A program made the position numbers and the translations under genes. A DNA stretch of 64,000 bases, taken from positions 1 through 64,000 of the IMG/VR virus record IMGVR_UViG_3300025133_000040. One strand, written 5' to 3'. The first letter of the stretch is position 1, and every line of letters starts with the position of its first letter. The notes under the pieces are model-generated. The model searched no databases, was not told the origin of the DNA, and saw nothing but the letters and a program-made list of their open reading frames with translations. The DNA is from a virus. This document shows positions 1 to 64,000 of this stretch, one piece after another.

Positions 1-125
1 ACGCCCTACGACTAGGTGCTGCTATAGATGATACTGTAGATGAAATAGTATTGTGTTGGAGACCTGTCGGTGGAACGGCTGGTCACGATGTTGAAGCCAG
101 TATGACTTGGAGAGAAATGCAATAA
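1..125 (+). CDS. 3' end of a truncated upstream virion-module protein (...ALRLGAAIDDTVDEIVLCWRPVGGTAGHDVEASMTWREMQ*)
   Basis: Frame 3 is open from the window edge to TAA 123-125, which overlaps the next ATG (TAATG). Confidence 0.6.
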   Translation, partial: ALRLGAAIDDTVDEIVLCWRPVGGTAGHDVEASMTWREMQ

Positions 126-655
126 TGGCGGGTTTCGACGATATAGCTTGGTCAACTTTAAAGACCTTACACAACGACGCAATAGATAGTGTTATCACCA
201 ACCTTGCAGTTACCAGTCAGATAATTTACCCTCCGAGGTTTACTGATTGCTCAAACTGCTTGTATGATGCTGTGGGCAATAAGTCTGCCAATCGCTATGC
301 GAGCGGCGGGCCTATGGCTTTTAGAAATGGGCAGACCTGTCCTATGTGTAATGGTGCTGGAAAGTTGGCTACGGAGTCTACAGAGGACGTTAGCTTGGTG
401 GTTCTATGGGACCAGACAAGCTGGCTGCCTATCGAGGGTGGCTCTGGCATCAGGGTTCGTAACGGCTCTGTGCAGACCATGAGCCTTAAGGCTACCTATG
501 CTAAGATTAAGAGGGCTAAGGAGCTTATCATCGACACTAGTCTTAACAACCTAAATGTTGGTCGTTATGTAAGGGACGGTGAGCCATGGTGGTGCGGATT
601 CGGTGAGAGTCGGTATTGTGTGGCAATGTGGAGGGAAGCTGGTAGTGGTAGCTAA
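125..655 (+). CDS. Putative head-closure/head-tail connector protein with CxxC...CxxC zinc motif
   Basis: ATG at 125 is coupled to the upstream stop; CSNC and CPMC motifs; beta-rich C-terminus; lies upstream of neck and tail tube genes. Confidence 0.55.
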   Translation: MAGFDDIAWSTLKTLHNDAIDSVITNLAVTSQIIYPPRFTDCSNCLYDAVGNKSANRYASGGPMAFRNGQTCPMCNGAGKLATESTEDVSLVVLWDQTSWLPIEGGSGIRVRNGSVQTMSLKATYAKIKRAKELIIDTSLNNLNVGRYVRDGEPWWCGFGESRYCVAMWREAGSGS

Positions 656-1298
656 GCTAAGAGTACACGTTCCAGGGGGCTCTCGTAAGATAGCTGCCGA
701 CATTGCTAAGGTTGTCCTAAAGGATGTGCAGAACTCTCTGGCGGTCTCTAAGGCCCCTATCACTATTGGTGTTAGAAAGATAATCGCTAAGAGATTGCTT
801 AATAGCTCTGTTGTCAGGGAGTTGGAGAGGGGCGGTCAGTTGTATGGGGAGCTTGGTGTTCCAGATGCTCACGCTCGTGTAACTAACATAATAAGAGTAT
901 GGCTTAGAGGGATTGAGGTTAAGTTCACCCCTCTGAAACTTGCAGGAACCCGCATATCAGGGGGTCTGAAGATAACGGCGGTTGACGCCTCGTTTAAGGA
1001 TGTGTTGTCTCAGGGCGATGCTACCTTTGTGACTGCCAAATCAACTAGCCTACCTTGGCTAGAGTGGTTGCTTATGGAGGGGTCAAATTCAATTATTAAA
1101 GATTACACCGTAGGCGTGCATCCTACTAGAAGTCGTACGGGTCGATTGGTTATGGTTAAGACAAGCGCTAGTTCTTGGAGTGTCCCACCTGAGTTTAGCG
1201 GAACTATGAATAACAACTTTGTTACTAGAGCAATGGATGGCGCAGAGGAAGAAATTGATAAACTCCTGTCAAGAGAAATAAATAAGAGACTCAAATAA
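645..1298 (+). CDS. Putative neck/tail-completion protein (HK97 gp10-like position)
   Basis: GTG at 645 follows a GGAGG-like RBS; basic protein with WLEWLL...G and C-terminal NFVTRA motifs; synteny. Confidence 0.5.
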   Translation: MVAKLRVHVPGGSRKIAADIAKVVLKDVQNSLAVSKAPITIGVRKIIAKRLLNSSVVRELERGGQLYGELGVPDAHARVTNIIRVWLRGIEVKFTPLKLAGTRISGGLKITAVDASFKDVLSQGDATFVTAKSTSLPWLEWLLMEGSNSIIKDYTVGVHPTRSRTGRLVMVKTSASSWSVPPEFSGTMNNNFVTRAMDGAEEEIDKLLSREINKRLK

Positions 1299-2257
1299 TG
1301 GCCGTTGAAAGTTATACTAGATTTAAACTTGTCAGTCCCCACTACGGCGACGACCAGTACATGACTCAGTTGGAGAACAATGTCCAACAGTGGCTTCAGT
1401 GGGGGCTCCTAGGAATCGGAGGGTGGCGAGACGTAAGTATCCCTACCTCTGGGGCTTACGGAGGAGACTTTAGCAGACTAAGACCAGTTACGGACAGCAA
1501 CTACACAGACGGTCAAATCTGGGAGGGTGCTAGGAAAGACTGGGTCTGGGAAACCGGGGTAAACTATGTGGACACCACGGGGGGAACCGGCAATCCTACG
1601 CCCGTTGGCGTGCCAGATATTGATGGCAGCCCCGCAGCAGGAAGCTATCACGTAGACTATCGTAATGGTAGGGTGATTTTCGATACGGCTATCTCAACCT
1701 CATCAACGGTTCAGGTGGCCCACTCCTTTCGTAGTACTCAGGTTTACAGGGCAGATACCGCCCCCTGGTATCAGGAAGCTCAGCTTCGCTCTAACAGGCC
1801 AGACTCTTCGCAGTTCCTCCAAGAGGCAAGCGGGACGTGGTCTGTGAACGCTAGGCACAGAATACAGTTGCCATGTATTGTGGTGGGGGCAGTTCCCTCA
1901 GCACATACCACGCCCTTTCAGTTGGGTAATGGTAAGCTGTGGATACACCAAGATATGATGTTTCACGTCTTTGCTGAGACTAGAAGTGACCGTAACAAGC
2001 TATGTAGTATTTTAATGGCTCAAACAGATATGAATATCTGGCTATTTGATACTAACGCTGTGGCAGCAGACGAGGCATACCCATTAGATTACCGTGGCGA
2101 ACTCACAGGAAGCATACAATACCCTGATTTAGTCAGTGAAACAGGCTATCAGTGGCGTCGTTGTCGCTTTGAAAGAGGGAACGCAGAGGAGCTTGAAGTC
2201 ATACATCCAAACCTCTATGAGGGGCGAATACGACTACTAGCTGAGTTTGACCATTAA
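1298..2257 (+). CDS. Putative tail terminator/tail completion protein
   Basis: 319 aa; QLPCIVV and MFHVFAE...R motifs resemble tail terminators; immediately upstream of the tail tube gene. Confidence 0.5.
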   Translation: MAVESYTRFKLVSPHYGDDQYMTQLENNVQQWLQWGLLGIGGWRDVSIPTSGAYGGDFSRLRPVTDSNYTDGQIWEGARKDWVWETGVNYVDTTGGTGNPTPVGVPDIDGSPAAGSYHVDYRNGRVIFDTAISTSSTVQVAHSFRSTQVYRADTAPWYQEAQLRSNRPDSSQFLQEASGTWSVNARHRIQLPCIVVGAVPSAHTTPFQLGNGKLWIHQDMMFHVFAETRSDRNKLCSILMAQTDMNIWLFDTNAVAADEAYPLDYRGELTGSIQYPDLVSETGYQWRRCRFERGNAEELEVIHPNLYEGRIRLLAEFDH

Positions 2258-2258
2258 C

Positions 2259-2268
2259 GGTGTATTAT
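2259..2268 (+). promoter_or_regulatory. Putative phage late promoter (GGTGTATTAT)
   Basis: Variant of the recurring GGTGTATAAT motif, intergenic, 45 nt before the tail tube ATG. Confidence 0.55.
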
Positions 2269-2312
2269 CACAGTACACCAGCATTTGTTTGATTATTTCG
2301 GAGAGCTATTAA

Positions 2313-3515
2313 ATGGCTAATAAAAGAATTTACTACGCTGTTCACGCAGTAGCTATTAAGGGAGACGGTGGTAACTACGATTTCGGTGTTACCAACGACT
2401 ACGAAGTAGCTCATGGCGTTCAGTCCGTAGGTGTTTCAACTAACTTTAACTTAGAGCAAGTCTTTCAGTTGGGTCAGTTAGAAATCTATGAAAACGTAGA
2501 GAATATTCCCGATGTGGAAATTACTCTGAACAAGGTTCTTGACGGTTATCCTTTGTTGTACCACATGGCTACACAAGATACTACCGCTGGACCATCTCTA
2601 GCCAACCGCTCAACTGCCGAGTGCATCTTCGGTATGGCTATTTACCAAGACACTGAGAACTCTGCCATCGCAGGTGCCAATAGCGCACCTAGCATCTTGG
2701 CTTGTTCCGGTATGTTTGTAGGCTCTGTGTCTTACAGCTTCCCTCTAGAAGATAACTTCAATGAAGATATTACTCTAGTTGGAAACCACAAGATTTGGAA
2801 GAACCAGCCGTCTCACGGTGCTGACATGGCCACGCTTCCACCAGTCACGTTTGATACAACGGACACTGGCCTTGACACAAACGATGACTCTCCTGTTGGT
2901 ACGGGTGGTATTAATCGTCGTCAAGACATCTTGTTCTCTTTCGTTGCTGCCTCTGGCACCGACGTTAACGGAGCCGTTAGCGACCCAGACTCCACCATTC
3001 TTCCTTACGACGTTGACGGTATTACCGACAGCGGTACTAACGAAGAAGACGTTAATGGAGACTACGGCGCTCACCTGTCGTCCATCTCAATCTCTGTTGA
3101 CCTTGGTCGTACAGAAATCAATGAGCTTGGTCGTCGCCTACCTTACACTCGTGTTGTTGACTTCCCAACAGAAGTTACCTGCGAGATTGAAACCACAACA
3201 AGTTCTGGTGACCTTGTTTCTGCCACAGAAGACGGCGTTTACGGTACTGGTACTGGCGCGTGTGTTGAAGGTGAAAACTTAATCAACCGCACAATCCGTA
3301 TCGCTACTTGTGAAGGTACTCGTATCTATCTAGGTACTAAGAACCGTCTGTCTGCTGTGAACTATTCTGGTGGCGATGCTGCTGGTGGCAATGTTAGTGT
3401 TTCTTATACTTACTCTACGTTCAACGACTTCGTGGTCTTGCACAGTGGTGAGCAGAACATTAACTCAACTGCCTCAACATGGTGGACCCAGCGTGGTGCT
3501 CACTTGGTTGGATAA
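2313..3515 (+). CDS. Major tail tube protein
   Basis: 400 aa, acidic, beta-rich; GVQSVG...FQLGQ and SISVDLGR.E..ELG tube-like motifs; own promoter, GGAG RBS and terminator; codon usage suggests high expression. Confidence 0.75.
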   Translation: MANKRIYYAVHAVAIKGDGGNYDFGVTNDYEVAHGVQSVGVSTNFNLEQVFQLGQLEIYENVENIPDVEITLNKVLDGYPLLYHMATQDTTAGPSLANRSTAECIFGMAIYQDTENSAIAGANSAPSILACSGMFVGSVSYSFPLEDNFNEDITLVGNHKIWKNQPSHGADMATLPPVTFDTTDTGLDTNDDSPVGTGGINRRQDILFSFVAASGTDVNGAVSDPDSTILPYDVDGITDSGTNEEDVNGDYGAHLSSISISVDLGRTEINELGRRLPYTRVVDFPTEVTCEIETTTSSGDLVSATEDGVYGTGTGACVEGENLINRTIRIATCEGTRIYLGTKNRLSAVNYSGGDAAGGNVSVSYTYSTFNDFVVLHSGEQNINSTASTWWTQRGAHLVG

Positions 3516-3522
3516 TTTAGAT

Positions 3523-3559
3523 AGGCTAGGGTCGTAAGAGGCCCTAGCTTATTTTTTTT
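3523..3559 (+). terminator. Rho-independent terminator after the tail tube gene
   Basis: AGGCTAGGGTC-gtaaga-GGCCCTAGCTT hairpin followed by a T-tract. Confidence 0.8.
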
Positions 3560-3586
3560 ATTATTAAGAAGGATTGTTGGCAAATT

Positions 3587-3704
3587 GCCTGGATAAGAGC
3601 CTTGAGGATGGGGTTCGGATTACAACTAGTTTCTTATCTAGGTCAACAGTGTATGCGATAGGCTCCTTGGCGGGTAGTCGAGTGACATTGATTGACCTTT
3701 TTTT
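3587..3704 (+). ncRNA. Candidate structured intergenic RNA (two long hairpins ending in a U-tract)
   Basis: 3587-3599 pairs with 3631-3643 (13 bp incl. G-U); 3641-3652 pairs with 3685-3697; T7 at 3698-3704. Confidence 0.4.
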
Positions 3705-3725
3705 ATTGGTTGAAGGAGACACACT

Positions 3726-4148
3726 GTGTGTGATTTTAGAAATCCACCAACAGGAATGGTGGAAGACGGTGAGAATATTCCCGTCACATTTAGAGGATAC
3801 GTTGATTATAGTTATCAACATTCTAAAGACTGGTACGACGATAATAACGTGCCACAATCCCCATATATGAGCGCCCACCCCTGGATGGGTGGAGACACCA
3901 AATTTGAAGAAGGTGCCTACTATGTTTGCGCTACGGGTAGTAGCTATCAATACTACGACGGTGAGCACTGGGAGCCCAGAGAGCTTCTATTTGAAGAAGG
4001 GGACGACTGGAGCTGTGGGCATCCTTTCGCTACTAGAACGGGCGTGGTGCCAGTAGGTGGTTGGAGTGGAGACGCCCCTCCATACTCAAGAATTAACATA
4101 TCAGCAGAACTAGGCAGGGATTTCTTTGAACTGCCCCAAGGAACTTAA
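3726..4148 (+). CDS. Hypothetical acidic, aromatic-rich protein
   Basis: GTG start after AAGGAG RBS; 140 aa. Confidence 0.6.
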   Translation: MCDFRNPPTGMVEDGENIPVTFRGYVDYSYQHSKDWYDDNNVPQSPYMSAHPWMGGDTKFEEGAYYVCATGSSYQYYDGEHWEPRELLFEEGDDWSCGHPFATRTGVVPVGGWSGDAPPYSRINISAELGRDFFELPQGT

Positions 4149-4150
4149 AG

Positions 4151-4366
4151 ATGGAACCAGAACAACTATATATTATTATTGGTCAACTATACGTAGACAC
4201 GGCGAGATTGCAAGCTGGTATAGAAAGCCTTAACGGGGTCATTAAGATGAAAGACACCGAAATCAATCAACTACAACAACAACTGATAGCGGCTACAAAT
4301 GGACAAACAGGACAAGCACAGGTTGATGTACCGGCTGTTGGCGGGGTACTGCCGCATAAGGCTTAA
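4151..4366 (+). CDS. Small coiled-coil hypothetical protein
   Basis: 71-aa ORF with heptad pattern, in operon. Confidence 0.55.
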   Translation: MEPEQLYIIIGQLYVDTARLQAGIESLNGVIKMKDTEINQLQQQLIAATNGQTGQAQVDVPAVGGVLPHKA

Positions 4367-5390
4367 CGACAAGACCTACTACATCAAATCCCCTACATCG
4401 GGAATGTTGTACGAGGCCGCTGAGGTGTACCGAGAGGTATACAACGAGAACGTCTATAAGGACTGGATGCGCGTTGCCGACGCCAGGAGACAGGCGATTA
4501 AGCAGGGCGTATGGCCTGAGGACGGAGACAAGAAGATTAAGGATTGTGACGACACCATAGAGAACAAGAAAATTGAACTCTACGAAACATTCTTGACAGA
4601 CCCAGAAAAGCACAAAGAAACTAAGGCAATCCTGTCTAATGTTAAGAAGTATCAGTCTAAGCTGTTGTCTCAGAAACACGCTTTCGACCATATGACACTT
4701 GAAGGATATGCTGAACACTGTAGTCAATGCCATCTGTTCTCTCAGATTATATGTGGCAGCGATAAGGAAAGGCTGTGGGCCTCTTACGAGACAACCAACA
4801 CCGGCCTACTACATCGCATAATGACAGAGTATCGTGCCAGGGCTATTGACCCCACCACGTTAAGGGAAATATCCCGCACAGAACCTTGGCGTAGCTATTG
4901 GTCTGCTGAGAAGGAAGGGGCCTTTGCTGACGGGATAGAGAACGACGACCAGCGCACCCTAGTCTTATACAGTAGAATGTACGACAGTGTGTATGGTCAT
5001 CCAGAGTGTCCGTCTGACGACGTTGTTTCAAATAACGACATGTTGGACGGGTGGCTGGCGCTCAACAAAAGGAAAGCAGAGAAAGACAGAAAGACCAAGG
5101 AAGTAGAGAACATACTTCCTAGTCATATTAAGGACGGCGCTCGCGAGGTTTTCATACCTGTGTCTCAGTTCAACAATAAGGGTGAAAGGATAAGCAAGGA
5201 GGAGCAAAACAAAAGGGCGGCTAAGATTTATAACCTGAACGATACTTCAGGAAGAGTTGCCATCAACAAGAGGGAAGCCTTTATTAAGAAACAAGGTGAG
5301 AATATAGTTGGCGCTGATATGCTCCCAGACACTAAGATTGAGCTAACCCACCAAGCTAAAGAGCAGTTTATGCAAAGAGTGAAAGGATAA
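4299..5390 (+). CDS. Putative tail assembly chaperone (long, GT-like paralog)
   Basis: Between tube and tape measure genes; N-terminal half aligns by eye with 5759..6658. Confidence 0.55.
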   Translation: MDKQDKHRLMYRLLAGYCRIRLNDKTYYIKSPTSGMLYEAAEVYREVYNENVYKDWMRVADARRQAIKQGVWPEDGDKKIKDCDDTIENKKIELYETFLTDPEKHKETKAILSNVKKYQSKLLSQKHAFDHMTLEGYAEHCSQCHLFSQIICGSDKERLWASYETTNTGLLHRIMTEYRARAIDPTTLREISRTEPWRSYWSAEKEGAFADGIENDDQRTLVLYSRMYDSVYGHPECPSDDVVSNNDMLDGWLALNKRKAEKDRKTKEVENILPSHIKDGAREVFIPVSQFNNKGERISKEEQNKRAAKIYNLNDTSGRVAINKREAFIKKQGENIVGADMLPDTKIELTHQAKEQFMQRVKG

Positions 5391-5394
5391 TAAA

Positions 5395-5766
5395 ATGGAC
5401 AACAGACATGAAATAAGGGCCATTAAGAACAGAGCTAGAGAGCTAAACAAAGAGCGCTCTCAAGCCAATTCTAAGAAGCAATTAATGAGCAATATAAAGA
5501 CCAAGTTCAAGACCACCATGATTGGTGCCTTGGATGCTTTCGAGAAGGGCTTCGGCCATCTTTGGGGTCATGGTCTTCGTGCCTCAGAACTCACAGAAGC
5601 AGAATTAGAGTTTCGTGAGAACTGGGAGGAAGCTAGAAGAGATGTGTTAGATAAAGGAAACCTTCAGTCTAGAGCAGCTATGGATGAAATAGCTCAACAC
5701 ACACTAGACTGGAATCGTCATCAATTGGAACTTGTAGTAAAGAATTCGGAGCCTACAAATGAGTAA
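5395..5766 (+). CDS. Hypothetical helical protein in the tail chaperone region
   Basis: 123 aa, AAGGA RBS, in operon. Confidence 0.6.
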   Translation: MDNRHEIRAIKNRARELNKERSQANSKKQLMSNIKTKFKTTMIGALDAFEKGFGHLWGHGLRASELTEAELEFRENWEEARRDVLDKGNLQSRAAMDEIAQHTLDWNRHQLELVVKNSEPTNE

Positions 5767-6658
5767 CAAAACCAAAAAGTCACAATTTACCGTCACAATC
5801 ACAGGTGAGGACGGACAAGAAAAAGAACTTAGCCTAGCCATTGCCAGTCCTACGTGGGACGAGCAGCAGGATGCTCAGGATAAGTACAACCTAACATTTA
5901 AGAGGGCCTGCGACAACGAAGCGTTGTTGAGACCGCGATTGGATGACTTCTTGAAGGACCAGAAGGTCTGGACGCCTGAAAAAGAGGCCGAGCTAACCAG
6001 CTTGCAGAAGCAATTTCAAGATTTGCTGTATAAGATGTCTAAGGGTGGTTCACTAGACGATTTGGTGCCCCTTACAAGGGAAATTAAGGAGACTCGTAAC
6101 AAGATTAACGAGATAGCCAACGTCAGAGACCAGTATTCAGGTAATACGGCTGAGGGTCAGGCTGAAAACATGCGATTTGCCTGCCTCCTAGCGGCCTCTG
6201 TGGTGTATAATGACACAGGGAAGCGATATTGGCCTACTGTAGATGACTACTTGGCCGAATCTAGCAATGAAGTGGCTGGTGCGGCAGCAGAAAAGTATGC
6301 TGCAATACTTGTCGGCCTTACCGACGAGAACCCAACGGCAGAGTTGCCTGAGAATAAGTTGCTCATTAAGCTAAAGCTGATGAACAAAGATTGTCGCTAC
6401 CTAACTAAGGACACCAAAAAGCCCTATGCTCCTATCAAGGTTGATGGCGAGTGGGTTGACATCCTTCTTGACAAAGAGGGTCGCTTTATCAACGAGGACG
6501 ATGAGCTGATTGACGCTTATGGTCGTTTAGTTGACGAAGATGGTGAGTTTGTCGAGGCTGGTCAGTGGGTTACGGACGAACCCAAGAAGGCCAAAAAGAC
6601 AAAGGCGAAGGTTGAAAAAGAGGCAAAGGCCGAGGCGAAGGACTGGGTCGAAGCCTAG
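5759..6658 (+). CDS. Putative tail assembly chaperone (G-like paralog)
   Basis: Directly upstream of the tape measure gene; helical; C-terminal D..G repeats; paralog of 4299..5390. Confidence 0.55.
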   Translation: MSNKTKKSQFTVTITGEDGQEKELSLAIASPTWDEQQDAQDKYNLTFKRACDNEALLRPRLDDFLKDQKVWTPEKEAELTSLQKQFQDLLYKMSKGGSLDDLVPLTREIKETRNKINEIANVRDQYSGNTAEGQAENMRFACLLAASVVYNDTGKRYWPTVDDYLAESSNEVAGAAAEKYAAILVGLTDENPTAELPENKLLIKLKLMNKDCRYLTKDTKKPYAPIKVDGEWVDILLDKEGRFINEDDELIDAYGRLVDEDGEFVEAGQWVTDEPKKAKKTKAKVEKEAKAEAKDWVEA

Positions 6659-6673
6659 AAATAGAAGTGGATA

Positions 6674-6746
6674 GTGGTTATACCGGCAGATGTTAGGGTG
6701 GAGGGTTTCGAGACCCAGCCTGTCTTCCGGTATAGCCATTTTTTTT
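6674..6746 (+). terminator. Long hairpin plus U-tract immediately before the tape measure gene
   Basis: GTGGTTATACCGG (6674-6686) pairs with CCGGTATAGCCAT (6727-6739); inner GGGTTTCGAGACCC hairpin; T8 follows. Confidence 0.6.
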
Positions 6747-6759
6747 ATAGGTAGGCTAA

Positions 6760-9700
6760 ATGGCTAAAACAGTAATTAATGCAGAGGTGCGAGTCAGTGG
6801 TCCTAAGGGACTAGCAGGTGTCGCACGACAAATTCAGCGTGGCTTAACTGGCATCTCGGCTAATGTCGGCGTCAAAATTAATCAGGCTGCTGCTAAAAAT
6901 GTAGCCGCCCTTGATAGCAACCTAAAGATTCTTAACGCAACCCTTAAAACCACTTCTGTTATGGGGTCTTCTGCCGCTGTTGGCATTAGTCAGGTTGGCG
7001 CTGCTGCTCGTAAGAGCGCTACCGCTATAGGCTCCGTTGGAAAGGCTGCCAATACGGCTTCTGCTGGAGTAGGCAAGGCTGCAAAGAACACCGAGAAGCT
7101 TAGCAATGAGATGGCTGAGTTCGGGCGTGTGTCTGGTTTGGCCATCCGTCGTTTTGCTGGCTTCTCTATTGCCACAGGCGTTATCTTTGGTCTTATTCGC
7201 GCAGTTAGCAATGCTACCAGCGAGGCCATTACATTTGAGCGCGAGATGATTCGTGTCGCTCAGGTTACCGGCGGTACGGTTGCCAGTTTGAGAGACCTTC
7301 AGAAAGAAGTTACGAGCCTCGCCACCGGCCTGGGTGTGTCCTCTACAGACCTTTTAAAGGTGTCTCGTATCCTGGCCCAGACAGGTCTAACCGCTAAAGA
7401 AACTGCTCAGGCTCTAGAAGCACTAGCGAAGTCTGAGCTTGCTCCTACATTTACAAACATTGAACAGACCGCCGAAGGTGCCATCGCCATTATGCGTCAG
7501 TTTGGTATCGAGGCCAGTGGCCTAGAAAAGGCTCTTGGTTCTGTTAATGCCGTTGCTGGTAAGTTCGCCGTTGAATCCGACGACATCATTCAAGCCGTGC
7601 GCCGTGCTGGTGGTGTGTTCGCCGCTGCCTCCCACGGAGTTAGTGAAGGCACAGACGCTCTTAACGAGTTCATTGCTGTGTTTACCTCTGTTCGTGCTAC
7701 GACTCGTGAATCTGCTGAGTCTATCGCTACTGGTTTGCGTACCATCTTTACTCGATTGCAAAGAAATACGACTATTGAGTCCTTAGAGGAGCTTGGTATT
7801 CGCATGAGGGACTTGGAGGGTAAGTTTGTTGGTCCCTACAAGGCTATCAACAATATCGCAATTGCTCTTGAAAAAATCGACCCACGAGACCGCAGGTTCG
7901 CAGCTATCGCTGAGGAACTTGGCGGCTTCCGTCAAATCTCCAAGGTCATCCCGTTGGTGCAGCAACTTGAAACTCGCCTGGGCGCTCTAGGTGTGGCGCA
8001 AGAAGGTCAAAGTTCACTAAGTAGGGACGCTGAGAAAGCTCAGGAGTCCTTAGCTGTTCAATTCCAAAAGACTCGTGAAAACTTCTCTGCTCTTATTCGT
8101 GAAGTTACTGCAAGCGATACGTTTAAGGCGTTCGCTAAGACCGCACTAGCACTTGCTGATGGTTTTATTGCTCTTGCGAGAACTGTTAAGCCTCTTATTC
8201 CAATCCTAACGGCTTTCGCCGCTATCAAGCTAGGCTCATCAGTAGCTCAATTCCTTGGTGGTTTTGGCACAGGTGCCAGAGGTGGTGGAGCTGGTGGTTT
8301 CGGAGTTGGCGCTGCCAACCTGCTTAGCGGTGCTAGATTTAATACTGGTGGCCTAGTTCCTGGTCGTGGTCCGAATAGGGATACTGTACCTGCTTCGTTG
8401 ACGAAGGGTGAATTTGTTATCCAGCGTCCTGCTGTTGACAACCTTGGCGTTCCTTTCTTGGAAAGGCTGAACAGAAACAAGGGTGGTTCTGTTCCTGGGT
8501 TTAATGATGGAGATTTCTTTGACGACGAAGGTAAAGCAAGTATACCTCCTGGTCAATTCCCACAGGCTTCTGGTATAGGGAGAGTAGATGTTAGCAATAA
8601 GAAGCTTGAGAACGCGGTAGACGTGGGGGGTCTTTTCTTGAGGCCCTTCGGAGTAGACAAGGTTGTTTCTGGAAGTATTCCCATTAACTCTTTCGCTCCT
8701 CAAAGCACGATAACAAAAGGCCCCAACAAGGGAAAATCTACAGGTTTGAGTTTTTCCCCTGGAAACAAAACAGAGCGAATAGCGGTTAAAAATAAATATG
8801 GACTAGCACAAAATGCAACTAAGATACCTTTTAATATCCACATTGGCTCCCTACCACAGTCATCGGCAGATGATTTTGAAGGAAATCTAGAAGGAATAAC
8901 TGCGAATTTTATTAAGGAGCAAGCCAAGTCCGTGTTCGGAGGCAAAGGACTCCCTAAGACCTCAGAAATTCGTAAAAACTTAGAAAAATTTAATTTCCCT
9001 CAAATTTCCGGCAACTTGTTTGAAGCTATGATTTCTTCGTCTAGTGGTAAGTTTGACGACAAGACTACCAGTAATGCCAATCTAGATTTTGATAGTATCA
9101 CATCAAGGGTTGCTACTGCATTTAACAACCCTGCTTTGGCGGGACTGCCGGGAGATGCTAAAAGAACCCTCGGGACGGAGGCTGTTGCGTCTTTAATTAA
9201 GAAGACAAAGAATTATATTTCTCAAACCGTCAAACCAGAAAAAAAGGGTCTCAACGAAGGCGGTCCTGGCGAAGTTAACGCTATGCTTACCAAGGGTGAG
9301 TTCGTTCTACAGAAAAAAGCCGTTGACCGAATCGGTGTTGCTAACGCTAGAAAACTAAACGACTCAACAGATACTCCGAAGTTTCATACCGGCGGTCTTG
9401 TTGGTCTTAACAAGGGTGGTGGTCTTCCTGGGTACAACAATGCAGGTCCAGTAAATAAACTAGGCGAGGAAGAAACCTATACAGACCTCTTTGAGCTAGG
9501 CGAAAAAGCGATATTAAAAGGAGGTAAGGCAGTAGAGTCTGGCTTTACGTCTCTTTTTGGTCTTCTTGTTGGTAAGGTTGAGGGCGCGAAGAAGTCTATT
9601 GCCGATAAAAAGGTTGCGAAAGCCGAGGCCGCCGATAAGCTCGCTGACAAAAGAGGGAGGGCTGGCTTAAAAAGCTTCATAGCCAATCGACCAGGAGGTA

Positions 9701-12700
9701 CTCCTCACGATAGGTTTAAAAACGCAAAGTCTCTTATTGGTAAAGAGCTAACTGACAAGGGCGTTGGCGCTAAAGACCTTCCCAAGGCAATGGCTGAGGT
9801 TGTTAGGGAGATTAGGAAAAACGGAGGAAATGTACCGGAGGCTATTTCTACAGTTGCTAAGAACGTAAATAAGGTCAACAACAACCTAAGCAAGGCCGCC
9901 GACAACTCTAAAGCAGTAGCCAATAAAACAGGTCAGGCAGCCACAACCGCCGCCAAGCAAAGCAAAGGAGGTGGGTTCTTTGCAAATAGAAGGGCAGAGA
10001 ACGAACTATTTAGGAGGGCGAAAGCAGGAGAAGAACTGGGAGAGAAAGACACTAAAAAACTTGAAGCTGCTAGTCAAAGAAGATTCCAGCAAAAAGCCCT
10101 TATAGGTCTTGCATCTACAGCAATCATAGGTGCTGTAAGTAGCCAAGCGGAAGTTGCTAGGAAAAAGGCCGTAGAATCTGGAGACGCAAGGGGTGCAGGC
10201 GTAGCTTCTGCTATTTCCGGTGCTGTCGGAGGCGCAGGAGCGGGCTTTGCTGTGGCTGGTCCCTTGGGTGCTGTTGTTGGCGGTGTCGCTGGAGCTGCTA
10301 GTGCTTTTATTAGCGCGCAACAAAGTGCTGCTGAAGAAATCGCACAAAACAAACTTAAGAAATCTCTTGATGGTCTAGCCAAGGAAGTTGAGATTTTCAA
10401 GAAAGATGGAACCTTAAAGGGGCTCAATGAAGCCATCAAGAAGGCTGGCAGCGCGGCAAGCGAAGCTGGTGATTCAATAAGGAGCAGGGCTACAGGCACA
10501 TTTGGTGGTCTTGTTGGTTCGGCATTGGTTCCTTCTTTAGGAGGGGGAAATGAAGGGGCAAAAGCCGGTGCGATACTAGGCCCTCTAGGATTGATAGCCA
10601 ACAGGCTTGAGTTGGTCGTTAATGGCTTTACAGGTAGCGACTCAGCAGGTGAGGATGTTAGAGCTGCCGCAGCTAAGTTTGATAAAAATGTGGCCGAAGA
10701 AACATTCAGAGGAGCCAAGTCAGCAGCGATTGAGAGTAAAAATGCCATCGCAGCACTGATAGAAAGAGGAAAGACCAATAAAGAAATTGCAACTCTTTTG
10801 CCAGACACCGTACAGGCACTTGCGCTTGGTACTGACAGCGATACAGTCGCAGCAATCAACAAAGCTGTTGAGGGCAGGGTTAAGGAAAGAAATGCTGAAC
10901 TACAAGCCAACACTAGGCCGAGGTACAATCGTGACACTTCTAGGCAAGTAGCTGCGACCGTTGGTAAAGATGAAGAAGCAAGAATCAGGCGGGAAGAGGA
11001 AACTAAGGCAGGCTTGGCTGCTCGTGCTAAGTTGCTTGATGCGGAAAGGAAGAGTAAGGAAGTAAGAGACAACCTAGCCATAGCTTCTAGGTTGGCGAAT
11101 AAAGAGGTGGATGCTCTTACCGACAGGTTGCTTGATTTTGGTGCTGCGTCTAAGGCTGCTACAGACGACCTAAACTTGTCTGTGAAGGGTGTTCTAGAGG
11201 ATATTTCTAATTTTGATGCTGACGTTGTTAGCGGCGGCGGCCCTAGGAAGAGAAACATATTTAAGAATATCAGAGGCACAGACAAAGAAACCGCAATAAG
11301 AGAAACAGACATTCTAACTGGCAGGCTTAGAAGTGAGGGTAACAACCAAGTAGCCGACGATATTGATGTTGGCGTTAAGTCGTTTAAGGAAGCTCAGGCA
11401 GTTCTTCCTGGCCTACTTCAGAAGTTCGCGTCTGAAAGAGCGAACAAACTAGACGAAGAAGGAAAGGACGTTGGTCTTGCGTTTGTTAGTGAACTAACAG
11501 AAGCTCTTGGGGACGATGTTCCTAATGCTTTGTCTAATCAAATAGTAACAACTATAAATAACGCCCTCTCTGCCTCTGGAGGTGGCGATAGCAGACAAAC
11601 TGCTGGTCAGACAGTTCAAGGGCTTATTGAGAGCGGAAGCGTAACCAGTAAGCTTTTTGAAGTACTTAAAAACGTCATTAATACTGCTGCCACCGAAACC
11701 GACCAGTTTAACAACAAGATTGTTAAGTACAATTCCTTAGCAGCAAAAAGGACTAGCTTACAAATAAGCCAAAACAGAGCGGAAGACGCAACCTTAAAAA
11801 TAAGACAAAGCAATCAAGGAATACTCGACGGTATCAACGAAGTAAGAGGCGGGGAGGGTGTTCGTAGCAGGTTTAGGTCCAGGGTAAGCTCCCTTACAAC
11901 TAGGGGTGGATTATCTGGAACTCTAGACGCAAGCGCCATAGCAACAAGGATAGCTAGTGACCGCTCGAAAAGACAGGGCTTAATCGACCAGCAAAGAAAA
12001 CTAAGAGACAGAGGTGAGGACGGAGACCTAGCCGCAGTAAACGCGCTCCAATCTGAAATTGATGCTCTTAGCACCTCTCTTGTAGACAACAAGGCAGCGC
12101 TAACTCTACTAAGCACAAGCACAGACGAACTTACCGCAATTCAAAAAGACATTGCAGACCTTGAGAGAAGGAAGCAGCTTGGTGAAAAGGACTTTGAGCA
12201 ACTTGCAACAGGAGGCCCTCAAGAGATAATTGAGTTGACAAGAAGAATACAGGCTGGCTTTAGTTTCTTGTCTGGTAATGTAACTGCAAAAGGAGGAATT
12301 GCTGGCGTTAAGACGATAGAAAATATATTTAGGGGTAGCAACGACGACAAATCCGCAGACTTTGTAACCAAGCAAAAAGATGACCTGATTATAAAAAGCC
12401 TTCGCGATAGGAAGATTCTTCCAAAAAGCGTAATTAGTGGTCGTGAAGAGGTTATCGGAGGTAAGGACAAGCTAAAGGCAGACGCAGAAGAAGCAGCTAG
12501 AAAGCGACTTGCCGCCGCTAGAAAAGCTGAGGAACTTGCGAGAGCTAGTAATACTCTAGCCATAACAGAACTAACAAAAGCAATGGACAGAGTGGCGGCT
12601 GCCGTTGGGGCACCTAAGTTAGGCGCTAAGAATGGCGCTATTGTTCCCGGTGCTGGACTTGGGGCTGGTGGGGGTATGGGTGACCGTGTTCCAGCTATGC

Positions 12701-13704
12701 TTGAGCCTGGAGAGCTTGTTGTTCCAAATAGAAGTGCTGGTGCTACCGTTGCTGCTATGCAAGCTGCCGGTATTCCTGTTCCTGGGTTTAGAAATGGAAC
12801 TCGTCGTGTTACTAGATACAAGCCACAAGGCTTTGCTGCTAAGAAGGAAGAGACTAAAGAACTTAAAAAGCGAATAGAAATACTAACGAGAAATGCCAGG
12901 TATAGAGCTAGAAATCAACCGCTAGGCCCCGGTGGCAGCAGGATGACCAAAGAGCAAGAGCAGCAACTTGCTGACGCCATCGCGAGGCTAAGGAGGAAGA
13001 CTCCGACTCCAGACCTAGAAAGGCGAGCCGAAGCCTCAAGGAAAGTCGCAAGGGAAAAAACTAATCGAGGAAGACCTGGATTTGGCCATGGTCGCGGTAT
13101 TAGACAAGCGGCAGCACAAATACTAGATAGTGAGCAGCACCAAAACGTACGAAAGAGAGCTGCTAACAGGTCTCTTAACGCACAGAGAAGGTTTGGGTTA
13201 AGCAGGGTTCGTCAGCGAGCTATGGAAATCACAGCCAGGACCGGAGGAAGAGGAGGATATGAGCAAGCAAGAAACGAGATTAGGGCTGAAGTAGCTGCTG
13301 AAAAAGCAAGAAAGAGACAGGCGTATCTAAACCGCCGTGGTATGCAAAGCGGAGGTAGAGCGCCTGGAGGAACTCCTGTTAGCAGAGGTGGCGGTGCTGG
13401 TAACTTTGCTCAAGTAGCAGACGCTATGAAGGGTGCTGCTGAGAGCCTTAATAAGTTAGTAAGTGGATTGGGTGAAATAAATATCCCAGAAAGAATTGAA
13501 ATGTCAGCCACTATCGAGCATAATGTTAATATAAACGGTGCTGAAGTCCTGTCTCAAATGAAAGAGGGATTAGCCGCCGTAGCAAGAGATGTTGTAATTA
13601 CTGAGCTGTCGAAGCACATGGACCTAACAACAGGCGAGACTAACGAGTCGAGCGGAAGCGGGTCAACAGGCGGTCAGACCCCAATCGCAGGAAAGGCTGT
13701 GTAA
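6760..13704 (+). CDS. Tail tape measure protein (TP901-like core) with accessory domains
   Basis: 2314 aa, Ala/Gly-rich and helical; FEREMIRVAQVTG and TRESAESIATGLRTIFTRL TMP-core motifs; glycine zippers; synteny. Confidence 0.9.
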   Translation: MAKTVINAEVRVSGPKGLAGVARQIQRGLTGISANVGVKINQAAAKNVAALDSNLKILNATLKTTSVMGSSAAVGISQVGAAARKSATAIGSVGKAANTASAGVGKAAKNTEKLSNEMAEFGRVSGLAIRRFAGFSIATGVIFGLIRAVSNATSEAITFEREMIRVAQVTGGTVASLRDLQKEVTSLATGLGVSSTDLLKVSRILAQTGLTAKETAQALEALAKSELAPTFTNIEQTAEGAIAIMRQFGIEASGLEKALGSVNAVAGKFAVESDDIIQAVRRAGGVFAAASHGVSEGTDALNEFIAVFTSVRATTRESAESIATGLRTIFTRLQRNTTIESLEELGIRMRDLEGKFVGPYKAINNIAIALEKIDPRDRRFAAIAEELGGFRQISKVIPLVQQLETRLGALGVAQEGQSSLSRDAEKAQESLAVQFQKTRENFSALIREVTASDTFKAFAKTALALADGFIALARTVKPLIPILTAFAAIKLGSSVAQFLGGFGTGARGGGAGGFGVGAANLLSGARFNTGGLVPGRGPNRDTVPASLTKGEFVIQRPAVDNLGVPFLERLNRNKGGSVPGFNDGDFFDDEGKASIPPGQFPQASGIGRVDVSNKKLENAVDVGGLFLRPFGVDKVVSGSIPINSFAPQSTITKGPNKGKSTGLSFSPGNKTERIAVKNKYGLAQNATKIPFNIHIGSLPQSSADDFEGNLEGITANFIKEQAKSVFGGKGLPKTSEIRKNLEKFNFPQISGNLFEAMISSSSGKFDDKTTSNANLDFDSITSRVATAFNNPALAGLPGDAKRTLGTEAVASLIKKTKNYISQTVKPEKKGLNEGGPGEVNAMLTKGEFVLQKKAVDRIGVANARKLNDSTDTPKFHTGGLVGLNKGGGLPGYNNAGPVNKLGEEETYTDLFELGEKAILKGGKAVESGFTSLFGLLVGKVEGAKKSIADKKVAKAEAADKLADKRGRAGLKSFIANRPGGTPHDRFKNAKSLIGKELTDKGVGAKDLPKAMAEVVREIRKNGGNVPEAISTVAKNVNKVNNNLSKAADNSKAVANKTGQAATTAAKQSKGGGFFANRRAENELFRRAKAGEELGEKDTKKLEAASQRRFQQKALIGLASTAIIGAVSSQAEVARKKAVESGDARGAGVASAISGAVGGAGAGFAVAGPLGAVVGGVAGAASAFISAQQSAAEEIAQNKLKKSLDGLAKEVEIFKKDGTLKGLNEAIKKAGSAASEAGDSIRSRATGTFGGLVGSALVPSLGGGNEGAKAGAILGPLGLIANRLELVVNGFTGSDSAGEDVRAAAAKFDKNVAEETFRGAKSAAIESKNAIAALIERGKTNKEIATLLPDTVQALALGTDSDTVAAINKAVEGRVKERNAELQANTRPRYNRDTSRQVAATVGKDEEARIRREEETKAGLAARAKLLDAERKSKEVRDNLAIASRLANKEVDALTDRLLDFGAASKAATDDLNLSVKGVLEDISNFDADVVSGGGPRKRNIFKNIRGTDKETAIRETDILTGRLRSEGNNQVADDIDVGVKSFKEAQAVLPGLLQKFASERANKLDEEGKDVGLAFVSELTEALGDDVPNALSNQIVTTINNALSASGGGDSRQTAGQTVQGLIESGSVTSKLFEVLKNVINTAATETDQFNNKIVKYNSLAAKRTSLQISQNRAEDATLKIRQSNQGILDGINEVRGGEGVRSRFRSRVSSLTTRGGLSGTLDASAIATRIASDRSKRQGLIDQQRKLRDRGEDGDLAAVNALQSEIDALSTSLVDNKAALTLLSTSTDELTAIQKDIADLERRKQLGEKDFEQLATGGPQEIIELTRRIQAGFSFLSGNVTAKGGIAGVKTIENIFRGSNDDKSADFVTKQKDDLIIKSLRDRKILPKSVISGREEVIGGKDKLKADAEEAARKRLAAARKAEELARASNTLAITELTKAMDRVAAAVGAPKLGAKNGAIVPGAGLGAGGGMGDRVPAMLEPGELVVPNRSAGATVAAMQAAGIPVPGFRNGTRRVTRYKPQGFAAKKEETKELKKRIEILTRNARYRARNQPLGPGGSRMTKEQEQQLADAIARLRRKTPTPDLERRAEASRKVAREKTNRGRPGFGHGRGIRQAAAQILDSEQHQNVRKRAANRSLNAQRRFGLSRVRQRAMEITARTGGRGGYEQARNEIRAEVAAEKARKRQAYLNRRGMQSGGRAPGGTPVSRGGGAGNFAQVADAMKGAAESLNKLVSGLGEINIPERIEMSATIEHNVNINGAEVLSQMKEGLAAVARDVVITELSKHMDLTTGETNESSGSGSTGGQTPIAGKAV

Positions 13705-15246
13705 ATGAGTACTGTAACTATGAACTATGGGGACTATGCGTTTAGTCCGGTTCCCCTAATGAACATTAGTAAGGAGTATCAGAAAACCGACGATGGAACC
13801 ATCGTAGGCACACTCTTTAATGTTTCATTGGAAGGTACGCTTACGCCCCTGCCCTCTGGAGCTGTTGGCTACCTTGCCGTAGACGCACTTCAAGATGGTC
13901 TTCGCTCAGCAATGGCAGAGCAAGGAAATCTGTTTAAGGTTCAGTGTGATGCTACCACCCTTATTGAGGCATATCCAAGGATAAATAGTCTGTCGCTTAA
14001 TAGTTCTAACAACCAGTGGGTTATGACATGTCCTTACAGCATCAACCTAGAGTGGGACGATGAGCCCAATGCGTCTGGTGAGAACTCAGGAATAATGCCT
14101 CCGTATATCTCAGCCACTTCCGAGGAGTGGAGCCTAGAGTTTGCTGAGGAAAGCGCCGCCTTTGACTGGGACTTAGACAACGGAACTAAGGATGCCATGA
14201 GCCCCATTCTCCGTCTTAGCCACTCTGTTTCTGCCACAGGAAAGAAGCACTATAGTAGTGCAGGCGGTACTGCTGGTCAGCTAGACCTACCGGCGTGGGA
14301 GCAAGCACGTAACTACGTAATGACAAAACTTGGTCAAGACGAACAGTTTGTTGCTAATACTGGCGTGCTAAATCTCGACGTTAGTGAGTACGGTTACTTT
14401 AATCATATTCGCTCCGTCACGGTGGGTGAGCTTGCTGGTACTTATGCCGTACAAGAGAACTGGGTTGTGTTTCCTGAGAGCGCTACTGGTGTTCCAGGTA
14501 AGGCTTTAGAGGATTTTAGCATTGAGGTTCGTGAGAGCCAAGACAATGGACTAATAAGTGTTGGTATTAACGGTTCAGTTCAAGGACTAGAAGAAAGAAG
14601 CTACGGCACCACATCTGGTCAGTTTGCAATTGCGACCACCAAGTATGCTAACGCTCTGTCTTATTGGAATGTTGTAAAGACTAGACTGTATTGGAGGGCC
14701 AACGAAGCTCTTAACAATACAACAACAACAACAAGAGGGTTGCACACGCAGGCGAAAACAAGTTCCATAGGCCACAGCCCTAGCAAAGGAACAGTTACAT
14801 ATAACTATGAATATGATGACCGTGCTTGCAATATTATTTCAGGCGCTAAGTCTGAGTCTATTCAAATTAACGACACTCATCCTACAGATGTATTTGCGGA
14901 GTTGGCAGTACTGGGTAGAGCCAACGGACCTATTCTACAGTCTATGAGTACGGTAAGCGCAGCAACTCGCGATGTGTCTATCGAGGTTGTGATGGGAGCA
15001 CCAAGTGGAGACTGCACAAGTTGCAGCTCTCAGTTTAGCAGTATGCTTGGCTTGTCGAACGCCCCCACAGGGGAAGTAGAAACCCTTCTGTGTTGCTTTC
15101 AGACAGACCTAACAGACGCATACAGTCAGGTATTCAAAACTTCGGACTCCTCAAGCTGGAATCCAAAGTCAGGAAGATATTCAAGAAACGTAACGTGGAC
15201 GTATACCAATTGTAGCGGTACGGCCCCAAGCACAACATTTTGTTAA
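13705..15246 (+). CDS. Putative distal tail/baseplate protein
   Basis: 513 aa, beta-rich, directly after the tape measure gene. Confidence 0.6.
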   Translation: MSTVTMNYGDYAFSPVPLMNISKEYQKTDDGTIVGTLFNVSLEGTLTPLPSGAVGYLAVDALQDGLRSAMAEQGNLFKVQCDATTLIEAYPRINSLSLNSSNNQWVMTCPYSINLEWDDEPNASGENSGIMPPYISATSEEWSLEFAEESAAFDWDLDNGTKDAMSPILRLSHSVSATGKKHYSSAGGTAGQLDLPAWEQARNYVMTKLGQDEQFVANTGVLNLDVSEYGYFNHIRSVTVGELAGTYAVQENWVVFPESATGVPGKALEDFSIEVRESQDNGLISVGINGSVQGLEERSYGTTSGQFAIATTKYANALSYWNVVKTRLYWRANEALNNTTTTTRGLHTQAKTSSIGHSPSKGTVTYNYEYDDRACNIISGAKSESIQINDTHPTDVFAELAVLGRANGPILQSMSTVSAATRDVSIEVVMGAPSGDCTSCSSQFSSMLGLSNAPTGEVETLLCCFQTDLTDAYSQVFKTSDSSSWNPKSGRYSRNVTWTYTNCSGTAPSTTFC

Positions 15247-15255
15247 GGTATAATC

Positions 15256-15630
15256 ATGGCAGCAACTAAAAGCACAACAGTCATTCAGAACAGCGTGACT
15301 CTCTCTGCTGGTGGTGGACCAACGACTACTTCTAGTGCAAGTGTCGCCACCGGCTTCGGAGCTTCTTTATTTTTAAAGATTACTAACGGAGCAACAGCAC
15401 CTACGACCCAGGCAACCGCAAGGATAGAGGTAAGCCCAGACGGCACAAACTTCTACGATTTAAGCGGCGGCACAGAGGACTTGAACGGGGGAACTACAAA
15501 TGCAGATGTAACCTCTAATCACTTTGAACTACCAATCGGCATCCAGTCTGTACGCATTGTTGCGACACACGGAGACGACCAGGACATCACAATCCGTTCA
15601 GAGGTGAGTGACATAACAGCGGTAGCGTAA
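15256..15630 (+). CDS. Small virion structural protein (beta-sandwich)
   Basis: Thr/Ser-rich 124 aa; IEVSPDGTNFYD motif. Confidence 0.55.
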   Translation: MAATKSTTVIQNSVTLSAGGGPTTTSSASVATGFGASLFLKITNGATAPTTQATARIEVSPDGTNFYDLSGGTEDLNGGTTNADVTSNHFELPIGIQSVRIVATHGDDQDITIRSEVSDITAVA

Positions 15631-17111
15631 TGATAGTATCACCAGCAATACTAGGAGCAATTCTAAGAACCTCTGAAGCCAGGGGTGAGTTGCAACACCA
15701 TTGGGATTTCCTTGAGGGCTCAGGCTCCGTGGCGCACGATGATGTTGGCCTTCTTGATGCCTCATTCCAGGGAACTCCGACCTTTGACTCTGATATTCCT
15801 ACGGTGCTTTTTGAGGGCGCTACCGACTCCCTGTTGTTCGATGGCAGTACTGATTACCTTACAATCCCGCAGGCTACTACTGCCTGGGACACAACCAGTG
15901 CTCAGACACTTGTCTTCTGGGTTAAGGCAGACGCAATAGGTGGTGTTGCGGCAGCAAATGAGTTCCCAACTATCATCTCCCTCACCAGCGACCAGAGTGA
16001 GTCATTTACTATATGGCTTAACGACACTCACGACAGTGTTAACTCTGATGGCTTGAACTTTGGCTTCCAGGGTCTTTACGATAAAAATGTAAGTACCTCA
16101 GCCACTTTCCTAGGTAACTGGGTGCATGTCGCTATTGTTTACGACGGTGTTAGCTACAACTCTGATAGCAGCTACACTATATATGTCAACGGTGTTTCGC
16201 AAAGCATCACAGCAAGCGGGGCTCCACCAGCGCACACAGAAATCACACAGATTGGGAAGGGGACCACGACCACCAGCTTCTTTGATGGTCGCCTATTCGA
16301 TATAAGGGTGTACAACAAAGCCCTTACTAGTGGTGAGGTCTCCGCATTGGACGCAGGCTACAACAACCTATGGGAGGGCGCTGACGACAGTTGGAATACG
16401 GCTTCTAACTGGCCGCTTAATGGTGTGCCCACGTCAGATGACGCTGTTTTGTTTGATAGTACAGATAATTCAGATTGTCTTGTTGATATTAATAGGCCAA
16501 CCGTGTATAATCTTACTATAGCGGCGTCTTACACTGGGACGTTTACTATGTCTAGCTTCTTTACTGTGACAAATGATTTCTCTCATTTAAGCACGGCTGG
16601 CACGGTTCTATATCCTCAGACACTCCTAGTTGGAGGGGACTGTGACATAGACGAAGTCCTGCACCAGGACAACATTAAGGATACAACGATTGAAATGAAT
16701 GGTAGTACGGCCCAAACCCTAACGCTGCCCGACACAGCCTCAATCGTTATTGACAAGCTTATAATTAACTCTGGGGACACTGTCACTTTGGCAGGCACAC
16801 TGACCCAGGTTAAGTTAAATCGCTTAGAAGTTTCCCTTGGGGAATTGGCCGTTGCCTCTAAGTACCTAACAATAACAGACGACCTAGACGTAATCGGAGG
16901 AACGATTACTGGTCTTTCTACTGCCACAGCTCACACTGTAGGTGGTTCTGCCCGTTTGTACGGTGATAGTAAAATCAGCTTATTAAACCTGGGCTTCGCC
17001 AGTGCGACAGAATTTAATGTCACTGGTGGTTTTTTCATAAGGAACGCTACTGTAGGAAACTTGAACGCATCTGGGACAGGTGCCCAATGCTTGAATTGCA
17101 CAGAGGCTTAA
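15630..17111 (+). CDS. LamG/concanavalin-like domain virion protein with C-terminal beta-helix repeats
   Basis: HWDF.EGSG, FDGSTDY, WVHVAIVYDG, IYVNG and FDGRLFDIRVYNKAL LamG motifs; W.TASNW...VP...D passenger-like region. Confidence 0.8.
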   Translation: MIVSPAILGAILRTSEARGELQHHWDFLEGSGSVAHDDVGLLDASFQGTPTFDSDIPTVLFEGATDSLLFDGSTDYLTIPQATTAWDTTSAQTLVFWVKADAIGGVAAANEFPTIISLTSDQSESFTIWLNDTHDSVNSDGLNFGFQGLYDKNVSTSATFLGNWVHVAIVYDGVSYNSDSSYTIYVNGVSQSITASGAPPAHTEITQIGKGTTTTSFFDGRLFDIRVYNKALTSGEVSALDAGYNNLWEGADDSWNTASNWPLNGVPTSDDAVLFDSTDNSDCLVDINRPTVYNLTIAASYTGTFTMSSFFTVTNDFSHLSTAGTVLYPQTLLVGGDCDIDEVLHQDNIKDTTIEMNGSTAQTLTLPDTASIVIDKLIINSGDTVTLAGTLTQVKLNRLEVSLGELAVASKYLTITDDLDVIGGTITGLSTATAHTVGGSARLYGDSKISLLNLGFASATEFNVTGGFFIRNATVGNLNASGTGAQCLNCTEA

Positions 17112-17117
17112 GGAAAC

Positions 17118-20100
17118 ATGGCAAATACAAACGTAACATTTAGCACATTAGGACAGCCCGTAAAAAACGACTGTAGTCCAGACAGGGTCTATGGCGGGTT
17201 TGAGCAAACAATTTTCTTAGGGGCTAGTGTATCTTCATTTTCAGCCTCCGTTGGTTGGAACGAACAAACATCTGACGTTACAGTCACTTTAGTTGAAGAC
17301 ACATGCCCAGCACCGAGTGCTAGGCCCAAGGTTTATTGGGACTCAAACCTTAATAAGCAAACTACGGCTGCTGCTGACCCAGGATTTATAGGGGAAACAG
17401 TTCCTATTATTGGTGTACCTGTGTACTTTAGGGTGGGCGACTTTGAATTCTCTGGCATAGTACAGAGTTGGGAGGAAAACAATTCTAGCTCTGGTAAGCC
17501 GGTATACACTGTTAAGATTTCTGACGGTCGAAGTATCTTAGACGGCGTCCATCTTATTATTAATGAATACGCAGGAGGTGTAGGCAGTCAGTTTAATGCC
17601 TTCAACGTCTACGGATATATGGAAAGCTTTGGTGAAAGCTGCCCTTTAACCACGATTAACGGCGCTCAGTTCGGAACTCCAGCCGGTGGCTTCGGAGGGT
17701 CAAACTCAAACAACAACGGAATGGCTGCTGCCGACATAAGTAGGGGCTTTAATGTTCTGTCGAATTCTATTCCCGCAACTATAAATCCGTACTCCCCTTA
17801 TGGTCGTGTTGTAAGCAAGGGAACCACTGGTGGAAGTTACGGGGTTGTTAACAGGGATGGCGTCCTGCTAAACACAAGTGTTTCTTCGTACTATATTGAT
17901 ATTTCTGAACTACCAACAGTTCCTAGTTACTATCGTATTAACGGTATCAGCGTCACCTTGTCTGAGTATGTTAGTCGTATTTGTCAAGATGCAGGGTATG
18001 ACTATTACTGGGAAATGGTAATGGTTAAGAACAACGACTTGGCCAGTAGCGGCATCGGTAAGTTTCTAAAGCTAAGAACGGCATCAAGGCTAGTCCAGCC
18101 ATCTTTTGGCGAAATACAAAATTTCATAGACAACAGCGACGGAACAATAAGCAGCTCAACAGGCAGGGAGCTACGCCAAGAGGCTGTCGCCTCTATTCTG
18201 GTAGGTGGTAATGTTGAGGGCGTATTCCAAGCAGAACAACATACCTCTCCTGGTTTTTTTGTCGGCGCTACTGCGTGTGACGAAGAAGACGACATGATTC
18301 TTCCTTATTTTGGCCTGGACTCTGCCCAGGATATTATAGTCCCATGTAGGAACGCTGTAACTGATGAGTGGGAGATTACCGTAGATGCTACAGACATCAA
18401 TGCGGTAATGACAACAGTGACCCTTCCGACAACTGTCACTATCACAGAGGCAGAGATAAGGGCCGTAGAGGGCTCAATGGATGTGTGGCTGTCTATTGAG
18501 AGTGCGTACCACCAAAGCGGTGCCGCAACAGACATTGGCGGCGAGCTTTATGGAGCAGGCAAGGTGTTTGGAAGAGGAGAGGGAATTAGTAAAATGTTGC
18601 AGAAGGTTATAACCGCTGCAAAAAACGGAAATCCAATAGAATTTGCCGGGGCTGTCGGAGGTATGTTCATAGGTTCGCTAGATGGAGACCAAGAAAGAAT
18701 AGCAGACATTAAAGCTATATATGAATGGATTAAAACCTACTCTAGTTTCTACGGCACCCACTTCATGGTTAGGGTTCCGTACACATGTGCTGTTCAAGAC
18801 CCTGACAGCACAAACCTTGTCTATAGCGAGCAGCCACAGCAAGACGGCTGGACAGATGAGTCTCAAATTATAGGACTGTCTACAAGCGGTCTCCCTATTA
18901 AGTTTTTCATAAACCAAACCGGCAAGGTTGAGGCTATGGTCCGTATCGACGGAATAGCTAGGACAAATTTATCAGAACTAGATGTTAATACGTACATTAC
19001 TGACGGAAGCAGTATGTGGATAAAAGCTAGTGTGGAGGATGAAGAGTGGGTGTATCACGATAAGAGCGCCCTAACAAACCCAAGGGCTGTTATATCAATA
19101 CCTCATCCGGTCAACACATACGACGAAGTTCAGCCAGACGTACTAGCGCTAGGAATTAAAAAAATGTTCACTGTCTTAGGCGGCACAGAGCCACAATGGA
19201 CAGCGTTTAAAGACATACTACTCAAAGAAGGCTCAGACATACTAAGCTCATACTTCCCATCGTCTAAGACTATGCCAGACGCCGCATCTTTCGGTATAAA
19301 AAACAATGTTTTAACGTATGGGCCGTGGACGAACACTGGAGTGCCTGGGCCGATAAGGATAGAACGCAACGACGGACTAGTGCCATGGGAGTACGATGGC
19401 ACCACAGCAATGAACGCCGCCGGTCAAGCATTGGCCAACGAGGGTATTACTAATATGGTACTAGGAGAAATGGGGTCAGTTAGTGTCCCTGGCTATCCAG
19501 ACCTTCCTCTTGGTGCAGAAATCGGAGCACTAGCTGGTGGCTTCTACGGAGGGGGCACGAACCTCATTGAAAATAGAAACCATAGCATTGGTAATTTTGA
19601 AGACACCCTACCTGGAGGAGGTAGTCTTTCTGTCGTGTATGGGTTCTTTACGTACGGAGGTGCCTGGACTGGATTGTATGGCCCTAATATTACCAATATA
19701 TCTCTATCGGTTGGTACGAGCGGCCTTACTACAAGCTACACAATGAGAACTTTCACTCCCAAGTTTGGCAGGTTCGCAAAGCTCAACTCCGAAAGGCTTC
19801 GTCAGCAAGGACAGCTAAGAAACGAAATACTAACAGAGAGAGCGTCAAGAAGGCAGAACTTTGAGGGTAGAAGATTTAAAGCCGCAGCAAGCAGGTATGC
19901 TAGAAGAGTTAAAGACAATCTAAACCTACCACACCACCATGGTCAAGGTATTGCGAACACTAGCCACCACCTACTAACTGGTCAGTACGGAGGTGCTGGT
20001 GTTGACTACGCATCGGTTAGTGCTAAAAGCGCTTTTGATGTGGTCAGGGAAATAGGCGAAGACTACGCAAGTAAGCACTTTATGGGTCTTGATAGTGTGT

Positions 20101-29185: not shown

Positions 29186-30297
29186 ATTTTTCCTTCCATT
29201 AGTTTAGCGATACTGTCGTGTGTGTAGTTTTGGATTCTTTTCTGTAGTGCTTCTTTTCTTTGTCCTTTGCGCTCCTCGCTCATTTCGTAGGCAGCTCTCA
29301 TTTGTTTCTGCATAGAGATGATGTTTGGCTCCTGCCACGTCTCGTGGCTTGTGTAGAGCTGTCGCAAGGGGAAGTCGCTAACAACGACTGGCACTTCATG
29401 GCTGTCTATGTGTAGCCCAGCATTACCTGTTAGCTCAGACATGGGGGTGTTATCTGTTACGACAACTTGATTCCCCATTACCATAGCCTCCATCACCGGC
29501 CTAGACAAGGATTCACCACGAGAAGGAATTACCAAGCAATCGCCTAAAACGTGCAGGCCATTCAGTTCTGCCTCACTTAAGAAGTCTGTAATAATAAACT
29601 CTCGGTGGTAGTCTTGCAGACTAGCGTACAGTCTCATCTTTTTCTTTAGGTCAAGAATTTCACCTTGCAGCTCCGAGGACAGGTCTTCTGCCGACCTGAG
29701 TAGCTTGCTGGTTTTAATGACTAGTTTGACGGGCTCGCTTCTTGCAAACTCACGATGGAACGCCAAAACTAAACCCATGATGTTTTTTCTATAGATTTTC
29801 TCACCAAGGAAGTAGAACACATAACAGTCTTCCATCTCTGGTAGCTTTAATGGTTCCGCTTCTGGGTTCAGCCAATCCATGTCGATAGGCATAGGCACAA
29901 CACTAACGGGGACGTTGACACCGTCATTTAAAAGTATTTGCTTCTCTGTTTCGCTGCTCACCCACATTTCATCAAGTAGATTGATGTGGTTCGCCCATCC
30001 AATAGGCTTCCAACCAGCGGTTTCAAAGTAGGAGATACCTATATTGTGACAGTCTGCTTGATAATCGAAGTAGTGAGGGAGCGCGTTCTGAATAACGACA
30101 TCAGGACGAGCTTTCAACACTGTGTTCTCTAGCTTTTCGACGTACGAAGGAACGTCTTCGTCAACACTAGCGGCCATGAATATTGGCTTAGACGACACGT
30201 TGAATTTAGTTTTAGACAAAGCCTTCAAGTAGTCTCTTGATGCCCTACCCCAACCGTCTCGCTGTCTGTATGGTCCGATAAAGAGTACATTCTTCAT
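29164..30297 (-). CDS. GT4 glycosyltransferase
   Basis: DGWGRA, DEMWVSS, RKN, PSRGESLSRPVMEAMVMG. Confidence 0.85.
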   Translation of the reverse strand: MKNVLFIGPYRQRDGWGRASRDYLKALSKTKFNVSSKPIFMAASVDEDVPSYVEKLENTVLKARPDVVIQNALPHYFDYQADCHNIGISYFETAGWKPIGWANHINLLDEMWVSSETEKQILLNDGVNVPVSVVPMPIDMDWLNPEAEPLKLPEMEDCYVFYFLGEKIYRKNIMGLVLAFHREFARSEPVKLVIKTSKLLRSAEDLSSELQGEILDLKKKMRLYASLQDYHREFIITDFLSEAELNGLHVLGDCLVIPSRGESLSRPVMEAMVMGNQVVVTDNTPMSELTGNAGLHIDSHEVPVVVSDFPLRQLYTSHETWQEPNIISMQKQMRAAYEMSEERKGQRKEALQKRIQNYTHDSIAKLMEGKICHPLET

Positions 30298-31934
30298 TAC
30301 ATTTTTCCTCTAGCAAAGTTAATGTAGTCTGTTCCGGCTGGCTTTAGTAAGCCGACACGATTCTGCTCACAAACAATTTTGTTCTGAGCGATGTTAAGAA
30401 ATGTTTTAAATATTTTTTGTTGGTCAACAGGCTTAAAAGACGACCCTTCTTGAATCCACCCATAGTTTAAGTCCTCAAGGATGGTAAGAGCCTCTGTGCT
30501 ACTGCGCCTATGTGGCTCGTCAATTACCGAGCGATAAATCCAGTTGACAAAGTCTTTGTTGTCCATACCCTCAGGGATTGAGGCAGGAGGATTGGGCAGG
30601 TCAATAGGTGCGTTCCACTGACCCTGACGCCCTGTTAGCTCAACATTGTCGATGTAGTCTGCCCAAGTTTGAGCTGTCTTATCCCAGTCGAAGTATCTTT
30701 CAGCAGCCTTTCGGGCACTATTAGATTTTTTCTTCCATTCTTCTGGTGACATTTTAGCCATCTTGACGAATGTCTTAGCGGTAAACTCAACGTCGGGCAG
30801 AGCCCTTACGGATTCTGTACCTAGGTCATGGAAGAATCGTTGAACCTTAAGAGGGAACCCCTTGGTCTTTTCTACAACGTCTTCCATTGCTGAGTAGTTC
30901 ACCGCTGAAATAGGAACACCACAAGCTGCTGCTTCTGCCATAGGCATACCAAAGCCTTCACAGGTTGCGTATTGCACATAGTAATCAAACAATTGATACA
31001 CCTGAGCTAGGTGTCGTCTGTCAAATCCTTTGTTTGTGTTAGGCATAATGCCTGTTGGTGCGTTGCTGTGAGGAGAGTACGTGCGAGCGCCTTGAAATCT
31101 TGATACAAACGGCTCGTTGGTTTCCTCGCAAATGTAGCTGAATAGTACCTTGTGACCAATGCCGTAGTACTTACTCCACTTAGCTAGGTTCCAGCCCACG
31201 TCTGGATAAGACGTATGACAGTATAGGTAGACGTTCTCAGAAAGCTCTGGGTTGTCGTCCATGAACTTGCGAAAAGCTTGGAACAGGTCTGGGTATAGCT
31301 TCCTCACCTGATTACGTGCGACCATACCAATGATAACTGCGTTCTCATTAAACCCTAGTCGCTTACGGTGTTCCTTTAGGTTTTCGATAGGGACATAGGT
31401 CTTAAGGTCTACGCCTGGAGATGCCGTGCCTTTATACTCTATCTTATTATGGCTCTGCTCTTGAATGACCTTTCCTCCCCAGTCCGTATAGGTAAATACG
31501 GCGTCAGCTCCGCAGAAAGAATCAATCCATTCTTCTTTTTGTGGGGCAGAGTCAACAGTAGGCATGATGGCCCAGTTGAAGTACTTCCTAAGGGGGCTGT
31601 TAGCCTGATGCGCAAAACACCAGGGGTCTCTAATGTCGATGACTATGTCTGGACGATAGTCTATAAGGACTCGTTCAAACCGCCACTCTCCAAACTTGTT
31701 AGTGGGTTTAGAAACAAATTCCTTATGCCGTGGGTCATTTGGCCTGACGTTGTTAGCGTACTGTGGCCATGGCTTAGGGTCCATAGCTAGTCCCTGGACT
31801 GTTACACCCATGGCGAACTCAGCTATGTCGTATCCTTGGCTATGTAACCTAGTTAGAATTTCGTTTCCGTACGTCCCAAAGCCAGAAGCGGCAGTTGAGG
31901 ATTCATTACACAGAAGTATTTTCTTTTTTGCCAT
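30297..31934 (-). CDS. GT4 glycosyltransferase
   Basis: SGFG, PGVD, VARNQVRK, EGFGMPMAEAAACG; start taken as MAKKK at 31934. Confidence 0.85.
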   Translation of the reverse strand: MAKKKILLCNESSTAASGFGTYGNEILTRLHSQGYDIAEFAMGVTVQGLAMDPKPWPQYANNVRPNDPRHKEFVSKPTNKFGEWRFERVLIDYRPDIVIDIRDPWCFAHQANSPLRKYFNWAIMPTVDSAPQKEEWIDSFCGADAVFTYTDWGGKVIQEQSHNKIEYKGTASPGVDLKTYVPIENLKEHRKRLGFNENAVIIGMVARNQVRKLYPDLFQAFRKFMDDNPELSENVYLYCHTSYPDVGWNLAKWSKYYGIGHKVLFSYICEETNEPFVSRFQGARTYSPHSNAPTGIMPNTNKGFDRRHLAQVYQLFDYYVQYATCEGFGMPMAEAAACGVPISAVNYSAMEDVVEKTKGFPLKVQRFFHDLGTESVRALPDVEFTAKTFVKMAKMSPEEWKKKSNSARKAAERYFDWDKTAQTWADYIDNVELTGRQGQWNAPIDLPNPPASIPEGMDNKDFVNWIYRSVIDEPHRRSSTEALTILEDLNYGWIQEGSSFKPVDQQKIFKTFLNIAQNKIVCEQNRVGLLKPAGTDYINFARGKM

Positions 31935-32397
31935 TTGCGTTCTTGATTTTTTGAACTGCGTTTTTGTAAATTTTACTTGCCCACTGAGGGGTGTAACCAC
32001 CAAACTCTTCGGCAATCTTAGTGAAGGTATGGTTCTGCAACCTTCTTTCTACGACGAACCTCTCCTTGTGTGTGAGGTTTTCAGGTATAACTTCTTCTAC
32101 ATTTTCCTTGGTTGTAAAAGATTCGTCACCTGATAGACCCTGGTTGCGTTCACTGTATCGCTTCTCTTTGTTTATATGGCGCATGATTTCGCCTGAGATA
32201 TAGTACCAAGAGTAGGTACTGAGAGCGCTGCCTTTGCTAGGGTCGTACTTGCGTATGGCTTTTAACAAACCAATCCTCCCAAGCTGGATGTAGTCATCCA
32301 ACTCAAGAGGATTTCGTGGTCTGAAAGATTTCGCAATGTGTATCACCAAACCAATGTTGTCATTGATAAGGGAATTTTCTATATCACACTGGCCCAC
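31906..32397 (-). CDS. RNA polymerase sigma-70 family factor (regions 2 and 4)
   Basis: NIGLVIHIAK...DDYIQLGRIGLLKAIRKYDPSKG.ALSTY (region 2); LTHKER...TFTKIAEEF HTH (region 4). Confidence 0.9.
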   Translation of the reverse strand: MGQCDIENSLINDNIGLVIHIAKSFRPRNPLELDDYIQLGRIGLLKAIRKYDPSKGSALSTYSWYYISGEIMRHINKEKRYSERNQGLSGDESFTTKENVEEVIPENLTHKERFVVERRLQNHTFTKIAEEFGGYTPQWASKIYKNAVQKIKNANGKKENTSV

Positions 32398-32807
32398 TAA
32401 AAGGGAATTTTCTTCTCGTTGCCAGCACTGGCAGTTTCAGTGGTTTCGGAGTGCTCAGAGCTACCTCCGTCGTCAAGGTTTCGCTTCCTAATGGTGGTAG
32501 GCTTAATGCGATTAGCCTTGATGAACACGTCAGTTCGCTTCTGCTCGTGCTTGTCTGTCCAGTCCTTGCTATCAAGTTGGCCTTCCACGAGGACAAGCTC
32601 ACCCTTTTCTAGCGCCGCCACCTTTTCGGCTGAATAACCCCAGGCTGTGACACGAGCCCAAATTGTTTTGTCTACCCAGTCTCCGGTTTTCTTGTCCTTA
32701 TAGCCATCGTTGATAGCCACGGAAAAGTTTGCAACCTTTGAGCTGCCAGCGTCACGAAGTTCAGGTTGGGCTCCAAGACGACCCCATACAGTTACGATAT
32801 TGCACAT
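32397..32807 (-). CDS. ssb: Single-stranded DNA-binding protein
   Basis: GRLGAQPELR, FSVAIN, KGELVLVEGQL; C-terminal IPF. Confidence 0.95.
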   Translation of the reverse strand: MCNIVTVWGRLGAQPELRDAGSSKVANFSVAINDGYKDKKTGDWVDKTIWARVTAWGYSAEKVAALEKGELVLVEGQLDSKDWTDKHEQKRTDVFIKANRIKPTTIRKRNLDDGGSSEHSETTETASAGNEKKIPF

Positions 32808-32870
32808 ATTCTAGTGCTCCCATAAAAAAAATAATTACCAGGACGTTGTTGTCCTTGGTCTGATATATTA

Positions 32871-32899
32871 AGTGTAGACACGACCATGGTCTTTGTCAA
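32871..32899 (-). promoter_or_regulatory. Host sigma70-type promoter for ssb (TTGACA-N17-TACACT)
   Basis: Minus strand: -35 at 32899-32894, 17-nt spacer, -10 at 32876-32871. Confidence 0.75.
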
Positions 32900-34585
32900 C
32901 TATAGCTGCTTAATTTTTTCCACAATAATCCCGCCACGGTCACTTTTCTTACCGCTAATCAGGATGGTGTTGTCCTCAAAGAGGTAGCCGTTGAGTTCTT
33001 CCCAGCTATCAGGGAACACAACTACGTTCTCCATGGTGCCGCTGAGGTCAGAAACCTCTAGGAACGCCATGCTAGAGCCAGGATTCTTACCGTTCTTTGT
33101 CTTAACCTGTTTAACCCTGTCGATTTGACAGGAGATAATGATAGGTGTTCGTCTGAACCCATGGTTAAACTCTCTAATATTACAGTTGGCGTTGCCAATG
33201 TCTACCCCGTCCACAGCAGATGCCGTCAGAGCCACCCCTAGGAGCCTACGTTCCTCTTGGTTAATCCACTGAGGAGTGTCCCCAAGGTCGTGAGGAGGGC
33301 TCACAACAGCCTGTAGAAAGCCTCTCACTTTGTGAAGGCGAGGTTTAGTATGGCACACAGCATCTTTTCCTGAGCCTAAAGATATGATTAATTCTAACAC
33401 ATGCTCAAGACTCTCAACCTCATGCCTCGTTCTGACTGCCGCACTACCCTCGTAGTCCTTCAGAAGAAGTAGTCGTTCCACTTTGGGCTTCTCTGTTTTG
33501 CTTACCTTGCTGTAGATAAGGTATTCATACTCCATTCTACTGCGAGATACCTTCATGTAGTCCAAGGCACCCGATTTAATCATAGCTATGACCGCCGTCT
33601 TGGTAACCCTCTGAGACAGGAAGACAAGGAACTCTACCCATGTCCACTCACCCCTTCCTTTTCCTAGCATCTTCTCAATATGGCAGGTTTTGTCTACTAC
33701 CTTATCAAATACGGAGCCACCAATTCCCTTAATGTCTACAAATCCAAAGTAAATCTTCTGATTAATTATACGGAAGTGGTCGTTTAGGTTTCGGAAGTCT
33801 GGAGCATATACGTCAACATCGTGATTACGTGCGTCATTGACTAGCTCACGAATTTCATCTTGGGGCTTTTGCTTTTCCTTGGCGTAAAACAAGTAGGAAG
33901 TGTAGAAAACCTTAGGGAAGTGAGCCTTAGCATACGCAGCTAGATAGCCGTTCACAGCATAACACACAGCGTGAGACAGGTTGAAAGAGTACCGTTGGGA
34001 CTTTTCAATCCATCCAAAAATTTGCTCAGCCTCTTCCTCTGTGACAATACCCACACTCCTACAGCCCTCCATAAACTCAAACTTGACCTTCTGCATGACC
34101 TCGACTTTTTTCTTGCCGATAGCCTTACGAAGTACGTCTGCCTGTTGAAGGTTGAATCCCGCAATATCCTTTGCTATTTGCATAGCGTTCTCTTGGTAAA
34201 TCATCTGACCAAAAGTAGAACTAAGAGCGGCCTCAAGAGCTGGATGGTAGTAGCTTATCTCTTCCTTGCCATTTTTACGGTCGATATAGTGATTGGTAAT
34301 AGACTTATCATCAATCATAGCCTCAGAACACCCAGGACGGATGATGGCAGACAATGCCGCAAGCTGTTCGATATTCTCAGGTTTAAGCTTAGAGGCGAGA
34401 GACTGACCCAGCCTACTCTCTAGTTGGAATACGCCTTTTGTTTTTCCTGATGAAATTAAATCCCATGTTCTAGTGCAGTCCAAAGGGACCACGTCTAGAC
34501 TAGGATTAAATCTTAGCTTAGGGCGACCATTAACTTCACCGCTTGTCTCAAAGCAGCAGCCGCATCCTGGGTAAGTATAGGTCAT
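32900..34585 (-). CDS. dnaE: DNA polymerase III alpha subunit, C-terminal half (fingers, HhH, OB)
   Basis: GVFQLES, RPG, IYQE..MQ, LRKAIGKK, YSFNLSHA, IKGIG and MAFLEVSD OB motifs. Confidence 0.9.
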   Translation of the reverse strand: MTYTYPGCGCCFETSGEVNGRPKLRFNPSLDVVPLDCTRTWDLISSGKTKGVFQLESRLGQSLASKLKPENIEQLAALSAIIRPGCSEAMIDDKSITNHYIDRKNGKEEISYYHPALEAALSSTFGQMIYQENAMQIAKDIAGFNLQQADVLRKAIGKKKVEVMQKVKFEFMEGCRSVGIVTEEEAEQIFGWIEKSQRYSFNLSHAVCYAVNGYLAAYAKAHFPKVFYTSYLFYAKEKQKPQDEIRELVNDARNHDVDVYAPDFRNLNDHFRIINQKIYFGFVDIKGIGGSVFDKVVDKTCHIEKMLGKGRGEWTWVEFLVFLSQRVTKTAVIAMIKSGALDYMKVSRSRMEYEYLIYSKVSKTEKPKVERLLLLKDYEGSAAVRTRHEVESLEHVLELIISLGSGKDAVCHTKPRLHKVRGFLQAVVSPPHDLGDTPQWINQEERRLLGVALTASAVDGVDIGNANCNIREFNHGFRRTPIIISCQIDRVKQVKTKNGKNPGSSMAFLEVSDLSGTMENVVVFPDSWEELNGYLFEDNTILISGKKSDRGGIIVEKIKQL

Positions 34586-35284
34586 TTATTTTTTCTTACT
34601 CTTCTTTAGGGCCTCGTGATATTCTTTAAACTTATCAACACGCGAAGCGCAATGGCGACTTAGCGTTAAGAAACGAATAATCAACTCGGCACAGTCCTGA
34701 ACATCCTTTAGGGCGTCGTGAGCGTTGGTAGCATCAATCTGAAAAAACTCACGCAACGTATCCACCTTGTAGTTAGCAGGCCCATAAGACAGCCCTTCAA
34801 ACCAGTGGTACGCCATACGTTGAACGTCAGCCATGTCACAGTCACGAGGAAAGAACATGGTTTTGATATTGTATTTGTCATTTAGCTTATTGGCAATAGG
34901 AATGTCGAAGCCACCAATGTTGGCTCCACCAGGAACAGGGGCGGTCCACATAGTGCCACCTGGATTAAACCTATTAACAAAATTAGAGAAGAGGCTCCAC
35001 GTCACGTCTTGTGAGGGAGCCTCTCTCCATGAGGTAATGATAGCATCCGTAGTTGTCTTTTGAATCCTTGCGTGCCAGCCGATAGTCTCAAGACGCTCGT
35101 CCGTTAGGTAGTCATCAATCTTGTCAATTCCAGGCGGCTTCATCATTGTGTTAAATTCCGAACCAGGGATAACCTCTAGCTTAATCGGGTCGATAACACA
35201 TGCAGCCACTTGTACCGGGTTGCAAGTCTCTGGCTTAGGACCATCGGTTTCAAAGTCAAATACGAAATACTTTCTTTTGTTCAT
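34586..35284 (-). CDS. dnaQ: DEDDh 3'-5' exonuclease (DnaQ/epsilon-like)
   Basis: VFDFETDG, N..FD, HDALKD motifs. Confidence 0.85.
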   Translation of the reverse strand: MNKRKYFVFDFETDGPKPETCNPVQVAACVIDPIKLEVIPGSEFNTMMKPPGIDKIDDYLTDERLETIGWHARIQKTTTDAIITSWREAPSQDVTWSLFSNFVNRFNPGGTMWTAPVPGGANIGGFDIPIANKLNDKYNIKTMFFPRDCDMADVQRMAYHWFEGLSYGPANYKVDTLREFFQIDATNAHDALKDVQDCAELIIRFLTLSRHCASRVDKFKEYHEALKKSKKK

Positions 35285-35676
35285 TTTTTATCCTGTATTG
35301 AGTCGTAGTCAAAATCCTCTTCATCGTCTTCGTCTTCTTCAAGTGTAGGGTCTTCTACCTCTCTTGTCAAGGGGAAACCAAACAATTCTTCTACATCGTT
35401 GGTTGAATTCATCTGCTTGATAATATCTTCTGGGAATATGTCGCTGTCTACGGTCGGTTCGACACCCTTTGAGAGCGTAGTCTCAACCACGTCTATACCC
35501 TCAATCAGTTCTACCTTGGTCTTAGCTCCGAACAAGGCGTTGCCAGAGTGGCTAGTAGCATTGTACTCAGGGCAGCAACCTGCCGTCTTCCAGTAAGTCT
35601 TAACTCGTTGATATTCAATGTCATGTATTCTGAAAAATCCGTTCATTGGAACTTCTTTAAACATTAGCATAGTCAT
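35281..35676 (-). CDS. Hypothetical protein with acidic C-terminal tail
   Basis: ORF between dnaE-N and dnaQ; start taken at MTMLM (35676). Confidence 0.55.
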   Translation of the reverse strand: MTMLMFKEVPMNGFFRIHDIEYQRVKTYWKTAGCCPEYNATSHSGNALFGAKTKVELIEGIDVVETTLSKGVEPTVDSDIFPEDIIKQMNSTNDVEELFGFPLTREVEDPTLEEDEDDEEDFDYDSIQDKK

Positions 35677-37561
35677 AATCAGTAGTCTCTCTTTCTTTTT
35701 TGGTGTTTTGGAGAATGTCTCCAAACTCTAAAATTTCTTGTATGCCCATAATCTTGTCCAACAAGGCGATGCCTAGAATGTCTAGCTTGACCATGCCTAA
35801 GGCTTCCAGGTCATTCATTTCCATTCCGGCTACGAGCATCTTCTTTTTAGTATCATACACCATAGGGCAGTACTCTTCAAGCGGTTCTGGTGAGATAATA
35901 ACACCAGCAGCGTGCTTAGACTGGATGATTTTCGTCCCTTCCAACCGCATAGCTTGCTCAAAACGAGGCCCTAACTCGCCTGTCACGTTGCCGTTTTCAT
36001 CAATGCCGACTCCCCACTCAGCAAAATCCGCTGGTTTTTCCTCTAAGGCGAAGCGAATTAAGGAAGAATCGCCAGTTTCCTCCTTCATTTCCTGAAGTTC
36101 GCCCGCTACTTTGGCGGGGTCTGGAATTAATTTAGTGATACGATTAATGTCGTCGTTACTTAGGTCTGCATATGCCTTGAACACATCCTTTACCGCAGCA
36201 CGACCTTGCATTGTCTGGTAGGTAATCATTTGGCTAACCTTGTCGTCGCCGTACCTGTCCTTAATGTGCTGAATTACTTCCTCTCGCTTAGCAACGGGAA
36301 CGTCCATATCAATATCAGGTAGGGAGATATTATCCTCTGTATTTCTACCCTCGTTGTAGAACCTTTCAATCAGCAAACCATAAGGAATCGGGTCTACCTG
36401 TGTGATGCCAATGAGGTAAGAGATAAGACAGCCTGCGGCTGACCCACGTCCAGGTCCAGCCAACCAACCCTTATCCCTAACGAAGTTAACAATGTCTTGA
36501 CAGATTAGGAAGTACCCAGATAGGTCTGCCCCCTCAAAAATGTCAAGCTCTTTCTTAACTCGGTCGGCGTACTCTTGGTGCTTGTGTTCTGGAACCTTGC
36601 CTGCGATTAGTTTGGCCCAGCCCTCACGACATAATTGCCGTAGATACAGGTTGCTATCCATGCCGTTGGGGCAAGGAAAAGGAGGCAGGATGGGCTTCCT
36701 AGTAATTTTGAAGTCCTCAATCTTAGCATCAAGCTCCAGAGTGTTTGCCAGTTCTTCCTCAGTGTGTCCGTACTCTATCATTTCCTCGTACGAGGGGATG
36801 TGAAAGCGGTCTGAGTTGAAGAAGCAGTTAAGTTGAAACTCAGGCTTCTTGCCGTTGCGTAGGTTGGTCCCCATACCACGACACAGAAGGATGTTCTGGT
36901 CGGGTGCTTGGTCCTGAGTCGCATAGTGAGCATCGGGCGTTGCTATCACAGGGATTCCTGTTCTGCGCCCCACCTCGCGTACCATCTCAGTCACCTTACG
37001 TTGTAGTGGCTCATAGTCCGCTAAATACAACTGTGTTTCAAGGTAGAAGTTTCCCTTGCCGAACGCCTCTTGCATTTCCAGAGCTAGTCTAACACCAGCA
37101 TCCATGCCTGAGCTAATCAGCATGTTGGCTAGGCATGAGCCTAGGTGCCCACTAAAGCCTATGATGTTACCATCTAGGTATTCTTTTAACTGTTCAAACG
37201 ACAGGCGAGGGCGACGGTAGAAGTGGTCGGGGTGGTTAGATGCTGAGGTAATCTTAATCAGCTTCATCCAGCCCTTGTAGTTCTTACACAGAACAGGGAG
37301 GTGGGACATTTTAGAGTTCTCTGGTTTCTTGACAGAGGCATCTAGCTTAGAAATGTAAAGCTCGCAACCCAGAATAGGCTTCTTACCTGCGTCCCTCATA
37401 GCTTTAGAGAATTGTACCACACCGCTCACAGAACCATGGTCTGTTAGGGCACAGCTACCCGCATCAATAGCCTCAATACGTGCCGCCATCTGCTCAGGCT
37501 GAGCTAGGCCATCCAGAAGAGAGAAATGTGAGTGGCAATGGAGGGGGGTGTACTTTTTCAT
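35657..37561 (-). CDS. dnaE: DNA polymerase III alpha subunit, N-terminal half (PHP plus palm)
   Basis: LHCHSHFSLLDG, TDHG, DAHY, GPGRGSAAG, PDIDMD, SKHAAG, KLDILG. Confidence 0.92.
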   Translation of the reverse strand: MKKYTPLHCHSHFSLLDGLAQPEQMAARIEAIDAGSCALTDHGSVSGVVQFSKAMRDAGKKPILGCELYISKLDASVKKPENSKMSHLPVLCKNYKGWMKLIKITSASNHPDHFYRRPRLSFEQLKEYLDGNIIGFSGHLGSCLANMLISSGMDAGVRLALEMQEAFGKGNFYLETQLYLADYEPLQRKVTEMVREVGRRTGIPVIATPDAHYATQDQAPDQNILLCRGMGTNLRNGKKPEFQLNCFFNSDRFHIPSYEEMIEYGHTEEELANTLELDAKIEDFKITRKPILPPFPCPNGMDSNLYLRQLCREGWAKLIAGKVPEHKHQEYADRVKKELDIFEGADLSGYFLICQDIVNFVRDKGWLAGPGRGSAAGCLISYLIGITQVDPIPYGLLIERFYNEGRNTEDNISLPDIDMDVPVAKREEVIQHIKDRYGDDKVSQMITYQTMQGRAAVKDVFKAYADLSNDDINRITKLIPDPAKVAGELQEMKEETGDSSLIRFALEEKPADFAEWGVGIDENGNVTGELGPRFEQAMRLEGTKIIQSKHAAGVIISPEPLEEYCPMVYDTKKKMLVAGMEMNDLEALGMVKLDILGIALLDKIMGIQEILEFGDILQNTKKERETTDYDYANV

Positions 37562-38217
37562 ACGTAGGTATCGCTCTTTCTAATGTTGTCGGCAGCCCAC
37601 AGGGGTTGCAGGTTTGTATAGTGAAAGCATTGCCTCTGTTGTTCGGGGTCTGTAAGGTCGAACGACGCGCATGGCCGTATGTGGTCGATGTGCCAATCGC
37701 CGTGATTGCTCCAAGACATACCTTCTGTAAATCTTTCTGCTAGGTAGTCTTTAGCGAAAGATATAGAGCATCCGACCAACGCAACTACAGACTCACTCTT
37801 GTATTCTTTTTTAATGCGCCCCGTGAAGGAGCTTCGCAGTATGGCGGTCAGTCTATATTCGGGGTCGTTTTTATACCTATCTCTCTGTAGTTTTCTTCTT
37901 CGTTTTTTATACTTGCTTGTCTGTTTGTATGCCTTGTGGGATGCGAGGTTGTCACTATACCACTTCCTGCTTTTGTCTTTTAATCTTTCTTTGTTCTCGG
38001 CGTAATATCTTCTATTCCTCTCTTTAATTTTTTCTATGTTCTTCTCTCTGTATATTTTACCTTGCTTGTGTATTTTTTTCCTGTTCTTATCCTTATATAT
38101 CTTACTAGATATGGCCACACAAGACCTACATACGTAGTAAAGCCCATCTTTATTAGCTGATTGTTTGCAAAATTCCCTAAGCTCTTTCTCAAGCTTACAC
38201 TTGGTGCAAGTTTTCAT
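37558..38217 (-). CDS. HNH homing-endonuclease-like protein
   Basis: N-terminal CTKC...CRSC, basic repeats, WHIDHIRP...HYTNLQPLWA.DN..K; AT-rich. Confidence 0.85.
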   Translation of the reverse strand: MKTCTKCKLEKELREFCKQSANKDGLYYVCRSCVAISSKIYKDKNRKKIHKQGKIYREKNIEKIKERNRRYYAENKERLKDKSRKWYSDNLASHKAYKQTSKYKKRRRKLQRDRYKNDPEYRLTAILRSSFTGRIKKEYKSESVVALVGCSISFAKDYLAERFTEGMSWSNHGDWHIDHIRPCASFDLTDPEQQRQCFHYTNLQPLWAADNIRKSDTYV

Positions 38218-38426
38218 ATTTTAATATCCAAGTTAACATCGTCAACAGAAAAATAGTACGGACCTGGACCATTTTTACCAAGCTGCATTACTGGACCGCT
38301 ATATACAGTTATGCCGGTAGGATACATACCAGACTTTAGGTAAAATTCATCAATCTCTTTTTGAATAGCTATACGAATGTTCCTTTCGTATTCTCTCGTT
38401 AGGTTTGATAATTTTGATATGTCCAT
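38214..38426 (-). CDS. Hypothetical protein
   Basis: 70-aa ORF coupled to its neighbours. Confidence 0.55.
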   Translation of the reverse strand: MDISKLSNLTREYERNIRIAIQKEIDEFYLKSGMYPTGITVYSGPVMQLGKNGPGPYYFSVDDVNLDIKI

Positions 38427-38953
38427 TATTTCATCTTCCTTAGTTCTTCTAGCGTTCCTTGAAATATCACAATGCCATTTATGAGGCCGTTTTCCAGCAT
38501 CGCTTCAAACGGATTCTTCTCTAACTTGGCGACGGGGGGCTTCATTAGCTCTTGCCTATGTTCTTTAGCAAGGAACTCCCTCTCAATAATCTCTACATCC
38601 TCTTGTGTCCACGACTCAGATACTATCTTACATCTTATATCTCTAATATGTTTACCGTCCATCCACATTACTCGGTAGCGATATACGTCGGAACCTAAGA
38701 CCCTTATAGGTATCTGGTTTTTACTCTTTATCAGTCTCCATGCTATCACATGGTACATACGTTTTTCCCACCGCTTGCTTTCTTTATAGAAAATCATCTG
38801 GTCGAAGACAAGTCGGCCCTCGTCGTCATAGAAATGATTAATCTCAATCTTATCAACCACCTCTTGTAGTATTGTACCATGAAGGGGGCTGGGGTCAAGA
38901 GCAAATGAAACATTTGCCCACAAAAGAATCGCTAAGAAGAAGAACGCTCGCAT
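38426..38953 (-). CDS. Secreted protein with signal peptide
   Basis: MRAFFFLAILLWANVSFA signal peptide; IEINHFYDDEGRLVFDQMIFY...AWRL motif. Confidence 0.65.
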   Translation of the reverse strand: MRAFFFLAILLWANVSFALDPSPLHGTILQEVVDKIEINHFYDDEGRLVFDQMIFYKESKRWEKRMYHVIAWRLIKSKNQIPIRVLGSDVYRYRVMWMDGKHIRDIRCKIVSESWTQEDVEIIEREFLAKEHRQELMKPPVAKLEKNPFEAMLENGLINGIVIFQGTLEELRKMK

Positions 38954-39226
38954 TTAGAGCCCCCATTGGTCTTCCAAATCCTCCGCTTCGGCCTGTCTAC
39001 GCAACAGGTCATAAAACTGTGCCGCTGCTTTACAGTAGCCATCCTTGTAGTCGTCGGTCTTTAGGTTGTCTACGTCGAGGATAACATACTGAAGGCACTC
39101 CCACAGCATAGGTTGCTCCTCTTTAATTTGTAGATACCTTTCAACTTGCCAGTCCACACCGCCGTGGCTCATTGAGTTGAGGGCGCTTTCAAGGGTTTCA
39201 AATGTGACTTCCGGTAGATATGTCAT
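38954..39226 (-). CDS. Hypothetical protein
   Basis: 90-aa ORF with GGAG RBS. Confidence 0.6.
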   Translation of the reverse strand: MTYLPEVTFETLESALNSMSHGGVDWQVERYLQIKEEQPMLWECLQYVILDVDNLKTDDYKDGYCKAAAQFYDLLRRQAEAEDLEDQWGL

Positions 39227-39228
39227 GC

Positions 39229-40290
39229 TTACTCCGTTGAGCCAGGGGCTTTGTACTTGGTGAAGTCATGCCCCTCACGAGTCATGTGCTTCATAATCGT
39301 GTCTACGTCACGATGTTTAAAGGTTAGTTCAAGCTGCTCACACTGTGTCATGCACTCACCATTGTTTTTATGGATAGGAGTTACAGTAGTATCCTCAAAA
39401 GTCTCTTTAGCAAACTGACAAAAGCGACAAGGGCGAAGCCAGGGCTTAACAGACCTGTCGTGCTTGACTAGGCCAGGACGTTCCATTGTTTGCATTTCAA
39501 GAATCTGCTTACGCAGTCTCTCTAGTGTGTCAGCAATGTCCTTGCGCTCAAAGAACAAAGACACAGCCTTTTCCTTGTCGTTCACATAGAAGATAGTGAC
39601 CGTCAGGGTTTCCAAGTCTGGGAACAGCTTGTATGCGGCATACTGATAGAGCCTAAGCTGAATGTCAACCATTAGGTCGGAGTACTCTTTGCGCTGACCA
39701 GTACCCCAGTCCTTTCGCTGGCCGGTTTTCCAGTCAACAATCTCGTAGTGACCAGGGCCAACCTCTGTAATGAGGTCAATGGTGCCCCTGGCAAATACGG
39801 TTCCCTTCATAATATCTCCGCACACTTCGTACTCGTAGTCTGCCCACTCACTAGGAAGTGGAAATTCAAACTGAGCCTCTGGTTGCACGATTTTAAGCTT
39901 GCGAGGGTCGTATAAGCCGTCCTTGTAATCTAGGAACGCCCATGTCCAGGTGTGGCAGTCAATACGGTCAGCATCTTGCCAGTTGTGGTGGTCAAAAGCT
40001 TTTGTGTAGTAGTCGTACACCTTGTCAACCAAGTCGTCAACGTCAATCTTATAAACGTCTGCCGTTACCTCACCAAGAAATTCGTCATCAAAATAAGTAT
40101 CTTCGCCGTTTTGCTGTGCAAGCTTAGCACACGCTAGAATTTCAAGGGCCTTGTGACAAATGGTTCCCTTGTCGGCTTTCATATTTGAGGGGCCTTCCCA
40201 GCCCAGTACGTATTCACCTACCATTTTTAGCTCGCACATCTTTTTGCCCGAAAGCATAGATGAGCGGATATAAGTTACGGGTAAGCCCAT
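39229..40290 (-). CDS. Cas4/RecB-like PD-(D/E)xK exonuclease
   Basis: GTICH, GTIDL...IVDWKTG, QLRLY, C-terminal CRFC...C. Confidence 0.85.
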   Translation of the reverse strand: MGLPVTYIRSSMLSGKKMCELKMVGEYVLGWEGPSNMKADKGTICHKALEILACAKLAQQNGEDTYFDDEFLGEVTADVYKIDVDDLVDKVYDYYTKAFDHHNWQDADRIDCHTWTWAFLDYKDGLYDPRKLKIVQPEAQFEFPLPSEWADYEYEVCGDIMKGTVFARGTIDLITEVGPGHYEIVDWKTGQRKDWGTGQRKEYSDLMVDIQLRLYQYAAYKLFPDLETLTVTIFYVNDKEKAVSLFFERKDIADTLERLRKQILEMQTMERPGLVKHDRSVKPWLRPCRFCQFAKETFEDTTVTPIHKNNGECMTQCEQLELTFKHRDVDTIMKHMTREGHDFTKYKAPGSTE

Positions 40291-40298
40291 TTAGGTCT

Positions 40299-41141
40299 CT
40301 ATTCTGTTAAGTTTTCAGGAGCATCAATCCAGCCAGCCTCGACAAGAGCCTCACCAACTGCGTTCATTTGTTCTAGTAGATTCATCTTATGGTTGTCAAT
40401 CACCCAGTCGAACTTCGACCAGTCAAACTCGTCCTTGTCTAATGCCGTCTCACTAGGGTGCTGGTCCTGCCCCTCGTAAATATCTCGGGTCAGTCGCATT
40501 ACCTTGCCCCCTGCCTTCTGGATTGCCTCAACCTCATTAGGGAAGCGACAGTCAGTAATCAGGGCTACGAGTGGTTGCTCGATTTCAATGCGTCGGATAG
40601 TGGCGTCGGCCCATACGTTATGGTACATCTTACGGAACACCTCAGTACCCACGTACTGCATGACTTCACGAGCGGTCATGGTTCCCGGCGCATGATAAGT
40701 CATCCCTAAACTATCTAGGGTTTTCTTTCCATCAATTGTGTTCCACACGTCTGCTGTGGCAACCCCAGGCATGTCCTCCCACTTTAGGTGCGTAGCACTG
40801 TTCTTCTGCTCGTCAGTACCATAGCACTGTTCACGAGTTAGGCCAAGCACGTTCACGCACACGTCTTGCTTTAGCGTGTCTGCAAAAGAGTAGCACTTGA
40901 TATAGGGGTCTAGATAGTGGGCCTTGAAGTTGTACATCGCATCGTCAACACGCTCCAAGTCGAGAATACCTGCGCTGTCTTCTTGTCCTAGGAGGTCTGT
41001 AATTTGAATCTTACCCTCTGGGGTAACGGCTACAGAACCCTTCACTATTTGTAGTGCTCTTAGCTCCCTGGCTATCAACTGATTAGCTGCTGAGTTTTTT
41101 CCAGCTTGCTTCTTACCGCTGAATCCTAGAATTTTAGTCAT
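40299..41141 (-). CDS. Deoxynucleoside monophosphate kinase
   Basis: GKKQAGKN P-loop, SFADTLK, REVMQYVGTE, ITDCRFPNE, HPSE. Confidence 0.88.
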   Translation of the reverse strand: MTKILGFSGKKQAGKNSAANQLIARELRALQIVKGSVAVTPEGKIQITDLLGQEDSAGILDLERVDDAMYNFKAHYLDPYIKCYSFADTLKQDVCVNVLGLTREQCYGTDEQKNSATHLKWEDMPGVATADVWNTIDGKKTLDSLGMTYHAPGTMTAREVMQYVGTEVFRKMYHNVWADATIRRIEIEQPLVALITDCRFPNEVEAIQKAGGKVMRLTRDIYEGQDQHPSETALDKDEFDWSKFDWVIDNHKMNLLEQMNAVGEALVEAGWIDAPENLTE

Positions 41142-42309
41142 ACAAGTACGCTCCGTAAATATCTAATTGACTTAAGTATGGGTCAACGAACGCTCTTAGG
41201 TCTGGTGCTGATAGCTTACCTATGTCGTTGCCGTCTGGGGTTGCACCTATTATATTATATATATTACCACATTTGGTCTTCACATCTTCAATGAGAGTTC
41301 TACCGCCCTCATCATTGTCACCTATTACAAGTATACATAGAGCGCCGCTCTTGTCAAGTAATATTTTCTGCCCATCTTTGAGAGAGCTTCCGAAAACGGC
41401 TACGGAATTATGCACCCCAGCCTCTTCTAGCCTCCAGACATTGCCAGGGCTCTCCACGACGACGACAAGGCCGCTCTTTTTAATATGTCTCTTAGCGTAC
41501 CAAAGGTTGTAGAGGTGGTTGTCAGTCTTTAGCGTTTCACTATGCTTCCACTTGGGGTATCTCTTACACTCTCCAGAGGGGTTGTGATAGCCTTTACACT
41601 TCTCACACTCTGGATTAGTGCTACGACCACTACATCCCACCATGTAGCTATGCCACTCGTCGTAAACAGGTACTACCGTACGAGTATAGAATGGCTTTGT
41701 GGGGTCCGCACAGTAGCCAACGTCGTACTTTTCTAAGACTTCCTCACTATAAGGAGGGTCTAGGTTTAGATAGTAGGGAGACGGGATTCTAATGCCACTA
41801 TTTCGCACTTCTTCCCTACTAGGACCAGAGTCAACAACCTCGCTTTGCCGTTTCTTAGTTGCCAACCTAGAAATAAACCGTCGTCTTTCTTCTTGCTCGT
41901 CGCTAGTGTCAATATCATAGTTCTTTTTATTGACAAAGGCAGAGCACCACTCAACAGCCTCTCCAAACGACACTGTATCGTCACCCTTAGTCTCCCAATT
42001 GTATTCACAATGAGAAAGAACCCCCCGAATAAACCCTATAGGGCTATTGCAGAATACCTCTTGGCATTGTCTGGTATTACACAGCCAGTTTCCACGGTTT
42101 GAGTGACCGTCGTGAAAAACATTTAATGCGCTACCATTGTCACCGCCGTGAACAGGGCAGCAACCCACATACATCCTGTTTGTGCGGTACAAATCCAGGT
42201 TAAAGTACTGAACGACACGCTCAAAGTTATCAATAATATCATAGCCCAAGGCCAACAGCTTGGCTTGTGGCCATTTATTGGAATGGTATTCTTCCTTCGT
42301 CCTCGTCAT
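41134..42309 (-). CDS. dnaG: DNA primase (CHC2 zinc finger plus TOPRIM)
   Basis: CPVHGGDN...C..C; VVVESPGN; GDNDEGG. Confidence 0.85.
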   Translation of the reverse strand: MTRTKEEYHSNKWPQAKLLALGYDIIDNFERVVQYFNLDLYRTNRMYVGCCPVHGGDNGSALNVFHDGHSNRGNWLCNTRQCQEVFCNSPIGFIRGVLSHCEYNWETKGDDTVSFGEAVEWCSAFVNKKNYDIDTSDEQEERRRFISRLATKKRQSEVVDSGPSREEVRNSGIRIPSPYYLNLDPPYSEEVLEKYDVGYCADPTKPFYTRTVVPVYDEWHSYMVGCSGRSTNPECEKCKGYHNPSGECKRYPKWKHSETLKTDNHLYNLWYAKRHIKKSGLVVVVESPGNVWRLEEAGVHNSVAVFGSSLKDGQKILLDKSGALCILVIGDNDEGGRTLIEDVKTKCGNIYNIIGATPDGNDIGKLSAPDLRAFVDPYLSQLDIYGAYLYD

Positions 42310-43750
42310 CGCCGTCTTCCCTCAATGTTAAGTTATTTCGTACAGCACCTTCGTCAAGCTCAAAGCGGGTTTCACCCTCTAAGATTTGAGCACACCACCC
42401 CTTAACTTGCACGTTGATGTAGTTACCGTCCTCAATTCCACCGCCATGACGAGTCACCACAGGGCACAGCTTGTGTGTCCCGTTTTCTTCTGGGTCGTCA
42501 GACAATTCTTCTGGAGATTTCTTCTTAAAGATTGTGAAATTACTACACAGCCAGATGATTCTGTCGGAACCGGAAGCGGCCCCTGTTCCCTCGTCTTTAA
42601 TGCCGTCACGATTCAACTGCATCAGAGACAAGATAGGAACGTCGTAGCGAACAGCAAAGTTGTGCAGGCCGGTCATCATAAAGCCTAGCAACTGATACTC
42701 TTTTAGGTCTGCGCTGACGCCTTTAGAGTCCATGAGCTTAAGATAGTCGTAGAAGATAACACAGTCGTTAGCTTTTCCGTTCTCGTCGAGTCCAACCTCT
42801 TTAACAATCCACCTTCTAATCAGTGCTAGAATTTCCTCAAAAGGCATACCGGCCACAGATTTGTGGAAATAAGGTGCAGCCTTGAGTTTCTTGGCACCCT
42901 CCATAGCTTTCTGGAATGACTCGGGTTTTTGGCCAAACTTACCTGTCTCAATGTCGTTAATGCCTACGCCACTAAGCATAGCAAGAGAGCGAGCAAGGTG
43001 GTCTTCCTTGCGCATTTCCGTATCAAGGTTGAGTACTGGTAGACCATGAGTACTAGCGATATGATAGCCCATATTATCCGTTAGGAGGGTCTTACCTGTC
43101 TTAGGACGAGCGCCAATCATATTGACCGTACCTCGACGCAAGCCGCCGCCAATGCACTCGTCATAGCGAGGGAACCCTGTGGAAATACCAATCTGTTCAA
43201 CTGGATTATCGGCTAGGTGTTGAAGAAATTCCTCTGCACCATCACCTAAGACCTCTGGTTCGTTGTCGTTGTCGTTTAGCAGGGAGGTAAAGTCGAAGAT
43301 TGTGTCTTCTGCAATGCCTAGAATCTGAGCAACTGGTTCATCTCCCTTGACGTGCATCAGCTTGTTCTGTGCGTCACCAAGTTGAGAGTGCAGCAGCCTT
43401 GTAACTTGAAGCTTGCGAATCTTCGCAGCAAATGCTCTAACATTGCGTAGCTCAACAGGGAAATTCATAATGGCTTCTAGATAGCCACCTTCTGTTTTTT
43501 CAGTAAACAGGTCAGCAACACCCATCTCGTGTGCGGCAGAGTGGACAGAGGGCAGGTCAATCTTGCGGGTGTCATCGTTCTCCATAATTCGCGCTAAACA
43601 TCCGTAGAGCACAGAGTTGAAGGTCTCTGTAAAGGTATCTGCCTGCAAAATATCCGCAATGTCGTAGTAGGCATCGGAACCATGTCGGCAAATACCAGCC
43701 AAGACAGCACGCTCCGCTGCCTTATCACTTAAAATCTTAGTAGTTTTCAT
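42275..43750 (-). CDS. dnaB: Replicative DNA helicase
   Basis: AERAVL, GISTGF, ARPKTGKT, DTEM, DYLKL, QLNR. Confidence 0.93.
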   Translation of the reverse strand: MKTTKILSDKAAERAVLAGICRHGSDAYYDIADILQADTFTETFNSVLYGCLARIMENDDTRKIDLPSVHSAAHEMGVADLFTEKTEGGYLEAIMNFPVELRNVRAFAAKIRKLQVTRLLHSQLGDAQNKLMHVKGDEPVAQILGIAEDTIFDFTSLLNDNDNEPEVLGDGAEEFLQHLADNPVEQIGISTGFPRYDECIGGGLRRGTVNMIGARPKTGKTLLTDNMGYHIASTHGLPVLNLDTEMRKEDHLARSLAMLSGVGINDIETGKFGQKPESFQKAMEGAKKLKAAPYFHKSVAGMPFEEILALIRRWIVKEVGLDENGKANDCVIFYDYLKLMDSKGVSADLKEYQLLGFMMTGLHNFAVRYDVPILSLMQLNRDGIKDEGTGAASGSDRIIWLCSNFTIFKKKSPEELSDDPEENGTHKLCPVVTRHGGGIEDGNYINVQVKGWCAQILEGETRFELDEGAVRNNLTLREDGDDEDEGRIPFQ

Positions 43751-44371
43751 CTATTTTCCTCTTGTCGCACACCTATTACACACATATCTCCACTCTTTTT
43801 CCATCGCGTCATAGTGTAACATCTCCCCACCAACCCTGAATACCCTATTGCACTTATGACAGTTAATTTCTACGCCCTCATAATCCTCTCTTCTCTCTGC
43901 CGGGGCCGCGCCATTACACACTGGGTCCACCTTCTTCTGCCAAGCAGTATCTTCCTTGGCGGTGTTGCTAAATTCGTCAATATCGAATTTGTTTACTTCG
44001 TCTATGTCTTCTCTGTTGTTTGGCATGGTCTCTGTACGACCCTGTGCCTGACCCCTAGTATCTCCAGGCTTTAAGACCCTTGGCCTCTTATTCTTTCGGG
44101 TAGTAGGCCGCTGCTTCAGCTTAGGTTTTGGCGTTTCTTCTCCTGGTATTATAATACGACTTGGCTTGGAGTCAACCCTTTTATTCCTATTTTGTTTACG
44201 CTTGCTGCCGGGCTTCTTCTTGCCCGTAGGTCTTGCTGGTGCCCCTGGTTCTGCCCCACCTAGCCCCTCCATCAGCTTCATCTTCTCAGCCGGTGTTAGG
44301 GTGTCTAGTGTGTTTAGTATGTCAGCCGCAGTAATCTTACTGGGTTTTCTTTTCTGTTTTCTTTTAGCCAT
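43751..44371 (-). CDS. Basic protein with C-terminal zinc ribbon
   Basis: K/R-rich; CHKC...CNRC. Confidence 0.6.
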   Translation of the reverse strand: MAKRKQKRKPSKITAADILNTLDTLTPAEKMKLMEGLGGAEPGAPARPTGKKKPGSKRKQNRNKRVDSKPSRIIIPGEETPKPKLKQRPTTRKNKRPRVLKPGDTRGQAQGRTETMPNNREDIDEVNKFDIDEFSNTAKEDTAWQKKVDPVCNGAAPAERREDYEGVEINCHKCNRVFRVGGEMLHYDAMEKEWRYVCNRCATRGK

Positions 44372-44861
44372 GTTTGTTCTCCGAAACTTTAGCGATTTGA
44401 TTATCTTTCAGACTACCGGCCAAAGCTTGAAGGTGTTTTGATAAACCGTCGAGTCTAGCCTTCCTTTGCTCTGCATAGTCTTTTATTTGTATGATTTTAG
44501 CGACGACTGAGTTTTCCTTGGCGACCGCACTCATTTTGAACTCATGCGAACCAAACAGGTCTTTGATTATTCTTAGGTTGGTTGATGTTGTGCCGTATTC
44601 GTTGAGTTTTGCCTTACACCAGAGCACACGAGAGCTTTCCTTGTTCATCGCCCTGGTGAGATACCATCCGTACTGCAATAATCTATAAGATATTTCAGCA
44701 CACCCAGTGGGAGTTAGCTTAGCAAGGGCATTTCTAGGCATGTTAAGGTACTCGTCCAACTCAATCTCCATGCCGGGAGGTGCGGCAGCAGGAAGGCACA
44801 GGGCCTTTTCATAGTCGTCCAGGGCATCCTGTATAAATTGCATGTCTTCATTAACATTCAT
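44364..44861 (-). CDS. Coiled-coil protein, possibly a UvsY-like recombination mediator
   Basis: Helical 165 aa near recA; function inferred from size and position only. Confidence 0.35.
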   Translation of the reverse strand: MNVNEDMQFIQDALDDYEKALCLPAAAPPGMEIELDEYLNMPRNALAKLTPTGCAEISYRLLQYGWYLTRAMNKESSRVLWCKAKLNEYGTTSTNLRIIKDLFGSHEFKMSAVAKENSVVAKIIQIKDYAEQRKARLDGLSKHLQALAGSLKDNQIAKVSENKHG

Positions 44862-45246
44862 CTAGTTTCTCCCTCATATCGCCTTCACTGTCTTTGTAGC
44901 TGAACTCAATTAATGTGATGCCGTTCAACTCGCACCACTCTTTCTTATTTCTATCGTTCTTTTTACCTGCAACAAAGTCCATCTTGCTCTTGTGAAACAT
45001 AGGGGTGAACTTGAAGTGCTGAACACCGTGAAATTCTACGGCAATATTAAGTATAGGTATAAAAATATCCAAGTACAGTGTCTTGTTCCTGACTATTGGA
45101 ATAGACACCTCTTGGAGGATGCGAACGGTCGGCCACTTCTCCCTTAACAGGGCTAGGCTGGCATTATGCCCTATGGATGCAGTCGTATGACGGTGCTCCT
45201 TTGGGGTCCACTTTACAGTCGTATCGTCTAACATTGTTACCCACAT
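44851..45246 (-). CDS. DUF559/Vsr-like endonuclease
   Basis: LYLDIFIP..NIAVEFHGVQH...D..K..WC..NGI.LI. Confidence 0.75.
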   Translation of the reverse strand: MWVTMLDDTTVKWTPKEHRHTTASIGHNASLALLREKWPTVRILQEVSIPIVRNKTLYLDIFIPILNIAVEFHGVQHFKFTPMFHKSKMDFVAGKKNDRNKKEWCELNGITLIEFSYKDSEGDMREKLDEC

Positions 45247-46310
45247 TAAAACCCCATCATTTCTCGTACTTGCTTGCTAATTTCAGTATATGTCTCAGGA
45301 TTTTCCCTTAGGTAGTCAGCCGCCTTGTCCTTACCCTGTGCTTTGCTCTCGTCTGGGAACGTATACCATGCACCACCCTTATTGATGATGCCAATATCAA
45401 CAGCCATGTCGATAATTTCCCACTCCTTGTCAATACCGTGATTGTACCTTAGAAATGACTCAGCCTTGCGCCCAGGAGGGCCTATAGAGGACGAGTGGCA
45501 CTTCCAATGAACGACTTGACCAATGGGATTATCGTTGTTCTCAGGCTTAAGTGTGCGGTGTGTAGCCTCAAGCTTAACATCCATCTGATATTGCAACTTA
45601 CGGCCACTAGCTTCCATCCAAGGACTCATACTCCTGCTCTGGTCAGCGATTTTATGTGTCACACCAAGGATAAGGCACTTGTTGACTGGTAGGACGTTGG
45701 ACACTTTCTTGCAGAAGCTAGAGAGCATCAGAGGAACATCGTCACGGAAGCGGTCGGCGTAGCTGGAGTCCATTCTGGAGCCACTACATAGCTGGGAGAA
45801 CGAATCTACAACAAAAATAGACCCCGGCTTAGTATTGACTAAGTGCTCTAAGATAGAGAGGTATTTCTCAGCGGTGAGAATATTCCCTGGTTCCGACTGG
45901 ATGCTAGTAAACCACCTTTCGGAGAGGTCTAGAGACTTAATGCCAGCAAGGTCTCTCGCCTTAATTCGTCCTTCAATATTGAAGAAGTAGACATGCCTGC
46001 CGTCTGGACACAAGTCGTTGGCATACTCCATTCCTTGTGCTGTTCCAGCGAAGTCGAGCCACAGAGTGGTCTTTCCTACCTTGGGAGGGCCAGTTGAGAT
46101 ACAAAAACTACCCTCTGGGATACCTCCTGCAAGCATCAGGTCAATCGCAGGACTAACTGGAATAGTAACACTTGGGTTGTCCACAATAGACTGCCCGCTA
46201 ACGAAAATTCCCTCACCAAATTCCTTAATCAAAGATGCGTCAATTGCTGGTGCAACCTTTGTGCCCCCAGAGTCCTTCGCCTTAGCCTTAGCCTTTGCCT
46301 TCTTCGCCAT
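45246..46310 (-). CDS. recA: RecA/UvsX recombinase
   Basis: DLMLAGGIP, GPPKVGKTT, VVDS, GAWY, QGK. Confidence 0.9.
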   Translation of the reverse strand: MAKKAKAKAKAKDSGGTKVAPAIDASLIKEFGEGIFVSGQSIVDNPSVTIPVSPAIDLMLAGGIPEGSFCISTGPPKVGKTTLWLDFAGTAQGMEYANDLCPDGRHVYFFNIEGRIKARDLAGIKSLDLSERWFTSIQSEPGNILTAEKYLSILEHLVNTKPGSIFVVDSFSQLCSGSRMDSSYADRFRDDVPLMLSSFCKKVSNVLPVNKCLILGVTHKIADQSRSMSPWMEASGRKLQYQMDVKLEATHRTLKPENNDNPIGQVVHWKCHSSSIGPPGRKAESFLRYNHGIDKEWEIIDMAVDIGIINKGGAWYTFPDESKAQGKDKAADYLRENPETYTEISKQVREMMGF

Positions 46311-46761
46311 TCTCTATCTCCGTTAGCTTACCTAGTAACGAGCCCGTACTGCGTCGTTTCCTTGGCTTGCTTGTTACTGTTTGCTCGTTATACTCTTTTT
46401 GGTTAGTTATTGCTGCTTCTCTCTTTACTGCCTCAGCCACGACTTCTTTCTGCTTCTCTTCAATTATACGCACCAACCAAGGAGAACGCAAGCTATAAGT
46501 TTTGCGACTTCTAAAATCTTGTAGGGCACGAATGATTGCAAGCTCGTCATACTTTTTGAGAAGCTTGTTTGCTGCTGGAGTTTGATTGCGGAAGTACTTT
46601 GCCCACTCAGGTAGACGCCAAAAGCGAACGGGTAGTGCTGTTACCTCGTCCGCTTCGGCTTTTTTATAGCAAATTAATTCAACAATATATTGAGCCGCTG
46701 TTACGAACTCACCAGGGGAACTAGGGGAAGGGTACTTACACTTTTCCGTTCGTTTCGGCAT
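46288..46761 (-). CDS. Hypothetical protein
   Basis: Basic ORF in operon. Confidence 0.6.
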   Translation of the reverse strand: MPKRTEKCKYPSPSSPGEFVTAAQYIVELICYKKAEADEVTALPVRFWRLPEWAKYFRNQTPAANKLLKKYDELAIIRALQDFRSRKTYSLRSPWLVRIIEEKQKEVVAEAVKREAAITNQKEYNEQTVTSKPRKRRSTGSLLGKLTEIENGEEGKG

Positions 46762-47263
46762 TTTCACTCATTTCCTTATAGAGGTCTTTGTAAGCCTTCT
46801 TAAGATTACGATACAACTTAAACTTTCTAGTGGCCTCGTGCTGTATTCTCATACCCACACAATCACATTGCTTTTTGTCATACAGGTTGTGGTGACCTTC
46901 TTTCCTAAATGTTCTTAGGACAGTATCAACGGAACACCCATACTCTTCATCGTCGTCACAAACAATGATGGCGTATAACCCCATGCGTCTCTGACGGTGC
47001 ATTTGTTCGTCGTAGTGAAATCCTACGTGCTTAATCCCTGGACCGTGATAGACTTCTTCTAGCTCATCGCATTTGAGCACACACTTAAAGACAAGAGCGT
47101 CTACCATAAACTTTTCAGTTTGGGTAAGTTCCTGAGGGCCGTCATACTGAGGGTCTCTCTTTAAGGCTTTAATATCAAGAGCTATCCTTGCCATCTCTGC
47201 CTTTAGGTCTTTTGCTGATGTCCACAAGGTGTTTAACTGCGTTTCGGTTGCATAGTCGTTCAT
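46736..47263 (-). CDS. Hypothetical protein
   Basis: 175-aa ORF, ATGA-coupled. Confidence 0.6.
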   Translation of the reverse strand: MNDYATETQLNTLWTSAKDLKAEMARIALDIKALKRDPQYDGPQELTQTEKFMVDALVFKCVLKCDELEEVYHGPGIKHVGFHYDEQMHRQRRMGLYAIIVCDDDEEYGCSVDTVLRTFRKEGHHNLYDKKQCDCVGMRIQHEATRKFKLYRNLKKAYKDLYKEMSENAETNGKV

Positions 47264-47823
47264 TCTTTAATCTTCTTACTTTTAATATTGTAAACATTAC
47301 CACGAGCACTACGGCAAACGTCTGGAAGAGGGCGACGATTAGCACTATCGTCACTCTTTTCAGCAGCGGCAGCAGTCATAATAGACACGCCCTTAGAACC
47401 ACCCTTGGTTTCACGAATCATGTAGCTACTAACGTCCCGGCTATTAACCGCAAAAGTGTATAGCTCACGACCATCCTTGGGTAGTTCGTACAGCTTAGGG
47501 ATAGCAGAATCAAGCAACTCCCTAGCGTCGTTAGGGGAGAAGCCGTTGCGACCCATATAGGCTATCGCTTGGTCGTACATATCCTGAGGAACCTCAATAA
47601 CCTCAGCTTCCTCCTCTAGTACTGGTTCGTCTTCTTCGATTGCTTCTGCATACTGCGCTCGCACAATAGTATCAATCAAGTCTGACAGTTCAGTGTTAAC
47701 ATACTTCTCAACTGTGGGTGAGCGTCTGCCAAGTTCTTTGGCGATTTCTGAAATAGACTTGCCATCGTGAATCATACCCTGAATAGAATATTTCTCAACT
47801 TGAGTTAGGGGGCCACTAGCCAT
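47260..47823 (-). CDS. HTH DNA-binding protein
   Basis: LTQVEK...GKSISEIAKELGRRSPTVEKYV HTH; start MASG (TAATG coupling). Confidence 0.7.
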   Translation of the reverse strand: MASGPLTQVEKYSIQGMIHDGKSISEIAKELGRRSPTVEKYVNTELSDLIDTIVRAQYAEAIEEDEPVLEEEAEVIEVPQDMYDQAIAYMGRNGFSPNDARELLDSAIPKLYELPKDGRELYTFAVNSRDVSSYMIRETKGGSKGVSIMTAAAAEKSDDSANRRPLPDVCRSARGNVYNIKSKKIKE

Positions 47824-48278
47824 TAAAATGCCTCTCTTTCCGCATTTACTAGATGCGCACGGTTCTTTGTTCTTAAAAATGCAAGGTAGCTTAGGAATGG
47901 TTTGACAGGAACGTCTGTCCATCGTAGCTCGGAGATTCCCAAGCGGGTTTTGTTGTGTTGTGCTTGCTCAGCGTCACTGGTAGGGTCAACAAAGTGGCCA
48001 CTGTTTAACTGACGGATGAACATAGAGCCACCAACCTTCATAGCACATGCTAGGTCACGGTCCTTAGCCATGATAGGGGTGCTATCTGGATACACTAGGC
48101 AATGTAGCACAGGGTTTCCGCTTTCGTCGAACGTATCGTTCTTACCAACAATCGTATAGACAATGGTCTCTGCCATGTCATCGCCTGCTGCTGCTTCAAA
48201 TGTTTCAGGCTCTTTAACCGGGCGAAAAATTGCACTATCGGCTTCGTCGTTAAAGGCTCTGTTCGGATTTCTAGCCAT
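47823..48278 (-). CDS. Hypothetical protein
   Basis: 151-aa ORF in operon. Confidence 0.6.
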   Translation of the reverse strand: MARNPNRAFNDEADSAIFRPVKEPETFEAAAGDDMAETIVYTIVGKNDTFDESGNPVLHCLVYPDSTPIMAKDRDLACAMKVGGSMFIRQLNSGHFVDPTSDAEQAQHNKTRLGISELRWTDVPVKPFLSYLAFLRTKNRAHLVNAEREAF

Positions 48279-48651
48279 TTATATCTTTCTTTCTTTTCTT
48301 AGGACTGCGAGTTTGCTTTCTGGACGCCAGCTTATCGCCTCTTGCGTCTACAGGCACACGAGTACCACCATCTGGCATAGGCCCTTCATAAGGCTTACGC
48401 AGGTGTTCGGTATTCTCTTGGTTGATTTTGTGCTTTTCGTCTTTACTGAGCTTGTCAGTATTCACGTCGGCCTTGTGGCCTAGCGACTGGGGGATTGTGG
48501 TAGATATACTAGCACATTCAGTGTAGTTTCTAGTACATCTTTTCTTACCGCAGGATGGACAGGTAGGTCGAGAGGTGCTCGATTGGGCCATTGGATAGAC
48601 CCTCTCAAACACTGTCTCGCATTTGTCACACTCAAAATTATAAGCGGGCAT
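48271..48651 (-). CDS. FmdB-family zinc-ribbon protein
   Basis: MPAYNFECDKC..VFE...CPSCG. Confidence 0.8.
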   Translation of the reverse strand: MPAYNFECDKCETVFERVYPMAQSSTSRPTCPSCGKKRCTRNYTECASISTTIPQSLGHKADVNTDKLSKDEKHKINQENTEHLRKPYEGPMPDGGTRVPVDARGDKLASRKQTRSPKKRKKDING

Positions 48652-48655
48652 CTTT

Positions 48656-48665
48656 ATTATACACC
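48656..48665 (-). promoter_or_regulatory. Putative phage promoter GGTGTATAAT
   Basis: Intergenic exact motif, 4 nt before the FmdB ATG. Confidence 0.6.
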
Positions 48666-48670
48666 AATAC

Positions 48671-49180
48671 TTAGAGGATTTGTCCTAGTAAATCATAAAA
48701 TTCCCGAGGGCTTTTAAGGGTTGTGTCCACCCCTTTGCCATCTGCCAGAGCTAGATTAGCTACAGGCCCCATGTTATTGTCTTTGCCAAGTACAATAGAG
48801 CCCTTCTCTGTACAAAAGGTAACATCTCTCCAGGTAGCGCTAACGATGTTGCCCATATTTCTCTTCAAGGCTATTAGGGTATCGTCGTTGTCGGTCCAGT
48901 GAATTTCATACCCATCCATCTCATAGGCATACTCCAAATCCTCAGTACAAAAACCATCGGGGAACAAATCCACACTCACAATTCGGACTTCGTCATCCGT
49001 TGGTGCGGCGTTAATCATTTTGCTCCTACGGAATTGACGCCACTCTCCTCTGTCTAGGTCATAGCCACTAATCAGGCCGTGATGGTGGTTTTCGGAGTTG
49101 TCAGAAGTGACATAGAGCCTACGAACAGCCCCAGGTTCGGAGCCAGCCTCGTAACGGAATTTAATTACTGTGCCTTGCAT
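48671..49180 (-). CDS. WYL-domain protein
   Basis: IKFRY.....R...GYDLDRGEWRQFRRSKM WYL signature. Confidence 0.7.
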   Translation of the reverse strand: MQGTVIKFRYEAGSEPGAVRRLYVTSDNSENHHHGLISGYDLDRGEWRQFRRSKMINAAPTDDEVRIVSVDLFPDGFCTEDLEYAYEMDGYEIHWTDNDDTLIALKRNMGNIVSATWRDVTFCTEKGSIVLGKDNNMGPVANLALADGKGVDTTLKSPREFYDLLGQIL

Positions 49181-49224
49181 GTGGTTTCACCCTATAGAAG
49201 AATAACGAACGTGTCATATATTCA

Positions 49225-49252
49225 AGTATAGGGCAAAACCCACACAAGTCAA
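49225..49252 (-). promoter_or_regulatory. Host sigma70-type promoter for the WYL gene (TTGACT-N16-TATACT)
   Basis: Minus strand: -35 at 49252-49247, -10 at 49230-49225; downstream AATATAT as in the ssb promoter. Confidence 0.6.
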
Positions 49253-49965
49253 GCAATAAAAGCGTTGATTTCGTCCTCTACAGACTCGTCATCGTCGCTT
49301 TCAATGTAAGACTCACCAAGGCCAGCAGCCTCACGAGCCTCAATAATTTGCCTATATCTTTTAGTTAGATGCGGCTCCCACTCTGGTTCAATTTTGTTCC
49401 AGGGAGTTAGACCTAAGATATAGTGAGCGGAACTAGGAGCCTTGGGCCGATAGCCATTAATTAGACGGAAAGAGGTGTCTATAAGCTTGCTGTCAGCCTT
49501 CTCGCTGTTGCACGTACCGCAACATGTAACAATATTTGTCCATGTCGTGGGGCTCCCGCGCCTGTTTTGTTCCTTCCATAGCTTACGAGGGACAACATGG
49601 TCAAGAGTAAGCATGGCTATGTCAGGATACACCTCACCGCAGTACATACAAGTAGACTTATCTCTAATGTAGATATTCTTACGGGAGAATTTAATCTTGC
49701 CCTTCCTAGGCTTATACCTAGGAACCACGCCAACGGCTGGCACAGGGTATTTTCTGCCATGAGTTCCTAGAATGTACTCACTCTTGTAGAAATCAATAAC
49801 ATTAATACCCTTGCTAGGGTCTTCTGAGTATTTCCAACTGTCTTTGACAGCTTCCCTCCAGTTGAGCATACCCAAAGAAGTCCAGTCGGCGTTTAAAACT
49901 AAACACCTACCATGATTCTTCCTCGTAGTGGGCATAACTCGGTTCGCAGATTCTCTGTACGCCAT
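49249..49965 (-). CDS. HNH endonuclease (McrA-like family)
   Basis: CLVLNAD, FSRKNIYIRD..CMYCG, TLDHVVP, WTNIVTCC..CN..K. Start uncertain. Confidence 0.85.
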   Translation of the reverse strand: MAYRESANRVMPTTRKNHGRCLVLNADWTSLGMLNWREAVKDSWKYSEDPSKGINVIDFYKSEYILGTHGRKYPVPAVGVVPRYKPRKGKIKFSRKNIYIRDKSTCMYCGEVYPDIAMLTLDHVVPRKLWKEQNRRGSPTTWTNIVTCCGTCNSEKADSKLIDTSFRLINGYRPKAPSSAHYILGLTPWNKIEPEWEPHLTKRYRQIIEAREAAGLGESYIESDDDESVEDEINAFIA

Positions 49966-50695
49966 TTTCCAAATCCTCAATACGGTCCACGATTCTCTGA
50001 ACTAATTCAGAGCGGACAATGTCGTCCTTAGTCAAGTGAGAAACCCCTACACCCCTCACATCCTGCAATGTCTCAGCCAACCTCAACATACTGCCAGCTA
50101 CGCCATCATTCAGGTCTGTTTGGTCTGGGTCTCCTGTGATTACCATTGTACTACCAAATCCGATTCGAGTCAAGGCACTTTTTAGCTGTCCGTAGGAAGC
50201 ATTTTGAGCCTCGTCAAGGATAATGAAGGAGTTTTTGAATGTCCTACCCCTCATATTGCCTAGAGTACACACTTCAATGGTCTCTCTATTGAGCAATCTT
50301 CTGAAGTCGTCTTCAGTAAGGTAGTTCTTCATTTCGTCGTAGATAGGGCGTAAGAACGGCATGGTCTTCTTCTCTAATGTGCCAGGAAGAAAGCCGGTAC
50401 GTTCATTTTCGATAGTCACAAGAGGACGGGTAACGATAATCTTCTCGTAGTTACCCTTAGCTAGACCTAGGATAGCTTCTGATGCAGCTATAAAGGTTTT
50501 ACCAGTGCCAGGGGGGCCTATTGCAAACGTCACCTCATTTCGATGTATCGTTTTTAGGTAGGATTTTTGCCCTGGAGTCTTAGCCGTAACTTCCCATTGT
50601 TTTAAGTTAAGGCCAGTGTCTTCTCGTTGACTTTTTCGTTGTTTTCTGCGTGTTGGCATGGGATTGTCTCTCAAGTTAGTAGTAGTATTGTCCAT
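49907..50695 (-). CDS. phoH: PhoH-like ATPase
   Basis: GPPGTGKT, TRP, GFLPG, MRGRTF, ILDEAQN, GDPDQTD, DIVRS. Confidence 0.93.
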   Translation of the reverse strand: MDNTTTNLRDNPMPTRRKQRKSQREDTGLNLKQWEVTAKTPGQKSYLKTIHRNEVTFAIGPPGTGKTFIAASEAILGLAKGNYEKIIVTRPLVTIENERTGFLPGTLEKKTMPFLRPIYDEMKNYLTEDDFRRLLNRETIEVCTLGNMRGRTFKNSFIILDEAQNASYGQLKSALTRIGFGSTMVITGDPDQTDLNDGVAGSMLRLAETLQDVRGVGVSHLTKDDIVRSELVQRIVDRIEDLENGVQRICEPSYAHYEEESW

Positions 50696-50705
50696 CGCCC
50701 TATCC

Positions 50706-53030
50706 TTACACGATACACGCACCTCCTGCGCAGGCTATCGCCTCTTCTGGTGCTGTGTTGTCTTCCGTTTCAATCATAAGAAGGTAATCTACCTTCTGGA
50801 AGCTCTCTTTTAGGTCGCAATATCGTTTCCAGTTGTACACGTCCTTTAGGCAGTACGTCAGTTTTTTAGTGTCGTCACCAAAATATTTCTTAGCATACTT
50901 CTTTGCATTTCTCATAAAGTTTAGTCGCTTTGCAGCCAACTCAGCTATCTTGTGAAACTCTTCAACAGTTTCAGCATCGCCATCGAACGCATCCTTCCAC
51001 TGGTCATTCAGGATAAAGTCACAAGCCGCCCACAGGTCTTCGTCGAACACCTTTAAGGCGTCCTCAATAAGCCCTGAGGTCCATATAGCAGCGTCACCAT
51101 ACTCTCTCACGATTTCCTTGGAGGTGTACACAGCCGTGAACGGTGCCTGTTTGTAGTCCTTGTCGCCTGATTGGGGCAGCAAAGAGATACCGCAAAAGTA
51201 TTCTCGGTTACCGTAGATAAACTTGGAAACATCACCCCATTCATCTGGTTGGACCGTTATAGTATTACTCACATTATGACGTAGCCAGGGTTGTGTACAC
51301 AGGGATTCCCTTGTGCCTGCCTCAACCCAGTTTTGCTGAGTGCTTTTAACCAGTTTGAGTAGGTCAACAGCCGCCATTTGGTTTTTAGTCTTCGCTCCGT
51401 TAGGAACTTCAATAGGGAAGTAGATAACGTCGTCTGTTTTATTGGCTGACCACACCGATTCTTCGCACGCCTTAGGGTTCTTCATCTTGAAGAACTGATA
51501 AGGGGCTTCGTCTTTGTTGGCTTGCACCAGTCTCAAGTATCTCTTCGCATGGTGGGGGTGGATGCCTGAGCTAGTACCTAGCACACAACTTGATGTGCCT
51601 TCTGGCTTTAAGCATGTAGCACGAGCGGCTTGGTTGATGCCTATAGCCTTGGCTATCCTCTTGTTTGTGTCAAGCACAACCTGAGCACCCTCTCTTTGAA
51701 TCTTAGGGTCAAGCACAATGTCGGTCTTCTCCATTGTACCTGTCATAGAGACACCTAAAAGGGCCTCTCGTCTAAATATAGCTTCCGAAGTAGCCCCCAA
51801 GTACGGGAACGAGGTGAACCCAGCTTGGAGAGTGCCAATAATTGCTGCGGCTTTACAGCGTTCAAGGAAATCTTCTTTGTCTTTGACCGAACCAGAGTTA
51901 ATGGTACAGAGATTACATCCCTGCCAGCCAGACTTGAGGCCAATTTTTCCAAGGTCGCCTGTGTATCCTCCACCTTTGTACTTCTCCATGTAGGCGTCAT
52001 ACTTTGCTTGGTCTACCACGTCGTAGCACCAGAACTGAATCTCAACACACGGATTAAACAGGGCTTCCTCGTCGTCGGCCCAGACAAACCCAGGCTCACC
52101 AAATTGCTTTGTATGCTCAAGCAACGCATTGAACTGCTCAAAGGAAGTCTTGCCACGAATAAGGATAGCTGAGTTGTTTGAACGAGCACGCTGAGGGTTC
52201 TCCTTGCGCCAGTTGCCAGTCTTAGCCCGAGCCATTTCCAAGTCGTCAGGACTGAAGATAGCAATAGTTGCTGAGCGTCGTACGCCGCCACTTAACACAG
52301 CGTCGGAGGTGTGCATACATAAGTCGTAAGCGTCGATGGGTCGTAAGCGAGTCTGGCCATCTGTGATACAGCGGTCTAGCAGCTCACGAATCTTCTCAAG
52401 GGAATTGCGTAGGCCGTCAGGACCAGGAGCTTTACCAGTACCAGCACTCAGGCGAGCACCTTTTTCTCTAATCTTACTGTAGTCAAATTCTACCTTGCCG
52501 CACTTGTCAGGGTCGTATTCAGCAAACTCTTCCATACCCTCTTGGACACCGAAGTAATTAGTAAGCAAGACACCTAGCGCATCTGACCAGCCCTCAATAG
52601 TGTCTGGTATCTCATATGTTTTCACATTAGACTGCACGCCTACATAAAATGACGGCAGCTTAGCGACGTGGTGCTTCTGAACACTGAACCCTGCTCCACA
52701 ACCACATAGCAAGAGCCAAAAGAACTCCTGAAAGAAACGGGGGCGGTCGCAGTAGCTTGACACGCAATTAAAACAGCGAGCGTGCTTCTTCATCATTGGC
52801 TTACCGCCAAACTGCAATGCTCGCTGACTTCCTAGGACACGTTTCTTGTGGGACATGTCATACGCCCAATTAATATCTTCCTCAATATTAAATTCAGAGT
52901 ACTTGTCAAGCATCATACTTCGTACTCTGTCAATGGCTTCCTTCCAAGTCTCTCTTCTGTACTCTTTCTCTATCCACCTTGCGTACTTCGCTGTAAAGGT
53001 GTAACTCATTAGCTCTTGTGTTACCGACAT
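50706..53030 (-). CDS. nrdJ: Class II (adenosylcobalamin-dependent) ribonucleotide reductase
   Basis: RETW.E..DR, FNC, GVRRSA, GEPG, NPCVEI, CNL, KPEGT, C-terminal CAGGAC. Confidence 0.92.
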   Translation of the reverse strand: MSVTQELMSYTFTAKYARWIEKEYRRETWKEAIDRVRSMMLDKYSEFNIEEDINWAYDMSHKKRVLGSQRALQFGGKPMMKKHARCFNCVSSYCDRPRFFQEFFWLLLCGCGAGFSVQKHHVAKLPSFYVGVQSNVKTYEIPDTIEGWSDALGVLLTNYFGVQEGMEEFAEYDPDKCGKVEFDYSKIREKGARLSAGTGKAPGPDGLRNSLEKIRELLDRCITDGQTRLRPIDAYDLCMHTSDAVLSGGVRRSATIAIFSPDDLEMARAKTGNWRKENPQRARSNNSAILIRGKTSFEQFNALLEHTKQFGEPGFVWADDEEALFNPCVEIQFWCYDVVDQAKYDAYMEKYKGGGYTGDLGKIGLKSGWQGCNLCTINSGSVKDKEDFLERCKAAAIIGTLQAGFTSFPYLGATSEAIFRREALLGVSMTGTMEKTDIVLDPKIQREGAQVVLDTNKRIAKAIGINQAARATCLKPEGTSSCVLGTSSGIHPHHAKRYLRLVQANKDEAPYQFFKMKNPKACEESVWSANKTDDVIYFPIEVPNGAKTKNQMAAVDLLKLVKSTQQNWVEAGTRESLCTQPWLRHNVSNTITVQPDEWGDVSKFIYGNREYFCGISLLPQSGDKDYKQAPFTAVYTSKEIVREYGDAAIWTSGLIEDALKVFDEDLWAACDFILNDQWKDAFDGDAETVEEFHKIAELAAKRLNFMRNAKKYAKKYFGDDTKKLTYCLKDVYNWKRYCDLKESFQKVDYLLMIETEDNTAPEEAIACAGGACIV

Positions 53031-53040
53031 TGTTAATCCG

Positions 53041-53310
53041 TTATGTTGTTTTCTTTGCTTGTTGTTTCTCAGCGTACTTAGATGCTTCCCTGGCTAGTTT
53101 GTCAGCGGCCTTGCCCTTAGGTAGTTCGCTCTTAGCTGCTGACGTTCTTCTTTTGTTTCTGCGGGGCTTGCCTTGATACTTAAGGTAGAAATCTGAGATT
53201 GCGCCTGCATCATCAGACCTAAGCACTTTACGTTGACCAGTAGGATTTCCTTGAGCATCTTTTACGTACAAAACCAACTCAAAGTTTTTACTATCTTGTT
53301 TTTCCTTCAT
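53041..53310 (-). CDS. Small basic hypothetical protein
   Basis: GAGG RBS; 89 aa, K/R-rich. Confidence 0.65.
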   Translation of the reverse strand: MKEKQDSKNFELVLYVKDAQGNPTGQRKVLRSDDAGAISDFYLKYQGKPRRNKRRTSAAKSELPKGKAADKLAREASKYAEKQQAKKTT

Positions 53311-53328
53311 ACTATATCCTCTCTAGAT

Positions 53329-53360
53329 AAAAAAAGACCCGCCACACGAGATGACGGGTC
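53329..53360 (-). terminator. Rho-independent terminator in the leader of the nrdJ operon
   Basis: Minus strand GACCCGTCAT-ctcgt-GTGGCGGGTC-T7. Confidence 0.8.
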
Positions 53361-53547
53361 GTAATTTTTGACAGCGACACAATTAAGTTTTGGACCTTCT
53401 GTGATACTGGGTTAAAGTTGCTCAACGGTAGTTAACACGTTTTTCTTGTCAATGTTTAAGTATCATCACGGTCCAGAGTGTGGGTCGGAGAGGTGTCGCT
53501 GTAACGGGCGTTATTGAAAATGCTGCCGCTCTTTATGTTCCCCGACT
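53329..53547 (-). ncRNA. Candidate ~220-nt structured RNA (riboswitch/attenuator or stand-alone sRNA)
   Basis: Bounded by a GGTGTATAAT motif and a terminator; nested stems of 10, 6 and 6 bp; possible pseudoknot; no ORF. Confidence 0.6.
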
Positions 53548-53552
53548 ATCTT

Positions 53553-53562
53553 ATTATACACC
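53553..53562 (-). promoter_or_regulatory. Putative phage promoter GGTGTATAAT
   Basis: Exact motif overlapping the dCMP deaminase stop, directly upstream of the structured intergenic region. Confidence 0.55.
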
Positions 53563-54150
53563 TGGAAAAGTCATCTCTCGGAATAACATTTTCCCAAATG
53601 CTAAGTGTTTAAATATTTCCATAAAAACTACGTAATCTTCTGTCTCTGCGGCCTTATGTGGGCGTCCAGCGTGTATCACCTCCACAACACCGGCCTGTCT
53701 CATAAGCATTGTACAGTATTCACAGGTAAGGTTGGTGACATACACCTTGGAGCCCTTAAGGGATGTTCCATTGTAGGCAGCGTTGCAGATACCGTTAGCT
53801 TCTGAGTGTACCATCCACTCATACTTAGCCTTGAGCCTACCTGTTTCATCTCTCATGTTAGGTAAAACAGAATCGTCGAAATCCCTGGGGAAACCATTGT
53901 AACCAGTGACTAGCTCTTTGTTATCCCTTACGAAGACACAGCCAACTTTTGTTTGAGCGTCATGGCTACGCTTAGCAACGTCAAAGGCCCTACCCATAAA
54001 GAAAGTGTCCCAGCAGGGCCTCTCGTGGGGGACTTGAAATTCCTTGTATTCCTCAAGGCGTTTTCTAGCTGCGGAGGATAGCTTAGGAGGTCTGCTAACA
54101 GCCCTGCCTTGCCATACCCCATCTTCTGTATAATATGATTCCCTTGCCAT
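53554..54150 (-). CDS. dCMP deaminase
   Basis: KVGCV, TGYNGFP, HSEAN, TCEYC. Confidence 0.9.
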   Translation of the reverse strand: MARESYYTEDGVWQGRAVSRPPKLSSAARKRLEEYKEFQVPHERPCWDTFFMGRAFDVAKRSHDAQTKVGCVFVRDNKELVTGYNGFPRDFDDSVLPNMRDETGRLKAKYEWMVHSEANGICNAAYNGTSLKGSKVYVTNLTCEYCTMLMRQAGVVEVIHAGRPHKAAETEDYVVFMEIFKHLAFGKMLFREMTFPGV

Positions 54151-54180
54151 GTCTAAAGTATAGACTTGGAACCCTTAAAG

Positions 54181-54567
54181 TCAAGCTTGTTTTTCTCTTC
54201 TGCGGTATTTATTCCAGAACACCCAACCACCCACACGTAGGGCTGCCCAGCAAAGAAATGCTTGGAACTTATTGGCGTGATGGCTGCCAGCGATGGCGCA
54301 CTTATACCAGATACTATCAGCACGATAGCGAGAAACCTTGCCGGTTTCATAAAGATGGTCGTGAACGACTCCAGCGATGTCAACCTTAGACCATCGCACC
54401 ACCCCCCGGCCAAACCAGGGGATGCTGCTATAATCTGTTGTAAAATTCTCTGGAACTATAATGGTTATTCCGTCTACTTTAACAGCCAAGACACGAAGCA
54501 AACGACGCCTGCCGTTGCCTAGTCTTTCTATTCGTAGCGGCCCACTGATAAGTTGTGCTTCTTCCAT
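54181..54567 (-). CDS. DUF1353-family protein
   Basis: VPENFTTDYSSIP...VVHDHLY...AD......ALRVGG. Confidence 0.8.
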   Translation of the reverse strand: MEEAQLISGPLRIERLGNGRRRLLRVLAVKVDGITIIVPENFTTDYSSIPWFGRGVVRWSKVDIAGVVHDHLYETGKVSRYRADSIWYKCAIAGSHHANKFQAFLCWAALRVGGWVFWNKYRRREKQA

Positions 54568-54569
54568 GG

Positions 54570-54959
54570 TTAGCTAAATACTTGAAAGGCGTTAAGAATT
54601 AGACCAATTACCAAGCCTATAACACTAACAACAGAGGTGATACCTACTACGGTAGCGTACATATTAGAAATTCCTAATGTGTTTTTATCTACCTTATCTT
54701 CAAGCTCACCCATCTCCTGTCTGTAGTTACTTTCTACAGACATTTGAAGCTCATATATTTTCTTGACAAAGTCAACACGAAATGCGTTGAGTGCTTCTTG
54801 AATTTTTACGGCATCTGCTGTTCTAGCTTTGGCTTCTTCACGTACAGTAATATCAATCCTCTCCAACTCTTGGAGGATTAACCTTTTATACTCTACGAAA
54901 TTATCTGCTTTATCGGGCATCGACTTACTTTCGGGTTGCTTATCTGGTTTTCTAGACAT
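54570..54959 (-). CDS. Coiled-coil membrane protein with C-terminal TM helix (holin/XhlA-like)
   Basis: C-terminal VVGITSVVSVIGLVIGLIL hydrophobic helix; start taken at MSRKP. Confidence 0.5.
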   Translation of the reverse strand: MSRKPDKQPESKSMPDKADNFVEYKRLILQELERIDITVREEAKARTADAVKIQEALNAFRVDFVKKIYELQMSVESNYRQEMGELEDKVDKNTLGISNMYATVVGITSVVSVIGLVIGLILNAFQVFS

Positions 54960-54972
54960 AATATCTGCCCAC

Positions 54973-55014
54973 AAAAAAAATATCGGCAGCCTCATATTTC
55001 AGAGACTACCGATA
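54973..55014 (-). terminator. Rho-independent terminator after 55021..55848
   Basis: Minus strand TATCGGTAGTCTC...GAGGCTGCCGATA-T8. Confidence 0.8.
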
Positions 55015-55020
55015 CCCATA

Positions 55021-55848
55021 TTAACCTACAGTCTTAGCGCTGTAATCATCCTGCTCAGGCAATGGCTTACCTGTACGGTAAACTAGCTCGCCAGGAATGG
55101 CTAAGGTTGGTGCAGCAGCATTGTCAGTACCCATCGTGGATGCGTCGTCCGCAACCGTTGGGGCAGTAGAGAATGTACCGCTGTAGATGTTCCAGTAACC
55201 AGCACGAATGGCTGTAGCTACACGATTGGTTCGCATGTGTTCTAGCTTGTGGATAGAACGACGAACGCCGAAGTCACTTGCGCCAGAGCGAAGGACTGTG
55301 TTAGACTGACCTGCAAGGGTAGTCGTAACCTTACGCATAACATAAGCACCAGCCGTCATCGTGGCAAAATTGCCAGCAGCAGCTCGGTACGCCAAGGTTC
55401 CTTCACCTAGACCGTCACTAGGAAGGTCAGTAGTGAAAGTGTTAGTGGTCTCTGCGGTAACCCGCTGAGGACCATGGTAGATACTATTAGTATCTGACAC
55501 ATTGATAATATCACCAACACTTAGAACGTGGCTTGCCAATGTGTAGACAGAGAAACCGCCAGCGGTTGCAGCAACACTAGTAACAGCCACAGAAGCACCC
55601 CACTGAGCAGAACCAACATTGATGCCGCCAAGTACCAAGGAGCCGTAATGAGGACGACCACGGTCGCCAAAGGGAACGTCGGTCATGCCGATGCTCGTTG
55701 TTCCACCAGTACCTAGACCAGTAGCTCGACCCTTGTTGAGGTCGGTTGTGCTTGCACCTGAGGCTGAGCCTGCGGTGTCATAATAATCGTTGCCTGCGGA
55801 AGGATTTACCAACAGGTAAGGGTCGTAAAGACCGAAATGGCCACCCAT
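55021..55848 (-). CDS. Putative virion structural/decoration protein
   Basis: Gly/Thr/Ala-rich; H.L.VGD.I...Y.G...VT....TFT beta-barrel repeat seen in fibre proteins; own promoter and terminator. Confidence 0.55.
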   Translation of the reverse strand: MGGHFGLYDPYLLVNPSAGNDYYDTAGSASGASTTDLNKGRATGLGTGGTTSIGMTDVPFGDRGRPHYGSLVLGGINVGSAQWGASVAVTSVAATAGGFSVYTLASHVLSVGDIINVSDTNSIYHGPQRVTAETTNTFTTDLPSDGLGEGTLAYRAAAGNFATMTAGAYVMRKVTTTLAGQSNTVLRSGASDFGVRRSIHKLEHMRTNRVATAIRAGYWNIYSGTFSTAPTVADDASTMGTDNAAAPTLAIPGELVYRTGKPLPEQDDYSAKTVG

Positions 55849-55883
55849 AATACTACTCTTTCTTAAAGTAGTTAATCAAGTTC

Positions 55884-56534
55884 CTAGTGTGTCCTATCTT
55901 TTGAGTTCCTGTTCATACTATTATACACCGCCATTGGCGATTGGAAGTTAATTCCATATATATTAGATGTCTTTACAGTGTCATATTGGTTTGACTTCCA
56001 GATTTTCCCGTTAGTTATGCAGGATACTCCGTACTTTTCCTGCAATTCTAAGGCCCATAGCAGGTTGTCAGAAAAATCGTCAAGAAAATTCCCATTAGAC
56101 GGGTAGAAATACTCAACCCCCAGGTCGCACGCAATAGCCGTCACTTCGTAGATGGTCTTACTATCCATGGCGCGATAGTCTAGCATGACCCTGAGGGTAG
56201 ACCCGTGCTCCTCACACACCTTCCTCTGGGACTCTATATCGTCGGCAACCAGCTCAAGTTTGCGGTTGGCCGTCCATACGGTGGGTATGACCAGATTGAT
56301 GGCGTTGGCCCCTCGCCTAATAGCAGAAAGGGCTGAGTGGCTACGGACAGACGACTCCAGGGTGTTCACTTCTGCCGCAATATCTATATCTTTTTTGACC
56401 ACCTCGCGGAACAAAGGGATAAAAAACGGGCTCGTAAGTACGCTATTGCACCCTAGCTCTATAGACTGGAAGAAGCCCTGTAGGGCATCATCCTCTTTAA
56501 GGTCTCTTCCTTTGATTGTTACTTCCTTATACAC
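55884..56534 (-). CDS. DeoC (deoxyribose-phosphate aldolase)-like TIM barrel, probably catalytically degenerate
   Basis: AIRRGANAINLVI, LRVMLD, A.DLGVEYFYPSNG (where DeoC has F.KTSTG). Confidence 0.65.
   Translation of the reverse strand: MYKEVTIKGRDLKEDDALQGFFQSIELGCNSVLTSPFFIPLFREVVKKDIDIAAEVNTLESSVRSHSALSAIRRGANAINLVIPTVWTANRKLELVADDIESQRKVCEEHGSTLRVMLDYRAMDSKTIYEVTAIACDLGVEYFYPSNGNFLDDFSDNLLWALELQEKYGVSCITNGKIWKSNQYDTVKTSNIYGINFQSPMAVYNSMNRNSKDRTH
55920..55929 (-). promoter_or_regulatory. Putative phage promoter GGTGTATAAT
   Basis: Exact motif about 70 nt upstream of the 55848 start. Confidence 0.55.
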
Positions 56535-57228
56535 TTAGCACTTTCTCCCTAGCCTTGGCTGTAGTCTCATACCCTTCGTCACCGATTACGCCGTCAGCAA
56601 AACCATAATAGACCGCCTCTTTAGCGGTGAGCCACCACTCCTCTTTCAGGTCCATCTTCTTCTGAAGGAACGTCTTAACGGCCTTTTCCCCCATGTTTCT
56701 TTCCTTGAAGTATTCACCACCAACGCACACTCTAACGTAGTTGTCAAGCATAACGTCACAGGTCTTCTTTAGTTGCTCGGCCTCGGTTAGGAACTGCTTA
56801 GAGGTTCCAACCATACCTGCGCTACCATGGTGAATCATAAAAGAACAATTAGGCATCAACAGCCTTGTGTCTGCTGCCTGCATCATAATGCTGCTCATAG
56901 AAACAGCCCAGCCATGAGAGATAGACAGGATGTGGCAGGTAGAATGGGCAATGGCATCGTATATAGCCATCCCGTAGGGCCACTCACCACCAGTACAACA
57001 GAAGTGTACTGTTATGGGTTCACTATCAAAGGCTTCCAGGTATCTCAGATTCTTTATAAAGACATTAGCCACGCTAAAATCTATACCTGATTCTAAGCTT
57101 TCATCGTCGTAAGATTCTGAGTTAACGAATATCTCTTTGGAGTCTATATGAATACCTTGATTGTGCATTACTTCCAGCGCCCCGTGCCTCTGGGGTACTG
57201 TTCTTTTCTTTACACTAGGTATTGCCAT
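56527..57228 (-). CDS. clpP: ClpP-family protease
   Basis: GG....MAIYDAI, AVSMSS (catalytic Ser), FMIHH, LTAKEAVYYGFAD. Confidence 0.85.
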   Translation of the reverse strand: MAIPSVKKRTVPQRHGALEVMHNQGIHIDSKEIFVNSESYDDESLESGIDFSVANVFIKNLRYLEAFDSEPITVHFCCTGGEWPYGMAIYDAIAHSTCHILSISHGWAVSMSSIMMQAADTRLLMPNCSFMIHHGSAGMVGTSKQFLTEAEQLKKTCDVMLDNYVRVCVGGEYFKERNMGEKAVKTFLQKKMDLKEEWWLTAKEAVYYGFADGVIGDEGYETTAKAREKVLSV

Positions 57229-57763
57229 TTTTTACTCCGTCCGTTTCCTTAGTTGTCTCGTCCAACAACCACGGAACAGATGATGGGTCTTGAGCACTGA
57301 GCAAGTCAGTGATGCGCTTACGGCTCCTCTTCTGTTGGTGGGGCTTGGTCTCTAGATTTTTAAAGTGCTCGTCAACTTGCTTGCTAATGCTGCTAAACAC
57401 CTCACTGGGCTTGAATAGCTTACCTACGGCGATTCTCATACGTAAAGGAGACATAACCTCAAAGGACTCGACGCCTAAAGTTTCTGATACAATTTCACAA
57501 ATCGGATAGCTAATATTAAAGGAGGTATGACCCTGCCAAAAATTCATAATATCCATAAGAGCCCTAGGGCCAACGAGAGGTATGACGCCATGGTCACTAA
57601 TTAGAACTCTGTGTTTTTTACCTACAGGGTGAGGCCCATCAAGGGGTTCGCCTTCAAATTCGTCGTCAAGTCTATCGTCTGCGTCTGGGTCATAGTCAAA
57701 CTCTGTGTCGTCAGCAAATGGGCTTGCCCACTTCTCCCAAACGATTAGGTTTTTATTTTTCAT
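57215..57763 (-). CDS. Hypothetical protein
   Basis: 182-aa ORF, TAATG-coupled. Confidence 0.6.
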   Translation of the reverse strand: MKNKNLIVWEKWASPFADDTEFDYDPDADDRLDDEFEGEPLDGPHPVGKKHRVLISDHGVIPLVGPRALMDIMNFWQGHTSFNISYPICEIVSETLGVESFEVMSPLRMRIAVGKLFKPSEVFSSISKQVDEHFKNLETKPHQQKRSRKRITDLLSAQDPSSVPWLLDETTKETDGVKNGNT

Positions 57764-58677
57764 TATACCGCTACCTCTCCGAAGTCAAGTTTAGAGTGAG
57801 GATTATAGTCAATTAGTTCCGTCTTGTCGTGTGTCCAATCAAAGATGCTGAATTGTTTTTCCTCTGGATGCAGCTTCAACTTAGGTAGTTGTCGCGGCTT
57901 CCTCTTTAGCTGTTCCTTCGCAACTTCAATCTGATTCTCATAGATGTGTGCATCACATAGGGTGCCGCTCAGATTTCCAGGCTTAAGCCCCGAGTCCTTA
58001 CATAGTAGCTCCAATAGGAGCCCGTAACTTGCGATGTTGAACGGTACGCCCAGCATCATGTCGCATGAACGCTGCGTCCAGTGTAGGCTTAGTTCGCCAT
58101 CAATGTGTGTTAGTATCCACATAAGGTGGCAGGGCGGTAGGGCCATAGCCTGAATCTGGCTAGGGTTCCACGCACTCACTACTAGTCGTCGGTCGTCAGG
58201 ATTGTTTTCTAGTTTGCTTACCACTTGCTTGAGCTGGTCGATGCCTTTTAACTGGCCGTCACAACCCTCACTATAGACTTCGTTCCATTTGCGCCACTGG
58301 TAGCCATAGATGGGTCCAAGGTCATCCACTCTTTTTTGTATTTTTTTTCTGTTTGGAAACGGGTAGTCAATACCATTATTGATAACATTTAAATCCCCAT
58401 GAACTATCCTGTCAACCTCTACAGGATTGGCCCACTCGTCCCATATCTTACACTTGCGTTTCTGATACCAAGACTTAGAGGTGATACCCCCTATGAACCC
58501 CTCTAGCTCAACAGCCATGGTTCGGAAGGCAAGCTTCTTAGTCGTGCAAGCAGGGAAGCCCTCGTGCATCTCATGTGAGAAGAACTGGTTGGGACATACT
58601 ATGGTCTTACCGGCTCGTGTGTCCTTGGGCTTACCCTTGGACAGGATATTGTCTACAATGTCAAGATACTGCTGCAT
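57763..58677 (-). CDS. thyA: Thymidylate synthase
   Basis: TTKK, IWDEW, LGPIYGYQWR, RRLVVSAWN, MALPPCH, QRSCD..LGVPFNIASY, DAHIYENQ. Confidence 0.95.
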   Translation of the reverse strand: MQQYLDIVDNILSKGKPKDTRAGKTIVCPNQFFSHEMHEGFPACTTKKLAFRTMAVELEGFIGGITSKSWYQKRKCKIWDEWANPVEVDRIVHGDLNVINNGIDYPFPNRKKIQKRVDDLGPIYGYQWRKWNEVYSEGCDGQLKGIDQLKQVVSKLENNPDDRRLVVSAWNPSQIQAMALPPCHLMWILTHIDGELSLHWTQRSCDMMLGVPFNIASYGLLLELLCKDSGLKPGNLSGTLCDAHIYENQIEVAKEQLKRKPRQLPKLKLHPEEKQFSIFDWTHDKTELIDYNPHSKLDFGEVAV

Positions 58678-58679
58678 GT

Positions 58680-59150
58680 TTAGTCCTTTGTGTGCTCAGC
58701 GTCGTGAGCAAACTTCTTAAGGGTTGACTGGGCATTGATGACTGGCTGGTGAACCGAAAGGTTCTCAGTATCCTGCCAGCTTACAATTATTTGCCTTACA
58801 AAATCCTTGAGGTCTGGCTGCCCTAAGACAACGTCAACCAACGTCTTATAGATTACCTCGTTGAACTCGCCATTGGTAACATCAGCCACCAACTGCCCAA
58901 GCCTGGAGGCCGTTCTATTCATGTCTTCCTCAGGACACCACACCACATTAATGCGAGCCTGATGTGACCTATCTACATAGAAGGTTACACCGCATATCAT
59001 ATCCTCAGAGCCTAAACTATTTTGCCCTGCCTCTTCTGCTGCCTCACCTTGTTCTTCTATGTATTTCTGCACATTGTACTGCTGAACAACCTCGTCTGTA
59101 GTGGGAACATCGAATCCAAGTAGGTTATTAAAAAATCTTTCCCAAGCCAA
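58680..59150 (-). CDS. Hypothetical protein
   Basis: TTG start with AGGGAG RBS and an upstream promoter motif. Confidence 0.6.
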   Translation of the reverse strand: MAWERFFNNLLGFDVPTTDEVVQQYNVQKYIEEQGEAAEEAGQNSLGSEDMICGVTFYVDRSHQARINVVWCPEEDMNRTASRLGQLVADVTNGEFNEVIYKTLVDVVLGQPDLKDFVRQIIVSWQDTENLSVHQPVINAQSTLKKFAHDAEHTKD

Positions 59151-59167
59151 AGTACTCTCCCTTATAT

Positions 59168-59177
59168 GTTATACACC
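59168..59177 (-). promoter_or_regulatory. Putative phage promoter GGTGTATAAC
   Basis: Intergenic motif variant about 18 nt upstream of 59150. Confidence 0.55.
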
Positions 59178-59184
59178 TATAAAA

Positions 59185-59685
59185 CTAGCTAATTGACCAT
59201 AGCTGTAGTAGCTCATCTCGCACTCTTTCTGGGTGTAGCGTGGAGAAATTAATAAAAACCTCGTCCATTATATGGTCCATGTCATACAGGCAGAGGGTGG
59301 CGTTACCGTCACCCCCCGCTGTAATAAGCCTCTTTGGTGGGTTGTCCTCTACGAATCGTTTAAGCTCTTTAACGGATGCGATGTATAGGTCTGTCACCAT
59401 GTGAGCCCAGAAATTAGCGGTGGTTGCACCTAAGCCACTAGGCTTACCTGACTTAGGATTGAAAGTTTCGATTGCTATATTACCACTACGGTTAGCATAA
59501 ATATCGTACTTGACTTCTGTTGTGAAGCCTTTGTCCTTATCTATAGTAGAAGTTATATCAAAGAATTTTCTTTTATTTACTGGTCCCTCATTAAGCTCGG
59601 ACGGGAACCCCGCCTCTTCGTAGAGCTTAAGCACAGCGTTCTCTGCTGTCTTACCGATTGCTAAATCACGAGTCCACGCCGACAT
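59185..59685 (-). CDS. PD-(D/E)xK restriction-like nuclease
   Basis: G..AE...FDI...EVKYD...SGNIAIE. Confidence 0.65.
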   Translation of the reverse strand: MSAWTRDLAIGKTAENAVLKLYEEAGFPSELNEGPVNKRKFFDITSTIDKDKGFTTEVKYDIYANRSGNIAIETFNPKSGKPSGLGATTANFWAHMVTDLYIASVKELKRFVEDNPPKRLITAGGDGNATLCLYDMDHIMDEVFINFSTLHPERVRDELLQLWSIS

Positions 59686-60298
59686 AGGCAGCCAATCCTT
59701 TCATTTTTTCTTTTGCTTTTTTAATAGATAGTCGCACAGCTTCTCTTGTCACCCCTTTTTCACAGGCAATGTCTTGCAATGTCCTATTCTCTATATAGTA
59801 ATTATAGGCACAACTATGCTGCTTGTCAGTTAATTTATCGTCGGAAAGCAAAAATTCAACAAACTCCTTGTTCTCCACGTCTTTTGCTGTCTTTGTGGAG
59901 TCTTCATCTGGGTCAGCAATTATTGAGAGTAGCTCTTGAGAGTCTTCTCCGCTCCCCATTAGTGTGTGCAAGGACTTAACCTGTTTCTTATAGGCTCTTT
60001 TACGTCTAGTTAGGTATCCACACACAGCATACCTTGCCATGGACTTGCGATAGCCTTCTTTGCTGCCTCGCCCGTCAAAGTTCCAATCACTTAACATAAT
60101 TTGCGTAGTAATGTTTGCCATAGCATCGTCGTTGCTTAAAATTTCATTCGATGCTTGGTAGCCAAATTCACTTCTCATTGAAATGACTAAGTATCGTGCA
60201 ATTTTTTGGTATTCATCTAGGCTCAGGTCTACTTGACCTTTCTTATCTTCTTTAAAATTATTACCAACGTAGCCTAGTGTAGCAATGTCAAGATTCAT
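59666..60298 (-). CDS. Divergent sigma-factor-like protein (region 4 HTH plus degenerate region 2)
   Basis: LTDKQ...Y..NRTLQDIACEKGVTREAVRLSIKKA; WNFDG.G...Y......AV region 2-like. Confidence 0.7.
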   Translation of the reverse strand: MNLDIATLGYVGNNFKEDKKGQVDLSLDEYQKIARYLVISMRSEFGYQASNEILSNDDAMANITTQIMLSDWNFDGRGSKEGYRKSMARYAVCGYLTRRKRAYKKQVKSLHTLMGSGEDSQELLSIIADPDEDSTKTAKDVENKEFVEFLLSDDKLTDKQHSCAYNYYIENRTLQDIACEKGVTREAVRLSIKKAKEKMKGLAAYVGVDS

Positions 60299-60696
60299 TC
60301 GTTTCTCCCATAAAATAAAGCGTTACCAACCATAATGTCCTGTAAGTCTTGTTTTCCTATGTCCTGTTGTGACACCGTTGCGGTATCAATCAATTGATAG
60401 TTGTACTCGTACTCTTCTTCAACGAGTCCAAAATATATAGCCCAACTAGGGGGGTCGTCCATGTCGTCTATCCACGTAGTTGCATTATCGTCAGATAGAA
60501 CGTCTAATCTTAACCATTTTCCAGTTGGTCTTTTAACAGTCATGTCGGTGTCGTAGTACACCGGGAAGTTGTGCAACCCTTTCGGAAGGTGCATGTCTTT
60601 CAAAGATATGCCCATCTGCAACTCAAGCGCTGCCATTCTAATGGCGTTGTTAATTTCCCCTTTGTTGTCGGGGTGAGTCACAATTGCTATAGTCAT
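60295..60696 (-). CDS. Hypothetical protein
   Basis: 133-aa ORF, coupled. Confidence 0.55.
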   Translation of the reverse strand: MTIAIVTHPDNKGEINNAIRMAALELQMGISLKDMHLPKGLHNFPVYYDTDMTVKRPTGKWLRLDVLSDDNATTWIDDMDDPPSWAIYFGLVEEEYEYNYQLIDTATVSQQDIGKQDLQDIMVGNALFYGRNE

Positions 60697-61781
60697 TATA
60701 CAGTAACTCCCATTGAAGTCAATAGGGTTTTTGCGGTATTTTCCCAGGAGAATCGCCCTGCTGTCACGATTCCTTGGGGGTTGTCTGGCCTATTTTTATA
60801 ACAGAATCTCATATGTTCGATAAGTTGCTCCTCTTGGTCGAGGTCAAAGTCCATCCACTCTCCCTGCCCATGGAACCAGATACCATCATAGGCATCTTCT
60901 AGGCCATCGCTGGGCTCAATCAAAAAGGAATTGTCAGCATCGCAGTACTCAGTATGCGCAGAGTAGTTCGTTGTGATGACTGGCTTACCACACGACATCA
61001 TTTCAAGTAGCTCCATATTCCAGCCCTCAGCACGAGCAGGGAAAACCCCACAGTCTACCGTTGCCATAGCCGCAGCAACGTCTTTATGTCCTTTTACTGC
61101 CGGTAAAACATGTATCTTGCTCGCCAAGGACAACGTGCTATACTGGTTGAGCCAACCCCTTGTCTGTCCAGGTGTTAGGAATGGGTTGTGAGGCATCATT
61201 ATGAGCCTTACGTTGTCTGTTTTATTAAACGCCTTGTCGAAGCACCTGCCAAGTGTGTCGTGCCCCTTGCGCTTCTCCCACTTGCCAATGTTGAAGAAGG
61301 TATATTCATCCTCTGGTTTAAACAAGGTCGTCAGTTCGTCCGTACGGGCCTCTGCGTTGAACACACTACTGTCTACGCCTAAAGGCACAACATCGGCTTT
61401 TCTACCTATCTGCTCCTCTATGATTGAGGCAGCCCAAGAGGAGCACACTGTGAGCCTGTCGGGAAATCCAAGGTGGTGCTTTTCTATATCGTTGAATTTA
61501 TTCAACTCAAAGATTGGCATGGCAGTATACTCGCCACGACCTACTCTATTGGCTAGGTCAAACTGGTGCCAGATTTGCAGAGTAGGGGCGTCGTAGTCAA
61601 ACTCGTTGGCGTTGGCAGCACAGCCGTTAAGGAAGTCTAGTTCCTCCTTGGTGTCTGCCTGTATGTTCCCCTTGGAGAATAAGGACACCTTGTGGTCTAG
61701 CTTGTGAAGGGCGTCGATAATATATTTAGTAGCAATGCCGTAGCCAGTATTGCTAGTACTTCCCATAAGATTTATATTCAT
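60696..61781 (-). CDS. GT4 glycosyltransferase
   Basis: TGYG, PLGVD, GKWEKRKG, RAEGWNMELLEMMSCG. Confidence 0.88.
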   Translation of the reverse strand: MNINLMGSTSNTGYGIATKYIIDALHKLDHKVSLFSKGNIQADTKEELDFLNGCAANANEFDYDAPTLQIWHQFDLANRVGRGEYTAMPIFELNKFNDIEKHHLGFPDRLTVCSSWAASIIEEQIGRKADVVPLGVDSSVFNAEARTDELTTLFKPEDEYTFFNIGKWEKRKGHDTLGRCFDKAFNKTDNVRLIMMPHNPFLTPGQTRGWLNQYSTLSLASKIHVLPAVKGHKDVAAAMATVDCGVFPARAEGWNMELLEMMSCGKPVITTNYSAHTEYCDADNSFLIEPSDGLEDAYDGIWFHGQGEWMDFDLDQEEQLIEHMRFCYKNRPDNPQGIVTAGRFSWENTAKTLLTSMGVTV

Positions 61782-62824
61782 TCCTCGTTCGCCTCGCACA
61801 TTAGCTTGCTTACTGTTTCATTAAACTCTGAAAAGTGGGTCGTTCCAATCTCTTCGTAGCCCACAACAGGGCCAGACAGCCTACCCTGTGCCATCAGGTT
61901 GACTACAGAACTAACAGGGAACGCTGTAGCCATTTGCATAGCGCTGAACCTCTTGTTTGCCACAACATACTTTGACACAAAATTCCTGTCCACATCCACA
62001 TGGAACACGACCTTATCGTCCTCTTCTGTCCTTTCAGCGTCTAGTATGTCGCAAACATACTTAGGAGGAATATCAGACTTAATTAATAGAGACATAGCGG
62101 CGTGGTGTCCAAGCCATCTGACTGTCTTGTACTCGCAGTCCTCAACCCCTTTCTTAAGCATACTGTCAATAGTATGGGAGGCACCACCACTAGTGCGGAA
62201 ACACTCATACTGTCCCTCTCCCGGCCACGAGGACGTAACCTTAGCATAGCCGCTCATACCGGGAGCCTTAAGAACCTCCCCTCCTTTTAGTACAACGCAA
62301 TCGTCTTTATATTCGTTGATAAGCCCATCGGCAGACCAAGTCCTTTTATAGTTATAAACCTTTCGCTCGTCATACTTAGCAGGAATACCTCCGCACAGCA
62401 TTACAACCTTTTTAACCGGCTCACCCCTTGGTAAACCATATAACATTTCAGCCACAATATTAACCCAGCCAGGAGCGAGGCCCTGGTCTGTTGCTGCGAT
62501 TCCCCCTCTAAGCTTAGCAAACTTATTAATGTCGGACGACGTTTTTACGTGCCCTCCAAGGTCAACGTAGGGAACACCCTGAGAGATAGCGTCTATAGCC
62601 ACCTTAAGGTTTTGATGGTACGGCATAGCAGACACAACTACCGCAACATCGTTGTGCTCATTTATTTTAAATTCATCATACACTCTAGGGAAGTCTACGT
62701 TGGGACCACCGGGATATGATGTGTCCACACCAACAGTATGATAGCCTAGCTGCTTCAAGGCCCAGCAGATTGCTTGACCCATGTTGCCGTTCGCTCCGTA
62801 TACTACAATTTTCTTATCTTTCAT
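61778..62824 (-). CDS. Saccharopine dehydrogenase/lysine 6-dehydrogenase-family oxidoreductase
   Basis: YGANGNMG Rossmann fold, SAMPY, YVDLGG, GLAPG, WSADGLINEY, YKTVRW.GH. Confidence 0.85.
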   Translation of the reverse strand: MKDKKIVVYGANGNMGQAICWALKQLGYHTVGVDTSYPGGPNVDFPRVYDEFKINEHNDVAVVVSAMPYHQNLKVAIDAISQGVPYVDLGGHVKTSSDINKFAKLRGGIAATDQGLAPGWVNIVAEMLYGLPRGEPVKKVVMLCGGIPAKYDERKVYNYKRTWSADGLINEYKDDCVVLKGGEVLKAPGMSGYAKVTSSWPGEGQYECFRTSGGASHTIDSMLKKGVEDCEYKTVRWLGHHAAMSLLIKSDIPPKYVCDILDAERTEEDDKVVFHVDVDRNFVSKYVVANKRFSAMQMATAFPVSSVVNLMAQGRLSGPVVGYEEIGTTHFSEFNETVSKLMCEANEE

Positions 62825-63176
62825 TGAGTATCTCCTTAAACTCTGGGAGGTCGCCGTTCTTTTTAACGCACTCATCTTCGTAGAGGTGCATAAGCCTGCG
62901 TCTCATCTCGTCTTCCATGTCTGGGAAGACACCAAGAGCGTCGGACAAGCTTGTATAGCCAAGCTTTCCTTCTGGGAAAAATGTTTGAAGCCACAACCGA
63001 CTAACGAAGTAGTTAAATGCGCCCTTAACCTTGCCGGAAGGAACGGTCTTAAGAATCTCAGAAATATCTTCAATCCCAGGCTGAGAGCGAGAGCTAATAG
63101 CCCCACACCACTGAGATAAGAAACCAATCTGGTCTTTGATGTGTTGTCTGTCTTTTTTTGGCTCAATGTATGGCAT
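62814..63176 (-). CDS. Conserved phage protein (DUF6899-like)
   Basis: MPYI...G.FNY...RRR...YED....NGD pattern. Confidence 0.5.
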   Translation of the reverse strand: MPYIEPKKDRQHIKDQIGFLSQWCGAISSRSQPGIEDISEILKTVPSGKVKGAFNYFVSRLWLQTFFPEGKLGYTSLSDALGVFPDMEDEMRRRLMHLYEDECVKKNGDLPEFKEILNER

Positions 63177-63499
63177 TATAATTCCTCCAGTATCTTTCCA
63201 AGTTGTTCTTCTTCATCTCTTCGTAATGCCTCTATGCAGTTTGCACGAGCACAGCTAAGGGCCTTCTGATATAGCTGAGACGACAGGCGTTTAAACTCAA
63301 CAGTTGTTTTGTAGATTGTTTTTCCGTCTATTTTTATATGAATGACTTCGGTACGATTCGTAGACGAGAACACGGTCCTTTTCAACCCAACGCATTTACC
63401 ACTCTCGCTTTTGGCTACTATTACTTCCTCGCTTGCGTTTGAAAATTTCCAATCTAGATTGCCAAGAACCATAAAAAATTTACATCTATTAGTTGCCAT
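63176..63499 (-). CDS. Hypothetical protein
   Basis: ORF starting MATNRC, overlapping the glpX stop. Confidence 0.5.
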   Translation of the reverse strand: MATNRCKFFMVLGNLDWKFSNASEEVIVAKSESGKCVGLKRTVFSSTNRTEVIHIKIDGKTIYKTTVEFKRLSSQLYQKALSCARANCIEALRRDEEEQLGKILEEL

Positions 63500-64000
63500 G
63501 CGTAGTCCTAATTTCCCTATAGGTGCCAGAGGCACTTTTCATAAACAGTGAATGAGTCAAAGGCTTCGACCCCTTACGAACCTGAACACCGTCAAGCAAG
63601 CTGCCATCCGTAATGCCCGTTGATATAAAAGCACAGTCGCCCCTCACTAGGTCGTTTTCGTTTAAAATCTCTCCGCACTTAACAAACCTTGAACTACCGT
63701 CCATCATTCGCTCAACTTCTTCCATCTCAAAGCCCCCTCCAAGGCACTTAACTGCGGCAGCAGAAATAACAGCCTCAGGTGCGCCGCCGATACCACAGTA
63801 CAGGTCGATGCCAGAGTTAGGTAGACACGTAGCGATAGAGGCATTAACATCACAGTCTTGAATAAGTTTAATCCTACAGCCAATTCCCCTTAGTAGTTCA
63901 ATGCTGTGTCCGTTACGCGGCCTATCAAGCATACACACCGTAACTTCATTAACCTGCTTCTTTAGCGCGTCAGCCACCATGGTAGCTACCTCACTAATAG
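63489..64000 (-). CDS. glpX: Class II fructose-1,6-bisphosphatase GlpX (5' truncated)
   Basis: LDRPR, I.DCDV, GIGGAPEAVISAAA.KCLGG, TGITDG.LL.GV; frame open to the window edge. Confidence 0.9.
   Translation of the reverse strand, partial: ISEVATMVADALKKQVNEVTVCMLDRPRNGHSIELLRGIGCRIKLIQDCDVNASIATCLPNSGIDLYCGIGGAPEAVISAAAVKCLGGGFEMEEVERMMDGSSRFVKCGEILNENDLVRGDCAFISTGITDGSLLDGVQVRKGSKPLTHSLFMKSASGTYREIRTTHGN

Follow-up and report, generated by a model that had tools for sequence, protein, structure and literature searches.

We analysed a 64,000-nucleotide window (positions 1 to 64,000) of the 111.8-kb IMG/VR record IMGVR_UViG_3300025133_000040, which derives from an uncultured large, siphophage-like virus. 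At 6760..13704 on the + strand lies one uninterrupted frame encoding 2,314 residues (P0001), and all protein features described below lie within it on the same strand. Residues 144 to 488 (7189..8223) match TIGR01760 (E = 1e-28; 100 bits, the cutoff being 28.8), residues 182 to 389 match PF10145 (E = 2.2e-23), and the protein also matches tape-measure PHROGs; by these matches the frame encodes a genuine tape measure protein (TMP) whose core is of the TP901 type. Residues 1 to 525 share 50 to 63% identity with the best-matching relatives, while the nearest cultured core match, the TMP of SPbeta, is 23% identical. Glycine makes up 11% of the protein, and Kyte-Doolittle analysis marked hydrophobic windows at residues 127 to 150, 468 to 500, and 1147 to 1187, the second of which falls in a Gly/Ala-rich stretch that leads up to module 1 (residues 455 to 525; 8122..8334; G 0.20, A 0.23). 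Hardly any of the same-strand neighbours match a known family; in ORFs further downstream we found F5/8 type C and Laminin_G_3 domains, as would be suitable for proteins of the tail tip. The closest relative, contig L086, contains a full-length colinear TMP frame of 2,393 residues, and it is therefore unlikely that the 2,314-residue frame is an assembly chimera.

A conserved module in three copies

A search of the whole 111.8-kb record with a profile of homologous modules located a module of about 55 residues in three copies, all inside P0001, and no fourth place anywhere in the record. Module 1 (residues 526 to 583; 8335..8508) directly follows the Gly/Ala-rich stretch, is flanked by FNTGG and LNRNKGG, so that GG stands on both sides, and matches the profile at 8332-8493 (E = 1.2e-22). 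Module 2 (residues 838 to 875; 9271..9384; profile match 9256-9402, E = 6.5e-16) is shortened at its N terminus and lacks the GGxVPGxG stretch; LNEGG, at 9250, is all that stands upstream of it, and FHTGG is found at 9382. Module 3 (residues 1957 to 2010; 12628..12789; profile match 12616-12798, E = 3.8e-11) is preceded by GAGLGAGGGMG and flanked by AKNGA and FRNG. The module consensus is [FY]xxGG-x(5-10)-D-T-V-P-A-x-L-T-x-G-E-F-V-I-x(3)-A-V-x(3)-G-x(3)-L-x(3)-N-x(2-7)-GG, and in an alignment of 108 modules the G of the N-terminal flank was invariant and the N and G of the C-terminal flank were at least 90% conserved.

The initial annotation had described a triplicated module together with nine strings that it read as repeated xNxGG motifs. 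All twelve elements are present where it had placed them and in frame, and at the E-values above the triplication is real and far beyond chance. The motifs stood as strings but not as an independent signal: only four of the nine fit xNxGG, a number not above chance (4 against a mean of 1.5 in protein shuffles, P = 0.07), and the same was true of a looser pattern (11 against 7.9, P = 0.17). Judged from their positions and sequence, these strings belong to the two flanks of the module, [FY]xxGG on its N-terminal side and LNx..GG on its C-terminal side, or to a Gly-rich linker that follows module 2 and contains LNKGG and YNNAG (residues 876 to 905; 9385..9474; G 0.30).

The module is widespread. 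We found 31,959 representative proteins that match the profile, with up to 11 copies and lengths of up to 7,872 residues, as well as 201 records from cultured phages, almost all of which carry a TMP annotation. Of 539 relatives found in IMG/VR, 80 were kept; most of these carry two to eight copies, and the first copy always lies directly after the TMP core. A spacing of about 1,000 to 1,300 residues between modules recurs across many relatives. First copies found their best match among the first copies of other proteins in 58 of 59 cases, which makes a recent duplication or concerted evolution of the modules unlikely and indicates that the copies are positional orthologs that have not been homogenised. 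Within P0001 the three copies share 26 to 37% nucleotide identity, a weak figure that comes from an ungapped comparison in which module 2 is one residue out of register. None of the 108 modules matched a Pfam family, and modules 1 and 3, the two of the three that were tested, matched no NCBIfam family; the module alone is thus described by no Pfam or NCBIfam model. A single module used as a sequence query against the PDB returned nothing. Across these proteins the module is both strongly conserved and position-specific.

When module 1 was modelled in its context with AF2, it was predicted to form a beta-hairpin and two short helices (pLDDT 60 to 79). Modelled alone from 108 sequences, the module reached a pLDDT of 60, lost the hairpin, and matched no known structure at Z ≥ 2. 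This dependence on context fits an element that relies on a partner.

Variable segments between the modules

As had been proposed from the sequence, the segments between the modules differ in composition; among them are an insert, a glycine zipper, and parts rich in K/A and in R. Between modules 1 and 2, the slot is occupied by an insert of 254 residues (residues 584 to 837; 8509..9270) that is predicted to form a globular alpha/beta domain, with pLDDT values of 80 to 90 over about residues 620 to 825. Comparison of the model of residues 520 to 900 with the PDB by Foldseek gave nothing below E = 0.9, VIA gave only weak matches to unrelated folds (best Z, 3.8), and the matches in BFVD were other TMP pieces only. 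The insert itself had no Pfam match, no stand-alone homolog of 139 to 445 residues, and no usable match in the ESM Atlas. A homologous domain is present in 25 of 83 related TMPs. Across relatives the slot ranges from 220 to 2,212 residues; in 7 of 51 relatives it contains an ADP-ribosyltransferase (ART) domain, and the relatives L005 and L008 differ in slot content while their cores are 92% identical. The idea that the TMP carries exchangeable segments or cargo is thus upheld in relatives.

A companion reading of the insert as a PD-(D/E)xK nuclease effector drew on GNLFEA, NLDFD, and GDAKRT, which occur in the right order and spacing, and the restriction enzymes PspGI and Bse634I do appear in the VIA fold list. 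These enzymes reach only Z = 2.5, however, at ranks 47 and 50 and below unrelated GTPases and ribosomal proteins, and the database searches above lend the reading no match. In addition, the candidate catalytic lysine of the "DAK" string is Thr in 8 of 13 aligned sequences and Lys in 5, although E236 and D257 (fragment numbering) are invariant. The nuclease assignment is not supported, and we consider it improbable.

The slot after module 2 holds, beyond the linker, a long unit (residues 906 to 1956; 9475..12627) delimited by composition and hydropathy. It contains a K/A-rich part, a hydrophobic glycine-zipper stretch (residues 1131 to 1215; 10150-10404; assigned on the same grounds), and a long low-proline stretch, and from its composition it is probably mostly helical. 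A search with residues 876 to 1956 found one such unit per protein, and colinear, in all 45 related TMPs matched; the very long relatives are therefore not simple tandem duplications of the unit. Their later inter-module segments contain no Pfam domains except a weak EF-hand. Module 3 is followed by a basic, Arg-rich segment (residues 2011 to 2235; 12790..13464; R 0.17, net charge +34), whose first half diverges between close relatives, and then by a conserved C-terminal end (residues 2236 to 2314; 13465..13704) that is 100% identical in the protein P0002, 82 to 97% identical in L086, and conserved also in distant homologs. By analogy with lambda, Douge, and JBD30, in which the TMP's C terminus lies in the hub, this is the probable tail-tip-binding end.

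We compared P0001 with L086 at the DNA level and with P0002 at the protein level. Identity to L086 is 92 to 100% through module 1, falls to 50 to 69% in the insert, and returns to 93 to 97% from module 2 to residue 960. Over the following roughly 1,000 residues it is 33 to 57%, rises to 85% at module 3, drops again to 36 to 51%, and reaches 87 to 92% at the end. Module 3 (90% identical at the amino acid level) stands within a region of 31 to 45% identity. At the protein level the long helical unit is replaced both in L086 (15 to 52% identity) and in P0002 (mostly 7 to 57%), the latter retaining a conserved peak of identity at the glycine zipper.

The same pattern extended to 11 close pairs. 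With runs under 60 residues removed and a precision of about ±20 residues owing to smoothing, 27 of 70 identity breakpoints lay no more than 30 residues from a module, compared with 7.6 ± 2.6 expected at random, a 3.5-fold enrichment that none of 5,000 simulations reached. Over half of the breakpoints lie away from modules, and part of the enrichment could arise from the modules being conserved islands. Identity at 4-fold synonymous sites was 60 to 80% in high-identity windows and 35 to 48% in low ones in 8 of the 11 pairs, the other 3 being saturated at synonymous sites and uninformative. This fall in synonymous identity at the breakpoints indicates that whole segments have been exchanged by recombination. 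The proposal that the motifs mark recombination junctions is thus borne out for the modules by the breakpoints, the mosaic edges that coincide with modules in the comparisons with L086 (DNA) and P0002 (protein), and the synonymous drop, and the comparison of homologs agrees with it: inter-module segments vary between close relatives while the modules stay conserved. On this comparative evidence, the segments delimited by the modules have evolved, and have been exchanged, independently of one another.

Related elements in cultured phages

Searched against the PDB, the module profile matched lambda gpH (8iyk_H) at residues 732 to 785 (E = 2.2e-4; 22.3 bits in direct comparison). The local order is shared with P0001: a Gly-rich hydrophobic stretch, [FY]xxGG, the module, and GG. 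Lambda gpH is cleaved in its Gly-rich C-terminal region to give gpH* (~78 kDa) and gpHC, with the site and the protease unmapped (PMC12617516). A cut after residues 710 to 731 computes to 77.7 to 79.5 kDa and would fall just before FHFATGG; the lambda module presumably adjoins the maturation cut on its C-terminal side, the site being estimated from gel mass. The fragment gpHC would then combine the module with the tip-binding C-terminal helix, resembling module 3 and the C-terminal end of P0001. In contrast to P0001, lambda gpH (853 residues) has one copy and no inserts between copies, and its core is of the TMP_2 type (PF06791) rather than TP901-type. TIGR01541, which covers lambda residues 472 to 813, did not match P0001 or single modules at E of 0.1 or below, and PF09718 covers gpH residues 627 to 701, outside the module. 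The lambda structure shows gpH residues 818 to 849 only, so the module lies outside the built part.

Mycobacteriophage Douge gp16 (PDB 8ZDO/8ZDQ) has two module matches, at residues 965 to 1027 and 1411 to 1464 (E = 4e-13), and Gordonia phages likewise have two module places per record. These are TMPs of cultured phages and, at 1,699 residues, much shorter than the 2,314 residues of P0001; in Douge gp16 only residues 1658 to 1699 are built, and the modules, outside that part, are not noted in the structure paper.

Two further phages offer a possible parallel. The last 43 residues of T5 pb2* are anchored in a crevice of the hub, following two hydrophobic helices (PMC10038345), and for JBD30 a hook built from two helices with a short hairpin, adjoining the proposed cut, has been predicted (PMC11445458). 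The predicted hook of JBD30 gp46 has the same secondary structure as our in-context model of the module, and in both phages the TMP is said to be anchored in the hub, once this has opened, by a small element beside hydrophobic helices and a maturation cut. T5 pb2 scored -1.6 bits against the module profile, and at an unrelated place, so the hook is an analogy and not a homology; we treat the likeness to T5 and JBD30 as a working resemblance.

Enzymes are known in or with ejected tail or head contents, as in the motifs of mycobacteriophage TMPs and the injected ART Alt of T4. Like the slot domains described here, these and SPbeta YomI lie within or travel with what is ejected. They are, however, either hydrolases of the cell wall in fixed positions or proteins of the head in their own right, unlike the slot of P0001, which is bounded by repeated modules and differs in content between close relatives. 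Our search of the literature for TMPs together with polyprotein, motif or cleavage, or ADP-ribosyltransferase found no account of such an architecture.

Roles proposed for the modules

Our preferred reading, to which we assign a probability of roughly 0.65, is that P0001 is a three-module TMP whose modules act as homology arms between which segments are exchanged as cassettes, with a structural role for the module itself. Recombination between related phages takes place inside or at the modules and swaps the slot-1 insert, the long helical unit, and the basic segment. The module would be kept because it performs a structural task in the lumen or the tip of the tail, and it may be a hook of hairpin and helices that folds only against a partner, in the manner of the T5 pb2* anchor and the JBD30 gp46 prediction. 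Processing at the GG motifs, as initially suggested, may occur by analogy with lambda and T5; that analogy would place a cut just upstream of the GG flank of a module rather than at each of the strings. What is established for other TMPs likewise suggests delivery into the host: the segments would exit the tail ahead of the DNA, and the content of slot 1 would therefore reach the host envelope or cytoplasm.

Whether cleavage occurs at each module separates two other readings. P0001 might be a true polyprotein in which each module marks a maturation cut, giving about four products packed in the tail and injected separately, namely the core ruler, module 1 with the insert, module 2 with the helical unit, and module 3 with the basic tail-tip piece. 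The TMPs of lambda and T5 are each cut once, the lambda cut adjoins a module, in P0001 a Gly-rich or flexible stretch comes before every module, and ART-type enzyme domains would plausibly work better once freed. The T5 cut, after R1127, adjoins a flank that is module-like by eye only, pb2C (92 residues) starting with AEGGMMYPG, and this resemblance fails the profile test. Moreover, the lambda site is an estimate from gel mass, a check of ten neighbouring ORFs turned up no protease family, and Douge gp16, which has two modules in its interior, was modelled as a single trimer through the whole tube, cleavage being outside the scope of that paper. We regard this polyprotein reading as possible but unlikely. 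In its stronger form the module would be a maturation signal in its own right: every copy would bring about cutting just upstream of its GG flank, as occurs once in lambda and T5, and giant TMPs would be true polyproteins. This form is offered as speculation that we doubt somewhat more.

Equally tentative is the view that the modules are uncut structural nodes that dock or oligomerise with the tube lumen, the hub, or a chaperone along one continuous ruler. Inter-module sequence would then be less constrained spacer, and cassette exchange a by-product of conserved islands without cargo meaning. The recurrent module spacing, the colinear helical unit in the 45 relatives matched, the lack of a confident fold for the module alone, and the lack of any detectable enzyme domain in most inter-module sequence would all suit this view. 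Slot 1, however, contains predicted well-folded globular domains, and ART domains in relatives, that do not look like spacers, and at 1.5 Å per residue a ruler of 5,000 to 7,800 residues implies tails of 0.75 to 1.2 μm if its entire sequence served to measure length. A chance resemblance, low-complexity sequence, or an artefact of assembly might have been suspected, given that xNxGG is not above chance in so Gly-rich a protein, but module E-values of 1e-11 to 1e-22, thousands of homologs, and the colinear frame in L086 refute this explanation, to which we give next to no weight.

TMPs are usually seen as simple rulers with a single late cut. If the maturation-signal reading were true, the tail would be loaded with several separate proteins, namely a ruler, proteins that form channels, and exchangeable effectors of which ADP-ribosyltransferases are an example, all injected before the DNA, and the phage tail would be a programmable device for delivering several proteins, in which the module serves as the universal boundary of cassettes. 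The element beside the unmapped cut of lambda gpH is a very common, uncatalogued building block that marks where related phages trade whole segments, enzyme domains included. It provides a testable candidate signal for TMP maturation in lambda-like phages and an annotation rule for giant tail proteins in metagenomes. The modules also mark natural borders where the exchange of TMP segments is tolerated, and so may help in understanding what tails carry besides DNA.

Layout of the tape measure protein

The tape measure protein (TMP) of the window, P0001, is encoded by a single open frame of 2,314 codons on the plus strand (6760-13704), which contains all of the motifs and modules described here. 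Matches to PF10145 (aa 182-389, E 2e-23), TIGR01760 (aa 144-488, 100 bits) and several tape-measure PHROGs identify its N-terminal quarter as the tape measure core. This is followed by a hydrophobic Gly/Ala-rich stretch (aa 455-525), module 1 (aa 526-583, profile E 1.2e-22), an insert of 254 residues, module 2 (aa 838-875, E 6.5e-16), a Gly-rich linker holding LNKGG and YNNAG, a K/A-rich part, a glycine-zipper hydrophobic stretch (aa 1131-1215), a long low-proline stretch that, from its composition, is probably helical (up to aa 1956), module 3 (aa 1957-2010, E 3.8e-11), an Arg-rich segment and a conserved C-terminal end of 80 residues. The Arg-rich segment (nt 12790-13464; 17% R, net charge +34), the first half of which is divergent even among close relatives, may bind nucleic acid or membranes.

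The initial annotation had listed nine short motifs and three longer strings in this frame, and we found all of them in place and in frame. Its xNxGG pattern fared less well: four strings fit the strict form versus 1.5 expected from shuffled sequences (P = 0.07), and 11 fit a looser version versus 7.9 expected. The triplicated module was borne out, as a profile of homologous copies matched three sites and no others across the 111,831-base record, all within 6760-13704. The GG motifs are not independent elements but module flanks or linker: modules 1, 2 and 3 are flanked on the N-terminal side by FNTGG, LNEGG and AKNGA, and on the C-terminal side by RNKGG, FHTGG and FRNG, respectively. An alignment of 108 modules shows no variation at the N-flank Gly, the Leu and the GEF Glu; conservation is 90% or higher for D, V, A, T, P, G, F, V, L, N and the Gly of the C-flank.

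The genes beside the P0001 frame are almost without family matches. Downstream, the same-strand frames in 13705-21467 (513, 124, 493 and 1,449 aa) contain only two recognized domains, F5/8 type C (15256-15630) and Laminin_G_3 (15630-17111), and are probably distal tail, hub and fibre genes. None of the five upstream same-strand frames (1298-6658) matched a PHROG, or a Pfam family above threshold; two of them, 4299-5390 and 5759-6658, occupy the usual chaperone position. The structural module of this phage, whose IMG/VR record is rated 74% complete, is very distant from catalogued families. Gene orientation flips from plus to minus near 22.3 kb (approximately 22100-22500), where cumulative GC skew also turns, with a peak at about 22 kb.

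The module in other proteins and phages

A search of cultured phages returned no close TMP, the best being that of SPbeta at 23%. By sequence, the module profile matched two entries with solved structures: mycobacteriophage Douge gp16, twice (965-1027 and 1411-1464), and lambda gpH, once (732-785). The structures show only residues 1658-1699 of Douge gp16 (PMC13033339) and 818-849 of gpH (PMC10721106), and the modules are not resolved in either. The local order in gpH is that found at module 1, with a Gly-rich hydrophobic stretch, FHFATGG, the module and GYATGGYVG. Because Pfam Tape_meas_lam_C spans gpH 627-701, outside the module, NCBIfam TIGR01541 (gpH 472-813) does not reach P0001, and none of the 108 modules matched any Pfam family, the module is uncatalogued as such. 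Our literature search returned no account of the module, of its repetition or of the way segments are exchanged.

The module is widespread, matching 31,959 representative proteins at E ≤1e-3 and 1,674 at E ≤1e-30, with up to 11 copies per protein and protein lengths up to 7,872 residues. It occurs in 201 cultured-phage records, almost always within the annotated TMP; cultured phages with more than one copy include Douge and Gordonia phages. Among IMG/VR relatives of P0001 (80 kept of 539), frames reach 5,797 aa, most have two to eight modules, and the first module directly follows the core in every case. In L004 (11609-15163), a relative with a frame of 4,561 aa, one of the late segments between modules starts with a weak EF-hand match (E 8e-5) that misses the family cutoff. 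The copies are positional orthologs and not recent duplicates: first copies found their best match among first copies of other proteins in 58 of 59 cases, and only 3 of 116 later copies had theirs in the same protein. P0001 is a TMP of known core type carrying a known but unnamed lambda element three times, with swappable segments in between.

Segment exchange at module boundaries

Exchange can be followed in a metagenome contig (Ga0209349_1000916, 1888-9066; locus L086), which encodes a colinear 2,393-aa TMP with 94% identity to that of the window in the core. Nucleotide identity between the two is 76 to 100% over the core and module 1 (residues 1-560; 92 to 100% over 441-560), 50 to 69% in the insert (601-840), 93 to 97% over module 2 and the linker (841-960), 33 to 57% in the helical unit (961-1960), 85% at module 3 (1961-2000), 36 to 51% at the start of the basic segment (2001-2120) and 87 to 92% at the C-terminal end (2201-2314). 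Third-position identity at conserved residues tracks these values, from 92 to 100% down to about 30 to 40%. Insert, helical unit (1,000 residues) and basic segment have all been replaced in L086, making it a natural recombinant. A close relative protein, P0002, shows the same pattern at the protein level.

We extended the comparison to 11 TMP pairs with cores at least 84% identical. Twenty-seven of 70 identity breakpoints, placed with a precision of about 20 residues owing to smoothing, lay within 30 residues of a module, compared with 7.6 ± 2.6 for random placement, and a count this high did not arise in any of 5,000 simulations; the majority of the 70 lay away from modules. The first breakpoint fell inside module 1 or within 11 residues of it in all 11 pairs, and identity recovered at, or shortly before, module 2 in seven. 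Conserved islands can mimic breakpoint edges, although runs shorter than 60 aa were removed. Fourfold synonymous identity was 60 to 80% in high-identity windows versus 35 to 48% in low ones in 8 of 11 pairs, the other three being saturated at synonymous sites and hence uninformative. Because synonymous identity falls in the low-identity windows, the segments differ in age, which is the product of recombination and not only of unequal constraint. The analysis shows the module to be positional and conserved, to delimit independently evolving segments and to coincide with recombination edges. The proposal that the motifs mark recombination junctions, with variable segments between fixed modules, is supported by these comparisons.

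Exchangeable contents were likewise evident in slot 1, the segment between modules 1 and 2, whose length across 53 distinct relatives varies between 220 and 2,212 residues. An ADP-ribosyltransferase (ART) exoenzyme domain (PF03496, best E 2.8e-15) occupies slot 1 in 7 of 51 relatives, including L068:6053-6664 and L005:11729-12319. Iterative searching found it in about 10 distinct TMPs. Whenever modules flank it on both sides it is in slot 1, immediately following module 1 in some cases and immediately preceding module 2 in others. The cores of L005 and L008 are 92% identical, and slot 1 holds the ART domain in L005 and a window-type domain in L008. The insert of the window itself models as a compact alpha/beta domain (pLDDT 80 to 90) with no convincing structural relative (Foldseek E above 0.9; best VIA Z 3.8), no Pfam or Atlas match and no stand-alone homolog. 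A PD-(D/E)xK nuclease assignment was unsupported, with restriction enzymes at only Z 2.5 and the motif Lys replaced by Thr in 8 of 13 aligned sequences.

Fold of the module and possible cleavage beside it

Modelled in context, the module forms a hairpin and two short helices. Modelled alone, even with 108 sequences, its pLDDT stays at 60, which is consistent with folding against a partner. Published work on other phages supplies a working model. In T5, cleaved pb2* ends in 43 residues that come after a pair of hydrophobic helices and sit in the hub crevice once the hub has opened (PMC10038345), and in JBD30 a predicted "hook", made up of a short hairpin and two helices, adjoins the proposed cut (PMC11445458). 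A cut in the Gly-rich C-terminal region of lambda gpH yields gpH* (~78 kDa) and gpHC (PMC12617516); by computed mass, a cut after residues 710-731 would give 77.7 to 79.5 kDa, just before the FHFATGG flank of the module.

We infer that the module serves as a structural hook or junction. By analogy, maturation cleavage, where there is any, would probably fall at its N-terminal Gly flank, and module 3 with the C-terminal end would correspond to gpHC. The module profile did not detect T5 pb2. The 92-residue pb2C would begin with AEGGMMYPGVSYQMGEHGTEVV, immediately behind R1127 (L087, the T5 pb2 locus, at ~12400 on the minus strand; residues 1124-1150). By eye, this beginning, with AEGGMMYPG, resembles the N-flank and start of the module, [FY]xxGG..PG..GE..V; it could be a very diverged module copy, overlapping the proposed carboxypeptidase signature.

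Cutting at modules 1 and 2 as well, which would make P0001 the true polyprotein of the initial annotation, is in our judgment rather unlikely. For the junctions themselves, L086 offers a useful means of mapping those that are tolerated. The striking part, if true, would be the processing of P0001-type TMPs into separately injected proteins.

Follow-up and report, generated by a model that had tools for sequence, protein, structure and literature searches.

A conserved, predicted pseudoknotted RNA with its own putative promoter and terminator precedes a ribonucleotide reductase operon in uncultured phages

Ribonucleotide reductase (RNR) genes are among the commonest auxiliary metabolic genes of marine phages, and to our knowledge little has been established about how phages control them. 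Among the systems described so far, the 2'-deoxyguanosine riboswitch of Mesoplasma florum and the cobalamin riboswitches located before nrd genes show the same order of promoter, structured domain, terminator and ribosome-binding site (RBS) of a nucleotide-metabolism operon as the phage element reported here. The likeness includes the gene association and the presence of conserved unpaired bases in the structured domain, whereas the fold is different, the phage element being a predicted H-type pseudoknot with an inserted hairpin and without a conserved antiterminator overlapping the structured domain. In the nut sites of phage lambda, putL and putR of HK022 and the EAR element of Bacillus, a structured RNA is likewise found between a promoter and a terminator that needs to be read through, and no helix competing with the terminator is needed; EAR also contains a pseudoknot. 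The phage element has no sequence or structural likeness to the two-hairpin fold of put or to boxA/boxB, and on reading the element sequences no boxA-like word was found consistently at a common position. Also, the terminators on which put and nut elements act are distal ones, while that of the phage element follows at once. Stand-alone small RNAs have the same standard build, in which a structured body with its own promoter is followed by an A/U-rich linker and a U-tailed terminator, and those of the Hfq type resemble the element in their own promoter, A/U-rich stretch, GC-rich terminator hairpin, U-tail and length (150-220 nt), but differ from it in that its body is pseudoknotted, which is unusual there, and in that it is fixed before one promoterless operon. 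With 6S RNA the element shares its size and the notion of a phage-encoded RNA acting on the transcription machinery; 6S RNA is a rod with a central bubble and paired ends, in contrast to the 5' pseudoknot, hairpins, 3' terminator and unpaired ends of the element.

The stretch of DNA analysed, here called the window, covers 64,000 nucleotides (positions 1 to 64,000 of IMG/VR record IMGVR_UViG_3300025133_000040) and belongs to a contig of 111.8 kb from an uncultured marine phage. Its minus strand carries, in this order, a dCMP deaminase gene (53554-54150), a 243-nt ORF-free gap, a small ORF of 89 amino acids (53310-53041, with the ATG at 53310), nrdJ encoding a B12-dependent RNR (53030-50706) and phoH (50722-49907), directly after which an HNH homing-endonuclease-like ORF (49252-49980, minus strand) ends the RNR block. 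According to a promoter scan the deaminase gene has its own sigma-70-like promoter (TTGACT-16-TATACT, 54184-54157, minus strand). An earlier note, made from the sequence alone, had taken the gap before the small ORF to be the largest non-coding gap in the window, which is incorrect, as by crude ORF calling the ORF-free gaps at 24557-24961 (405 nt) and 47923-48270 (348 nt) exceed it; an Rfam search of these two gave no match. No tRNA or tmRNA was detected by ARAGORN in the gap under study. For the gap as a whole the energy z-score reaches only -1.69; the case for a structured RNA is built on comparison between lineages and not on energy.

Homologues were located with a profile of the small ORF (216 clusters) combined with a scan of viral contigs, which gave six lineages possessing the ORF. 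Five of these six have the element immediately before the small ORF, namely the window and four further uncultured-phage lineages (L027, L177, L179 and L178), while the sixth (L175) has the small ORF and lacks the RNA. The dCMP deaminases of the homologue lineages are 36-42% identical to that of the window, and L027, with an nrdJ 59% and a small ORF 43% identical to those of the window, carries an evidently homologous element. A covariance model constructed from L179 alone retrieved the elements of L177 (E = 3e-5) and the window (E = 2.7e-4) at full length and in the expected places, and gave no match on the loci of element-less relatives. With the same model L027 scored only 9.6 bits with filters off, and the diverged element of L178 (L178:2259-2461, plus strand), in which both strands of the pseudoknot helix and both strands of the long stem P2 are exchanged, was recognised by its architecture and not by covariance-model score. 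Whether homologues keep their place had been proposed as a check in the earlier note, and they do: in all five lineages the element precedes the small ORF and an RNR gene, all copies being syntenic. The downstream RNR is of three kinds, a window-type nrdJ, a barrel-type enzyme with a TSCPD domain (L178) and a barrel-type enzyme with a LAGLIDADG intein (L179), the latter two sharing 28% identity. An additional ORF of 88 aa separates the element from the deaminase gene in L179, where the element still adjoins the small ORF.

The element occurs as a single copy in each genome or locus searched. About 20 phages with a 60%-identical nrdJ have a gapless locus, in which the deaminase gene is followed at once by a different small ORF and then nrdJ, and in neither of two huge-phage records with the closest L178-type RNR is the element found upstream. 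Exact-pattern scans of viral and metagenome contigs recovered only the lineages already known, and neither the gap nor the small ORF matched any GenBank phage in a BLAST search. Near-identical contigs (99.6%) were uninformative for comparison. Among strain variants there are no substitutions in the 243-nt gap versus eight in about 660 nt of flanking coding DNA (p ~0.05), a weak sign of constraint on the gap.

The gap starts at a promoter motif, as had been noticed earlier, this being the -10 word GGTGTATAAT at 53562-53553 on the minus strand (TATAAT = 53558-53553), inside which the TAA stop codon of the dCMP deaminase gene is found. The assignment is supported both by recurrence and by the homologues. 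Four copies are present in the window (6202-6211 on the plus strand; 48656-48665, 53553-53562 and 55920-55929 on the minus strand) versus 0.04 expected, and none of 100 shuffles reached four, which points to a recurrent promoter word of this phage; three of the copies lie on the coding strand closely upstream of genes. The homologous elements of L177 (GGTGTATAAT) and L179 (GGTGTATTAA) are preceded by the same word; the words before the other two are AGTGTATAT in L178 and GCGTATAAT in L027. No recognisable -35 element accompanies GGTGTATAAT at 53562-53553, which explains why the promoter is missing from the list produced by the promoter scan. The phage also has classical TTGACT-17-GTATAAT promoters, distinct from this -10-only class. 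In all five lineages the end of the -10 word lies 4-7 nt before the first RNA helix, and the predicted start is consequently the first base of the G-box (see below) in the window; in L177 it is the first base of an extra 5' hairpin.

The predicted RNA is 217 nt long in the window and 149-155 nt in three relatives. The common order is -10 word, G-box, AU(U)AAAG, hairpin P1, P2 5' strand (P2a), C-box, a variable region or P3, P2 3' strand (P2b), A/U-rich linker, terminator and RBS. In the window, on the minus strand throughout, the G-box GUCGGGGA (53546-53539) constitutes the 5' strand of the pseudoknot helix and begins at the predicted start, the seventh nucleotide after the -10 word. It is followed by the unpaired AUAAAG (53536-53531), present in all five lineages and directly 5' of P1 (53530-53503), which in turn is followed by P2a, ACAGCGACAC (53502-53493). 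The C-box UCUCCGAC (53491-53484), the 3' strand of the pseudoknot helix, is located in the P2 loop 1 nt past P2a, and after the 86-nt variable arm P3 (53476-53391) and P2b, GUGUCGCUGU (53380-53371), comes an unpaired A/U-rich linker (53370-53361), the sequence of which is not conserved. The stem sequence of P1 is different in each lineage, although the hairpin always abuts AUAAAG and P2. The AUAAAG word has the variant AUUAAAG in L178. The idea that CATAAAG is a repeated promoter word was rejected, as it is not a repeated genomic motif of the window's phage, and the word is thus regarded as a feature of the RNA. L027, L177 and L179 have a far shorter P3, and in L178 the C-box and P2b are 83 nt apart. 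Of the nested stems drawn in the earlier note, the perfect 10-bp stem corresponding to P2 is present in the minimum-free-energy folds, whereas the inner stems are lineage-specific and fall within P3. The pseudoknot proposed there stood up to analysis, the G-box and C-box forming 8 bp that cross the long stem (shuffle p = 0.007).

Both helices, P2 and the pseudoknot helix, stay paired through compensatory changes in five lineages, the covariation whose absence had been named earlier as a ground for refutation. P2 comprises 9-10 canonical pairs in every lineage, with double changes in three columns among the four closer lineages, and in L178 GGUAUG/CAUACC replaces GUGACAC/GUGUCAC, so that with L178 included (by manual register of the strands) compensatory changes are seen in 8 of 10 columns. 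When three lineages are aligned by fitting to the model, pairing of P2 is 100% with three double changes, and the structure outperforms all slid controls. The G-box/C-box helix has 8, 5, 7, 6 and 6 canonical pairs in the five lineages, with differing flanks, and is fully exchanged in L178 (CCAAGA/UCUUGG). In shuffles of the P2-enclosed sequence the per-lineage p-values are 0.007-0.045 and the combined value is 6e-6, which is optimistic because a GGG/CCC core is inherited in four lineages. The covariation statistics are in general thin, being drawn from five lineages that are all syntenic, and L027 and L178 were aligned manually; MAFFT misaligns the 5' half of the element. As the C-box always lies within the P2 loop and the G-box outside it, the two helices cross, which defines an H-type pseudoknot with the strand order G-box, P2a, C-box, P2b in all five lineages and with loops of 30-43 nt (L1), 1-17 nt (L2) and 15-103 nt (L3); we infer that the two helices form at the same time. 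G-U pairs in P2 (L177) and in the pseudoknot helix (window) point to an RNA of the minus strand and not to DNA. Judged by this comparison of sequences, the gap holds a real, conserved, pseudoknotted RNA with its own putative promoter and terminator.

The intrinsic terminator of the window (53360-53329, minus strand) consists of a 10-bp hairpin (53360-53336) and a run of seven U (53335-53329). The RBS GAGAGGA (53323-53317) comes next and the small ORF starts 18 nt past the end of the U-run, in agreement with the strong terminator that had been placed right before the RBS. Hairpin and U-run terminators are found in four lineages (8-13 bp, hairpin probability 0.99-1.0), 10-15 unconserved nucleotides separating them from P2. 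L178 has no separate terminator hairpin; the 3' strand of P2 runs directly into U6, and the conserved fold and the stop signal therefore coincide there. In each of the five lineages the start codon comes within about 20-40 nt of the U-run. Between strains the U-run differs in length by one. Three lineages with ~40%-identical neighbouring proteins share an invariant terminator-stem base, ACCCG.C / G.CGGGU, which is more conserved than usual for terminators and is complementary to the GGG of the G-box.

The terminator had also been proposed to be switchable, GCCCGUUAC(A) being the strand thought to pair with its 3' arm. This pairing is present in the window, where GCCCGUUACA and the 3' arm can form 10 bp (three of them G-U), but an equivalent was found in none of the four homologues. 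Competing pairings were searched for in folds of transcripts ending before the 3' arm of the terminator, in pair probabilities of the full transcript and in a listing of the best helices that either arm can form with any sequence upstream. No conserved partner for either terminator arm, and thus no conserved antiterminator sharing bases with the structured domain, was found in the five lineages. The sole recurring alternative is a helix of 3-5 bp between the G-box and the ACCC of the terminator, far weaker than the terminators. A longer helix, formed with the terminator when the 5' flank is included, was rejected, since this flank precedes the predicted start and neither L177 nor L179 has the helix. 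These results do not support a conserved structural terminator/antiterminator switch.

In a cmscan against Rfam, a check suggested by the earlier note, the element gave no match at gathering score, and a known riboswitch consensus, which that note had failed to recognise, was likewise not matched. At E <= 10 there are only chance matches carried by the terminator, and weak near-matches to enterobacterial small RNAs derive solely from the module of linker, hairpin and U-tail. Neither the cobalamin riboswitch model (RF00174) nor a B12 box was matched at E <= 10. The purine/2'-dG riboswitch model also gave no match in the element, and its three-way junction with a loop-loop contact differs from the topology found here. 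The idea of a 6S-like decoy did not hold, as no match to Rfam 6S (RF00013) was obtained at gathering score or at E <= 10 and the fold is not a rod with a bubble. The general features of a terminating riboswitch that were found are the covarying domain, the position as leader of related genes and the intrinsic terminator (in L178 the P2 3' strand and U6), while no conserved, mutually exclusive antiterminator was found. No description of an element of this kind ahead of phage RNR genes turned up in a literature search. The text of a 2023 catalogue of ~10,000 candidate structured RNAs in IMG/VR does not mention RNR, and the catalogue may include the element. With no Rfam match, the element is, by its sequence, a member of an uncatalogued phage RNA family.

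The reading that we tentatively put forward, with a confidence slightly short of even, is that the element acts in cis as a leader, the terminator of which gates transcription into the operon of the small ORF and RNR. Transcription would begin at the -10-only promoter GGTGTATAAT, and the first transcribed bases, those of the G-box, would pair with the C-box within the P2 loop to form the H-type pseudoknot, which would also carry P1, the AU(U)AAAG word and the variable arm P3. The default product would be a short RNA ended at the intrinsic terminator, and polymerases expressing the small ORF, nrdJ and phoH would have to read through it. The spacing between terminator and start codon leaves no room for a promoter and a promoter scan inside the small ORF found none, which implies that the operon is expressed only via terminator read-through. 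What the sequences show is a family of RNAs with its fold, promoter word, terminator and gene context; we infer further that this read-through would be regulated, the pseudoknot domain receiving a signal that may be a small ligand, the adjacent basic small protein or an antitermination factor of phage or host. That the RNA stays with the small ORF in five of six lineages while the kind of RNR changes, taken together with the need for read-through, fits a cis-acting gate. The attenuator of RNR envisaged in the earlier note is hence the best reading on context, upstream of small ORF and RNR in five of five lineages, but the switch that was proposed for it is not conserved. The lack of an antiterminator suggests, by analogy with nut, put and EAR, that control may be exerted through a bound factor, and a classical two-hairpin riboswitch is less likely. 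As the five copies share one syntenic position, this position may reflect descent rather than function.

The main rival to the cis-acting leader, to which we assign a probability clearly below even, is that the element is a stand-alone phage small RNA that works in trans, either through base-pairing or by binding or sequestering a protein; the RNR operon would then be expressed by constitutive leakage through the terminator. A discrete transcription unit with a strong terminator, the resemblance of the A/U-rich linker, hairpin and U-tail to an Hfq-type 3' module, the 5' end locked in a helix, as is typical of stable RNAs, and the absence of a conserved antiterminator are all in line with this. 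A strong terminator without a later promoter would, however, be polar on a needed RNR operon, and yet it is kept in five of five diverged lineages; furthermore, all five lineages share only one unpaired word, and its 6 nt would make a short seed, and in L179 the element has stayed with the small ORF and not with the deaminase gene. It is improbable that the gap is an unregulated inter-cistronic spacer, composed of the 3' UTR of the deaminase gene, a terminator and an internal promoter, in which the fold stabilises RNA ends or insulates the units. The deaminase gene does have its own promoter and runs into the element, and element-less relatives simply couple this gene to the next, but in a spacer the pseudoknot, the long-range helix and the word AU(U)AAAG would not be preserved through compensatory change while the neighbouring proteins are ~40% identical.

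Very improbable, in turn, is an element operating at the level of DNA, be it protein-binding inverted repeats, a recombination cassette like the promoter-early stem-loops (PeSL) of T4-like phages or a small mobile insertion. Its presence in some relatives and absence in others at the same junction, and the combination of promoter and stem-loop as in PeSL cassettes, would be expected of such an element, whereas the G-U pairs are strand-specific, the crossing helix covaries, which is meaningless in duplex DNA, and only one copy is found per genome or locus searched. Three further candidates were rejected: a leader peptide, since no start codon or ORF is shared among the elements; NrdR boxes, since there is no 16-bp palindrome; and anti-SD pairing of the C-box, which fits the window only.

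Within the preferred reading of a cis-acting leader, a more specific and rather unlikely version is that the pseudoknot forms the aptamer of a riboswitch of a new class, or of an equivalent that responds to the adjacent basic small protein, and would sense the (deoxy)nucleotide state of the infected cell and control read-through of the terminator into the RNR gene. If so, marine phages would have an RNA counterpart of NrdR-type feedback. The element, which is short enough to be assayed directly in vitro, in any case offers a concrete and testable control point, with its own putative promoter and a terminator that the RNR operon cannot bypass, and a nucleotide-related riboswitch, a protein-RNA autoregulatory pair or an antitermination site would each be a novelty in the nucleotide metabolism of phages.

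The protein encoded by the small ORF is a member of an unnamed family, 80-100 aa in length and comprising 216 clusters at 50% identity, whose genes stand just before an RNR gene in every locus seen, with homologues at L027:3753-4001, L177:2483-2731, L179:2480-2719, L178:2462-2737 and L175:2483-2776. Comparison with Pfam and PHROG gave no match, and a search of species genomes for the family found none. The family pattern is FEL.L.V(K/R)D..GNPTG.RK ... QGKPKRKKK ... LP.AKEA.KI, and in the predicted fold of the protein (mean pLDDT 86) a beta-hairpin and a helix are followed by a K/R-rich basic linker and then by a long helix. No significant structural match to the predicted fold was obtained, the likeness to ribosomal protein eS21 being weak and non-significant. 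The N-terminal motif of the family also occurs in 4-15 repeats in a few giant proteins. Downstream of the small ORF, the RNR genes of the relatives (L027:4001-7183, L177:2731-5196, L175:2905-5235 and L179:2772-5114) are interrupted, in the last case by the LAGLIDADG intein. In L027, L177 and L175 the interruption is an insertion of ~1 kb between nrdJ residues ~329 and 367, which could be an intein or an intron, while nrdJ of the window is uninterrupted.
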